Source: Macrostomum hystrix
Taxonomy: Eukaryota > Animalia > Platyhelminthes
Reading direction: 5' to 3'
Assembly: GCA_950097015.1 (NCBI GenBank)
Contig: CATNEN010000035.1
Location: 806,001-870,000, forward strand
DNA: 64,000 nt
Shown here in pieces: positions 1 through 64,000 of the stretch (position 1 is its first letter; the number at the start of each line of letters is the position of its first letter). The notes under the pieces are model-generated. The model was not told the origin of the DNA and made no database searches. It saw only the letters and a list, made by a program, of their open reading frames with translations. The position numbers and the translations under genes were made by a program.

Positions 1-1281
1 TTAACCTTTTGTAGTTTTCTCATGACTTTCCGGACACCCGGAATATACAATTACATGTCCCTATAATCCCTATCATCTCATTTTAATGCTCGAGTTCGAA
101 GTTGTCTATGGTATTTTGACAGACTAAGCCACTCCTATTTAATCTGCTCAACATTGCATGTACACAGCATGTACACAGCATGTACACAGTGACTGATTGG
201 AGTTTTCTCAATCGAAACCCCTTTTGTCTACACTAGGAGACAAGCGATTGAATGGCAATTAGCGAAAAATAAAAATTTCTAAAACAAATTTAAGACCCAA
301 AACTTAGCTTTCACAAAATTTCTGCTGCTTGCTTTTTCATAGGTTAAGCCTGAATACTGGTCTGCTTTGCGATAAAATAGCATGCAGGAGAAATGCGAGA
401 TATAAACCAGAATGAACTGGTTTTAGAGATAATAAGTCTGGGTGCCGAACTGCGGAGCACAATGCTCTGCTATACAGGCTAATGCAGGAGTGAGAAATGA
501 GAGCTGCGGGCCGGCTCAGGTTTAAGGCCGGGGTAAGCGGCTTGACCGTTGCTATGACAACGGAGGGAGAGGTAAGAAAATTCCTGGCGTGCATGCGGGT
601 TAGCCCACTCGTCATTCTCTTCTTTCGCTTTATCTCTCTATCTCCCTCTCTCTCTCTCTTGCAGTTAAGCGCTGCGTTGCAAATGCACAGCAAATGCGAT
701 GATTCACCCACGGAGTTCATTTCAATTCTTCTGGTAGAAAAAACGCAGGTTTTTCGCGGCCTGTCTGCTCCAGTGTGGCGGCAGTTACCTGTGAGTTAGC
801 AGATCCACCCTCCGCCCCAAGTTTTTATTGAGCGGGTCACGGGTTCAGCAAAAATGTGCGGAGGCGAAAAGGTGGGCTTGGTGGGTTGAGAGATTTTTTA
901 GGTGGGACCGCCAAGTGGGGTTGAGGCCTTGACAACCATTGGCCATATTCTAAAGACTCACCCACAGATGCGCAGCCCCCGCCGTTGCTGGCACGCACCC
1001 GGTTGCCTAGCAGCCAGTGATGTGGAGGCGAGGCGACGGTAGAGAAAATGAGAGCCTTAGAACCTGCAGAATTGAGGTGGGCATTTACCCCTTGTCATTG
1101 CTTCCAGCCTCTTCGCCTCATCTCACCGCTCAGCAGGCCCGAGACCCACCATGCCTGGCCCTGGCAACTGTAACTTGCGCCCCTGGTTACGCAGCTAAGA
1201 CACCTGGGCGGCCCAATGAAACTGCATAGCAGCGCGCCGCCCCTGCCCCACACCTCCCCTCCGCCCCTGAATTCGTGGCCC

Positions 1282-1290
1282 CATAAATAG
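1282..1290 (+). promoter_or_regulatory. TATA-like box upstream of alpha-tubulin
   Basis: CATAAATAG lies about 130 nt upstream of the ATG, preceded by GC boxes and a CCAAT at about 1214. Position-based inference only. Confidence 0.3.
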
Positions 1291-1418
1291 AGAGCGCGGG
1301 CTCGCTGCGGTCCCCTCTTTATCGACATAGCCAGTGTCTCGATAGACATCTGCTTGTGCCCTCAAAGCAACTCTAACGCTCTCCAGTTTCCCGCTCCTTC
1401 TAATCTCCAAGCTTCAAC

Positions 1419-2883
<1,465 letters not shown>

Positions 2884-4301
2884 ACGACAGGAATCTGCTG
2901 AATAATGCTGACTCTTATTTGATCGATCCAAAGCAAAAGACAGATTGTAAAATCCTCTTTCGAAAAGAGATATACAAACATAGCATGATACTGTTAGTAG
3001 TGATCAACACCAACTAAGCTGAAATTCGATGGTTTAACAACGGTCAACACTTGGCCTTGACTTGAAATAAAACCAAAAATGACCACATAACAATTTTAAC
3101 ACCTTTCAAAAAGATAAAATATTTTAAACGTTATGCAGTTAGTTGGCTTTTTGTTTTCCTCTTACGACATACCGAGTCACCGACGTAAAACAACAGTTTG
3201 TAGTTATGCGGAAAAGTAGTTAAGTTGCAATTATGACTCGTAGATAATTATCATCGCAGAGAAACTGAATACTCGACTTCAAACAACTAAGCAACGTAAA
3301 TAACAGCAGAGAATATTGTATGCGTAGCGTTTGCGCAATCTATTTGTAAGAAACAATTTTGGGTCTTACGATCGAAGCTTTTATTACTACTCACTTTAGT
3401 AGGCCGTACGAGCGCATTGCGTATCCGCTGTGAACGCCTTAAAACTCGACAGAATGTTCTTGCAGAACAGACGCTTGATATGAACAGTCATTAAAATGGT
3501 CAAAACCTCCTTTTATATGATTTGACTTCTACCACTCCAGTCACCAACACCTGTTCCTCTACCACTTCAGCCACCAGCAGTAACAGTTACTATCAAGTTA
3601 AGCGATTCGAAAAAATGTAAGACTATGTACATGTAGAAGCAAATAATTTTCAATCAATTAAAGGAACAGGACAGCAAAAACATATCCTATCTAAGCACAA
3701 TGCGTGTCTGAAAATTTTATTTTTTTATATGTGAGTTATGACAAAACACAATTCGATCAACTTAAGAAGCCCATTTAATCGAAAACTTCAATGAATGCTT
3801 AAGTTTTAGTCGTAATATTTTCTGAAACGCAGCATTACTACTGACAAAGACAGTGAGTAGCACGTAGGGAGCTATAATGACCTGGAAACATTTCATTAAA
3901 AAGCCTAAAAAACGTCTTGAACTTGGAGAAGAATTTAAGCACTAAAAACTAATTTCTCACACAAAATCATACTACTGGGAGGACTAAAAAAGATGGTCTC
4001 GCATATGGTGCGAATAAAGTAAAACACCAAGCAGAAAGCAATTTAAAATCTTAGACATCGCACTCAAATCTCACTCATTAGCACGCAGAAGATAGGCAAA
4101 AATAAACTTTCAATTTTCCCATACGAGTTAGAAGGAATAGCTTGTAAATTGAATCTAAGATCTCTAAATAATCCCTCAAAATCCTAGATTTGAAGATAGG
4201 ACCATGAAAATGCATTTCAACAGTGTTTTACTAACTTGAATTTTAAACAAGTTTAGAACAGCAATTTAGAAGTCAATAATAACAGGAGAGCTGATTGGCA
4301 A

Positions 4302-4856
4302 TCAGTTCAATTGCAGCTGAGCATCATTAGAATTGTGCCGCAGCTGCTGGTTCCAGGCCTCCAGCTCTGGCAGGCGATATTTGCCCGCATAGCAGGCTAG
4401 CCCAGTCACGGGGTCCGTGATGCAGCCCTCCGAGAAGACCACCTTGATGAGTCTGTAGATACAGTTGAAATCCATAGGCTGTGGCGTTCGCTCGATTAGC
4501 ACAAGATCGCCAGGCTTAGCAGCGATGCGACCTGCATAGGCCAGGTAAGTCGCCGATTGATAATAATAGCGCAGAATGAATCTATTCAAACAGAGCTTCT
4601 TCACTTCGACCCGAACCAGGCTGGGCTGGTGATTCGAGTCGGCGCTGTGAAATTCGCCATCGTATTTGCCGTAGGGCTTCACCTGGCCCAGGGCCAGCTG
4701 GAATGGCGGCGTCGGCTGAAGGCCGCGACGCTCCGCAGCCTTCAGGCCAACTGTGGTGACCTCCGGCTTGTGATAAGGAAAGTATTCATTGATGTAGGCC
4801 TTCAGATAGCGCTGAACATTTGGCCTGCGATGACGGAGAAAATAGGCTGTGGACAT
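4302..4856 (-). CDS. MRPS17: Mitochondrial ribosomal protein S17 (uS17m) with N-terminal extension, single coding exon, 184 aa
   Basis: VRVEVKKLCLNRFILRYYYQSATYLAY...GDLVLIERTP...KVVFSEGCITDPVTGLAC matches the MRPS17 pattern (VRV..L.LDPYLLKYF..RKTYFAH...GDIVLL...VF..G.VIDPVTGKPC), recognised from memory. Confidence 0.85.
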   Translation of the reverse strand: MSTAYFLRHRRPNVQRYLKAYINEYFPYHKPEVTTVGLKAAERRGLQPTPPFQLALGQVKPYGKYDGEFHSADSNHQPSLVRVEVKKLCLNRFILRYYYQSATYLAYAGRIAAKPGDLVLIERTPQPMDFNCIYRLIKVVFSEGCITDPVTGLACYAGKYRLPELEAWNQQLRHNSNDAQLQLN

Positions 4857-5294
4857 GGCTATTGACTGAGGCTTCTGGCTTGCTGTGGGTGGAACAGTCA
4901 GAAAATTGAAGTTTTTCTGAGTGAGTGAGTAGTATTCAGATGCTACTCATTGTTAAGCTTATTTCAATGCCAAGTTTACACCCTTTTTGCTATAATGAAG
5001 GAAAAATACATTGTTACTATAATCTTCAAAGTACACATTTATATTCAGTTAATGGATTTAACACAAGTCAACAAACTAAAAATAAGCAGTTATTATGATA
5101 ACAATTAGATAGTGATCCCACCATATATTTTAATTTCCAATATGGCTAAAGGCACTGGCATACTCATATTAATTATGTTATTTATGTACATGTGACAGTC
5201 AAAGTAAATACTTCAATGGACTGTAATGGACTAAAACAGACTGTAACAGAACACTAAATAATGAATATTAAACAGTAGTATAGATACTCTAGAT

Positions 5295-6450
<1,156 letters not shown>

Positions 6451-8440
6451 CTCTAGATAAGTAAGAATAACTATTTAGAATAAATTAGCCAGGCACAACA
6501 ATTTGTCTTTAAACTAAACAATCAACTGAAAGCTCAATACTTCCTATCTGAATCTGAAATTACTAAATAAATTTTTCTATATCATACCAAGTTACCAAGT
6601 CATACGAAACAATTATACTACAGATTGTTTGCTTATTAATCCTAGAAATAAATATATACATTGTTTACAACTGTAGACAATTAGATAAAAATGCAATTAG
6701 GGTATTTAAATTTTTATCATGTTTCACAAGTAACATATATATCAAAATAGGTTGTATATATATATGATGTGATCGTACATGAGTAACAAATGCCCAATGA
6801 CGGTCAAGCAAAGTAAGTTGCAAAAATCAATTGACCAAAGGAAAAAATCAAAGAGAGGCACAAGGGACAAAGAGAGAAAGAAGATAGCACAGAGAAGAGA
6901 AAGAACAATTGAGAAAAATAAGAGAGAAAAGGACAGAGAAAAAGAGAAAAAGAGAAGAAGAAAAGAGAAGACAAGGATGTGAAAATTTGGATAAAGAAAT
7001 TAGTTTGACACTTGTAAGTTTAAAATAAAGCAATGAAACAAATTAAGTTGCAGAGCAGGAAAAATATGTTGCTGTAAAGGGAAAACTAAGTTGCAGATGA
7101 GAGAAAACTGAGTTGTAGTTAAAGGAAAACTGAGCTTTATATGAGAGAAAAATGAGTTGCAGTTAAGAGAAAACTGAGTTGCAATTAAAGGAAAACTGAG
7201 TTGCAGATTCAAGAATCATCTGTGCTCTTTGAAGCAGGGCAAAACTAACTGCACTTCAGTTCTCTTTTCACAATTTATTGTTTTATTATAGATCTAATTA
7301 CAACTAAATTTGACAAAATACTCTAATTTTCACATCCTTTTTCTGCATTCTTCTTCTTTTCAACTCTCTCTGTTTTTTTAATACTATCTTAGTTATTTAT
7401 CTACCATTTTTCTTATATAGGCCCTACTCACTGTTTTTCTTTTACTTATTTTCTACTCTATGATTTTCTTCTCCTATACTCTCTGACTTTCATTCTATTC
7501 TATTCTTTCTGTTTTTCTTCCTTTCTACTCTACATATGTTTTAGCTATTTTCTTTTTTCTTAGGCCTAGTTTTTTTCTGTCTTTTCTACTTTCTGTTTTT
7601 CTTCTCATTCTCTTCTAGGGTCTACTCTATGATTTTTACCAAGTATCGCAAATCATAACACTTGCAATGAAAAGTGTATTTAATCCTTTAAAACTAATTC
7701 GCTTCAATGTATGTTGCACTTTTTGGTTCAAAACTAAATTGCATGGCTGGCTAAGATTACATAGGTTGCACATGTATGATTGTAAATAGTGATTTTTGCA
7801 TTTTAAGAATAGGGCATGATTACTTATATATTGACTAAATTTATAGATCTAAAAAAACAAGTGGACATATTATGTCAAAGGGATGCTACAACTATGTATT
7901 AGTTTTTAACTATATAGGGCATATTAGTGGACATTAGACAATATGTAGGCCTACATAATTAGGCCCTATTTAGTGATGTAGATAGGCCTAGCTTAATGTG
8001 CATTGCAAGATTCAATAAAATATAGCATAAATTGTACAATTAAATATAATAGGCCTACATTAAATATCAATAAACAAGGCCTAGGCCTATTTAAGTCTAA
8101 TCTCATAGGCCTAAAGCTAAACATAAAGCCATTCAGCCCTAGAGCCTATTTGAATGTTAAAACTCTTATTAGCAAATAGCAATCAATTATCAAGCAAACT
8201 AGCTACTACCAATTTTTTATTAACTTATATGGGATTGCTCACAGACGAGTTTGTATGAAGTATCTTTTAAAGACAAGTTAACAGTAGGCCTAGACAAGTT
8301 GACGGCAGACAAAAAGACGAGAAACCCTTGCCATACACTTATGGCCTTGAGGGTCAACGACGTTAGCGACATTTTACCGCACTGTTTTAACATGTTAAAA
8401 ATACCGCACTGTTTAACAAACCTTATAATGCGGCGGACAA

Positions 8441-8618
8441 TGCGGAATTTACCGCACTGTTTAAATAACCTCATTTCAGGCTCGGACTATGGCGGTGGAC
8501 TATGCGGAATTTACTGCACTGCTTAAATAACCTCATTTCAGGCTTGGACTATATGCAGTGGACTATGCGGAATTTACCGCACTGTTTAAATAACCTCATT
8601 TCAGGCTTGGACTATGCG
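8441..8618 (+). repeat. Three tandem copies of a ~62-bp unit
   Basis: TGCGGAATTTACCGCACTGTTTAAATAACCTCATTTCAGGCT... starts at 8441, 8503 and 8566. Partial copies lie upstream. Confidence 0.9.
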
Positions 8619-9126
8619 TAGGAGTGTCCGGTTTAACAGTGATTGATATATTTTAGCTTCGAATATAAAGTCGGGTATTTTGTCTTGTTGCATTGCGCAC
8701 GTCGTTAACGACAAAAACGTCCACAGCGAAAAATCTTCCAGAGCAAAAACAGTAAGTTAATAGTAACTGGATGCTGACGCAAGCCATATTACGTTACAAA
8801 AATCTATGAAATCAATCAAGCCAGACTGAATTGCAAATGACGGAGCGACATTGAATGCAATGTCGCTCCCTCCATTCAAATTCCTGTGTGAAACTTGACA
8901 GAGTTATGTGAAATAATGTTTTTGAAAGGTACTGTGGTTTGATTATTTTATGCTACGTGTTTTATGGTACAGTCGTTTTACTGCAATAGGCCTATTCTTA
9001 GAAAATTGTTCGTCTGAAATCAGGTGCTGGATTTATTTACCGCTATGTTAATACTTACGCACTCAGTACTTACGACACCCAATCTAGTTAAGCAGCACCA
9101 TTGTAACCTACATTTACGATTTACGA

Positions 9127-9213
9127 ATGTCTAAAACTCCAGCAGTCGGTGTTGATCTAGACACGACCTACTCGTGCGTTGGCGTTTTTCAGCGAGGCAA
9201 AGTTGACATTTAA
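9127..9213 (+). pseudogene. HSP70: Hsp70 N-terminal fragment (28 codons, then stop)
   Basis: Translates as [28 protein letters not shown], against the canonical [29 protein letters not shown]. No further Hsp70 sequence follows. Confidence 0.85.
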
Positions 9214-9519
9214 TAAGCTCCTAAATAATATTTTGGAAATCAAGCTATTTGTCTAAAAAGCCTATTTGTCTTGCTATTGCGCTCGTGCAAAAATTTTTAG
9301 AGGGAAGGGGGTACGTATCATTGACATAGAGAGTTATTATTAGCATTTGTCTAATATTGCAATAGAAAATATTCTTGGTAATTGTAAATGATATAATTAA
9401 AATATGAATATTGCCAAGTAACTAAATAGTGATTGTAGTAGGGATGCTTTTATCATTAAAACAAAGTAAAATTCGTACCTATGCTCTTCTTCAACTTATT
9501 CATCTTCAAAGTAATCTCT

Positions 9520-11548
9520 CGCATCTTCGAATACATCTTCATCATCTTGATGTACTTTCTGCTCTTTGAGAATTCCCAGATCAGTCTGACAGCTTCGATG
9601 CTTCAATGAGCTTCTGCTAGTCAACTGTTTTGCTGGCATCTCTTTCTAAATCACACGACCACCGCGGACATCAGTGCCGGTTTCCTCGATTCCTTCAGGT
9701 GGTGGGATCAGTCCTAACTGGCTATCTGGTAAGCTCACCTTTGGTTCACTTTCTCTCAATTCTAATTCAGAGTCCATTTTACGGTCAATTTGTGTTGGCT
9801 TTGTACTATCAGTCTCAGCAGTTCGTCGGTATAGACTGTCAGCGTTGCTGTGCTTGCTGCCCGAATGTCATACTAGAACTCGCTTAGCCGCTCAATACAA
9901 CAACCAAGGATTCCTTGTGCTTCAGTCTGGCATAGAAGCCATAGGATCGCCTTGTGATCAGTGCAGGGTAGAAACCACTTGCCAAGAGATAAAATCGGAA
10001 GTGCTTCATCCCATCAACCAATGCTAGCAATTCTTTTTTGGTGATTGGATATCTCTTTTCGGAGTCTTTCATAGCTCGGCTAAAGTACGCGATTGGCCTT
10101 TCAATGCCATCAGATTGTATCTGTCCAAGACAGGCGCCGATTCTATCTATTGTCGCTAGCATCAATGTCTAGGACCATTCGTACTTTTTCATTCTCAGAA
10201 AACTCTGGATAGGCAAGTACTTTAGTGGACATTAGCTTATTGCTTTAACAGTTCAAATGACTTAGTATGTACTTTAGTCCATTTTTCCTTGAAATTCAGC
10301 ACTCCCTTCTTAGTTAATTGAAATAACGGGTGTGCGGCATCAGCATAATTCTTAACAAATCAGCAATAGTAATTGCACAATCCAAGGAAGCTTCTTAATT
10401 CTTTAACATCCTTAGGCACTGGCTATGTTCTAATAGCTTCAATCTTCGCCGGGTCTGTTCTTATTCCATTGACTCCGACTACATGTCCTAAGTACTTTAA
10501 TTCTTGCTGAAATAAATTGCACTTTTTAGGTCTTAGTTTCAATCCAGCTGTTATTAATCTTTGGAATACTTCCTTTAGATGACTGAGATGTTCTTCAAAA
10601 GTCTTAGAGTAAGTCACTATGTTGTCAATGTAAGACATGGCAAACTTATGCTAAATGCCAGTTAAAACTAGATTCATCAATCTTTGAAATGTACCGGGGC
10701 GCATTAGATAGTCCCTGCGCCATGACTTGATATTCAAATTGGCCTCTTGTTAACGTGGAAAATTCTGTCATGTACTTATGTTCCTCATTTATGGGAACTT
10801 GCCAATAACCGGAATTAAGGTCAAGGCTGCTGAAGTACTTCTGAAGGCTAAAGGCTTCTGGTTAGGTGTGAGAATGTCTCCTGGATGTTCAGTAGAGGAT
10901 ATGGATAATAATTCACTCTTGAGTTTAGAACTAAAAAATCACTGACAATTCTGATAGTTCCATCCTTCTTAGGTACGATGACCAATGGTGTTGAATAGGT
11001 ACTATAGCTTGGTCTTATCAAATTCTTAGCAAGCATGTCATCTAATCATACATGCGCAACCTCCCAAATCTTAGCCGGCCGTGCGACTTAGTTTTTGCTC
11101 TCATTTGCGACTTAGTTTGTTTCATTGCTCTATTTACGACTTAGTTTGCTCTCATTTGCTCTCTTTTTCTCTCCCCTTTTTCCTTTTCTTCACGCCTTCC
11201 TTTTTTGTCCCTTGGTCCCCCCTTTGATTTTTTTGCGCTTGGTTGATTGGTTTTTGCGACTTACCTTGCTTGGCCCTCGTTTCACCCGGCCGGTTCGGCT
11301 GGGTCGGCCGGGTGTTGCGCATGTATGCATCTAATTGATCATCCACTTGCTTTTGCAAAAGCGGCGGAATCCGTCTGGTAGGAATCCGAACCGGTGTGGT
11401 GTCTTTCAATGAAATTTCGTGGGTCACCAAGTGGGTCAGACCCATTTCCTGACTGGTCTGAGAGAATGCTTCTCTGTGTTCTTTCACCAGCTCAATAACT
11501 TTGTCTTTCTGTTTGTCAGTCATATTTTCTCCTAGATTGATCTCAGTG
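9520..11548 (-). mobile_element. Old Ty3/gypsy pol relic: RT, RNase H, integrase mostly deleted
   Basis: The RT start reads HEISLKDTTPVRIPTRRIP...LIRPSYSTYSTPLVIVPKKDGTIR, the RT core YIDNIVTYSKTFEEHL...LGHVV, and RNase H IAYFSRAMKDSEKRYPITKKELLAL. Multiple stops and frameshifts. Confidence 0.92.
11047..11327. mobile_element. 281-bp MITE with 14-bp TIRs and 8-bp TSD (hAT-type)
   Basis: TIRs CATACATGCGCAAC and GTTGCGCATGTATG, with TSD CATCTAAT at 11039-11046 and 11328-11335. Removing it restores the gypsy frame VDDQLDDMLAKNLIRPS. Confidence 0.92.
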
Positions 11549-13892
11549 TGATGTGGAGTGTACTTCGGAATCGAGTGGGGTTGTGAGCCAGCCTAATTTT
11601 TTTTCAATTTTTAGCAAGTCAATAATCGCGACCCACATAGCAGCTGGCCGCAGAACACCATCATTAATCTTAGGGCCAGACTTGGGGCGGAGGTGAATTA
11701 AGTAGCCGCCGATTCCCTTTGTCTCGGATCTGTCTAGTCCCCTGTAGGAGTGACTGATCGCGGAAATAGCAATACTGTATGGACTAGTTTAGGTTATAAT
11801 TCCCCTCCAAACCGCGATCAGATTGTCGGGATCACTCATGCGTTTAGAGTGAGCTTTAATTCTTCATGTCCCTCTTCTTTACTGTAACCCGAGCCGAAGC
11901 TCGATTATGACCTTTCCCCCTTTAGATACATGTAACGACACTATAGGCAGGTCGGCGCCTGCGCTTCCCATATCCCGGCGGGATCACAATCATTGGCCGA
12001 CTGCCGGAAGACGCTCCTAGTGGGGCATCTGGCGATTCTCGCCGCCGCTTCAGTGGGCAATTGGGGTGGCATTATGCCGACCCGATTCCTCGCTGACAGG
12101 CCGGCGAGCATGTGGGTTATTTTGATGAATGCGAGGTTGGCGGAGCTGCAGGACTATTTAAGAGAGCGCGCTGCGCTGCCCCTAGGAGGACCGACCTACC
12201 TTCGGACCTACCTTCCCCCGAACCTACTTTCCCGCCCCTACAACCTTTTTCCCTTGTCCAGTCCCGGAACTCGGTCCGTGGACTCTCCCCCTTCTAGGCT
12301 AGCACCTAGTCCCTGAGCCTAAGGCTCCAGATCATAGCAGCAGGCAACTACCTGCTAGTGCCCTTAAGCGCAAGCCACTTCTTTAGGTGCGCTCCAAATT
12401 GAGCCTTGAGCTCCCTGCAGTCTGGCCCCTTGCCAACTGTACTCAGCAATCCCTCACCTTTTCTCCCGTTCATTTGCATTCCCCCGCGAGATCGACGGCC
12501 TGCAGCCTGTCAACCAGCGTAGTCAGATAAGTAACCCGCGCAGCGGACTTTTATTGCTATCCCTAAGGGATTTACTATTTAGCTAGTGGGTAATAAGGGC
12601 AAGGGCAGGGATTTGATTTAGCCTAATAAAACTATTAACTCACAGCTTATCTAACTTGTTGGGCAACTTAATAACAACTTAAATCCTTTTTACTATGCAT
12701 TCCACTTTCTCTTATTTTATCGTTAGACAGCCCTCAACCATGAGTGGCTAATTCACTAGGGGAATGGGCTCTGGCGAGGCCGAGCTGAAAGCTGCGGCAA
12801 GAAGGCTACTGTGAGCGCGCATGAAAGTAATAAGGAGCTAGGGATTTGCGAGTAATATGCGGAGCGTAGCATGTGTTTCTCTGCCAGGGGTGGGGGAATT
12901 CCTTGGCGGGTTTTTCCTCTCTTTCTGGCAGATCAAGGAGTGCGTGTCAACCTCCCTTGTCAATTAATGTTTCCCTTCTGTTCCCCGCCTCTCGCTGCCG
13001 CCGCCATGGGAGCGAGGGGTGTGATCTAATAATCACCGCTTGCATAATCACTCAGCCAGTGTTCTGCTCAATCTCTCCTGCCTCTGATTTCCTCATCTCA
13101 CACAGATTCGGATTTGCTAGTTATTTAATGTGTAGGCTGCAATCTAATGTAAGGAATGTGTCTAATGTCTCATGAGTAGGATTCTGGCTATGGATTTCTC
13201 ATTCGGGTTCGGAGTACCACCTTTCTAGACCACTGTAGCGCAGTTTCAGGAATCCCCTTGTGAGGCGTGACTCGATCCATTCTGGGGTTCTCACCCTAGT
13301 CTAAAACGGAAGTTACAGAATGCTCTATTTTTCGGCTTGTCTAAGATCTGTGTGACAAACTGGGAGCCGCGAGCTCCGGGGACCCAAGTTCCCAAATGTC
13401 TGCGGTGGCAACGTAGGCGCATTGGGTGGTGGCGCTACCTTCGATCATTATCCGCTTTGCCGATAGCCTTTCCGCATTTCTAAGACAAGAGCCTAGGCCG
13501 AGTCGACCACTGCTACCAAAGTTAGGAGTCAGTTACGAACATGCTACTGATGACAGTAGGCTATCTAGCCCTGTCCTATTCGCTTGCGGGTAGTCCGACA
13601 TCTATTTAGACTTTTAGCCGGTTTCGAGCACTGCTTGGGGTGGGCACGGCAGTCATGCCTGTGGCCTATGGGTTGGGTGGGACTGGCCAGCCTGAGGCCA
13701 ATAGGACCACTCACTTGCATCCTTTGTACCGCCTCATCTCTCCCTTCATCTCTCCCTTCATCCCTCCCTTCGTCATCCCTCTCTGCGACAACTCGCGGCA
13801 GCAGCGATCGACCTCCGACTCTATCGTCGTTTTCCACACTCCTATCTTTCATGAGGGCGGTCATCGGCTAGCAAAAGACCCGCACTATTTCA
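11549..13892 (+). repeat. 5' LTR (2344 bp)
   Basis: Starts TGATGTGG and ends TTTCA. Contains TATTTAAG at about 12155 and AATAAA at about 12625, both retained in the diverged solo LTR. Confidence 0.96.
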
Positions 13893-13893
13893 A

Positions 13894-13915
13894 TGGTGGC
13901 ATCGAGGTGGGATTT
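13894..13915 (+). other. Primer-binding site, imperfect tRNA-Leu-like
   Basis: TGGTGGCATCGAGGTGGGATTT lies 1 nt after the LTR. It resembles the Leu-type TGGTGGCAGCGGTGGGATT with 2 extra nt. Confidence 0.65.
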
Positions 13916-15226
13916 AGAAAGGGCGCGAAACGAACTTGAATTTCAATTGTTAGTTTAGCGCCGCAGATTTCTGTGGTAGCTAGCCGTAAGGGCTTCTTCT
14001 AGATTTCATCTTCCGTACGCCTAAATCTTATCTCTAGAGACTGGACTTCAGTTCGAGTAACCGTCAAATTAATTTTCCGAACAGTTACAATTTGTTTTCA
14101 ATTTAATTTAGGCTTTTGTTAGAGTTTCCAAAATTTCTGATTAGTGACTTTCTACTAAGAGTAGGCTGTGTGAGCGGACTTCATGCTAGAGTGTCTTCGG
14201 GTTATGTGGCTGCTGCAGGAGTCAGGGACTGTCTGTGGGGTTTCCCGCGTGACTGTTCTGGGAGGGGCCAATCTTAACGAAGGACCGGGCCATGCCGGTC
14301 AGGCCTCCTAACCGAGCGAAGTGAGCCCCCGGCAATGCAGCCGGGAACCGATGACTCGCTGAGCACCGGGGGTTGGTTCTCTTGGGCAGCTTGTAGGCCT
14401 GCTTACGTGTACCTGATTCTGAAAGTGTCACATAGCTTTGATCAAGTCTGACTTTGGTGGGGGACAGTTAGGGAGGCGGGACCTTCTGGGAGGTCTAGCG
14501 ACCCCCGTGCCCGCCTCTCGAAGCTGCCTACTTTAAGTATGGGCTAGAATTCGGTCGGCGCGTCTTTCTAAGAAACTCTCTGAGGGATGGTCTAAACGGA
14601 GAAACCGGGCTCTAAGCCACGGGCCCCTAACCGAGCGAGGTCTCAGATGTATAATTCCTGGGATCCCCAGCCTCGTAATCGCGGAGGCGAAGCCCCCGGC
14701 CATCCCAACCGGGAAGGGCCCTCTGAGCGAATCGGGGATTAGCCTTCTTTGAATGACTTTTTGAGTCGCGTGCTTTCCAAGGTAGGGAGATAGGCTGCTG
14801 CAGGCGCAAGCTTGCAGTAGTACTGGCCCCGCCGTACCTATAGTGTAACAGTCTGCTATAGGGTTGCTGAATGAGTGCTAGGTTAAAACCTAGACTTCTA
14901 CGAGCGTATGTCCCAAACTTAAGTGCGCGCAAGCAGTTGTCGGTAGCCAAGGCTGGAAGCAAAGCTAGCCAGGGCCCTGGGCCCTTTTCTCTCTCATTGA
15001 TCTTTGATCTCACTTTTGCTGTAGGATTGTTTGCTAGGAATAAGGAATTTGCTCGCGTCATTAATTAGGGCTGGATTTGACAACTCAGGCCATTCTCTCT
15101 CCCTCTCGCACGACCCCCGGTCGTGATCTGTGTTCCCTTTTCTTCTCCTTTTCCCCCATTGTTGCATTAGCGACAGACCCCCCCTCTTTTTCATTCGCAA
15201 AATCCTCATTCCTCTTTTGGCCGAAA

Positions 15227-16285
15227 ATGTCCGACCAGGAGGGTGAGGTGGTGGAAGTGGTTGGAGTCAACCGCCCACCCAGAGGCCGCGCCGCAGCTGC
15301 GGCGCGCGCCGAACCCCCAGCGGCTGCTGCAGCACAGCAAGCCGACCCTATGGAGCGCCTAGCGCTGCTTTTGGAGCGGCTAGAGGTGCGACGACCCCGG
15401 AACCACCGGGTCAAAGTTGCTATTGAACCCCTCGAATCCCGAAAGGATTCCTTCCCCCTCTGGCTTCGCCGATTTAACCTGAAGCTGGAGGCGGAGGGTG
15501 TCGAATCCGAGGAGGAGAAAATCCTCACCCTCCTCGCTCACCTGAGTGGCGAGCCCCTCACCGAAGCGCTAGGGTTGCCCCGCCGGGTGACCTACCTTAG
15601 ATTCGTGCAGGATCTGACCGAGGCCCTGAGTGGCGCCTGCACCCCCTACGCCCGGCTGCTGAGCGGGCGTAATTTGAAGCAAGGACGGGACGAGACGTAC
15701 CCCGCCTTCGCCGATAGACTCAGAACAGCGGCCCTGCAGGCCACCCCCAATGGCCACGGTGTGCACTTCGAGCGCGCTTTGCTGGCCTCTTTTATGGAGG
15801 GGATAGTGGCCCCACCCGAGGTGTTGGCACCCATCATGCGGATGGAATTTGCCACGGCTGAGGCCGCCGCCGCCGAGCTGCGTGCTGCCACGCAGGCGCA
15901 TGAAATGGCGGTGGAGCGGGACCCTCGCCGGCGAGTGCGCCAAATCAGGACAGGTTCAGATGACGAACCGGACCAGCCAGAGCCGCAGCACGGGCTGCTG
16001 GCAGAATTAACCAAGGTGACCCAGCAGCTAGCCGAGATTTCTCAGCAGCTGCGGGAAGCCAAGCCCAACTCCATTCCCCCTCTCTGCCCACACCCAAATG
16101 GGCATCAGTGGCACCCGAAGCGTGTAGAACACGGGGCTGCTGGCGGAGCGAATCGTGAGGTGGCGAAGGGAAATGGGAACGGGGCCGCCAATTGGAGGCA
16201 GTCCCACGGCCCCGAGACCCAGCCCGCAGCTCGACAGTCGGAGCGGCGGCAGCCGCCGCCTCCGACCTCCGAGAAGTCCGAGTGA
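15227..16285 (+). CDS. Gag (capsid-like), 352 aa, no canonical CCHC knuckle
   Basis: Uninterrupted ORF from MSDQEG. FPLWLRRFNLKLEAEG...LKQGRDETYPAFADRL resembles the retrotransposon gag domain. Confidence 0.88.
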   Translation: MSDQEGEVVEVVGVNRPPRGRAAAAARAEPPAAAAAQQADPMERLALLLERLEVRRPRNHRVKVAIEPLESRKDSFPLWLRRFNLKLEAEGVESEEEKILTLLAHLSGEPLTEALGLPRRVTYLRFVQDLTEALSGACTPYARLLSGRNLKQGRDETYPAFADRLRTAALQATPNGHGVHFERALLASFMEGIVAPPEVLAPIMRMEFATAEAAAAELRAATQAHEMAVERDPRRRVRQIRTGSDDEPDQPEPQHGLLAELTKVTQQLAEISQQLREAKPNSIPPLCPHPNGHQWHPKRVEHGAAGGANREVAKGNGNGAANWRQSHGPETQPAARQSERRQPPPPTSEKSE

Positions 16286-16716
16286 ATGCACTCGGCCGAG
16301 TCCCCACCCGAGTGCGAACCCGCCCAAATCGCTCTGAGCAGCTTAGTGAGGTGTGGGTCGCCTTGGAAGTGGAAGGGACACCCCTAGACCTCCTCATCGA
16401 CACAGGGTCTATGGTAAATGTGCTCCCGGACTCGTTGTCATCAATCTTTCAACACTACCCATTCGAACCCCCGCAATTTTCTCTTTTTGCTTATAATGGA
16501 ACACCCATTGTCGCACAGGCGCAGGTCAGGGTCAAATTACAGGTTGGCACCGAAGCGCTGGACACCGTGTTCTTAGTGGTTGAGGGCGACTGCTCTCCCC
16601 TGCTCGGTGCCTCCTGGTTGGCTCATCATCATGCCATCGTTGACTTTGACTCGCGCCACTTAATCATATATCGTCAATTTCTCCCCTTTTCACTCAGGCG
16701 GAAGGCTAAATTTTAA
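16174..16716 (+). CDS. Retropepsin aspartic protease in the -1 frame (Gag-PR fusion, ~496 aa)
   Basis: Reads LEVEGTPLDLLIDTGSMVNVL...SPLLGASWL. The frame is open from 16159 and stops at TAA 16714-16716 just after the domain. Confidence 0.88.
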   Translation, partial: WERGRQLEAVPRPRDPARSSTVGAAAAAASDLREVRVNALGRVPTRVRTRPNRSEQLSEVWVALEVEGTPLDLLIDTGSMVNVLPDSLSSIFQHYPFEPPQFSLFAYNGTPIVAQAQVRVKLQVGTEALDTVFLVVEGDCSPLLGASWLAHHHAIVDFDSRHLIIYRQFLPFSLRRKAKF

Positions 16717-16871
16717 ATTGTGAGGGTCACCGTGACCTAGGATCAATCACCATTTTCTTTCCTCGCCCACCCCACCCCCTCCTCTGGTCGTCGACTTATT
16801 TAAGTAAGGGCTGGGAAAGCCAAGCAGGAAAGTTTTATTCTAGTTTAAGAACGAAGGGACTAGTCTCAGAC

Positions 16872-17453
16872 ATGGCAAGCTTTGGCACCGTCCTGGCGTG
16901 GTGGCTAGAAGTGGCCGCCACGGATTATCGCCGCGAACTGGCAGGGAAGAGGACCTGGCTGATGGTCCGCCTGTGGCTGTTACCCATGATAGGACGAGCG
17001 GCCCAAGCAGGCGTTGACCTCGCCCTTGCCTGCCAGCTGGCAGAATCTAGGTGGCTGGCCCAGGCGTGGTGCGAAGAGCGGGACCCTCTGCCGCCTAGGG
17101 GAGAAGACGAGGCAAACCTCCCTTGGAACCTGCGGTGGATGGAGTACAGCCCGCCAGCGGATTGGAGCATTACCATACCCGATGAGCTCGCGTCCTGGCT
17201 GCAAGCCAAGAGGATCCCAGGACAGGAAGAGTTGGAGCACCAGCTGGTCATGCGCCGGATCGGGATGCCAGAGATCACCCTGCGGTCAGCGGCAGACCCG
17301 GATTGGCGTGAGTGGCTCCACGGACATCGCATCGTCGAAGAGCCACCGCCCGGGGACAGCACGCTCGGCCGCATGGTGAGAGAGATGGAAGGCGAAGAAG
17401 CTAGCGAGGGACCGGTGGAAAGTACGCCCATCAAGGAGGCGGCCGAGGAATAG
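16872..17453 (+). CDS. Orphan 193-aa Trp-rich, acidic-tailed protein located where RT-IN would be
   Basis: ATG in good context (CAGACATGG), uninterrupted ORF, and TATTTAAG about 70 nt upstream. No family recognised. Confidence 0.55.
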   Translation: MASFGTVLAWWLEVAATDYRRELAGKRTWLMVRLWLLPMIGRAAQAGVDLALACQLAESRWLAQAWCEERDPLPPRGEDEANLPWNLRWMEYSPPADWSITIPDELASWLQAKRIPGQEELEHQLVMRRIGMPEITLRSAADPDWREWLHGHRIVEEPPPGDSTLGRMVREMEGEEASEGPVESTPIKEAAEE

Positions 17454-19794
17454 GAAAGCGCAAGGTAGGGTCAACCGAGGTAGTGACCGTAGAATAGTAG
17501 GAACAGGACCACCATCTGTTAGGCCCCTGTCCCCTGTTCCCCCTTTGTCCCCTTCCTTTTTCCTCCCCCCTTTAATAATAATGCGCACTCTGCACTTTTC
17601 GCTCCTTTTCTCCTATTGTGCATGTTTTCCCTTTTCATCTAAAGCCGCCTTGGCCAAAAATCTCACACAAAAAAATTCTTATAATTTTAGCCAAAACCAC
17701 AAAAATACACATAGTGGGGTGAAATTCCCCTGATACTTTTTACATAAGATGCTTATCTAATTGTAGCAAACTAGGGTATGCACCTTCTTTTCTTAAAGAG
17801 CATTTTACTTTAATCGCACCACATCATGCATGGCACCTCTGCCTTATCTTGTTCATATTGGTGGGTCTGTGGGAGTTCAATTTAGGACAACTTCTAAATT
17901 AGGAGGGACACCAACCCGCTAAAGTGAGCGGGGTGGTATGCCATGGGAAATTCTATGTTTCTTTAAGGGAGGGAAGGCGGTTTCAAATCAAAAAGGCCAT
18001 CTCGGCGCCAAACCCTCTTAAAAACTCATATAAACTAATCAAAATCCAAAAACATACTTAGTGGGGTGAAACTCCCCTAGTACGAATTTTCGCATGAAAT
18101 ATTTTCGTAATAACTGCCGCAAACTAGGGTTCGCACCTACTTTTCGCAAACCTGCCTATCTTACATGTTCTCTATGCTTGGTTTCGGGAGTTTAGCTATA
18201 CCGGCTTCTATTTAGGGGGTATACCAACCCGCTAAAGTGAGCGGGGTGGTATGTTTCGGGAATTTTCTTCTTAATGTTTGTTTAAAGAGTGGGCGGTCGT
18301 AAATCAAGAGGCCGGTAGGATCAGGTATTCAAACTCTGGGAGGGAAAACAATCTGGCTGTTTCAATGAACGACAGATTTTAAAAATGATAACTTTTCCTT
18401 TGTTAGGATTAGAGGGGTCAGAAAAAAAAAACATTATTTGGGAGCCAGAAGTTAGCAGCTGGGCATTCAAATCTAGGTACCTGGAGGGGTAGAATAGTAA
18501 TAAATCGCATGAATTAAGGTTCCAGACGTTTCAAAACTCATTGACAGTCTATCAGTTAGTTTTTTTGGTTACTAGGCGGTTGTAAAACTTGAGCAGTAAT
18601 GTTCATCTAGGAATAGAGCGGGTAATTGCATTTCAAATAACTCACAATGTAATCTATCTATATTTGGGGGAGGGTTTGTCACAGTTCGGGTCGGGGTCAA
18701 TTCCAAATCAGTGGGACATTTCAGAGTGCCGTGGGTAAAAAGGGAATTCGATTTATCCTAACTATTATGACATAACCCTCGCAATTATCCTTAATAACCG
18801 GCCTTGGGGGGCCGAGTAGAAGCCAAATCACTCACCTCTCTCCTTCAGGCAGTTGCTCGGCCATGATCGCGGGTAGCAGTCGACAAAAATAATAATGGCA
18901 GGATAAATCCAGGAAGTTCGCTGGCAGAGATTAGCTTAGTTGATGTTTTAGATAATGTGTCGAAATAGGTTTAGAGATAACAGGCTTGGAGTCAATGGGG
19001 CGTCAAGTGTTTGCTTTTATAGGGCTAATTTAGGGAGACGTGGCGGTCTAACCGCCAGCCAATGGGAGCAAAGTGGGAATTCCGGGCAGAACCAGTTTAG
19101 GGGGCTCATGGTAACAGTTTAGTTGTTGGGGCCCTGACCTTTTCGGTGAGGAGACACCTCGGCCGGCAACAGCATCACAAGCGGCCTGAGCAGCGGTTTC
19201 CCCAGCTGCGACCAGCTGCAGCGCCGATTGGGCCGCGCGCAACGGCTAGGCAACCGGCCCGACGAGAATTTTCGGGCCCGGCCAGCTGAAAACACCTGGG
19301 CGCGCGGCGAATCAGAGGCTACCACGGCCCGGCAACGGAATCGGGAAGGCGCGAACGGACCAACCAACCCGGAGCCACCTGGGGAAGAGCACGGCCGGAC
19401 CCTCGGACTTAAGGAGAAAACGGCCGGAGCCTCCCGGGATTGCGCAACCGAGACCAAGCCGGGCAGGGAAAGACGGGGACAGCTGCAGCCACCTGGAGGA
19501 GAAGGCGAGCCGGGACACGGCACCCCTGGGCAACGAGAACAACTTTAACTCAGCCGGAATGCGCACCCACCTCCCCTCAGGACTCTATCCCTTAGTCGCT
19601 AGGGGCGCCGACCTTTACACTCTCGCACACAATCTATTTATAGCAGTATTGTTACGTACGATGACCTAGGATTTCTTCTCTAGCGGATTTCTTCTTAAGG
19701 TTCTTTACGGTATACAGTAGGGTAATGTAAGTTTTTGCCCCCTCGATTCGCGGCACACCCCACTACTGACAGTAAGCACGTAAGTGCCTTACGT

Positions 19795-19814
19795 GAAAGT
19801 GAGCGAAGGTGGAG
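19795..19814 (+). other. Polypurine tract
   Basis: GAAAGTGAGCGAAGGTGGAG directly abuts the 3' LTR. Confidence 0.75.
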
Positions 19815-22158
19815 TGATGTGGAGTGTACTTCGGAATCGAGTGGGGTTGTGAGCCAGCCTAATTTTTTTTCAATTTTTAGCAAGTCAATAATCGCGACCC
19901 ACATAGCAGCTGGCCGCAGAACACCATCATTAATCTTAGGGCCAGACTTGGGGCGGAGGTGAATTAAGTAGCCGCCGATTCCCTTTGTCTCGGATCTGTC
20001 TAGTCCCCTGTAGGAGTGACTGATCGCGGAAATAGCAATACTGTATGGACTAGTTTAGGTTATAATTCCCCTCCAAACCGCGATCAGATTGTCGGGATCA
20101 CTCATGCGTTTAGAGTGAGCTTTAATTCTTCATGTCCCTCTTCTTTACTGTAACCCGAGCCGAAGCTCGATTATGACCTTTCCCCCTTTAGATACATGTA
20201 ACGACACTATAGGCAGGTCGGCGCCTGCGCTTCCCATATCCCGGCGGGATCACAATCATTGGCCGACTGCCGGAAGACGCTCCTAGTGGGGCATCTGGCG
20301 ATTCTCGCCGCCGCTTCAGTGGGCAATTGGGGTGGCATTATGCCGACCCGATTCCTCGCTGACAGGCCGGCGAGCATGTGGGTTATTTTGATGAATGCGA
20401 GGTTGGCGGAGCTGCAGGACTATTTAAGAGAGCGCGCTGCGCTGCCCCTAGGAGGACCGACCTACCTTCGGACCTACCTTCCCCCGAACCTACTTTCCCG
20501 CCCCTACAACCTTTTTCCCTTGTCCGGTCCCGGAACTCGGTCCGTGGACTCTCCCCCTTCTAGGCTAGCACCTAGTCCCTGAGCCTAAGGCTCCAGATCA
20601 TAGCAGCAGGCAACTACCTGCTAGTGCCCTTAAGCGCAAGCCACTTCTTTAGGTGCGCTCCAAATTGAGCCTTGAGCTCCCTGCAGTCTGGCCCCTTGCC
20701 AACTGTACTCAGCAATCCCTCACCTTTTCTCCCGTTCATTTGCATTCCCCCGCGAGATCGACGGCCTGCAGCCTGTCAACCAGCGTAGTCAGATAAGTAA
20801 CCCGCGCAGCGGACTTTTATTGCTATCCCTAAGGGATTTACTATTTAGCTAGTGGGTAATAAGGGCAAGGGCAGGGATTTGATTTAGCCTAATAAAACTA
20901 TTAACTCACAGCTTATCTAACTTGTTGGGCAACTTAATAACAACTTAAATCCTTTTTACTATGCATTCCACTTTCTCTTATTTTATCGTTAGACAGCCCT
21001 CAACCATGAGTGGCTAATTCACTAGGGGAATGGGCTCTGGCGAGGCCGAGCTGAAAGCTGCGGCAAGAAGGCTACTGTGAGCGCGCATGAAAGTAATAAG
21101 GAGCTAGGGATTTGCGAGTAATATGCGGAGCGTAGCATGTGTTTCTCTGCCAGGGGTGGGGGAATTCCTTGGCGGGTTTTTCCTCTCTTTCTGGCAGATC
21201 AAGGAGTGCGTGTCAACCTCCCTTGTCAATTAATGTTTCCCTTCTGTTCCCCGCCTCTCGCTGCCGCCGCCATGGGAGCGAGGGGTGTGATCTAATAATC
21301 ACCGCTTGCATAATCACTCAGCCAGTGTTCTGCTCAATCTCTCCTGCCTCTGATTTCCTCATCTCACACAGATTCGGATTTGCTAGTTATTTAATGTGTA
21401 GGCTGCAATCTAATGTAAGGAATGTGTCTAATGTCTCATGAGTAGGATTCTGGCTATGGATTTCTCATTCGGGTTCGGAGTACCACCTTTCTAGACCACT
21501 GTAGCGCAGTTTCAGGAATCCCCTTGTGAGGCGTGACTCGATCCATTCTGGGGTTCTCACCCTAGTCTAAAACGGAAGTTACAGAATGCTCTATTTTTCG
21601 GCTTGTCTAAGATCTGTGTGACAAACTGGGAGCCGCGAGCTCCGGGGACCCAAGTTCCCAAATGTCTGCGGTGGCAACGTAGGCGCATTGGGTGGTGGCG
21701 CTACCTTCGATCATTATCCGCTTTGCCGATAGCCTTTCCGCATTTCTAAGACAAGAGCCTAGGCCGAGTCGACCACTGCTACCAAAGTTAGGAGTCAGTT
21801 ACGAACATGCTACTGATGACAGTAGGCTATCTAGCCCTGTCCTATTCGCTTGCGGGTAGTCCGACATCTATTTAGACTTTTAGCCGGTTTCGAGCACTGC
21901 TTGGGGTGGGCACGGCAGTCATGCCTGTGGCCTATGGGTTGGGTGGGACTGGCCAGCCTGAGGCCAATAGGACCACTCACTTGCATCCTTTGTACCGCCT
22001 CATCTCTCCCTTCATCTCTCCCTTCATCCCTCCCTTCGTCATCCCTCTCTGCGACAACTCGCGGCAGCAGCGATCGACCTCCGACTCTATCGTCGTTTTC
22101 CACACTCCTATCTTTCATGAGGGCGGTCATCGGCTAGCAAAAGACCCGCACTATTTCA
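19815..22158 (+). repeat. 3' LTR (2344 bp), near-identical to the 5' LTR
   Basis: Same ORF pattern at offset 8266. One substitution was spotted (A12260 versus G20526). Confidence 0.96.
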
Positions 22159-23365
22159 AGTGATCTAATCTTCTTGGCTCAATTGCTCGAATTTCGCAGT
22201 CTTCACATGTCCACTGGGTTTGACTTTTTCTGCTTGTTCTTGCTCGGCATAGTAAGTTTTGTCTTTAGCTTGCAATGGCTTGGCAAATCCGATAATCGTA
22301 GATTCTTCCCTTCTAGGAATTCTTCCCTACACACAAAACTTTTAGCTGCCATATAGTGCCTTATTTGGGGGTTCAATAGTGCCAAATTCAGTCTAAGATT
22401 AGTGCCAAAATTTGGAACTATATAAGGCACTATCAAGGCACTATGTGCCAAAATCTGGCACTACTTGGGTGCCATATAGTGCCAAAATAATGCGCCAACT
22501 TAAGCCAAAATCTGGCACTGCTCGGGTGCCATATCGTGCCAAAATCTGACACTAGTCCAGTGCCATTTAGTGCCAAATTTGAATCCCATTTAAATCAATA
22601 TGCTTTTTGTACAGGTAAAAAATGAATTAAGAAGACAATAATTCAAATTTATTCCACTCCACAGTTTGCTTAAGTCTTTATATCAAAAATATGTTTTTTA
22701 AAGAAAAGCAATAATATAATGCTGAGGTGCTTATTTAGGCAATTTTTATTTGGGAGCTAAATTAATAATATTAATGCACCACTTAGTCATAAAAAAGTGT
22801 AATGTCTATATTTTAACAGAAAAGCAAGAAATGCATTCACTTTTTCAAAAAGATTGCACCAATTACCAATTGTGGGCATAAAATACATTTTAGGCAGCAA
22901 AAAAGGCAAACCAGCAAGCTCAATGAGCTGTGGAGGCAACTTTTTGGCATTGAAAGTCCCAAAACTGGTACCCTACAAATTGTGGTTGATATGTCAATTC
23001 AGACAGCTAATGCCATCATCATATGAGGAACATATATTGCACAATGAGGACCTTCAAAATAACATTAAGTTAATTATTAAAATTTCAGTTGCTAAAAGTA
23101 GTTCACAAAATGCAATAAAATTATTATAAATATTAGACAATAAAGAAAACTAAAAAATTATCAGGAATAATTTTAAATGTTTTTATAATTGAATGTCAGT
23201 TCAATATCAAATTATTCGACTAAAAGTATGACAGAGTATTTAAACCAGGCCAACTGTACTAAACTAATTTCTATATTATTTTCATTGAAATTGATTCTTT
23301 TGCCCCTTCATATTTAATCAATTAACTCCACCTGAGTTGAGTGAAATAATTGGTGAAAAATATAG

Positions 23366-24859
23366 TTACATTAAAATCTTCATCTGAGCAATTTTAGCCT
23401 TGAAAGCTGCACAGGAAGCACGCTTTCGAAGGCCAATGAGAAATTCGAGAGCTTCTAGCAATGGCTCCATTGAAGCCACATGCTTTAGATTAAAGACAAC
23501 AAACACAGTTGCAAAGATAGAAATACACTCCATCACTGATGATGCTCGAATCACAACATCTGTCTCAGAGGCAACATGGACTGTAAGGTCGTCAATGTCC
23601 AGGAAAACCAATTGCCTTTGGTCAAAGGGAGTGCGATAGGGCACCTTCAATAGAATTGCCAATAGTTTGAGGCCAACAACACAGCTTGGAAGCTGAAGTG
23701 ATGGCAACCTTGGCAAAAGCTCCTTGGCCTCCTTAAAATTCTTTACCACATTGGGAAGATTTGTGGCCAGGTTGATGAGCTTTGTCTCAAACTCGGCTTC
23801 ATTGAATTCTGCCACTATGTTATAGTCAGTATGCTTGGCTTGTGAGTACAAGCTTGTCATCATACAAGTTTCAATGAAGAGAAGCTGAGGGGCCTGAAGC
23901 AAAGGAAATTTCTGAACAATCTCTGTTAGAGTACAGTCCTGCATCATGGCAACACGGTGTTGATAGAAGTCAGGGTAGACCATTACTGCATCTTCTTCTG
24001 TGATCCCTGTTGGCAATTCCTCTTCAGCTTGAGAATCAACATCATCTTGGTTAATGTGCTTGGAGAAGTCTAAACTTCTTGAGTACACAAAAGTAGAGCA
24101 CTCACTTTCTGCATCATCCTCATTGGGCTTTGCCAGCTGATCAACAGCTTGGGCCTGATCAGCTGGCAAAGATGATAGCGGCTCAGACAGAGGCTTAAGT
24201 GTACTAGTAGAGCGACGTTTTAAAGGATTAAAACGGTTGGCCATCTCTTGCACTACTGTGGTAGCATTTTCTTTGGATATTCTAGCATGTTCATGATGGA
24301 ATTTTGCTATCAGCTTCTTTTGCCAGAAGCCTTCCTCCAAACTTTTTAGTCCAGGCAGTTGGCATAAAGCCAGACTGACTTCTTGATAGCAAATTCCCAC
24401 TTTGTCCAAGTAGGGTGCAGCTGGATTGCAATAGTCTAGCAAGTCATTAAAGACTTCTGTCAAGAAACTATTGGTTCGAGTTGTAATACCAAGAAGGCTT
24501 GGTAGCTTAGAGTCCATTGTTTCTGGAAATTTCCTGATGATCTTTTCAGGGACTTAATATTGTCCTGTCCAGGGCTTCAAATTTTTCTTGCAAAGGATTG
24601 CTTGGACAGTCACAATGACAGTGTATCCAAGTAAAACTGCAGCACTTATCGCAACAACTTCAGTCCCATTGATAGATAGGACAACCTGTTGTAGGTCTGT
24701 CAACTTGAATTCTTCTTTTATAGAAGAGACGAAACTATTAAAGTCACCATTGAAAGGCAAGAATACCATCTGCCCTTCATATTGGACTTTCAAGAAATTA
24801 GTTTGCTCAGATGAAGCCTGAAAAACAACAAGAATAAGTAGCTTATTTTCTCTATTCAT
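23366..24859 (-). pseudogene. Accessory ORF of the CACTA-like element (one in-frame stop at 24554-24556)
   Basis: ORFs 24554-24859 and 23366-24517 are in the same frame. The segment LCQLPGLKSLEEGFWQKKLIAKF resembles accessory proteins of animal EnSpm elements. Confidence 0.6.
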
Positions 24860-26039
24860 TTCTTACTAACTGGCTACAAATAACTCTTACTTAAAATCTA
24901 ATTGGCCACTACAGCATGGTCTTAGTATTTTTTCTATTAGATTTAAAATATTATTTTATAGCTAAATAGAAAAACTCTATTTAAAATTAGAAATTTTAAA
25001 ACTTTGAAAGAACATAATTAAGGCAGAAAAATTGTGATCCACACATAAAAATTGGTTGAATTGAAGGATGGAAAAATTTAACATCATCAATATGCCTACA
25101 CTCTGAATTGACTTCAAAATTAATAATTTTATAAGAATTGAAGTTTGGAACCCAGATTACATTAACTTTTGAACACAAAAAACCCACTTGTTATTAAGGC
25201 TTAAGATATGCTTTACTTTAATAAAAGAATAATCAAACTCCAAAGAATGATACTTGCATATTAAAATACTGCCAGGCTTATAATCAGAACCAAAAAAAGA
25301 AAGGCTACTTACAGAGAAAATGTTAGATGGCATATTAGGTAAAAACAACATTAGGCTTCTTTATCTTCAGAAGAAAGGAAGCTTAAATTGAATTCCATGT
25401 AATCCTTCCAAGAAAAAAAAATTGCCAGCATGAAAATTTGCATTATTAATACATTGATGTTCAGCATAAAATTTACTAAGAGAAAATCCAAATGCAATAG
25501 AGAATAATGCAAAAAGTGCATTATGGGAAAAAATATTTTCTTGAATAGTGCTCAAAAAAGATAAATCAGGGGAAGGTGAAAATGAATATTGAATAATTTC
25601 AACATGTAGTAACAATAAGCTCCAAATTTCATCCTCATTGGAAGCAAATGAGCTAAAAAACAAAGGCATATTAACAGCAAGATAATAAATATGTGCAGCT
25701 TTCTGTCGCAGGCCTCTGTCTATGTTCTTACTAAACTCCACTTCCAATAATGCCAATCCAACTGCTGTTACCAAAGTTGTTATAGGGCTAACTTAATTAT
25801 ATTGCTGTCACCAAAGTTGTTGTAGGGCTATTTAATAATCTCACTGTCTGTCACTAATAAAGTCCTAATAATGCACCAAAGTTGTTTTAGGCTTCTTTTA
25901 TTCAAGTAATATCTTATGTCAATCTTATTATTGTCTTTACTTTTATTCGCTTTACGCACTTTCTTATTTCAATTCAAATTGGTAGCGTTTTATGTATTCA
26001 AATAGGATAGCATTATACTTTCAATATGGTAGCGTTATA

Positions 26040-27820
26040 CGAGGGCTGTCCCAAAAGTAGTGTTACTTTTGATTATATCTTTTGTTCTGATGGTTCAAAT
26101 AACGTGATTTTACACAGTCTTATAGCGGCAAGTCTCTTCTTTATATTAATTCAAATCTTTTTTTCTAACAGACTAGGGAAATAGAAGTTATCAACGAAAA
26201 ACTAACAGGACCTCAAACATAGACTTACAGTAAATCAACAAGCAAGCAAAAATGACCAACAGTTGAGTGGTTGCGAATATGAAGTTTTCTCGTAGCAATT
26301 GAAACGCTCCTCTGCACTCGTCGGTGGGAATGCTTGACTTCTCAACGTAGTCACCGCCGAGCTGAAGGCATTTTTGCCACCGACTGAACAAACCGTCAAT
26401 AGCGTTGGCATAACTCTCGCGTGGAATTTTGTGGAGCAGGACATTCCGCACTGCCTGTTCGAGGTTGTCACGGTTCTCATGAACTTTACCTCGCAGATGC
26501 GACTTCATTAGTGGAAATAAGGCGAAATCTGCTGGCGCCAGATCAGGCGAATACGGTGGATGAGGCAAAATATTAAACTTGAGTCTGCTGACAGCCTCGG
26601 AGGTCTTCTGTGCAGTATGGGGTCTGGCGTTGTCGTGGTGGAGAAGAAAGGGCTTGATTCCAACCCGACGCTTGTTCCAGATTTCGAACTTCAATTTTTC
26701 AAGGGAAGCAATATAGCACTCGGCATTGATGCTCTTCCCTGGCTCAAGAAATTCGATTGTAAGTGGTCCATTTCTGTCTAAGAACAAAGTCAGAAGCACC
26801 TTTTTGCAGTGAGGCTCTCAACGTGCCTTAACAGGGGGGTCTGAACCCCTGATTGTCCAAACCTTGGACTCCTGTTTGGTGGGGGGATCGAAGTGAGGCA
26901 CCCACGTCTCGTCACCAGTAACAACGATTTGCCGAAACGTTTCCCATCCACCATGTTGCCTGACGAGCTCCAGATTCTCCTGGCACACTCGCTGCCGCTG
27001 CTCTTTCAGGTCTGGTGTCAGAAGGCGTGGAATCCAGCGAGCACTCCGCTTCACATAATCCATGCTGGTGAGACTTCGATGAACCGTTGATCGCGGAGTA
27101 TTTAGCCTGTCAGCAATCTCTCTGATCGTCATTCGTGCGTCCTCATCAAGAAGATCCAGGATAGCGTCAGCCAGGACGTCAGAGTCTCGAACATGAGGGC
27201 GACCTGTCCTGAGCTGATCAGCAAGGTCCGTCCTTCCCGCTCGAAACTGTTCTATCCAACAATAGATGGTCATTTTACTGACCGCGCAAGACCCATGAGC
27301 TGATGAAAGTTGCCCATGAATCTCGGCTGCACTGTGCCCCGTCTTCCAAAGGGTGTAAATCACACTCCTCTGGGCAAAACTTGAATGCACATCCATGATC
27401 TTTAGCACAGCAAGAAATGAGAACAAAAATGCTCGTACTGAAGCCAAGTCCCAGTGAGAGATATGAAGATTTCATTCCATCTTTTCCAGAGACAACTTTC
27501 AAATTATAACTTCATTATGATTTTTTCAGAGACATATCTTTGTCGCAGATTGAGAAATTCAGAAATTTTGGTTGAAAGAGTGACCTCAGTCGAAAGCACT
27601 TTCGTAGCATTCCGATAGCTTGTTGATTTACTGTAAGTCTATGTTTGAGGTCCTGTTAGTTTTTCGTTGATAACTTCTATTTCCCTAGTCTGTTAGAAAA
27701 AAGATTTGAATTAATATAAAGAAGAGACTTGCCGCTATAAGACTGTGTCAAATCACGTTATTTGAACCATCAGAACAAAAGATATAATCAAAAGTAACAC
27801 TACTTTTGGGACAGCCCTCG
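26040..27820 (-). mobile_element. Mariner (DD34D) element with ~203-bp TIRs; transposase has one nonsense codon
   Basis: TA TSD at 26038-39 and 27821-22; TIRs at 26040-26243 and 27618-27820. Motifs WIPRLL, VTGDETW, HDNARPH and YSPDLAPAD give 34 residues between the last two Ds. ATG at 27396; in-frame TGA at 26818-26820. Confidence 0.96.
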
Positions 27821-28944
27821 TACTTTCAGTATGGCCGGTATCTTTCCTCTATATTCCCTTCTGCTTATAACTTTACTGTATTATTTCTATCAGTACTTTG
27901 TATCAATCTTTATCCATCTTTATCAGTCTTTATCCGTCTTTATCAGTCTTTATCCGTCTTTATCAGTCTTTATCCGTCTTTATCAGTCTTTATCCATCTT
28001 CAATTATCATTCAGTTAACCTTCAATTTAGTCTTCAGTCCGTCTTCTGGGCTTTACCAGTGGATCTAGAGTTACAGCTTTCCTTCACTCTATTTACTTCT
28101 CTTTCACAATGTCTCTTTCGCAATGTCTCTTTCGCAAATAACTTCAATATGAACACTCTAAGATTCAAGCTTTTCTTAGTTTGAACTCTTTCCAATCGAG
28201 GTGGTACGAGTTGGTTTTTCGCTTTAGTCTGCTCGTGTATTTATAGTAAAACTTCTCCCCTTCCTTACTTTTGCGACTTCAGTAAAACATTTTATTTTCG
28301 GTGCATTTAAACAAAATTTACGTAACATTAAAACAAAAATATTCAATTTCGCGGAAACAATTTCTAGGAAAAATAAAACAATCGGAAACCCTATCTCATT
28401 TCATTGAAAGAGAATAGTTATTTAGATGCCTTCTGTCAATTTCTGCAAATTTAAATGGCAAAAAAACATGAAGAACAGAGTTTATTACCTCTAGTGATAG
28501 ATTTTATAGAAACTTTTATATAATAATTTTATAGAAATTAAAAATAACAAACAAATTACAGTTTGGGAAATCCCACACAAGAAGTCATGCATGATATCTG
28601 GTGGAAAGGTTGGATAACTAAGGTAGCAAATTTTAGTTATAACTGGGTTAAAGTTAGTTAAAAAAATCCTCATGGCTCCATAGAGGATATATTATTTTTT
28701 CAGTGATAGAATGAACAATATCACTTGCTTTAATTTGACAAAATCTATAAATATGTCCATATGAAAATGATTTTGGTAGAACTAACAATGGATTTATGGC
28801 TAAATTATCACCAGAAAAAAAACACAATATACCATTTATTTTAGTTTGAGAAGAATTATAAGTCGCATAAAAACCATAAAAAAAGAGATGTTAGTTCCTC
28901 CGCAATAATATCATACAACTCAGAGCAATAGGACTTTGTTTTTA

Positions 28945-29546
28945 GGCAGTGCTTATCCCCAGGGTACCGTAGAATTAATTTTTGTCTTTATTCCTATGGT
29001 ACCGTGGGAATAATTTCCTGCTTATCCGCATGGCACACTGACGAGATAGGTGTCCTATCTTCAACATATTCCATGGGAATAATTTCCTGCTTATCCGCAC
29101 GGCACACTGACGAGATAGCTGTCCTATCATCTATCTTTTTATCATGACTGCAATTTTCCTTTTTTCTTCCGGTTTTTAAAAGCAAGTAAACAAATTAAAG
29201 TTTTCTGCTTTTTTCGCAAGTAGTTACCCAATACGGTGGCTTTTTTAAGTATATAAAATATATATTTCTACTCGTATTATTTATATATTTAAAAGAATAC
29301 AACTGAAGTGTGTATTTTTCTAATCTTATAGCTCAAGCCTTATAAGTCTATAATCCAGTCTATTACTTTATTCTAGGCCAAGTTAAAATAGGTCCATAAA
29401 AATGTCTGACAGTGCCCACGGAATATGTTGAAGATAGGACAGCTATCTCGTCAGTGTGCCGTGCGGATAAGCAGGAAATTATTCCCACGGTACAGTAGGA
29501 ATAAGACAAAAATTATTTCTACGGTACCGTGGGGATAAGCACTGCC
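28945..29546. mobile_element. MULE-like MITE with long TIRs
   Basis: GGCAGTGCTTATCCCC...GGGGATAAGCACTGCC with more than 130-bp inverted arms. Flanks TTGTTTTTA and TTGTCTTTTA suggest a 9-10-bp TSD with one indel. Confidence 0.7.
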
Positions 29547-29987
29547 TTGTCTTTTAGAGCGCAATAACATGACGTGTTTCTTTACTAAAATATTAAGATG
29601 GCAAATTTAAAATTTGGTAATATACATCAACAAGCTTATTAAATCCTTTGCTAGGTCCTAATGGATTACAAACTTCAAACTCATCTGTGTAGATAGAAAT
29701 GTATATAGGATGAGATATATTAACAGTTAGATCAAATATTTCCGACATAAAAAAATTAGAAATAAAGAATGGACTATTACACGAACTTTGATTGTTAAAA
29801 ATTAAGTAAAAAAAGATACATTACTAAGAATTTGCTTTAGTGAATCCAAAATTGGGATATAGAAACATGGCTTTGGAGTTAAACAAGAACTATTTAAAGA
29901 GTAGTCTAAACAAATAGGTGAAGCAATTGAATATTTTGTTGACAAAGCTGATTTCAGCTTAAATTTACTGAAAGATAATGGAAGTGT

Positions 29988-30870
29988 TGCAGGCCTCTGT
30001 CTATGTTCTTATTAAACTTTATTTCCAATAATGCGAATCCCTTCACTGTTACCAAAGTTGTTGTAGGGCTAATTTAATCTTACTGTTATCACCAAAGTTG
30101 TTCTAGTACTTCTTTATATTATATTTACTGTTCCAATGTTATTATCAAAATTGTTATAGGATTGTCACACTATATTTAATATCCGATTGCTGTTATCACA
30201 GTGGTTATTAACCTTTCTTATAATTTAATGCAATATAAAGCTTTTAACTCTTAATGGTAGCGTATTTTGAGTCTGAATTGGTAGCGTTTTATATATATAG
30301 TAACCGAGCTCTAATGTACGTTTTTCATGTACGAGAATACATTTCTCGTAATTGTATAGAATTATATATTTGCTTGTTAAGCAGGTTCTGGTTTGCAATG
30401 TTCAGTCCGCTTTTAAGGCGTTACCAATGATCTAAGGATTACAGCTCTTTCTTTATATCTCTCTTTATATCAAATGAATAACTCTTTTTATGAACACTTA
30501 ATCTGAAAGATACTTATTTGAACCTTCAAGTCTTTTGGATATTTTCCGCTCTTGACAAGGTTAGTTTTCTTTCCCTCACTTCTCGTGTATTTATAGTATT
30601 TTTCCTATCTCGTAATTATAACAAACATTTATGCGAAATTATTCGGGTGCAATAAAACAAACATTCGGGTGCAGTAAAACAATTGAGTGCGGTAAAACAA
30701 ACATTCGGTGCAGTAAAACATTTATCGGAATTGAATTTTGGTTTCTTAGAAAATATCGAATTTCAAATACAAGATACAGTATGCTTATTTTCGCTCTATT
30801 ACAGAAGCATATTAAGAAATACACTATCAAATGAAAAAATTTTTTTAATTGTACTAAATCAGTTTCTGAC
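29988..30870. repeat. Unclassified interspersed repeat, copy 2 (copy 1 is ~25708-26039 plus 27821-28390)
   Basis: Shared blocks GCAGGCCTCTGTCTATGTTCTT, TGTTACCAAAGTTGTT repeats, TGGTAGCGTT, TTCAGTCCG and CTCGTGTATTTATAG occur in the same order and orientation in both copies. Confidence 0.7.
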
Positions 30871-31468
30871 AATCCTTTAAAAATTAGAAAAAGTTTTGTA
30901 GCAGACAAATTTTCTTTTAAAATAGATTGAAAATGTGTTAAGAGCATCCATATTATATTATTAGCTATGTTAGATTGAACACATGCAGATTTTTTAAGAA
31001 AAAGTAACGAGCTTTGCATATTGTCAACAAAATTAGCTTAAATGACAATTGCATTTTGCTAAATATTAGAGGCAAATCAATTACAGACTTTGGACTATTG
31101 GAATTAGCTAAATCAAAATTATTGGTACTAGTAGTTTCACATGATAAGCTTATGCTAGGCATTATCAAACGATAGGCAGTCTCAGCGTGCCACGTCAATG
31201 CTAGATTTTACCATAGACAGCGTGCATCAACGGCCTAAAATGCGTGCGTCAATGACCGTTATCAGCACGCAAACTTAGAGTGCATTTATTTGAGCTCAAA
31301 ACGTAGTAAGAATTAACGGTACAACAAGGGGATTGTTGTTGGTGTTTACGAAATATTAACGGCGACAACATTTTCATAGCAGTTTGCACGGCATACTCCA
31401 GATGACCGTATGTGGCATTGTCAAGTAGAAATGTCACTTACTCGTGCTCTTATTAGAACTCAGGCAGC

Positions 31469-33053
31469 TCACTTAAGGTTGAATGTGCAGTTCTCAAAAT
31501 GTCCACCAAAGTGGAATGACAGCGCTGGAGCTCCAGAGTTGCCAGGGGTCGAACTTGTCACACAAACTTGCTGCACCACCTGACTGGAGGGAAGCTGAAG
31601 CGTGGACTGCTGCGCATGCGGCGTCGATGCGCCAGTGACCCCTGGAACTGTCAGATGACAGTTGACATGCCGGATGACACCGTCGGGGGTGGGCTCAGCT
31701 GATCTCTGCGGCGGCGGCCCTGGAATTGCTACCACGCCCGTCTGTTGACGCCCGTACAGCGATCCAGATAGAGCGTCTGACATCTTCCCCATGTCCGTTG
31801 CCTTCCGCTTCCCATGCGTGAGGTACCTAAAGTGCGATTGAAAGTAGTTACTCATGACGTTGACATGTTCACTTTGTTAGTGCAAAGCCCGTCATATATG
31901 GGTACTCACCGTTGCACAGTCTTTGCCTCCTTGTGGCCAGTAATTTTGCAAATTTGCTCCAGCCTGAATCCTGCCTGGTGAAGGTCCGCAATCACAGTTG
32001 GCCGAATATTGTGCGGCGTGTAGATCTTTGACAGGGCAGCTTTCGTTGAGATAGTCTTCATCATTCCGCCAACGGTATTCACCCCGACTGGCTGTTTTGT
32101 GTACCATGGGCCCCCAGCTGCAGAGGACTTCTTCGGTGTCAGAAGCAGCGGAGATCCTTCCGTCCAAGCGTCACCCAGAGCCTCCCGTCGCTTCTCGAGG
32201 TAAAGCCTGGACATTGCGTCGTCCCAGTGGCCTTGATCACCGCCTCTCTGTTGTCACTCATGGCTCCGGCATTGAGTTCCCGTCCCAGATTCTTCTGCAA
32301 CCCTGTGCGAAGCCGGACTAGAGTGCCACAGTCGGCATTGTCCTCGAACACCAGACTGTCCGAATCCAATCCACGGAACCATTCTCTCCCACGCTGGCCG
32401 AAAAAGTAGATGAGGACAAAGTATACCTCGTGCAACAGGGTCGTCGGCGACGCACGGTCAAAGTACCGCGCCAACCTGCCCTCATCTTCCTCACTGATGG
32501 CCTCGTAATGGTTGATCCGTCCACCAGCCTTTAGAAACATTCGCGCCACCGCCTTCAAAGCCAGATTGGCTGCGTGGAACTTGTCATTCTCGATTATGTT
32601 CAGAGACCTAACCCTCCGAAAGTAGCGGAAAAGTCCAGCTCTCGCACAAATCAGAGATGTCGGAGCGTACAGAGAACCGTCTTCCTTTCTTAGTGTGGCG
32701 TAAAACAGTCGCAGCTTGCAGGCCAGTTCATCCTCACTGCACAAATCGATGTCGAAAGGCAAAAATGCGTTTGTCGTCAGGAACTGTTTGAATCGTTCGA
32801 CTGCAGCGATCTCTTGTCTCTCGGTGGACACGACCTTCGTATCCTCGTATTGCTGCGCTGCAATTGCCTCCAAATCCGTGGTAGAGTCGTCTGGCAGTAA
32901 CGCACAGAGTTCGTCCAGGGTGGGACATTCAAAATCTTCATACATTTCCTTCTCCACCACGTCGTTCAGCTGGAAGAGCTCCCTCTGGAGTCGAATCTCG
33001 TCCATGGTCAAGCCAGATATGCACTCATTCGGCCAGTGCATTAGGTTGATCAT
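31469..33053 (-). pseudogene. Crypton-type tyrosine recombinase (DUF3504/KCTD1-ZMYM-like), join(33053..31910,31826..31469), frameshift near 32210
   Basis: Motifs LRLFYATLRKEDGSLY, FFGQRGRE, HNIR, ITGHK and QR|Y supply the R, HxxR, H and Y catalytic set. An 83-bp GT-AG intron (31909-31827) sits before the catalytic Tyr. FENCTFN tail. Confidence 0.85.
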
Positions 33054-33204
33054 GTAGAAATCTTATCTACTCAACTGCGTTGGGGCTTGCGCCTTAAGCC
33101 AGCCTGACCGCCCAAAAACATGGGCGTGCGCCAACGCACTTGTCTATGGTCGAAAGAGTAAGGACGGATCGATGCGGAAACGGCCTCTCATTGGATAATG
33201 CTGT

Positions 33205-33300
33205 TAACGCACGGCTTTCTCGTGCACCAACGAGCGAGACACTCGTGCGCTTCGCGCACTCGTGTCTCTGCTCGTTGGTGCACTCAAAAGCCGTGCGTTA
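33205..33300. repeat. ~95-bp imperfect palindrome upstream of the Crypton ORF
   Basis: TAACGCACGGCTTT...GTGCACCAACGAGC...GTGCGC TTC GCGCAC...GCTCGTTGGTGCAC...AAAGCCGTGCGTTA. Confidence 0.85.
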
Positions 33301-34003
33301 CCTAACCATTGCAGTTGCACTGGAAGTAGAAAAAGTTGTTTCCACTTCAACTTCAGAGTCTTCATATTTTTCTTCTTGGATTGGCCCATAGACACCTAGC
33401 CGAAAAATACATTAATGTTTTTCTCTATTTACTAAAAATAATAGCTTTAGACAGATATTTTACTATCAAAACCACAGATTCTATATTAGATAATATAGAA
33501 TCTGTGATCAAAACTCACAAAGGGTTAGTATTTACCATGGAAAACATTTTTATGCTTTTTGTAGGCATTCTTCAGAATGCCACTAACCGATTCAAATGCT
33601 TTAAAGCAATGCTCAATTGGACAATAAAACTTTCCTTTAAAATTGTGCTGATATGAATGGCTTAATAATTGGGTTGGTTGATTACAAGCGAAATGACAGA
33701 ATCTACACAAAAAACAATATTTAATTTGTTGTAAATTAAACGAAATAAAGACAAACGAAGTTTAGAGTACAAAGATAGTTTTTTTGATATTCGCTCTAAC
33801 TTTGTCTGATGCGGGAAATTATTTTTCAAATGTTGTTCCATGCTATTGTCTGACCATTTTAAGAATGACCTGTACATGTGAATTTTTATTATAGTAGTAA
33901 ATTTGATTCTGGCAAAAAAATTCTGGCACTAGATGGCACCAAATTTATTTTCAAGAAAATTGGCACTAATTTGGCACTATGTGGCAGCTGAAAGTTTTGT
34001 GTG

Positions 34004-35045
34004 TAGGAAGTTATGTCTTGCACCAGTGTCTAGCAAAAATGTTACTTTCTGATTTCGAATCTCGCCTTTCACAACTGCTTCACGACCTTTATTTTCTGCA
34101 CTAGATTCAGTTTGTACTTTCTCAGAGTTTACATTATCATTAACATTAGATTTCTGCTTATTACTTGCCAGTTTAATTGAGGCCTGAGTTTCGCTGGCTG
34201 TACTTTTAGAGGGGCGTGGCCTCGCATCTCGTCCCTCACAAATCAGTTTCCCTGATTCTGCGCCTGCGGCTGGTTCTGCCAAGGGGCTCTGCAGTGTTTC
34301 GCGATGTGTCCTGTCTTACGGCAATTGTAGCAAGTTAATGGAGGTCTAGCCTGCTGCTGCTGGGAATGCCACTGCTTCTGCTGATGTTGCTGTTGGTATT
34401 GCTGCCGTGACGGTCGCTGATAATGCTGCTGTGGGTGCTACTGAAATTGCTGCTGCTGATGCTGCTGACCATTAGGTCGGTACATTTTTGCGGCCTGAGC
34501 ATATGTCTGTTGTTGCTGTTTGTTGGCCATCAGTTCTTGTAGTGTCTTCTTTTGCAATTCGAGTTGAGCTTGCAGCTGTCTGATGACTTCCTCCAGTCGC
34601 TCTTGCTCACTTCTTCTTCGCTCGAGTTCTTCCTCGCCTTTGGCCATTCTCATGCCGATGTTCCGGTGAGTCATATTCCATGCAGCTTCCATCCGTCTTA
34701 ACATTCGTCTAGCCTCCTGTAGGCTAGTAGGCTGAGCAAAGATAAATTTCTCTCGCGTTTCAGCGGATATTCTTACTCCTTTAATAAACTGTTCCACAAT
34801 CTCTTCTTCTTTCTGTCCCATATTCATGTTTGGAAAAGCTCTAGCTGCTAGTTCAATTAGACAATCAGAGAAGGCTTCGACTGACTCATTCTTGCTCTGC
34901 ATTCGTCTTCTGATTTCTTCATGGAATTCGGCGGAGCTGCCGAACCTTCCGAACCGTTCAATTAATCTGTCTTTGAACTCTTCATATTCCAAATCATCTG
35001 GAAGGTTCAATCGTTGCACTGCGGCAAAGGCTGTGGTTAGGTCTA
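34004..35045 (-). mobile_element. Old gypsy gag, zinc knuckle and protease start (5' part of the element at 9520-11548)
   Basis: Gag domain (IRRRMQSKNESVEAFSDCL), CYNCRKTGHIAKHC at 34291-34332, and FLLDTGARHNF at ~34010-34040. Confidence 0.85.
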
Positions 35046-35235
35046 AGTTGGCCAGGATCCAAGCGAGTATTCTGCTCATCATCGGTAATAGGCATACTCC
35101 TCGATAGTTGTTGAGGTCTCTTCTGTCGCCTTTTTTGAAGAGCGGTAATATAAGTCCAATTTTTTCTTCTTCATCCCATTTGTGCGCTCGTTGTTTGAAC
35201 ATAAGTTGTATTTGTTCAGTGCATGCTTTCTTCAC
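35046..35235 (-). mobile_element. Short LINE RT fragment fused in frame to the gypsy gag
   Basis: LILPLFKKGDRRDLNNYRGVCLL, a paralog of the motif at 35881-36348. Confidence 0.8.
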
Positions 35236-35242
35236 CTCGGAT

Positions 35243-35258
35243 CAGTGGCGTAGCTAGG
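35243..35258 (+). mobile_element. Isolated DNA-transposon TIR (hAT-like)
   Basis: CAGTGGCGTAGCTAGG marks the break in LINE homology. No partner end was found. Confidence 0.35.
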
Positions 35259-35880
35259 ATTTTGAAATGGGAGGGGATACGATACCGGTACCGGAATGGG
35301 GGCAGAAGTAAATGAACCTTATTTTTGGTTGAATGTGAGGCAGAGCTGGCAGGTAATATGGGGTAAGGTCAAGGATGACGAATGTATCTTTTGAAGTCTT
35401 TAAGTTTGACCTGAAGTCAAGAAGAAGTGCTTTTATAGCATGTGGCAGTAGGCAGTAGCACAGGGGTTACACTTTGTTATAACATATAGCCCGCAAAGCC
35501 AATAAAAAAAGATGTACGATCCTTCTCGTATGTCGTTCTCGTACCATATACATACCGTGTTCTAGTCAGTCAGACCACGTTGGAATTAAGATGGCAAATT
35601 AAGGGCAGTTTAACAAAGCATGGATTAATTACATGAACAATGTATATCGTGTCAATGAAGATTCGATGCATACTAAGGTTACTAGTATAGAAATGTGCAT
35701 TTTAGCAAATTTAGCAAATTAGCAATTTAAAAATAATAATGATCAACTTACAAATATAAAGGAAAGTACATGTGCATGCACAGTTATATATAAATTATGA
35801 TTGACAAAAAACCACATTGCACTTTGTAGTTAGTGTAAAACTGTCAAAATAGCAAAATGAGCAAGCACGAAAAATTCGAT

Positions 35881-38230
35881 TCATTGATTCATTGACGAAT
35901 ACGTCGTTTTCTCATGGATCCCGCGTATTGTTCTTAGGCATTTCTGGCCCATTCCTGGTCGGTTCACACTCGGATAGGCTTTCGTGATGTCTAGTAGCAC
36001 TCCTGCATCCTCTGGCTTCTCTGTGTCCTCTTCTCCTCTTGCTCTTTTATCCTTCTCTGTCTCGATCTCTTCTTCCTGAAATCTTATTATCACCTGTGTC
36101 GCGTCCATCGTTGATCGTCCACTTCTGAACCCTTGTTGGTTGTCGTCTACCAGCTTCCTTTCCTCTGACCACTCACGCATCCTCGTTGCCAGGACCCTCG
36201 CTAATATTCTGCTGCTCATCGATAACAGGCATACTCCTCTGTAGTTGTTCTTGTCCCTTCGGTCGCCTTTCTTAAACAGGGGGATGACCATGCCACTTCC
36301 TGTTATTTCTTCCCACTCCTCCGGGTCCGTTTCGAACAGTTTCTGCACTGTTCACGTCACGTACTTCTGTGCTGACTCCGATGCATTCCTTACATAGCTG
36401 ATCCTGACCTCGTCTTCTCCCGGCGCTCTATATTTCATATATTTTATGGCTTTATTGATTTCTTCTTCCGTTGGTGTCTTGTCTAGCGCTTCCCCCGCTT
36501 CTCTCGCGCCCGGTTCTTCTCGTCTGTCTCTGATTGCTTCCAGCGTTGTCATCCAGCTTTCCTGATCTCTTTCGAATTCGTGCTCCGATACCTTCGCGAA
36601 ATGTTCTTTGAACTCTTCCGCTGTAAACAGAGTGCTCTGGTTCGCTTTGGCTGTTCCCCTTTGTCCAAGTTGCTTGAGGATCCTGTACATCTCCCCGATC
36701 TTTCCTTTTTCTTGCGCCTCCCGCATGCGTTCAATTAGCTCTTCCCAATACTCTCTTTCCCATCTTCTTAGATTCAGTCTCCGTTCTCGCCTCCTCCATT
36801 TCCTCTCTCCGATCGCTTCCTCCATGGCCTCTCTTGTCTCCTCCGTTCCTGTCCGTTCGTGTTCCGCCTTACGCTTGCGTACATTCTCGATAGCGTCGTT
36901 TATGTTTTTTCTCAGTTCTTTCATCTTCCGCACGTTTCTAGTGCTGTACTTGTTAGGATTTCCGCGATTGTCTCCTATTTCACTTCTTCTTGGTTGACTC
37001 CCTTTGGCTTTTCTTCAGTTCTTTGTTTGTATTCTTGTCGTTTTCCTTCGTCTTGCAGGGCTTCCCAGTTCGCCTTTGACTGTTTTTTCTCTCTCACCGC
37101 GGCCTGGTTTCTGTTGATTTTCTTTTTTGGTTGTCCTTGATCTCGCTTCGTCAGTGTCAGCACCTTTGGGCGGTGGTCCGATAGCGAATCTTCCTTGATT
37201 GTTTTGATCTTCTTCACTACTTCTTTCATCTGTTCTTTCTTCATTATGAAACCGTCCAATTCGTACCACTCGTTTCTTGCCGGGTTGTACCACGTCCCTC
37301 TCCAGTCGTGGGCGTAGGAGTTCACCCATACTAGGTCGTTCTCATCGCACCATCTTGCTAGGTCCCTTCCCGCTTCGTTCTGTTTACCAAGTCCATACTT
37401 TCCGATCGAGCTGTATTCTCTTCTTTCTCCTCGTTCCGCTTTCCCCACAGATGCGTTATGGTCTCCTCCAATGATGATCCATTCGTTCGCTTTGCTTTTC
37501 CTCATCTGTTCCTCCATCTCCGTTCTGTACTCATCGAGTGCTATTTCACCATAGCCCCACAAGGGTTGATAGCCGCATATCAGACGGTAGTGGTTCACTT
37601 TTACTGCTGCTGTCCTTTCGCCTAACCATCGTTGGCTTCCTTGTTCGATCCAGTCTTGCGCCCACTCTCCAATTAAGAGGATTGCTGCTCGTTTGCCATG
37701 TATTATTACTGCTTTCTCCTCGCCTTCGCCTAGCCAGAAGAAACCTTGGTCTGCGCTGGTTATCTCTGTCAGCAGCACAGCGTTCCAGTTCATCCTCGTG
37801 CTGTATGTCACTATCTCCCGAATTCTTCTCCGATTGTTCTCCCGCATAGATGCTTTCTGCACATTCCATGTTGCTATTTTGGGGCTTCTCATCTTTTTCT
37901 CCTCTAGTTTCTCATTTTCCTTCTTTGCTTCTGCTTCCTTCTTCTCCTCTTCCTTACGTCTTCGTCTCCGTTCTCTCCTCTGTCGTCTCACGTCGTTCCG
38001 GTATTCGCGTTGTTTCTCTATGTTCCTTTTCCGCGTTTGCTAGGTCCCGGGTTCTTCTCAACTGTCTCCAGTTTCTCTTCGATCTCCTTTTCTAGTCTTC
38101 TTACTTCTTCCACGACCTTCCTTCCTCTCTGCAGATTAGATCGTCGATCTTCATCGTCGTCGTCGTCATCCTCATCCTCGTCGTTGTGCTTATCTTTCTC
38201 TTCGATATGAGGGCACTTGCGTTTTCGAGA
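35881..38230 (-). mobile_element. APE-type LINE (RTE-like) relic: endonuclease plus N-terminal half of RT, 3'-truncated
   Basis: Endonuclease motifs KIATWNVQ, LLTE, GGDHNASVG, LDGF and SDHRP. RT motifs PLFKKGD..YRGVCLL, QQGFRSGRST and LLDITKAY. No YADD is retained. Confidence 0.9.
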
Positions 38231-38299
38231 TGCAGGAACTGCAGATGCACCTTCGTTTACGATTTGAGGATGCTGCCGCTTGCATTTTTGATGCCCCAA

Positions 38300-38990
38300 A
38301 ACTCCACTCAGACCGGCACTGCTGGTAATCTTCACCTTCTTCCGCCCGTGCTTTTGACGTCTGGATTGCATGATGGGACTGTCTTTGTCGGCAAAACCAC
38401 CAACGAATCAAAGTTCTTTGAACCGGCAAATAGCCTTTGTACGCCAAAAACTTGAGCTCCCATCCTGAGACCGGTCTTTTAAGCCAGGATACGAGGTGAT
38501 GATTGCCATACAGATGTCCGTTAATTGGCTCGATGATAGGTACGGATTAGTTGGTGACAAATACTTCGAGGTGACGTCGTCGACAATAAACTTTAGGAAC
38601 TGAGTTCAAATGCTGAGTTCAGCTTGAAATCCACACCCTTTTCAGGGTGCATTCGAAGTTTGCAAAGAGCATCGCTAAGGAAATCCAAACGAGGAAGCGA
38701 GTACACCGCAGGCCACGCCATCAAAGTATCGGCTGGGGTTTGCTGGACTCGATTGGGTGTCACTAATACTGTCGGATCAGATGCTGCAGCTATGTTCACT
38801 GCATCCGGTGTCCGATCCACTTTAGACACAGTGGACGGTTCAGGCAGCAATTGACTAGGTGGCACTGGGACCAGTTTACCTTAAAGGAGAAAAAATTTCC
38901 CTCCTTCTTTAGCTACCTCCGCTATAATTTCGTCATCGTCCATTTCGAATCCGTCGGCTGTAACGATGCGCACGTTTTCGAAATTTAGTG
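38300..38990 (-). pseudogene. Second decayed CACTA-type accessory ORF
   Basis: ADGFEMDDDDE (CIDE-N-like) and AITSYPGLKD...FWRTKAICRFKE parallel the 23366-24517 protein. Confidence 0.45.
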
Positions 38991-39565
38991 CAGCCCTAAT
39001 TTAGTGCAGCCCTTGGTTCTTAATTCGACGAGGGAGAGCCCAGATGCTGGTAACAGCTTCTTACTCTTCTCGTTGAAGTTGAAGATTCGAAGCTGAAATG
39101 AGAGTAGATTAAAACAACTCCAATCAGAATAGATCTGGTAAGACATACTCAGTCAAAAAGTGGAGAGGGAAGTGCAAATAATAATTTAGTGCCGTGCCAT
39201 TTTTTGTTTTTATTTTTTTTATTGATAAGTCTAACATAGACTTAAGTACAAGTTGATTTACTTGTAGGCTTTAACTTTAACTTCAAATGTCAATATTTTG
39301 ACAGTACAGCAGAATTAATACATTTTAGGCAAGGAAATGATTCGAAAACCGGCATCCACTTTAATAGGTCTAGCCTAATCAAGAATGGGCAAGCCAATCT
39401 GTCATAAAAAGGTAATTGTTATACCTATAGACCAGAAATCTATTAAAATTGGAGAGCACATTTCCTAGTGCTTGAGGCAAGGCAATCCTTGTATTTATTT
39501 GTAAGTTAGCAATAACCTTTATTTTACTATACATATAATAGCTACACATTTACTATTAATTTAAT

Positions 39566-41855
39566 TGAAGTGGGTGCGGGTTTTGCAATCCGATGACCTG
39601 TCCTCAAGAGAGAAAGGGAGTGTGGGAATGGCGATAGAGTTAGAAGTCGTACCGCAAAGCCTCGCGATTTATCGCGGGGAGGGGGATGAAGGGAGAGACA
39701 GTGGATGCAGGGAGTGGTCCTCTCGGCCTCAGGCTGGCCAGTCCCACTCAACCCATAGGCCACAGGCATGACTGCCGTGCCTACCCCAAGCAGTGCTCGA
39801 AACCGGCTAAAGTCTAAAGAGATATCGGACTACCCGCAAGCAGGTAGGACAGGGCTAGATAGCCTACTGTCATCAGTAGCATGTACATAACTGACTCCTA
39901 ACAGTGGTAGCAGTGGTCGATTCGGCATAGGCTCTTGTCTTAGAAATGCGGAAAGGCTATTGGCAAAGCGGAAAATGATCTAGGGTAGCGCCACCACCCA
40001 ATGCGCCTACGTTGCCACCGCAGACATTTGGGAACTTGGGTCCCCGGAGTTCACAGCTCCTAGTTTGTCACACAGATCTCAGACAAGCCGAAAAATAGGG
40101 CATTCTGTAACTTCCGTTTTAGACTAGGGCGAAGACCCCAGAATGAATCGAGACACGCCTCAACAGGGGATTCCTGAAACTGCGCTACAGTGGTCTAGAG
40201 AGGTGGTACTCCGAACTCGAATGAGAAACCCATAGCCAGAATCCTACTCATGAAACATCAGGCACATTCCTTACATTAGATTGCAGCCTACACATTAAAT
40301 AACTAGCAAATCCGAATCTGTGTGAGATGAGGAAATCAGAGGCAGGAGAGATTAAGCAGAACACTGGCTGAGTGATTATGCAAGCGATAAATATTAGATC
40401 ACGCCTCTCGCTCCCATGGCCGTAGTTGCGAGGGCGGGGAATAGAAGGAGAATTCAATTGACAAAGGAGTTTGACGCGTACACTGGTATCCGCCAGTGAG
40501 AGAGGAAAGCCGGCCAAGGAATTCCCCGCCCCTAAGCAGCAATGCACACGCTACATTCCGCATTTTACTCGCAAATCCCTAGCTCCTTATTACTTTCATG
40601 CGCGCTCACAGTTGTCCTCCTGCCGCAGCTTTCAGCTAGGCATCACCAGAGCCCACCCCCTAATGAGTTAGCCACTCATGATCGAGGGCTGTCTAACGAT
40701 AAAATAAAGGTAAAAAGGAGACATAGTAAGAAGGAATTAAGTTGTTATAAAGTTAAGCCCAATAAGTTAAAAGTGCTTTAGATTAGACAGTTTATTAGGC
40801 TATCAAATTCCCTAATTTCCCTCCCTCTAATTGCCGCCTAACCTAGAGAAAGGTCCCTTAGGACTAACAATTATAAAACCGCTGCGCGGGTTACTTAGCT
40901 GGATGCTGGTTCGGCCGCGTGCTGCAATCCTGTAGCTCTCGGGGAAGGGGTAGGGCAAAACAGCAAGGCCGGGAAAGGAAACTGCTGTGAGCTGGCAGGG
41001 GCCAACACACTGGGAGCACAGTGGCTCAATTTAGAGCTCACCTAAAGAGGTGGCTTGCGATTAGGGGGGAAGGGGGCAGGCAATGGGCCTGTGAGCGCTT
41101 GCTTGAGCTTTTAGCTCTGGGGTCTAAGCCCTAAGTGGATGTGGGAAAAGTGCCTTAGGTCCGGTGGGAGTCCGGCCTGGCAATGAGATAGGTCGAGGTC
41201 CGGGGAAAGGAAAAAGGTTGTCCTAGGGGCAGCGCAGCGCGCTTCCTTAAATAGTCTTGCAGCACGCCAACCCCGACATCCATCAAAATAACCCACATTC
41301 GCGCCAGCCTGTCATCGGGGAATTGAAGCGGCGATGGCCACCCCGATTACCCAATGAACCAGCGGCGAGAAGCGACATGCTCCTTCACGAGCAGCCGCCG
41401 ACAATCGGCCAATAATTGTTACTCCGCCAGGACAATGGGAAGCGCAGGCGCCGACCTGCCTACAGTGACATTTACACGTATCTAAGAGAGGAGGTCATAA
41501 AGTCGAGCTGGGCTCGAATACTGTAAAGAAGTGGGGACATGAAGAATTAATGATCACTCATAATGCCCGAGTGATTCCCAATATCTGATCGCGGTTTGGA
41601 GGGGAATTATGACCTAAACTACTCATACAATAAAAGCTATGGCCGCGATCAGTCATTCCTACAGGGGTCTAGACAGATCCAGGGAGAAGGGATTCGACGG
41701 CTACTTAATTCACCGCCGCCCAAAACCCGGCCCTAAGATTAATGATCTTGTTTGTGGCCAGCTGCTAGGTGGGTCGCGATTATTGATTGCTTAAAAATTT
41801 GAAAAATTCCGCTGGCTCACATTCCCACTCGATTCCCGCAGCACACTCCACATCA
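39566..41855 (-). mobile_element. Solo LTR (~2290 bp) of a diverged subfamily of the 11549-22158 element
   Basis: Reverse-complement homology along the whole LTR, TG...CA ends, and a 4-bp TSD TAAT at 39562-39565 and 41856-41859. Confidence 0.93.
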
Positions 41856-44624
41856 TAATCATCTATAGAAGTCCATATTGGATAATATTTTAGAGTAGAA
41901 AATAGTTTCCCATTGAAAATAAGCAAAGGAACTGGTTGATGATTAAAATGATTTGTGGGTTCAATGAAAATTATATTGTCACTTTCAACAGTACACAAGA
42001 GTTTGTCTTTACATTGTTGCAAACAAGAACCCATTTATTTCAAACTTAAATTACGTATATGACATATTAAGGCTATAGAAATACCACTTGGTGTTAAAGT
42101 AGGCAAGCAAAACCGATTATCTTTTGAAGGAATTTTATAGATAAAACCTTGAAATTTCAGCTCTTTATTTGACAAAAAATTGTTCCAATTGAGTTTACAT
42201 CTAAATTTAGTTTTGTACATAACTCACGCTGTTCTACTACAGTTAATATTCCATTAAGGCTTATAGGAATGAGTTCAGAACTTTCAAACAGTTGAATTAT
42301 AATGTTTTATGATCAGTGCTTTTTAAATTTGATATTGTTTTGCACAAGTATAAGGAACATTTTTGTCGGCGCAAACATTTGTTGCCAAGAATTGTGTCTG
42401 GAATTATGGAAGTTATGGGAAACTAAATTTCTTTCTGGTGAACGAGACAAGCGAACCATAGCAAAAATTATTAATTCAAAATTCTAAGAATAAAAGAAGT
42501 GTCAGTTTTTAAAGGTCATGTTTTAATATGCGCTATAGAAAAAACTTACTGCTAATACAATCCGCCACAGATTCCCGCGCCGTCCCTGTATGTTGAAGTA
42601 CCTTAGCGTCTGAGCGTTCGCCGTGGACAATAGCATCGTAGAAATGGCATCTGACAATCTAACGCTACGCGCTGAACGTCTGGAGCAATAAGTGATCTGT
42701 AAATTAAAAAAGAATGGCTTAGTTTCAGAGAGACGTAAGATGCCCTGCAATATAAGTGTGGCTGTATACAACTGGACTATACAATTTACTGCCATGAAAA
42801 ATTCATACTTTAACTTTGTTTAAGAGCTACATTGATTTGCTTAAACTTGTGAATAAACACAGCACACACACGCACTACTTACATAGGCCGTTTTCAGGTT
42901 CTGCATCACTTTGTAGTCCTTCACGAAGCCCAGTATATCTTCAACAGACTTGTGGGGTAGAGCTAGGAGTAGAGTATCCTTTTCAGAATAACCTGGATGT
43001 TTTACCATGGCGCTTAAAACTTCTTCGAGAGGTTTCAATGAAGTATCAATGAAGTGAGTTGCTTCACCTTTGAGAATTTCCTTCGATTTGTGAAGCCATT
43101 AGTACGTTGTCCTAATAAGCCATTACAACAGGCTGTAAAAAGAGTGCTAGAAAGTGACTAATGCTTAGGTCATTTTCAAGTAAACAAAAAAGGATTCCAC
43201 CCTAAAAAGGAGCATGAGGACAACATTCTTCCCAGTGACATTGATCCAATGTCTGTCACCCAATACCACATTCTGAAGACAAAACTGACTCGTGTTGCAA
43301 CAGATGATCGTGATAGCTTCATACAGAAAGAAGGTAATCAAGCAATCTACAAAGTAAAGAACATTTTTCAACATAAAGATGGCAATGTTGCTATTATCAA
43401 AGTCTTCAGGAAAATCTAAATTGTTAGACTGAGACTGAGACTGGGAATCCTCATTTAATTCACAAAATCTTTGAGACTCATCTGATTATCCAAATCTAGG
43501 CTCAAATTCTGCATTTTCTTGTGTCTCATTGTTGACTTCTTCACTTTCATTGGATGATGAACTTGAGATATATTAAGTAGAAGCAATTTGCATCAACGCT
43601 TTGATTTTTATTATTTTTTTGTTATTAAAGAATTGAACAAATTTATTCCATTTTTTTCATAAATACAATATTCAAAAACACACTGAATATTGGCTTTTGT
43701 TTTATAGCACATACTTTAGCCTTAGATATATTAGCACTTAGCAGCTTAAATTGTAGGCTAGGTTTTGCTGCTTTATTTAGCCTAAACCCTAAGTAAGGTG
43801 AAGGACAAGATAAGGTTTGCAAATTGCAACTATGTAAGAAAGAGGAGGCCAATTAAAGTAAGGCCTAACTTAGTAACTTCAGCTTGATTAGACGCATGCA
43901 AAAAGTTAAACTATACCTATACAATTAGAAAAATATTTGCTATTTCATAAGCAAATGATCTACCATGGTCACATATGGAGTCTAATTTTCAGTAAAAAAT
44001 GTCCAACAATGAGCTGCAGTCTAAAGCCTCAGAAATTGAATGTAATATACCCGGAGTACCTTTAGCTCTGACAGAGCGTCAGTTTCTCGAAAAATCCTTC
44101 ACACTATAAAGCCTAATAGTAGCCCAAATCTTATTTAAATATAAAAAAAATCACTTAAGCTTGCTGTGTAGTGTGTAGTCAATCGTCAAACAGTGAAGAG
44201 CGGCGTAGCTTTTCGCTGTTTAATAAACATGATAAAAGAGCGACCTCGGTGAGGAACAAGTAACAATTAACAAATAAAAGTAGTAATATTTTCACTTAAA
44301 AGAAACGTGCAACAAACGTGTGCGAGCACAAAAGAAAAAAACTGACAGTTTAATAATTTTCTTCTGCATAAAAAATTTAATGTAAATCATTTTTGCCCGT
44401 CAGGATAGGTTCTCAGAAATAAGTTAGCGATACGTATCATAAATAACCTTGACGAACAAATGTCAAAAAAGCGAGAGTTGTAATTAATTTACTTCGATCG
44501 ATTTATCATTAATCAATAATAGAAACTCACTAGCAAGTTTTGCCCCCTTCGGGGAGCAAAAATATTTTTAATTCGTCTTGTATATACTTTTTAGCAGCTG
44601 TATTTTCAGCTTTTTTAAGCTAAA

Positions 44625-45262
44625 ATGATCACCCAGTTGACAATGATCCCAAGTTGACAATGATCCCCCAGTTGACAATGATCCCCCAGTTGTTGATGAT
44701 CACCCAGTTGACAACGATCCCCCAGTTGACAATGATCCCCCAGTTGACAATGATCCCCCAGTTGACAATGATCCCCCAGTTGACAATGATCCCCCAGCTG
44801 ACAATTTTCCCCCAGTTGACAACGATCCCCCAGTTGACCATGATCCCCCAGTTTAAAATGGTCCCCCAGTTGACAATGATACCCCAGTTGATGATGATCC
44901 CCCAGTTGACAATGATCACCCAGTTGACAATTATCTCCCCGTTGACTATGATCCCCCATTGATGAAGATCCCCAGTTGACAATGTTACCCCAGTTGACCA
45001 TTACCCCCTAGTTGACAATGATACCCCAGTTGATAATGATCACACAGTTGACAATGATCTCCCATGTTGACCATGATCCCCCATTTGATGATGACTCCCA
45101 ATTGATGATGATCCCCATTTGACAATGATCCCCAGTTGACCATGATCCCCCATTTGATGATGATTCCCCAGTTGACAATTATCCCCCAGTTGACAATGAT
45201 CCCCCAGTTGACAATGATCCTCCAGTTGACAATGATCCCCCAGTTGACGATTATCCCCCAGT
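44625..45262. repeat. 18-bp minisatellite (TGACAATGATCCCCCAGT), ~35 copies
   Basis: Visible period of 18. Confidence 0.95.
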
Positions 45263-45263
45263 T

Positions 45264-45802
45264 CTGGTTTAGCCATGACTCAAACGCTGGGTTAGCCATG
45301 ATTCAAGCTCTGGTTTAGCCATTATTCAAGCTCTGTTTTAGCCATGATTCAAACGATGGGTAAGCCATGATTCAAGCTCTGTTTTAGCCATGATTCAAAC
45401 GATGAGTAAGCCATGATTCAAGCTCTGTTTTAGCCATGATTCAAACGATGGGTAAGCCATGATTCAAGCTCTGTTTTAGCCATGATTCAAACGATGGGTA
45501 AGCCATGATTCAAGCTCTGTTTTAGCCATGATTCAAACTCTTGTTTAGCCATGATTGAAGCTCTGGTTAAGCCATGATTGAAGCTCTGGTTTAGCCATGA
45601 TTCAAGCTCTGGTTTAGCCATGATTCAAACTCTGGGTTAGCCATGATTCAAACTCTGGTTTAGCCAAGATTCAAACTCTGGTTGGCTATGATTCAAACTC
45701 TGGTTGGCTATGATTCAAACTCTGGATGGCTATGATTCAAACTCTCGTTGGCCATGATTCAAACTCTGGTTGGTCATGATTAAAACTCTGGTTTAGCCAT
45801 GA
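45264..45802. repeat. 23-bp minisatellite (reverse complement of the 60.5-62.3 kb array), ~23 copies
   Basis: TTAGCCATGATTCAAACTCTGGT units. Confidence 0.95.
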
Positions 45803-46989
45803 AGATATAAGTAACGAATAATATAAAAGGATGGCCTTACCTTTCAACTACTTTTTGATACGTATATGCGACCAAGTGGAGACGTCTAATTGTTATACGG
45901 GAATTGTAGTCAACTAGTCGTGCTCAAACTCGCTACACAATGGAATTAAACAATACGTATTTACATCGATAAGTTTCATGGGCAGGGCAATACATGGGCG
46001 ACCTAAGTCACTTAATGGTATCAACTTTTCGGTAGCATTGACACTAGAATTAGAAAAGTTGACAAGTTCATGAAATGGAAATTATTTACTTTAGCATACT
46101 TAGTTTGCAACAGCAATCGCCATTCTGCTAAATCGGCATTCTCATCCCAGTTTGTGTTGGGCATAACGTAGTCAAATAAGGAGTGCGGAACACGTACAAA
46201 GAACATGCATTGGTGGTTGAAAATTAATAATAGAGCAAAATTCACCGGCAGTAGTCCTACACACGTGGTTATTAGATGAAATATAAACGTAGCACCTTGG
46301 GTTGAGAAGAAATTGCCATTATATAGACGAGAGATTTCTTCCAATTCCTTCTGACCGGAGTGGATCAGTTTGCTGAGACAAAAATTGAGCCAGCTCCTTT
46401 TGTCTGGCTTCACTTTATTGCAGAAAGTGATTTGTTAGAATCACTTTCTAACTAATTGTGAGCCAAAGGAAGAAGTTCTGCAATAAATATTTCTTAAAAT
46501 TACCAATCGAACTCTCAAACGAAAACATGAAATAATTACAAACAGGCCTTAGCTGCGCATATTGCTTAGCGATATGTAATATTAAATGAAAGTCTAGTCG
46601 CAAAAGTCACAATCCAAAAACGGAGGAGTGTACCTGCTTAACCAAGGCTTAGCTAATTCTTGGATATCCTTTTCGAGTGAATTAACGTTATACAGCACGT
46701 GGTAAAAAAAGGACGAAGTAATAAAAATTTTTAGAGCCTGGTTGTTGAAAAAGCAACATTTTTGTAATGATTTGCCTTTCAGTCAGTGAAAGAAGAAAAT
46801 GATGTTGGAAAGGACACGCACGATGGCACGACGGCGCCTTTTAAACAGTTGGAAACATATTCAATGACATGGCCCGAACAAAAGAACGACTACGGTCGGT
46901 TAGATAGGGAAGTAATTTCCTCGAAAAATTTTCCTCGAGGCCTTCAAAAAACAATGCAAAGAGTCGATAGGATTGTAGTCAGGAAACGC

Positions 46990-47240
46990 TATATATTGTA
47001 GTAAAAAACTCTCCGACTTTACTCCAACAACAGGTTTACCACGAAAACGAGACAACTGACAATGTCGTTTGTGGGATTCCACTGTTCGTAAATGAAAATA
47101 TGCTGCTCGTCAAACCTAAAAATCCAGTTGATCCCTTTGCTGGATACTTTGAATGATTCACCTGGGTGCTCACATTTTGGGCAACTGAAGGCCCCATTGA
47201 ATTGTCGAATGCAGAATAGCTTAGCTAGAGCAGGACGCAG
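46990..47240 (-). pseudogene. CACTA transposase fragment
   Basis: PALAKLFCIRQFNGAFSCPKCEHPGE, the QFNG..C..C motif. Confidence 0.55.
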
Positions 47241-47246
47241 CAGCAT

Positions 47247-47552
47247 CCACAGAACGACCAGGAGCGCCGTTTCAATGAAGCACACAAAGCAACAAGAAAC
47301 ATTGTGGAATGTACAATAGGTATCCTCAAGCAGCGACTTCGTTGCTTGCTCCGTCCTCTTCAGGTGCAGCCATTGTTTGCAGCTAACATTTTTCGTTTCT
47401 GTGTTGTCGTACACAATCTAGCCCTTCAAAATGGGCCGCCAGAGGGCGAACTCGAGGCTTTCTTACGCACAGAAGTCTCCGCTGACGATAATCAGGGCGA
47501 CGTACAGGTTGACAACAATAACCGACATAATCAAATTGTGCAACTGTTCTAG
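47247..47552 (+). pseudogene. PIF/Harbinger transposase C-terminal fragment (DDE_Tnp_4/HARBI1-like)
   Basis: PQNDQERRFNEAHKATRNIVECTIGILKQRLRCL...CVVVHN. A convergent low-complexity ORF at 48331-48661 may be the remnant of its partner gene. Confidence 0.78.
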
Positions 47553-49997
47553 ATTTCGCCAGCTGCTTTTGAAGACAATGCCTTTACATAGTATCCCGAC
47601 TGTGAACTATAAATTCAGCTAAGATAACTTTCGCTTAACTCTGCATGCTAAATACTACAAAGACTGGTTTTTGCTCATAAATTTAATTATTAAACCAGTT
47701 GTGAGTTGAGAAGGTTAATACATGAATCCAGTTTTCAGTCCGTAACTGGCAATCTATATTTTAAAGCCCTATGAGTGACTAAAAGAATGCGTTTTCCTTA
47801 CAACTCCATTTTGTAAAGGTGCGACATCCTCATAAGTGTATTTCAATAGATGGAAAAAGTCCCACTAAATGCTAAGCTTAGCTAAGCATATATGTTAAGT
47901 AGACAAAGTTTTGTGGGAACAAAATAACATAACAGCATATGATGTATAAAGTGCAGGCATAAAAACTAATGAAGAAAAACACTACAAACAAGTAACAGTA
48001 ACATTTTTATTGCGAACATTTAAGTGAGTCATTGCGCGAAGACCAACGAAGCGATTAAAAAGATACCCATAGCAGTTGGAAATTGACAAGTAAAGAGCAT
48101 AAACATAAACTATTTTTGAAACTTGAACGACAAAAGAAAACACAATGACCGCTTTTGGCTAGCTGAAGGCAGCACTGTATGCATCTCATTTATACACAAT
48201 CCTGCTCAGTCCTATTACCCCGCTGATGGCCTGCCCGTTAAAGTAAAGGTTTTAGGCGTCACCTTCACAGGTAAACGCAGACAGCGATGCCCTATACTCC
48301 TCAGAATTATGCACTCCTACCAGTAGCTGATCAAATGTCAAAAAGTTTAAGGTGATCCCGCTGCCGCTGATGGTACGGTGAATCGTTCTCGCTAGCCGCT
48401 GTCGCTATTCCCGTCATTCTCATTGTCGCTCTCGCTATCCCCGTCATTTTCCTTGTCGCTCTCGCTATCCCTGTCTTTCTTCTTGTCTCTCTCGCCCTCT
48501 GCGCATAGCAACCCTGACTCGTCGGCGGTACGCGATCCGGGAGTTGGTGGTGCGCGTGCGCTCTTGTTAACCTGCTCGCCAATGTGCTTGAAAACATCTC
48601 CGATGACAGAAGCGGTGGCCTGATTCTTGGCTCTCTGCTGCCGCAGGATCGGAGTTGCCATGATGGCCGCTAGCCGAATAATGGGTACACAAACAGTTTC
48701 TGAGTAAACAAGTGTTATTAACTAGTAAAAATCTAGCAAGAAAATAATTGATACTTGAATGTTGGAGACTTAAATATGCATACACATTTAATTAATCACA
48801 TGGCTTGCAATCAGTTGTTTCAAGAATATGGAATCTTACCATCAAGTGCTTTAAGAACCTGCTGCGGCACTGCAAGCTTGCCTCGGCGCCCCTGGACATT
48901 AAAATTTCGCCAGACATCAGGCGAAGCGAGGCGTAAAAAAAAGTCCTTGATTGATCGTCGCAAATCCGAGGTGCAGGAGTAGCGGGCCAATTGTTTCTGA
49001 GTAATAATCCAAAGCTTCGATTAGAGAAAACGAATACACGGATAATCTGAATAGCGTCATCGATCTTATAAATATAAAATGTGCTGACATAAACTTACCA
49101 ATTCCTCAAACAAGCCTTGATTGCTTGTCAGCTCAGTACCCAGCGCGGTAACATCTGCAGCACTCGACAATGGAATTTTCGAACTGAGGCCAGAATCCGT
49201 AGCATCCGAAACAGGACGTGAAGTTGATGTGCAACGCGAAACAAGGTCATATAGGTCACGCTGCTTTCCTCCAATATCGTTTAGTCGAATAAACAATTTT
49301 CCAAACCATTCTGAAATCGATTAACGATACATTTTTTGGCGTGTTCAAACGATAATAAGTAATTACAGAGAATGTACAGTGAGCCTACTCTGAATGCAAC
49401 TGCAGTGACAAGCCTTTGATGCGTCATCTATTTCACACTCCGAATGTCGAATATCGTCTTCACGTATCAAACAGCCGGAAGCGCTCGTTCCAGCTGCAGC
49501 CATTGACTGTCTGTCACACTCGCTGATAGAAGCATCCGTCTCAGCGATTGACCAGACCTTTTTGTCACCAATGGTTGCTTGCTGTTTTTGGCGGTGTTTT
49601 TGACACGCTTGATGCCACAGTCTTGGCCACAGACGGTTGCTTGTTGTTAATGGGGGTGGACACGCTTGATGCCACAGTCTTGGCCATGGACGGATGCATG
49701 TTGCTACTGGCGGCGGACGCGCTTAATGCTTGCTGGCTGTTGGGGGTTAGTGTCGCACATGGCGGCATAACCAATGAATGCTGGCTGATGGGGGTCACGC
49801 ATGCTGAAGCAGTGCTGCCTATTCGGATGTCCCTTTCGGGTGAAGTTTCACGCAGGCTTTCGGGCTAAAGTGAGGAACAGTCTCTTTTTTGTTGTTGCAA
49901 TTTTGTAGACCTAATGCAAAAGGTGATTATAGAAAATATAAAATAACCATTCACAACCTATGCGTATAGTACAATTTATAACTTTATGTAAATAAAC

Positions 49998-52900
49998 TTA
50001 CCATGTTGTATGCAAAATGGAACAAGCATAAACATTACTACTATTGGTGCCATAAACATTACATGGGATGGCAAATAGTTTAGATTTAACTTCGCTGGCT
50101 GGACATATCTTTAATGGCTTCTGCAGATTGCTTAGTTTGTAAACACCAACATTAGAAGAATTGAAAGGAAGACTAAAGTAGTTGTCACAGATAGAAAACT
50201 GACGATGTACAAGCAGTGTTGTGTGATTAGTAGGATGATAAAGTATATTGAACAGCTTGCATGCCTTGATCGGAGCCTCACTCACATTGTCAGTAATTTA
50301 AAAAAATGCATCTCGTTGCTTCAGAGTCAGCTTCATATCTTTGCTTACATGAACACACTTATATTGAACATACTGATTGCAGTAGTTAGGTAGCTCAGTT
50401 AAGTTAGAAAAGTGCTGCCCAGTCACACAAGGGAATGTGCTATCATCTAAAATATGATGCCCAAGGCACTGGTTGCTTTCTGCAACTCTGTTAGCTAGCT
50501 GTTCCAGAGGCAAGTATGGTGATCGAATTGTTCTTTTGATGTATCGATTGAAATTTTCAAAAATAAAAGATGAAAACTGTTCAATGTGACCATGTCTTAT
50601 ATAGTCCTCCAAGAGATGCTGTAAACCATGAACAACTGGACTGAAAAAACTGGATCCAAGAACATCATTAATGGATACAAAAAAGCATCCAGAACTCTCT
50701 CAGCCAGTAGTGGCTGATTGGTGACCAGTTTTTCTGAGTTTAACAGTCGTGCTGCTAGGTGTAGACACAGGAGTAAATCCATGAACCTTTGGTCCTTGAC
50801 AAATTTAGGCAATACCAGTGGGATCAGATAGGTAATGAAAAGACGGATTTCAGTTGCTTTCCAGAGCCTAATATGATTAAAAGCTCTAGGTTTTCTTTGA
50901 AAATCAGATGGAACATATGGCCCAATTCTGTCCAAAAGGCAACTTAACTCTCGCTGGCAATTGAGATTAAGCCTTGACTGTAGAGGACCACTTTGTAGAA
51001 TAACCAGAAGTTTAAGACCTACACCCTTGTAAAAAATATGCAATGAATCCATTGGAAATGCATCAACCATATCAATTGTTGTTTCTTCAAAAGCGGATGG
51101 TTCACGATGATGATGCTCTTCTTGAATATGGTTGCGAAACGAATTGTCTGTTCTTCTCTCTGCCTTTAAATCAGGGAAAACAACACTTCTGGATTCTTGA
51201 CTATATTGTCCTCGTGTTACACATCTGTCACAAGAAAAATATCCAGTACATCCTGCTGTGTTTTTGACAAACTTTTTGGCTGGCAGGTCACAAACAATCC
51301 ATTTAAGTGAAACGGTATAGTTGCTTTTGTCTACATTAATATACCATTTCCACTCCAAGTCTGTCACAAGTAACTTCAAATCTGCCGTAGATAGCAGAAA
51401 GGCATACATTCAGCTCGCAAGCCGAGCGCCAACTTAAGAGTCTATGGTTAAAGCTCAGATCAATTCTGTCAAAAGTAACTTCAAATCTGTCCACTGAACA
51501 GATAACGAAACAAAGGTTTATTTTGAACAGTGCTCTCAAATTAAAGCAACAAATTCTGTAATTCACTATGCTAACATGCCTGCTACAGTCAATCAGTTGC
51601 ATAGATATTTCAAGCAAAAATATCGCGACGATCCAAGCAGGCCTGTCCGTAACTCAACGTGTGCAGGTGCCATCGTAGGCTGTGGTCATGTGTCAGATGA
51701 GGCATGCTGACATGCGATTCGCGAATCAGAATGCTCAGTCGCCAGTTGTGCAATGTCATCGCAGCCTGCGCTGCGGCGGCGCGATCACCCAGCTCTCTAA
51801 CCACTGCCGGTTCTGTCAGTCGTCTCTTTACTGGGGGCCTTCAGTGCTGAGATGGCCATCTCAGTCGCATTGAGAAACGGAGAATACACGGGTAGAAAAC
51901 GTATGATTTGGTCTTCCCTTTGCATCGGAAGTACGTTGGTGTGGGCTCTCTCATTGTCCGCCACCATCACGAATGGTGCGTCAACAAGTACAGACACCTC
52001 CGAGCAGAATGCAGTGAAGCGTTCTTCTGTGAAGCCACCAACGTGACATGCATAGTGAACCAATCCAAGCTGGGGACTCACTGCGAGAACGACGGTGACA
52101 TTGGGACCGCGCTGACCATCGGTAATTCGCACAGCACGATCGCTAGCAGCTGACCAGCCTTTAGACCGCGAAGTCCACAAGTTAAAGCCACATTCATCGA
52201 CGTATATCAGATGCTCTTGAAGATGACCCTCATTCATCATCCATTGCATGTACATCGCTCGCGCATCCTTGGTGCCTGGCACATTCCAGCCCGCGTGCAC
52301 ATGCCTGACGTCCTTTAAGGTTATCAGAGTACCGTCTAGCTTCTTGCTCAGGCATTGAGTAGAAACAGCGGGTGCGTCGGGAAATTCAACAGTCAGCCTC
52401 TCGCATTTCACTCAATGTGATGGTCGGCTTCTCAGCAACATACCGGTGAAGTGCTTGAAGCATCTGTTCACTTACTTTCACGTGTCTAGCCCCTCCTCTT
52501 GCTCTGTATTCTGTCCGGTTTTCCTCTAGATAGCGCTTTAGGATCAAGTTTGCGGTGGTCCTTTTGATTCCGAGGTCAATGGCCAGTCTCCTCCAGTCCC
52601 GTCCAGTGTTGTAGCTGTTAACCAGGCGCTGCCTGTCTATTAAGCATATTCTTGCATAGGGCATGGTGGGTAAGGCAAGAAAAATCGTTGTGAACTCGCC
52701 TTGCTGTCAACATATATATCTCTGACAGATTTGAACTTACTTGTGACAGAATTTATATGTAAGATTGCCATAGACGAATAAGTTTCACTGTTAAAATCTG
52801 AGTGTGTCTATAAAGAAGTTTTCTAGTCTTTACTGCTTTGGTTTCAACTCCCTATCTGTTCAGTGGACAGATTTGAAGTTACTTTTGACAGAATTGATCT

Positions 52901-53799
52901 GAGCTTTAACCATAGACTCTTAAGTTGGCGCTCGGCTTGCGAGCTGAATGTATGCCTTTCTGCTATCTATGGCAGATTTGAAGTTACTTGTGACAGACTT
53001 GGAGTGGAAAAGGTATAGTAGGATTTTGACTAAATTGTTGCAGTTCATATACCAGATCTTTTAAAAATTGGCTTGACGAAGTGGGTTTATTACTGCCATA
53101 ATAAACTCCAATTACAAAGACAGAACTTCAAATCTCAGAAATAGAACCAAGAATAACCCAGAAACTAGTAACAGAACTCTTAAAGAGAGGCACACCATCA
53201 ATGTTAATGACAAGAGACAATGCTTCACTTTTAAGCTTAGTTGCAGAAATGCTTAAAATGTAGTTCAGTCCAGATAGCACACCAAAGTGACAATACCTTC
53301 CAGATGCAAGATCAACAACCTGAAATTTGTCATTCTTCTTTTTACATTGAAACAATGTTCTAGCATCAGCAGGCAGTTCAGGAATCACAGTTTTTTAAAT
53401 GTGCAATAACTCTGTTATACCAACTGTAGAAACATTAAACTTGCAAGCCCAATCTTTCAAGTCCTTTGGAACATTAGCAACAGCAGCACTTCTAATATCA
53501 TTTTCTGATACACTTGCACTTGACTCAGACTCAGATGACACAATGACAGAACCATCACATGTAGCTTCACTATATTGTTGTTGCTCTAGAACTTCATGCT
53601 CCTGTTCTTGGTGCTCTAGAATTTGGTTATCTTGCTCTTGCTGATCCAGAATTTCCAAATCTTGCTCATCAGGTTGGTTAAATAATTCAACTGAACCTTC
53701 ATTGTCATTTCCAACACTTATACTACTTGAAGAAGAACTGTCAGATTCAGCCAATAGAAACCTATTTATTTGATGAGATTCCCAACGTTTATTGCTCAT
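49998..53799 (-). pseudogene. CACTA/EnSpm-like transposase gene, interrupted by the IS630/Tc1 element, with a few stops and frameshifts
   Basis: ELPADARTL, INIDGVPLFKSS..SFW, VCDLPAKKFVK..GCTGYFSCDRC, PMDSLH, FQRKPR...WKATE.R and FIFENF. Excising 51342-53015 restores QNPTINVDKSNY in frame. Confidence 0.87.
51342..53015 (-). mobile_element. IS630/Tc1/mariner-superfamily element with 163-bp IR-DR-type TIRs
   Basis: TIRs at 51342-51504 and 52853-53015, TA TSD at 51340-41 and 53016-17. HTH ORF 52386-52664 plus YVDECGF, VADNERAH and LPVYSPFLNATE; one frameshift near 52400. Confidence 0.92.
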
Positions 53800-56743
53800 T
53801 AATAATAAAAAAGCCTTTGTAAATGTTTGTACTTCGTATATTTACAATGCTTTAATCTGAAATAATAAAATACATTTTGTCTGATCTTTGTGCACGATGG
53901 TAGGGTTATACAAATCATTTGTATAAATACATAAATTAATTTGTAATATTCCTTGAATATAGCTAGAGCACATGAAACAAATTATGCCAACCCTATTGCA
54001 ATAAGTTCCAAAAACCCAAGGACGTGCAGCACAGGTTCAAAAAAATCATGTCAAAAGTGCTTCGATCACACGCCACAGAAAAATCTCAATTTTTCCCACA
54101 GAAAGTTAACACACAAAAATAACAAAAAGGGGTTCCATTACTGTGACATGGTTGATTTTAGCAGCGTCACTGGCTGTTTCCCCAAATGACTGTTTTTGAA
54201 TGCCTGTCTTCTCTCTGCCTGCAGAATGCCTGAGTGTCTATTTTTAGCTCTCCCTCTCTCTCCCTTTGTCATTGATTGTCTCTCTTGCTGCTCTGTAGGG
54301 CAGTCTATATTTAAGTCTATATCAGTTGTTTATGGCACAAAAAGTGTTCTGATATTGTTTGGATTTCTTGCAGCTTGATGATTTTAACATGTGTTTAATA
54401 ATATATCAGTGATCACTTCTACTCTAGCCTAATTGTTCACTGAATTCCAACCTACTTGGGATAAAAATGCAGTTGGGAAAATTGCTTTGAATGAAATGGC
54501 TTTTAGGCAAAATAGACTTTTGGATACCCCACAGGTATGCTATTATGCTATGTACCAAGCCAATATGTTATATGTGCACCCCACCACCATGCTCAGAAAT
54601 CAGATAGCTTGATAAGTGTACTGGACCCAATCCATGATAAAAAGACTGATGTAATACACAAGACTTTTGTTGCTAAATTCTTCTTAGGCTTACAATACAG
54701 GCTAAGCATAAAGGCTAAGCTGACAACTAAAATGGCTAATAGGGCAATTTACTGAAATCTAGTATTTTTAAATGAAATTTGTGATTGTGATAGTGATATG
54801 ATACAAAAAACATAACTAAGCTTCTGTAAACTAGTTAGGATGTAAGTCATCCCAATCATGCCATCAATTTGTCTGGCTGCAAATTAATGGGCCCATATAA
54901 TTTGTAGTGGTTATTTGCTACATCTTATGGCCTTACCTTAGGCCTACTTATATAATAATCAACATTGAGCAACTAAAACCTTTGCTCCACTAATAACCAA
55001 ATTTTTCAAACTTGACACAAGTTCAAGTATTTTTTAACTAATGATCCCATTGCATTATTACTGGTATGCGAATTTGCATCTTAGGTCCTGCTTGTGAATG
55101 CGAATCTGAAAGTTAAGGTGTGATTTTTTTATTTTTTGCCCAATTAATGGACTGCAAAAAAAATTGGATGCGAATTCGTATCCTGGGATGAATTTCAGGA
55201 TGCGATTTAGAAAGTAAGGCGCAGCAAAGCAATAAGCGACTAAATTGACTGGGCTAGTAAAATCTGCTCTGTCTGCATGTCCACCGACCAGTAGCTGGAC
55301 AAATGGCGTCATGGCTATTGTCCCACCGAGAAAATAACAACTTCCATCATACCATCACTGATTTGTATTTGGCTATAAGACATACATAAAAAAGCAATGA
55401 AAACATATGCACTACCGTCAGCCTGTCCCTAATTAAAGGTGAAAACCTGTATCTTTAAACTAGTACATTACCAAAACTAAAAAATTGCAAAGCACGCACA
55501 TACGCTTATAAAATAAATTATAAGATGTTAAAAGAAGCAATGGAGAGCTAAACGTGCAGTGTGAGCGTGCGTGCGCGCAACGCAAAAATGACACGCAGAT
55601 CAAAGCAATTCAGTACCTAACGTTTTAACAAAGTTGCAGCAGTTCAATAATATGGCATTGCAAAGTTTGGAAACGGAGCCCTAGTTAATTACAAAAACAT
55701 ATTACTTTTTACAAACATACAAACTTAGTAAGGTATAAAAAGTTATACATTATTATTTCTAAAATTATTTTTATTACTCAAATCTGACCGCGTCCACCTA
55801 GTCCGAATTAGACACCGTTGGTCATAATTTGACGTCTAGCAGAAAGTCGGGAATTAGACGTATCTTTAAGACTTAAAATTGCTGTCATTTGATCCGAACA
55901 CCTTCATTTTTATTACATAAATAGTTCATTTAGTATTACTAATGTGACCCGTTACCTTAAATTTATGCTAAACATGAACTTTACATATCGCCGAATCCCG
56001 ACGTCTAACCGACTGCTGACAGACGTCTAAATGTTTGAACGGGAAGTGAATCCATATTCTAAACCCCCTTGAAGCAGAGCCTCCACTACAGGCTGCCATG
56101 TCCACCTGCAGATAAAATTAATCTTGCCCACTACTAATAAGTCAAAGACATTGAACAGCTACACCCTAGTTGACAATGCCTTATCGAATCTTAAAAGATC
56201 TGACTTACCAATCTTATAATTTCATGCATGATCGCGTAAGTATTTATTTGGAGAATCTTACCAGATCTTGCAATGTATTGCATGAATGAGATAAGATCTT
56301 GCGCGAAAAAGTAATGATCTTGCAAGAATTCCCACTTAACCAAAATTATCGCCCCTTCATCGTCCCGATATCGCCTTCTGATTAGCCCTGATATCTGAGC
56401 GTCATCGCCTAACTTATCGCCTATGCATCAAAAGTGGTCATCTTAATCTACTCGCCTCGGTATCGCCCCGCGATATCGCCGGGCGAGATGTAGGTGATTG
56501 CGAGGCGATTAAATCGACTTTTACTACTTTCAGTATTATTATTTGAGAAACAGCATACCGAGTTTACCATTATTGCTATAAAAAAATGAATCGAATTTGC
56601 ATTATAGTGCATTTCGTTGCTTTCTAATATCGTTTCAAACTACCGTTAAACAAACGTTTGCCCAAGTAGCTTATATATTTTAATTTCAAACTGTTGGAGA
56701 CAAACTGTCCGAAAAGTAATGTTAATAAATGTCAAAGGAAATG

Positions 56744-58967
56744 TTAATTGGGATTGTTCCCAGAATCAACAGCATTTATGCGCTTTTTGTGCTCCCTAGT
56801 AACATCTGTGGCGTGCATCAAAACATAGGATATAGCACCATTGATCTCTGCAGCCGTGCCTTGGCTAGAATTGAGAACTAAATCGTGCACTGAAGTTCCT
56901 TTGAACTTTCGCTTCAAACCACCACTGCCGGTGAAGCTGAACTTTGCCATTATTGCTGGAGCCATTAAGTGTCTCATGATTCGCCTGGTCGTGTCCCGAA
57001 GGTCTCTTCCACCAAGATTTTTTAGCTGCCGACCCTGCGATGCAAGCGAGAAAGTTAATTTTTTAACGAGGATATTATAAACAATGCTATACAGTTCGTT
57101 CATGGCAATATTAAGATCCACGAATGAGCTCTAAAATAGGGAAATTATATTGACCCACTGGGAAAATCACTGATTTAATTGATCATCTTAAAAGTTTATC
57201 AAATAAATGGTAACTTACAAAGCTTTCGCTGTTGGAACTCTCTTTGAGCCACGTATCAAATCGCTCAAGATCATCGTCGTTCGATAAGGGCAGCGAGACC
57301 GGAGGCTTGATAGCGAATTTACAAGGGCCATTTTGCGAAAGCAGAATTGAAATCTGCCTCGAGTTGCATTCGGCGATCTCGCGAATGGCCGATAACTCGC
57401 GCAGAACGCGGTCTAAATTTATAGGATCAGATAGTTTAGTGGTGATTATCTTGGTATTTTAAAGGACACGTGCGATAAATGTTTGCATGCACTTCTATAT
57501 GATAATCTACAGTTGTTGACTGCCTTAGTGGAATCATCGTGTTGTCTATAAATACAAGATTATTTATCCCCGTAAGGATCATCGCTTATGGATTTCTTAG
57601 TGGAATCATCGTGTTGTCTATAAATACAAGATTATTTATCCCCGTAAGGATCATCGCTTATGGATTCCTACTTCCTATTCTTAGTTCAAGCATTCACAAG
57701 CATCTGAGCTGTTTGTGAATGTGTAAGGATCTTATTTGTACAGCAACTAGACTTACTAGAAAATCGAGAGGCTGACTGGGCTGAAGCGCCTTGAGTAGCA
57801 AGCTGTAGTCGATGGGGTGTCGCCGGATTGACACTCACAGTCGCAGAGAAAGGCGAGAGGCTGCGTCCCGAAGACAGATTGGGCTGGCGACTGGAGGTGG
57901 TAAATTTGCAGAAAGGTACCTTATGTAATTAGTATTTGCGGGACTCATGCACTTGGTCTAAATCGGGAGTCGGGAAGCTTGCCAAGCCACCGCAGCGGTG
58001 CTACCGAAGACCGCAGAACAGTTTAGAGAAATATATACTAGACTTCCTTTCATAGACGTGTTTTTCTCGATCTAAAAGTGTAAATATATCGCTCACTTCT
58101 GATACTGATACAGTTACTGATACTAATGGTTTACCAATTTCTACCATGCTAGAAGAAGCGTTGCCAACCCCAGGTCTAAAACACCAAAAAACCTGACTTA
58201 CTAGGAAGTTCAGTGAGTGACTGGGACGACGCGGCCTGATTAGCAGACTGTGGTTGACGAACTTCTGTTAAAGGCGAATCGACCGTCGCCAACAGAGACA
58301 AGGAGTTAGGTCTACAAGTCGAAGAAAAGCGGCCAGGCCCTGAGTCGAAATCAGCTGCGTGGCTCACAGGGAATTCAGGAACATCAGGACAGTCATCAGC
58401 AGAATCATTGCTAGATGAAGAGATCTCTTGCCTTGCCCTTTTTCGACCGCGCTTGTCTTTCGATTTAGTCGTTTTCAGCTTGGCCTGAGGGCTTTCACAA
58501 TTTTCAGATTCGGAAGAATCGGAATCACCGCTATCATTGTGCTTTGATGCAGCAGCATCTCTGCCCCGGTAGACATTTAGAGATGGTCTTGGTCGGCTTT
58601 CCTCTGGGTCGGTTGTCAGCTCCATCATACCAGCTTCCGCCAGTTTTATTCGCCTTCTAGCCTGAAGTTCATCCTCTGAAATGTGCAAGGAATCAAGAAT
58701 TGCAGCTAGCTCATTTTTAACCATACGATAAAAAGAAAGTACACAAGTATACCACACTTACTAGTTTTAGATATAAGAGTCACGCAGTGAAGCTCCCAGT
58801 TCTCAGATGGAAGCACCCCTTTTGAGCGCATAGTGGAGACTCTGTTTGCCGCGACAGGAGGCCAGTAACACTTGGTGAGTCCAACCATCCAGGATGATGG
58901 GACATATTCAACATAGCGAATCGTACCCGACTCAGAATTGCTGACAAACTCAACGATGCAGAACATC
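56744..58967 (-). pseudogene. Spliced CACTA accessory gene (DUF4806-like C-terminus)
   Basis: MFCIVEF...VPSSW...CYWPP at the N-terminus. GT-AG joins give TK|DELQARRRIKLAE and ESF|GRQLKNLGGRDLRDTTRRIM...FSFTG..KRKF. Confidence 0.68.
57524..57667 (+). repeat. 72-bp tandem duplication inside an intron
   Basis: CTTAGTGGAATCATCGTG...GCTTATGGATT occurs at 57524 and 57596. Confidence 0.9.
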
Positions 58968-59310
58968 TTTTCGGTGCTTTGTTGATTTAAAAAATGTGCT
59001 AGCTGGAATGTATAGTTATAACAGTATTGTCTCATAAATATATAGCATCAATGCCACAAGACATTAAAAAAAACCCTAAATATCCTAACTTTAAGTCCAT
59101 GAGAAACATTGATTAACTAATTAAAATATAAAAAGCGATAAAGACAATCATATATATATATATACAATGGATAGCTATATTAGTTTATTTAATAAGAAAT
59201 TAATGTTAGACTTTATGCATTTATGCACTTCATTTAAACAGAGATCGAATAAAACTACACAAATCAACATGACAAATTAGCAAGGATACATGTCCTTGCA
59301 CTGCACACAC

Positions 59311-59805
59311 TTAAAGTGCACCTTCATTTAGGTGCAGAGGAAAGGCAAAAATGATATTATTAAGCGGAAGGACACAAGCCTTGCAGAAAATGCAAGAAAA
59401 TGGCAAATACAATATGTCATCACACAGTTCCGATATACGGAAAATATGAAGCTTAGTTGAATCAGTTGGATAAGTGTATGCTGGTAAGTATCTTCTGTAC
59501 TTTTGGCATACCAAATAGTTACTGCTTGAGCCACTAAGAATACACAAGATTTTATAGCAAAAATGACTGGAATAAAAAAATGACAATCATTGCTGTCAAC
59601 TGAAAATCGAACATCATTGATGTAGCATCAATGATGAAAACTTATCAAAATTTGCATACTGGACAGAAACATTGAAAAATTTGTTTTTACATTTAAAAGT
59701 AACATCATTTTTGTCTTTGAGAACAGGCAATAGACCTTCAAATTCTGTCAAACGATTTGAGCATTGCTCCAGTGGCAAGTTGCTTGAGCGTTGCTTGATA
59801 TGCAA
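59311..59805 (-). pseudogene. C-terminal fragment of another CACTA transposase
   Basis: PLEQCSNRLTE and YPTDSTKLHIFRISEL parallel the 50000-50600 segment. Confidence 0.5.
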
Positions 59806-59844
59806 AAAAATTTCATACTTCCACTATACTAAAAATGAAATGGT

Positions 59845-59960
59845 TGCTTGGTTGCTTGCTTGCTTGCTTGTAATTGATTTTCTCCCGAACGGCTCAACCA
59901 ATTTTCACCATTTCTTCACCAAAAGATGCCAAATATGGGGACAATTTTACACGTATTTTT
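59845..59960 (+). mobile_element. Helitron/Helentron (DINE-like) end fragment
   Basis: A (GCTT)n microsatellite is followed by TTCTCCCGAACGGCTCAACCAATTTTCACCA, resembling DINE/HINE terminal sequence (recalled). Confidence 0.35.
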
Positions 59961-60486
59961 ATTAAGCTTAACTTTATTGCTAAAGGGATTAAATATTCGA
60001 AAAACATGATTTTTCAAAGGTCAAACCATCTTGGCCTATTGAGAATTTTACTCACTGCCACTGAATTAGAATTGCATCGTAAAATTGCGCAACAACCCCT
60101 AGCTGATTGAATTTGAAGCCTGCACTCTGGAGACAAATTTGAAATAAATGTACACAACCAACCGCGAGACTGAGTGTACTCTATTTTCTTACTTTATTGT
60201 ACAAAGCCAGAACTTTAAGAATTCATTTTATAAGGCAGATTTTTGCACCCACTAACCAACAGTCGGAATAGCCGATGTGTAGGCATCGGTTAGGAATAGG
60301 TTAGGCTAGGCTAGGGTTCGATTCTGCACTGCGTCAAATCATTTAGACTAATTTTCAGCCAGTAGTAATTGAAGATTATTTTATTTTATTTTTTTCATTT
60401 CGTAAATAAAATATCATAAATCATAGCAAATCTGAGTTTGAATCATTGCGAAAATAGAGTTTGAATCAATGACAAAACCAGCGTTT

Positions 60487-62286
60487 AAATCATGACTAAC
60501 CCAGAGTTTGAATCATGGCTAAACCAGAGTTTGAATCATGGCTAAACCAGAGTTCGAATCATGGCTAAACCAGAGTCTGAATCATGGCAAAACCAAGTCT
60601 GAATCATGGCTAAACCATCGTTTGAATCATGGCTAAACCATCGTTTGAATCATGGCTAAACCATAGTTTGAATCATGGCTAAACCATCGTTTGAATCATG
60701 GCTAAACCAGAGTTTGAATCATGGCTAAACCAGAGTTTGAATCATGGCTAAACCAGAGTTTGAATCATGACTAAACCAGAGTTTGAATCATGGCTAAACC
60801 AGAGTTTGAATCATGGCTAAACCAGAGTTTGAATCATGGCTAAACCAGAGTCTGAATCATGGCTAAACCATCGTTTGAATCATGGCTAAACCATCGTTTG
60901 AATCATGGCTAAACCAGAGTTTGAATCATGGCTAAACCAGAGTCTGAATCATGGCTAAACCATCGTTTGAATCATGGCTAAACCATCGTTTGAATCATGG
61001 CTAAACCATAGTTTGAATCATGGCTAAACCATAGTTTGAATCATGGCTAAACCAGAGTTTGAATCATGGCTAAACCATAGTTTGAATCATGGCTAAACCA
61101 GAGTTTGAATCATGGCTAAACCATAGTTTGAATCATGGCTAAACCAGAGTTTGAATCATGGCTAAACCATCGTTTGAATCATGGCTAAACCATCGTTTGA
61201 ATCATGGCTAAACCAGAGTTTGAATCATGGCTAAACCAGAGTTTGAATCATGGCTAAACCATAGTTTGAATCATGGCTAAACCATAGTTTGAATCATGGC
61301 TAAACCAGAGTTTGAATTATGGCTAAACCAGAGTTTGAATCATGGCTAAACCAGAGTTTGAATCATGGCTAAACCAGAGTTTGAATCATGGCTAAACCAG
61401 AGTTTAAAATTATGGCTAAACCATCGTTTGAATCATGGCTAAACCAGATTTTGAATCATGGCTAAACCAGATTTTGAATCATGGCTAAACCATCGTTTGA
61501 ATCATGGCTAAACCATCGTTTGAATCATGGCTAAACCAGAGTTTGAATCATGGCTAAACCAGAGTTTGAATCATGGCTAAACCAGAGTTCGAATCATGGC
61601 TAAACCAGAGTTTGAATCATGGCTAAACCATCGTTTGAATCATGGCTAAACCAGAGTTTGAATCATGGCTAAACCAGAGTCTGAATCATGGCTAAACCAT
61701 CGTTTGAATCATGGCTAAACCATCGTTTGAATCATGGCTAAACCAGAGTCTGAATCATGGCTAAACCATCGTTTGAATCATGGCTAAACCATCGTTTGAA
61801 TCATGGCTAAACCAGAGTTTGAATCATGGCTAAACCATAGTTTGAATCATGGCTAAACCATAGTTTGAATCATGGCTAAACCAGAGTTTGAATCATGGCT
61901 AAACCATAGTTTGAATCATGGCTAAACCAGAGTTTGAATCATGGCTAAACCATAGTTTGAATCATGGCTAAACCAGAGTTTGAATCATGGCTAAACCAGA
62001 GTCTGAATCATGGCTAAACCATCGTTTGAATCATGGCTAAACCATCGTTTGAATCATGGCTAAACCAGAGTTTGAATCATGGCTAAACCAGAGTTTGAAT
62101 CATGGCTAAACCAGAGTTTGAATCATGGCTAAACCAGAGTTTGAATCATGGCTAAACCAGAGTTTGAATCATGGCTAAACCAGAGTTTAAAATCATGGCT
62201 AAACCAGAGTTTGAATCATGGCTAAACCAGAGTCTTAATCATGGCTAAACCAGATCTTGAATCATGGCTAAACCATCGTTTGAATC
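60487..62286. repeat. 23-bp satellite (ATGGCTAAACCAGAGTTTGAATC), ~78 copies
   Basis: Visible period of 23, with variants CAGA/CATC/CATA. Confidence 0.97.
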
Positions 62287-62494
62287 AACGGCAAAAGCAA
62301 CACGAAACACTTTTTTATCCAGTAAACATAATTCTTTATTTATTCTTTTTTTGTATATTCTTTATATTTAAAGAACGAAGTCAATCGCACGAAACTAACA
62401 AGGCAACACAGCCGTGTGCAAACCGAGCGAGCTGACCTCCGTGACCGCCTGGCGTCATATATAGACTTTATATTTAAAGTCTTTCTTTATTTGC

Positions 62495-62529
62495 GCTGCT
62501 GCTGCTGTTGCTGCTGCTGCTGTTGCTGT

Positions 62530-62571
<42 letters not shown>

Positions 62572-62606
62572 TGCTGCTGTTGTTGTTGTTGTTGTTGTTG
62601 TTGTTG
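62495..62606 (-). repeat. (CAA)n/(CAG)n trinucleotide tail of the adjacent LINE
   Basis: About 37 triplets. Pure CAA next to the element grades into CAG. Confidence 0.9.
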
Positions 62607-64000
62607 GGGCAAGAGGCGCCGAGTGAGCTACCAGCTCCGTCTCGCCAGCGCCACCGACCTAGCGGGGTCGGACGTCAGCACATTAAGATTGAGGTCATCA
62701 CTGTCGAAAGTAGCCAGTCTCTCCCTGCGGAGGGCCGGGCATTGAAGCCAGTGTTCCACGTCTTCCGGGGCCATACCGCAACGGAGGCAGGTGGGGTCGG
62801 CGTGCGGGTTGATAACGCTGCTATAGGCCCGCAGAAGGCTACAGTGGCCCGAACGCAGCCTGGCCAGGAGCACCGCGTCCTGACGGGTGCGAATCTCAGC
62901 CCTGTCCCGCTGGCGGTCCAGGGCGCCGTAGACGGCAGCTGTCCGGGCATGTCTGATGGGCGGGTCTGCAATGTGACGTCGGGCGGCCGCCAGCGCACTC
63001 CACATCGAAATTGGCGCGCTGGAGTTGTCGGCAGGAGCAGCAGCCGCCTGCTTGGCCGCCTCATCGGCTAGCTCGTTACCAGCCAGCCCGCAGTGCCCCG
63101 GAACCCACTGAAGCATGAGAGCGGCCGCTGGAGTGCGAAGATCCGGGAGGGCGCTGCGCGCTGGGGCTTTTCCAGCCAGGGCCGACAGCAGAGATCTGCT
63201 GTCGCTGCAGATGACGACACGTCCTGCAATTTCGTGCCGTCGGATCCAGGTGGTAGCCAAACTGAGCGCGCGGCACTCTTCATCATACGAGCAGGTGATG
63301 CGACTGCCCTTGGCCATGATGGTGTCCAGCACCTCAGGTGCGGCCGGGTCACCGCGGGTGACGACGGCAGCGGCGCCACCGTCGGAGCAGCCGCCTAGGG
63401 CCGACCCATCAGTGTAAATGACCAGGTCGGCCTCATAGCGGCGGATGGCCGCCTCAGCGCAGAGCCGTCCCGACATGTCGTCTTGGCTTGTGTCGACATC
63501 TACCGCCCCGACGAGATCACAGGTCACGTTGAGGCCCGCAGCTCGAGGCACCCACGGGCAACTGGGCAGGTGGGGTAGCATCTCGCGATGATCCAAATCG
63601 TCTGGGAGCTTGGCTAGCAGTTCAACGGCCCTTTTACGCCAGCTTCCCCTAGCAGTGCGATGCGCGACGACAGGCACGGCAGCCATACGCCGCGGGTGGT
63701 CAGCTGGCAGACGCAGAGCTTTCTCGTATGCGGCAAGGCAAAGCTGGTCCCTGGTGGTGGCAACGGTACAAATTCCTGCCTCGAGGTGAAGGGCCTCAGT
63801 AGGCGTGGAACGCAGCTGTCCGGTGACAATGCGGAGCGCGTTGTTCTGCGCACGTTGCAGCCGCGCAACCGCGGAGTCGGCCAACCAGGGTTGCCAGGCC
63901 GGAGCAGCGTAGTGGAGCACGCTCATCTGGAGTGCCTTGAAGGTCCGGAGGAGGCTCTCTTTAGGCCAGCCCCACGCCCTCGCAGACAGACACGCCAGGA
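62607..64000 (-). mobile_element. I-group (Ingi-like) LINE 3' end: RT C-terminus, RNase H and CCHC-like finger; runs off the window
   Basis: VLHYAAPAW, IYTDGS, ICSDSRS, LQWVPGHCGLAGNELAD, LARLRSGH and CLRC...EDVEHWL.C. The ORF 62628-63926+ is uninterrupted. Confidence 0.92.

What the first reader, a model, noticed from the sequence alone, without database searches (positions are those of the whole stretch)
11549..22158. PEG10/TR-GAG-like LTR element: gag and protease kept, RT/RH/IN replaced by other cargo, yet freshly mobile
Seen: near-identical 2.3-kb LTRs, TSD, PBS, PPT, an intact 352-aa gag and a complete protease ending at a clean stop. No polymerase or integrase appears in 5.9 kb of internal sequence. 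Known: plant TR-GAG elements have this coding content, and mammalian PEG10 is a gag/-1/protease gene that forms RNA-packaging capsids. Inference: an active animal lineage that builds and matures its own capsid but borrows RT/IN in trans, carrying an orphan gene and structured RNAs. It is a candidate natural RNA-packaging system or an intermediate toward gag domestication.
Basis: partly seen in the sequence, partly recalled or inferred. Interest (0 to 1): 0.82.

Follow-up and report, generated by a model that had tools for sequence, protein, structure and literature searches.

The report
Young gag-protease-only LTR retrotransposon
This is a very recently inserted retrovirus-like mobile element in an animal genome that still encodes its own capsid protein and protease but no reverse transcriptase or integrase, so other elements must have copied it; the type is well known in plants and less documented in animals.

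Summary
Window 11549-22158 is a complete LTR retrotransposon. It has two 2344-bp LTRs with one mismatch, TG..CA ends, a 4-bp target duplication (AGTG), a PBS-like site and a purine tract.

It encodes three things:
- A 352-aa Gag.
- A retropepsin in the -1 frame.
- A 193-aa orphan ORF3.

No reverse transcriptase, RNase H or integrase is detectable.

Gag is very divergent. An unrestricted HMMER search of 1.84 billion representatives gave 7 hits, the best at 30% identity. Those hits are Ty3/gypsy-type gag proteins. The closest one sits next to a PR-RT-RNaseH pol gene. The modelled Gag core matches retroviral, Arc, PNMA2 and PEG10 capsid folds. Gag has lost the CCHC zinc knuckle that its relatives have.

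A G_GGA_AAT slippery site followed by a GC stem lies at the same place as G_GGA_AAC in the closest relative. ORF3 shows the same codon-position GC signature as gag and PR.

New context: the element is nested in a decayed gypsy pol fragment, and a 79%-identical solo LTR lies 17 kb away.

Best reading: a non-autonomous, trans-mobilised gag-PR element comparable to plant TR-GAG and GAG/PROT families.

Not shown: that it is a lineage rather than a single copy, that it is under selection, or which element supplies the missing enzymes.

The parts
11545..11548 (.). 5' copy of the target-site duplication AGTG
   Evidence: Same 4 bases at 22159-22162.
11549..13892 (+). 5' LTR, 2344 bp, TG..CA
   Evidence: 2343/2344 identical to the 3' LTR. 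A non-coding block at 13049-13650 is 92-96% identical to the solo LTR.
13894..13914 (+). PBS-like site starting with TGG, one base after the LTR
   Evidence: Read from the sequence. The tRNA was not identified: no tRNA in the window, and 18-mer hits in metagenomes are not tRNA genes.
13893..15226 (+). Long non-coding leader (1.3 kb)
   Evidence: No codon periodicity. A pyrimidine tract plus AG lies before the gag ATG. Its role is inferred only.
15227..16285 (+). gag, 352 aa, capsid-like core at residues ~76-235, zinc knuckle lost
   Evidence: Deep HMMER hits to Retrotrans_gag+CCHC proteins. Alignment A4. AF2 model and Foldseek hits to MLV, Arc, PNMA2, PEG10 and Ty3 capsids. Strong codon-position GC periodicity.
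16168..16174 (+). Slippery heptamer G_GGA_AAT in the gag register (-1 frameshift site)
   Evidence: In register with the gag frame. Homologous place to G_GGA_AAC in L001. PEG10 uses GGGAAAC (PMC2800197).
16180..16214 (+). 8-bp GC stem-loop 5 nt downstream of the slippery site
   Evidence: RNA folds, z = -2.4, 5 of 200 shuffles as stable.
16174..16716 (+). Protease in the -1 frame (open from 16159), DTG at 16399-16407, stop at 16714-16716
   Evidence: Pfam gag-asp_proteas E 6e-5, below cut-off. Ddi1/ASPRV1 retropepsin alignments. 26% identity, E 7e-8, to the PR of L001 pol. Codon periodicity in this frame.
16872..17453 (+). ORF3, 193 aa, orphan
   Evidence: Codon-position GC [0.68, 0.50, 0.73] resembles gag and is confined to the ORF. 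An ORF this long appears in 4-5 of 500 shuffles. No Pfam, PDB or word-search relatives.
17671..18310 (+). Two diverged tandem units (~350 nt, 72-76% identical), each with a stable hairpin carrying a PPT-like motif (17905-17942, 18216-18257)
19795..19814 (+). Polypurine tract (17 of 20 purines) abutting the 3' LTR
   Evidence: Read from the sequence.
19815..22158 (+). 3' LTR
22159..22162 (.). 3' copy of the target-site duplication AGTG
39566..41855 (-). Solo LTR of the same LTR family, 2290 bp, 79% identical, TG..CA, own target duplication ATTA
9823..11544 (-). Context: decayed Ty3/gypsy RT-RNaseH fragment into which the young element inserted
   Evidence: tblastn with L001 pol gives 56-67% identity with several stops and frame changes. 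Pfam RVT_1 and RT_RNaseH. Weak continuation across the insertion site.

Best explanation
This is a non-autonomous ('semi-autonomous') LTR retrotransposon of Ty3/gypsy ancestry that integrated very recently.

Proposed mechanism:
1. Its LTR drives a genomic RNA.
2. Translation of that RNA gives a capsid-type Gag.
3. A -1 ribosomal frameshift at G_GGA_AAT (16168-16174), stimulated by the downstream GC stem, gives a Gag-protease fusion of about 496 aa.
4. A separate 193-aa ORF3 is probably made from a subgenomic or spliced RNA.
5. The element has no reverse transcriptase, RNase H or integrase. Enzymes of another, autonomous element in the same cell must therefore have copied its RNA, primed at the PBS-like site and the purine tract, and integrated it with a 4-bp duplication.

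Shown here:
- The anatomy of the element.
- The absence of pol domains.
- Gag and PR homology and fold.
- Positional conservation of the slippery site.
- The youth of the insertion.

Inferred, not shown:
- Frameshifting actually occurs.
- Gag forms particles.
- ORF3 is expressed.
- Mobilisation in trans.
- That the pol-less layout is an established lineage.
For: Structure and age:
- LTR pair with 1 mismatch in 2344 bp, TG..CA ends, AGTG duplication.

Gag:
- 7 hits in 1.84e9 representatives, the best at 30% identity and E 4e-12. They carry sub-threshold matches to Retrotrans_gag and/or a CCHC zinc knuckle.
- The closest hit lies next to a PR-RT-RNaseH pol gene on contig L001.
- The model core has pLDDT 80-94. 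Foldseek top hits are MLV, Arc, PNMA2, PEG10, Ty3 and dArc1 capsids.

Protease:
- DTG is present and the alignment covers the full domain.

Frameshift:
- The heptamer is in register, with a stem 5 nt downstream.
- G_GGA_AAC sits at the homologous place in L001, with the pol frame open there.

No pol:
-.

Coding periodicity:
- It occurs exactly in gag, PR and ORF3 and nowhere else in the internal region.

The cargo is older than the insertion:
- Its two tandem units are only 72-76% identical, whereas the LTRs are 99.96% identical.

Family history in this genome:
- A solo LTR with its own duplication.

Comparable elements:
- GAG/PROT-only families are described in plants (PMC13570524).
Against: - Only one full copy is visible, so conservation of the layout and selection on gag and PR are untested.
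- No partner with matching LTR ends or PBS was found.
- The only autonomous-type remnant in the window (9823-11544) is decayed. It is much closer to L001 (56-67%) than the young element's gag (30%) and PR (26%) are, so it is not an obvious helper.
- Gag lacks the CCHC knuckle present in all relatives. That could impair RNA packaging.
- Pfam matches to gag and PR are below the curated thresholds.
- Foldseek E-values are weak (best 7e-3).
- The tRNA for the PBS is unidentified.
- ORF3 has no relatives, and its expression route is a guess.
Confidence: 0.7

Rival explanations
1. One-off defective derivative. The family is mainly autonomous. This copy arose by a single recombination or template-switch event that swapped pol for foreign sequence. 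It was then packaged once by its full-length siblings, as with replication-defective transducing retroviruses. It is not a self-sustaining gag-PR lineage.
For: Only one full copy is seen. The solo LTR could belong to an autonomous sibling. PR ends about 15 codons after its domain, where homology to the relative's pol stops. Relatives found are autonomous or are followed by a pol-sized ORF.
Against: No pol remnant at all remains. The cargo has an ORF with gag-like codon signature and an internally diverged duplication, so the cargo is old, although it could have been old in a donor locus. Gag and PR are very far from every protein in a 1.84e9-representative library, so no close autonomous sibling is on record.
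Confidence: 0.2
2. Post-integration rearrangement. A full-length element inserted here and later lost pol in place by deletion or gene conversion, so the pol-less form was never mobile.
For: This cannot be excluded from a single copy.
Against: The LTRs differ at 1 of 2344 positions, which leaves very little time. About 3 kb of unrelated sequence sits where pol would be, so this is not a simple deletion. gag, PR and ORF3 are all intact.
Confidence: 0.05
3. Assembly artefact. Near-identical 2.3-kb LTRs caused an assembler to join the internal parts of different elements.
For: Long identical repeats are a known cause of misjoins (general knowledge). I had no read data.
Against: The target duplication matches on both sides, and the flanks weakly continue one decayed pol reading frame across the site. 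gag, the frameshift site and PR are contiguous and coherent.
Confidence: 0.03
4. Domesticated host gene of the PEG10 type rather than a transposon.
For: gag/-1/PR layout with a GGGAAAY slippery site.
Against: Intact, nearly identical LTRs, a target duplication, PBS and PPT, insertion inside another decayed element, and a related solo LTR nearby.
Confidence: 0.02

Closest known systems
Plant TR-GAG elements and GAG/PROT-only non-autonomous LTR families (Coffea, Arabidopsis, Triticeae, sugar beet; PMC13570524)
   Same: LTRs, PBS and PPT are present. gag, or gag plus protease, is retained. RT, RNase H and integrase are absent. These elements are regarded as semi-autonomous and mobilised in trans.
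   Different: The host here is an animal-type genome. The element is 10.6 kb with 2.3-kb LTRs. PR is reached by a -1 frameshift. An additional orphan ORF3 and 2.4 kb of non-coding cargo are present. Gag lacks the zinc knuckle. Only one copy is known.
PEG10 (mammalian Ty3/gypsy-derived gene; PMC2800197)
   Same: Gag-like RF1, a -1 frameshift at G_GGA_AAC (here G_GGA_AAT), and an aspartic protease shortly after the shift. The Gag model's C-terminal capsid domain matches the PEG10 CA C-terminal domain (7lga; TM 0.67 normalised to the target).
   Different: PEG10 has no LTRs, is a fixed single-copy host gene and keeps a CCHC finger. The window element is a recently transposed copy with LTRs and a target duplication, and it has no knuckle.
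Autonomous Ty3/gypsy-type element on Logan contig L001 (closest sequence relative found)
   Same: Gag is 30% identical over the capsid core. PR is 26% identical. The slippery heptamer sits at the same place after the knuckle region. PR lies in the -1 frame.
   Different: L001 continues into RT and RNase H and keeps the CCHC knuckle. The window element stops after PR.
Replication-defective transducing retroviruses and the maize Bs1 element (from my own knowledge, not checked here)
   Same: Pol is replaced by foreign sequence, gag is kept, and propagation depends on a helper.
   Different: ORF3 has no detectable host-gene origin. It is not fused to gag.
LTR retrotransposons with captured ORF3s in bdelloid rotifers (PMC5408684), and coding-less LTR elements with internal tandem repeats in Culex (PMC3286476)
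   Same: The extra ORF downstream of the core genes resembles the rotifer elements. The internal tandem repeats in a non-autonomous animal LTR element resemble the Culex elements.
   Different: The rotifer elements keep pol. The Culex elements have no ORFs at all.

Membership tests
LTR retrotransposon (structural definition) | Two direct long terminal repeats ending in TG..CA | tested here: met
   2344-bp LTRs, 1 mismatch, TG..CA.
LTR retrotransposon (structural definition) | Short target-site duplication flanking the element | tested here: met
   AGTG on both sides. The solo LTR has ATTA.
LTR retrotransposon (structural definition) | Primer-binding site complementary to a tRNA 3' end next to the 5' LTR | tested here: inconclusive
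   The site starts with TGG one base after the LTR. No matching tRNA gene was found: none in the window, and the 43 metagenome hits are not tRNAs.
LTR retrotransposon (structural definition) | Polypurine tract next to the 3' LTR | tested here: met
   17 of 20 purines at 19795-19814.
Ty3/gypsy (Metaviridae) | pol with PR-RT-RNaseH-IN order and RT that groups with the family | tested here: not met
   No RT, RNase H or integrase is present. The element can only be called Ty3/gypsy-derived.
Ty3/gypsy (Metaviridae) | Gag and PR homologous to those of family members | tested here: met
   The gag relatives show sub-threshold Retrotrans_gag matches and/or a CCHC knuckle. The closest is linked to a pol with RVT_1 and RT_RNaseH. 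PR is 26% identical to that pol's PR.
TR-GAG (plant terminal-repeat retrotransposons with GAG) | LTR element that keeps a GAG ORF and lacks all enzymes | tested here: not met
   A complete protease and a third ORF are present. It matches the broader 'GAG/PROT-only' category of PMC13570524 instead.
TR-GAG (plant terminal-repeat retrotransposons with GAG) | Small size and plant host | tested here: not met
   The element is 10.6 kb. The window carries an animal-type alpha-tubulin. The sugar beet GAG/PROT families likewise exceed the proposed TR-GAG size range.
TR-GAG (plant terminal-repeat retrotransposons with GAG) | Multi-copy family with conserved gag, and an autonomous partner | not testable with these tools
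   The host genome is not in any searchable collection.
PEG10-type domesticated gag-pro gene | gag, -1 frameshift at a GGGAAAY heptamer, aspartic protease | tested here: met
   Frameshifting itself was not tested.
PEG10-type domesticated gag-pro gene | No LTRs; fixed orthologous host gene | tested here: not met
   Intact LTRs and a target duplication.
LARD / TRIM (non-coding non-autonomous LTR elements) | No coding capacity | tested here: not met
   Three intact ORFs with coding periodicity.

The most novel reading that the evidence does not exclude
An established animal lineage of 'capsid-and-protease-only' retroelements.

- Gag has lost the zinc knuckle, and Gag, PR and the orphan ORF3 are kept under selection.
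- The lineage builds and matures its own particles.
- It takes RT and integrase from an unrelated autonomous Ty3/gypsy element.
- ORF3 acts as the accessory factor that makes this hijacking possible.

This would be a retroelement counterpart of satellite viruses.
Probability: 0.25. Interest if true: 0.65.

Novelty: new variant of a known kind. Interest (0 to 1): 0.42.

Why it matters
If the gag-PR-ORF3 layout is an established family, it would show that semi-autonomous LTR elements, best documented in plants, also persist in animals.

It would also provide a natural, minimal capsid-plus-protease system with a PEG10-like frameshift, from a gag lineage almost absent from sequence databases. That is relevant to two questions:
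- How gag genes become detached from pol before domestication.
- How defective elements parasitise helpers.

As it stands, this is one well-formed, very young copy. It is a good lead for a genome-wide census, not yet a demonstrated system.

Tried and rejected
Searches that found nothing:
- Word-index protein searches with gag, the PR ORF and ORF3. Their length window means longer kin of PR and ORF3 remain unsearched.
- Rfam, at gathering and at E <= 1.
- The PBS 21-mer in metagenome and viral contigs.
- A conserved LTR 30-mer, and gag, in viral contigs.

Attempts that were uninformative:
- The inferred tRNA 3' end gave 43 metagenome hits, about the chance level. None is a tRNA by ARAGORN among the 32 loci read.
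- Exact look-up of ten window ORFs showed none is in the protein collection, so the host species stays unidentified.
- The single-sequence AF2 model of Gag was poor, with pLDDT 42.
- The profile-versus-PDB search was dominated by the relatives' zinc knuckles and said nothing about the capsid.

Ideas rejected:
- ORF3 as a second -1 frameshift product continuing from PR. Its frame is open from 16710, but the overlap is 7 nt with no in-register slippery site. In addition, 16710-16871 has no codon periodicity and lower GC.
- ORF3 as a remnant of pol. It has no similarity to L001 pol.
- gag or PR of the decayed host element on the right flank. None was detected.
- A coding explanation for the conserved LTR block. 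Mismatches are not codon-periodic.
Full report
**Scope and safeguards**

I do not take the window for human, for four reasons:
- It carries alpha-tubulin residues 36-451 in a single exon.
- It has a mariner-like element with 99%-identical inverted ends.
- It has a Ty3/gypsy-type insertion whose LTRs differ at one base.
- It has short-unit satellites.

The tubulin scores highest against metazoan alpha-tubulins, so I call the host 'animal-type'. The species could not be identified, because none of ten window ORFs is in the protein collection.

One search returned 43 metagenome loci. Five of them come from human-gut metagenome assemblies (L007, L010, L016, L017, L041). I could not tell what those five are. 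I left them, and six others (L004, L009, L021, L028, L031, L037), unread and uncompared.

**1. The observation**

An ungapped comparison at offset 8266 shows identity from 11548 to 13893 with a single mismatch at 12260. With the canonical TG..CA ends, the LTRs are 11549-13892 and 19815-22158, each 2344 bp. AGTG flanks them on both sides.

One base after the 5' LTR, a 21-nt site begins with TGG. It has the look of a tRNA 3'-end complement. From memory, it resembles tRNAs whose T-arm ends in AATCCCACC. I could not verify a tRNA:
- The window has none.
- The exact 21-mer is absent from metagenome and viral contigs.
- The 18-mer of the inferred tRNA end gave 43 hits, about the number chance would give. 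ARAGORN calls none of the 32 loci I read a tRNA at that place.

A 20-nt tract with 17 purines abuts the 3' LTR. The structural observation is confirmed, with the PBS assignment left open.

**2. Coding content**

gag runs from ATG 15227 to the stop at 16285, giving 352 aa. The -1 frame is open from 16159 to the stop at 16714-16716 and contains DTG at 16399-16407. ORF3 is 16872-17453, 193 aa.

Codon-position GC content shows a strong three-base periodicity in exactly three stretches and nowhere else in the 5.9-kb internal region:

| Stretch | Amplitude | Frame of the low second position |
|---|---|---|
| gag | 0.22-0.39 | gag frame |
| PR | 0.19-0.24 | -1 frame |
| ORF3 | 0.19-0.28 | ORF3 frame |

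ORF3's profile [0.68, 0.50, 0.73] mirrors that of gag [0.74, 0.50, 0.71]. An ORF this long appears in 4-5 of 500 dinucleotide shuffles. I therefore treat ORF3 as a real or very recently real gene.

The ORF3 frame is open back to 16710 and overlaps the PR stop by 7 nt. However, there is no in-register slippery site, and 16710-16871 lacks periodicity. ORF3 is therefore not a second frameshift product.

**3. No polymerase or integrase**

All 56 stop-to-stop pieces of at least 45 aa, on both strands of 13893-19814, were scanned against Pfam. Only the weak gag and protease families appear. tblastn with the 798-aa PR-RT-RNaseH pol of the closest relative finds nothing in the element. The same query strongly detects an unrelated pol fragment just outside it (section 7), so the method works on this sequence.

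**4. What gag is**

Pfam gives only a sub-threshold Gag_p24_C match, and the word-index search gives nothing. Because the claim rests on the identity of this protein, I used the single unrestricted HMMER search.

That search returned 7 hits in 1.84 billion representatives, the best at E 4e-12 and 30% identity over nearly the full length. The hits show sub-threshold matches to the Retrotrans_gag or PNMA families, a CCHC zinc knuckle, or both. Two are from the flatworm Macrostomum lignano.

The closest cluster lies on Logan contig L001. There gag is followed, in the -1 frame, by a pol with aspartyl protease, RVT_1 and RT_RNaseH. A JGI relative is likewise followed by a 1299-aa ORF cut by the contig end.

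The 9-sequence alignment keeps a set of invariant capsid-core residues. At the knuckle position, the window protein has a short remnant without the cysteines.

With that alignment, AlphaFold2 gives a helical core with pLDDT 80-94 over residues ~150-230. Foldseek's best PDB matches are all retroelement capsids:
- MLV CA, Arc, PNMA2, Ty3 and dArc1.
- The PEG10, MOAP1, RSV and BLV CA C-terminal domains.

For the C-terminal domain matches, target-normalised TM is 0.58-0.67 at rmsd 3-4 Å. E-values are weak, the best being 7e-3. The viral library also puts a retroviral Gag first.

Conclusion: this is a genuine, very divergent Ty3/gypsy-type capsid protein that has lost its nucleocapsid knuckle.

**5. 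Protease and frameshift**

The PR ORF aligns over the whole retropepsin domain with yeast and human Ddi1 and with ASPRV1. It also aligns with the PR of L001 pol at 26% identity, E 7e-8 for that comparison. It ends about 15 codons after the domain.

Nine bases after the -1 frame opens lies G_GGA_AAT (16168-16174), in register with the gag frame. Five bases downstream, an 8-bp GC stem forms at 16180-16187 paired with 16207-16214. Its z-score is -2.4, and 5 of 200 shuffles are as stable.

In L001, G_GGA_AAC sits in the gag register at 1023-1029. That is the homologous place just after the knuckle, and the pol frame is open from there. PEG10 uses GGGAAAC (PMC2800197).

Positional conservation across 30%-identical gags is the best evidence here that the shift site is functional. 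The predicted transframe product has about 316 + 180 residues. Frameshifting itself is inferred.

**6. Cargo**

After ORF3 come 2.36 kb without coding signal. This stretch includes two tandem units of about 350 nt that are only 72-76% identical.

Each unit carries a stable hairpin, with z -3.3 and -4.0 and no shuffle as stable. The loop and 3' arm of the hairpin repeat the core of the purine tract, a 10-nt exact match plus GGTGG. No Rfam family matches.

The divergence between the units is about 25%, against 0.04% between the LTRs. The cargo sequence is therefore far older than this insertion. That fits a pol-less RNA that was copied as such. It does not exclude recent capture of an old sequence.

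**7.

(a) The element sits inside a decayed Ty3/gypsy pol.
- On the minus strand, 11544 down to 9823 encodes RT and RNase H that are 56-67% identical to L001 pol residues 295-768. Several stops and frame changes interrupt it.
- The homology runs right up to the insertion site. The minus-strand translation of the right flank weakly continues it.
- Further right, no gag or PR is detectable.
- This remnant is much closer to L001 than the young element's own gag and PR are, so it is not an evident helper.

(b) A solo LTR lies at 39566-41855 on the minus strand.
- It is 2290 bp with TG..CA ends and its own duplication ATTA, and is 79% identical to the young LTRs.
- The LTR family therefore has an older history in this genome. 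The solo LTR could stem from either a pol-less or an autonomous relative.
- One LTR block (13049-13650) is 92-96% identical between the two LTRs, while the rest is 40-85%. Its mismatches are not codon-periodic. This suggests a conserved non-coding function.

**8. Interpretation**

The best-supported reading (0.7) is a non-autonomous, Ty3/gypsy-derived gag-PR element that was reverse-transcribed and integrated by enzymes supplied in trans.

The main rival (0.2) is that it is a single defective recombinant of an otherwise autonomous family. Rearrangement in place, misassembly and a domesticated gene are each unlikely, for the reasons given in the Rival explanations section.

Comparison with known elements:
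- Plant TR-GAG: the strict definition, gag only and small, is not met.
- GAG/PROT-only families: it fits this broader class, 28 families of which were reported in sugar beet.
- PEG10: the expression logic is shared, but this is a transposon, not a host gene.
- Animals: non-autonomous LTR elements have been described mainly as coding-less (Culex). Extra ORF3s are known in autonomous rotifer elements.

I rate it a new variant of a known kind, of moderate interest. Its value depends on a genome-wide census that these tools cannot run.

Noticed in passing
window 9823-11544 (-): Decayed Ty3/gypsy RT-RNaseH fragment, 56-67% identical in protein to the pol of Logan contig L001, with several stops and frame changes. 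The young element is inserted in it. No integrase, gag or PR of this older element was detected on either side.
   Followed up: partly
window 39566-41855 (-): Solo LTR of the same LTR family: 2290 bp, 79% identical, TG..CA ends, target duplication ATTA.
   Followed up: yes
window 13049-13650 (and 21315-21916): A ~600-bp block of the LTR is 92-96% identical to the solo LTR, while the rest is 40-85%. Mismatches are not codon-periodic, so this is probably a conserved regulatory or leader region.
   Followed up: partly
window 17905-17942 and 18216-18257: Stable hairpins (z -3.3 and -4.0), one in each unit of a diverged tandem duplication. Each repeats the core motif of the 3' polypurine tract. They may be duplicated or internal PPT-like sites.
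   Followed up: partly
L001 1023-1029: The closest autonomous relative has G_GGA_AAC in the gag register, with the pol frame open from there. -1 frameshifting at this spot therefore looks ancestral to the lineage.
   Followed up: yes
window 14537, 15095-15172, 16751-16868: A GTATG/GTAAG motif occurs in the leader and before ORF3. Long pyrimidine tracts followed by AG lie upstream of the gag and ORF3 start codons. These are possible splice signals for subgenomic RNAs.
   Followed up: no
window 26038-27822: Mariner/Tc1-like DNA transposon with 206-bp terminal inverted repeats 99% identical. The transposase (HTH plus DDE) is split into two ORFs on the minus strand.
   Followed up: partly
window 1633-2883 (+): Alpha-tubulin residues 36-451 in one uninterrupted exon, scoring highest against metazoan alpha-tubulins. 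A 462-aa antisense ORF overlaps it and is probably a by-product of composition.
   Followed up: partly
window 60419-62287, 45263-45802, 44624-45263: A 23-bp satellite (81 copies) with an inverted, 86%-identical array 15 kb away, next to an 18-bp satellite (36 copies).
   Followed up: no
window 34438-37991 (-): ORFs of a non-LTR retrotransposon (endonuclease-RT family match) in a stretch with extreme strand asymmetry (AT skew -0.51 at 36-38 kb).
   Followed up: no
window 51337-51504 and 52853-53020: A 168-bp inverted repeat, 98% identical, encloses about 1.3 kb that includes a 204-aa ORF. This is possibly another small DNA transposon.
   Followed up: no
window 62628-63926 (-): A 432-aa ORF with an RNase H domain in a GC-rich stretch at the window end, beside a GCT-repeat tract.
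   Followed up: no
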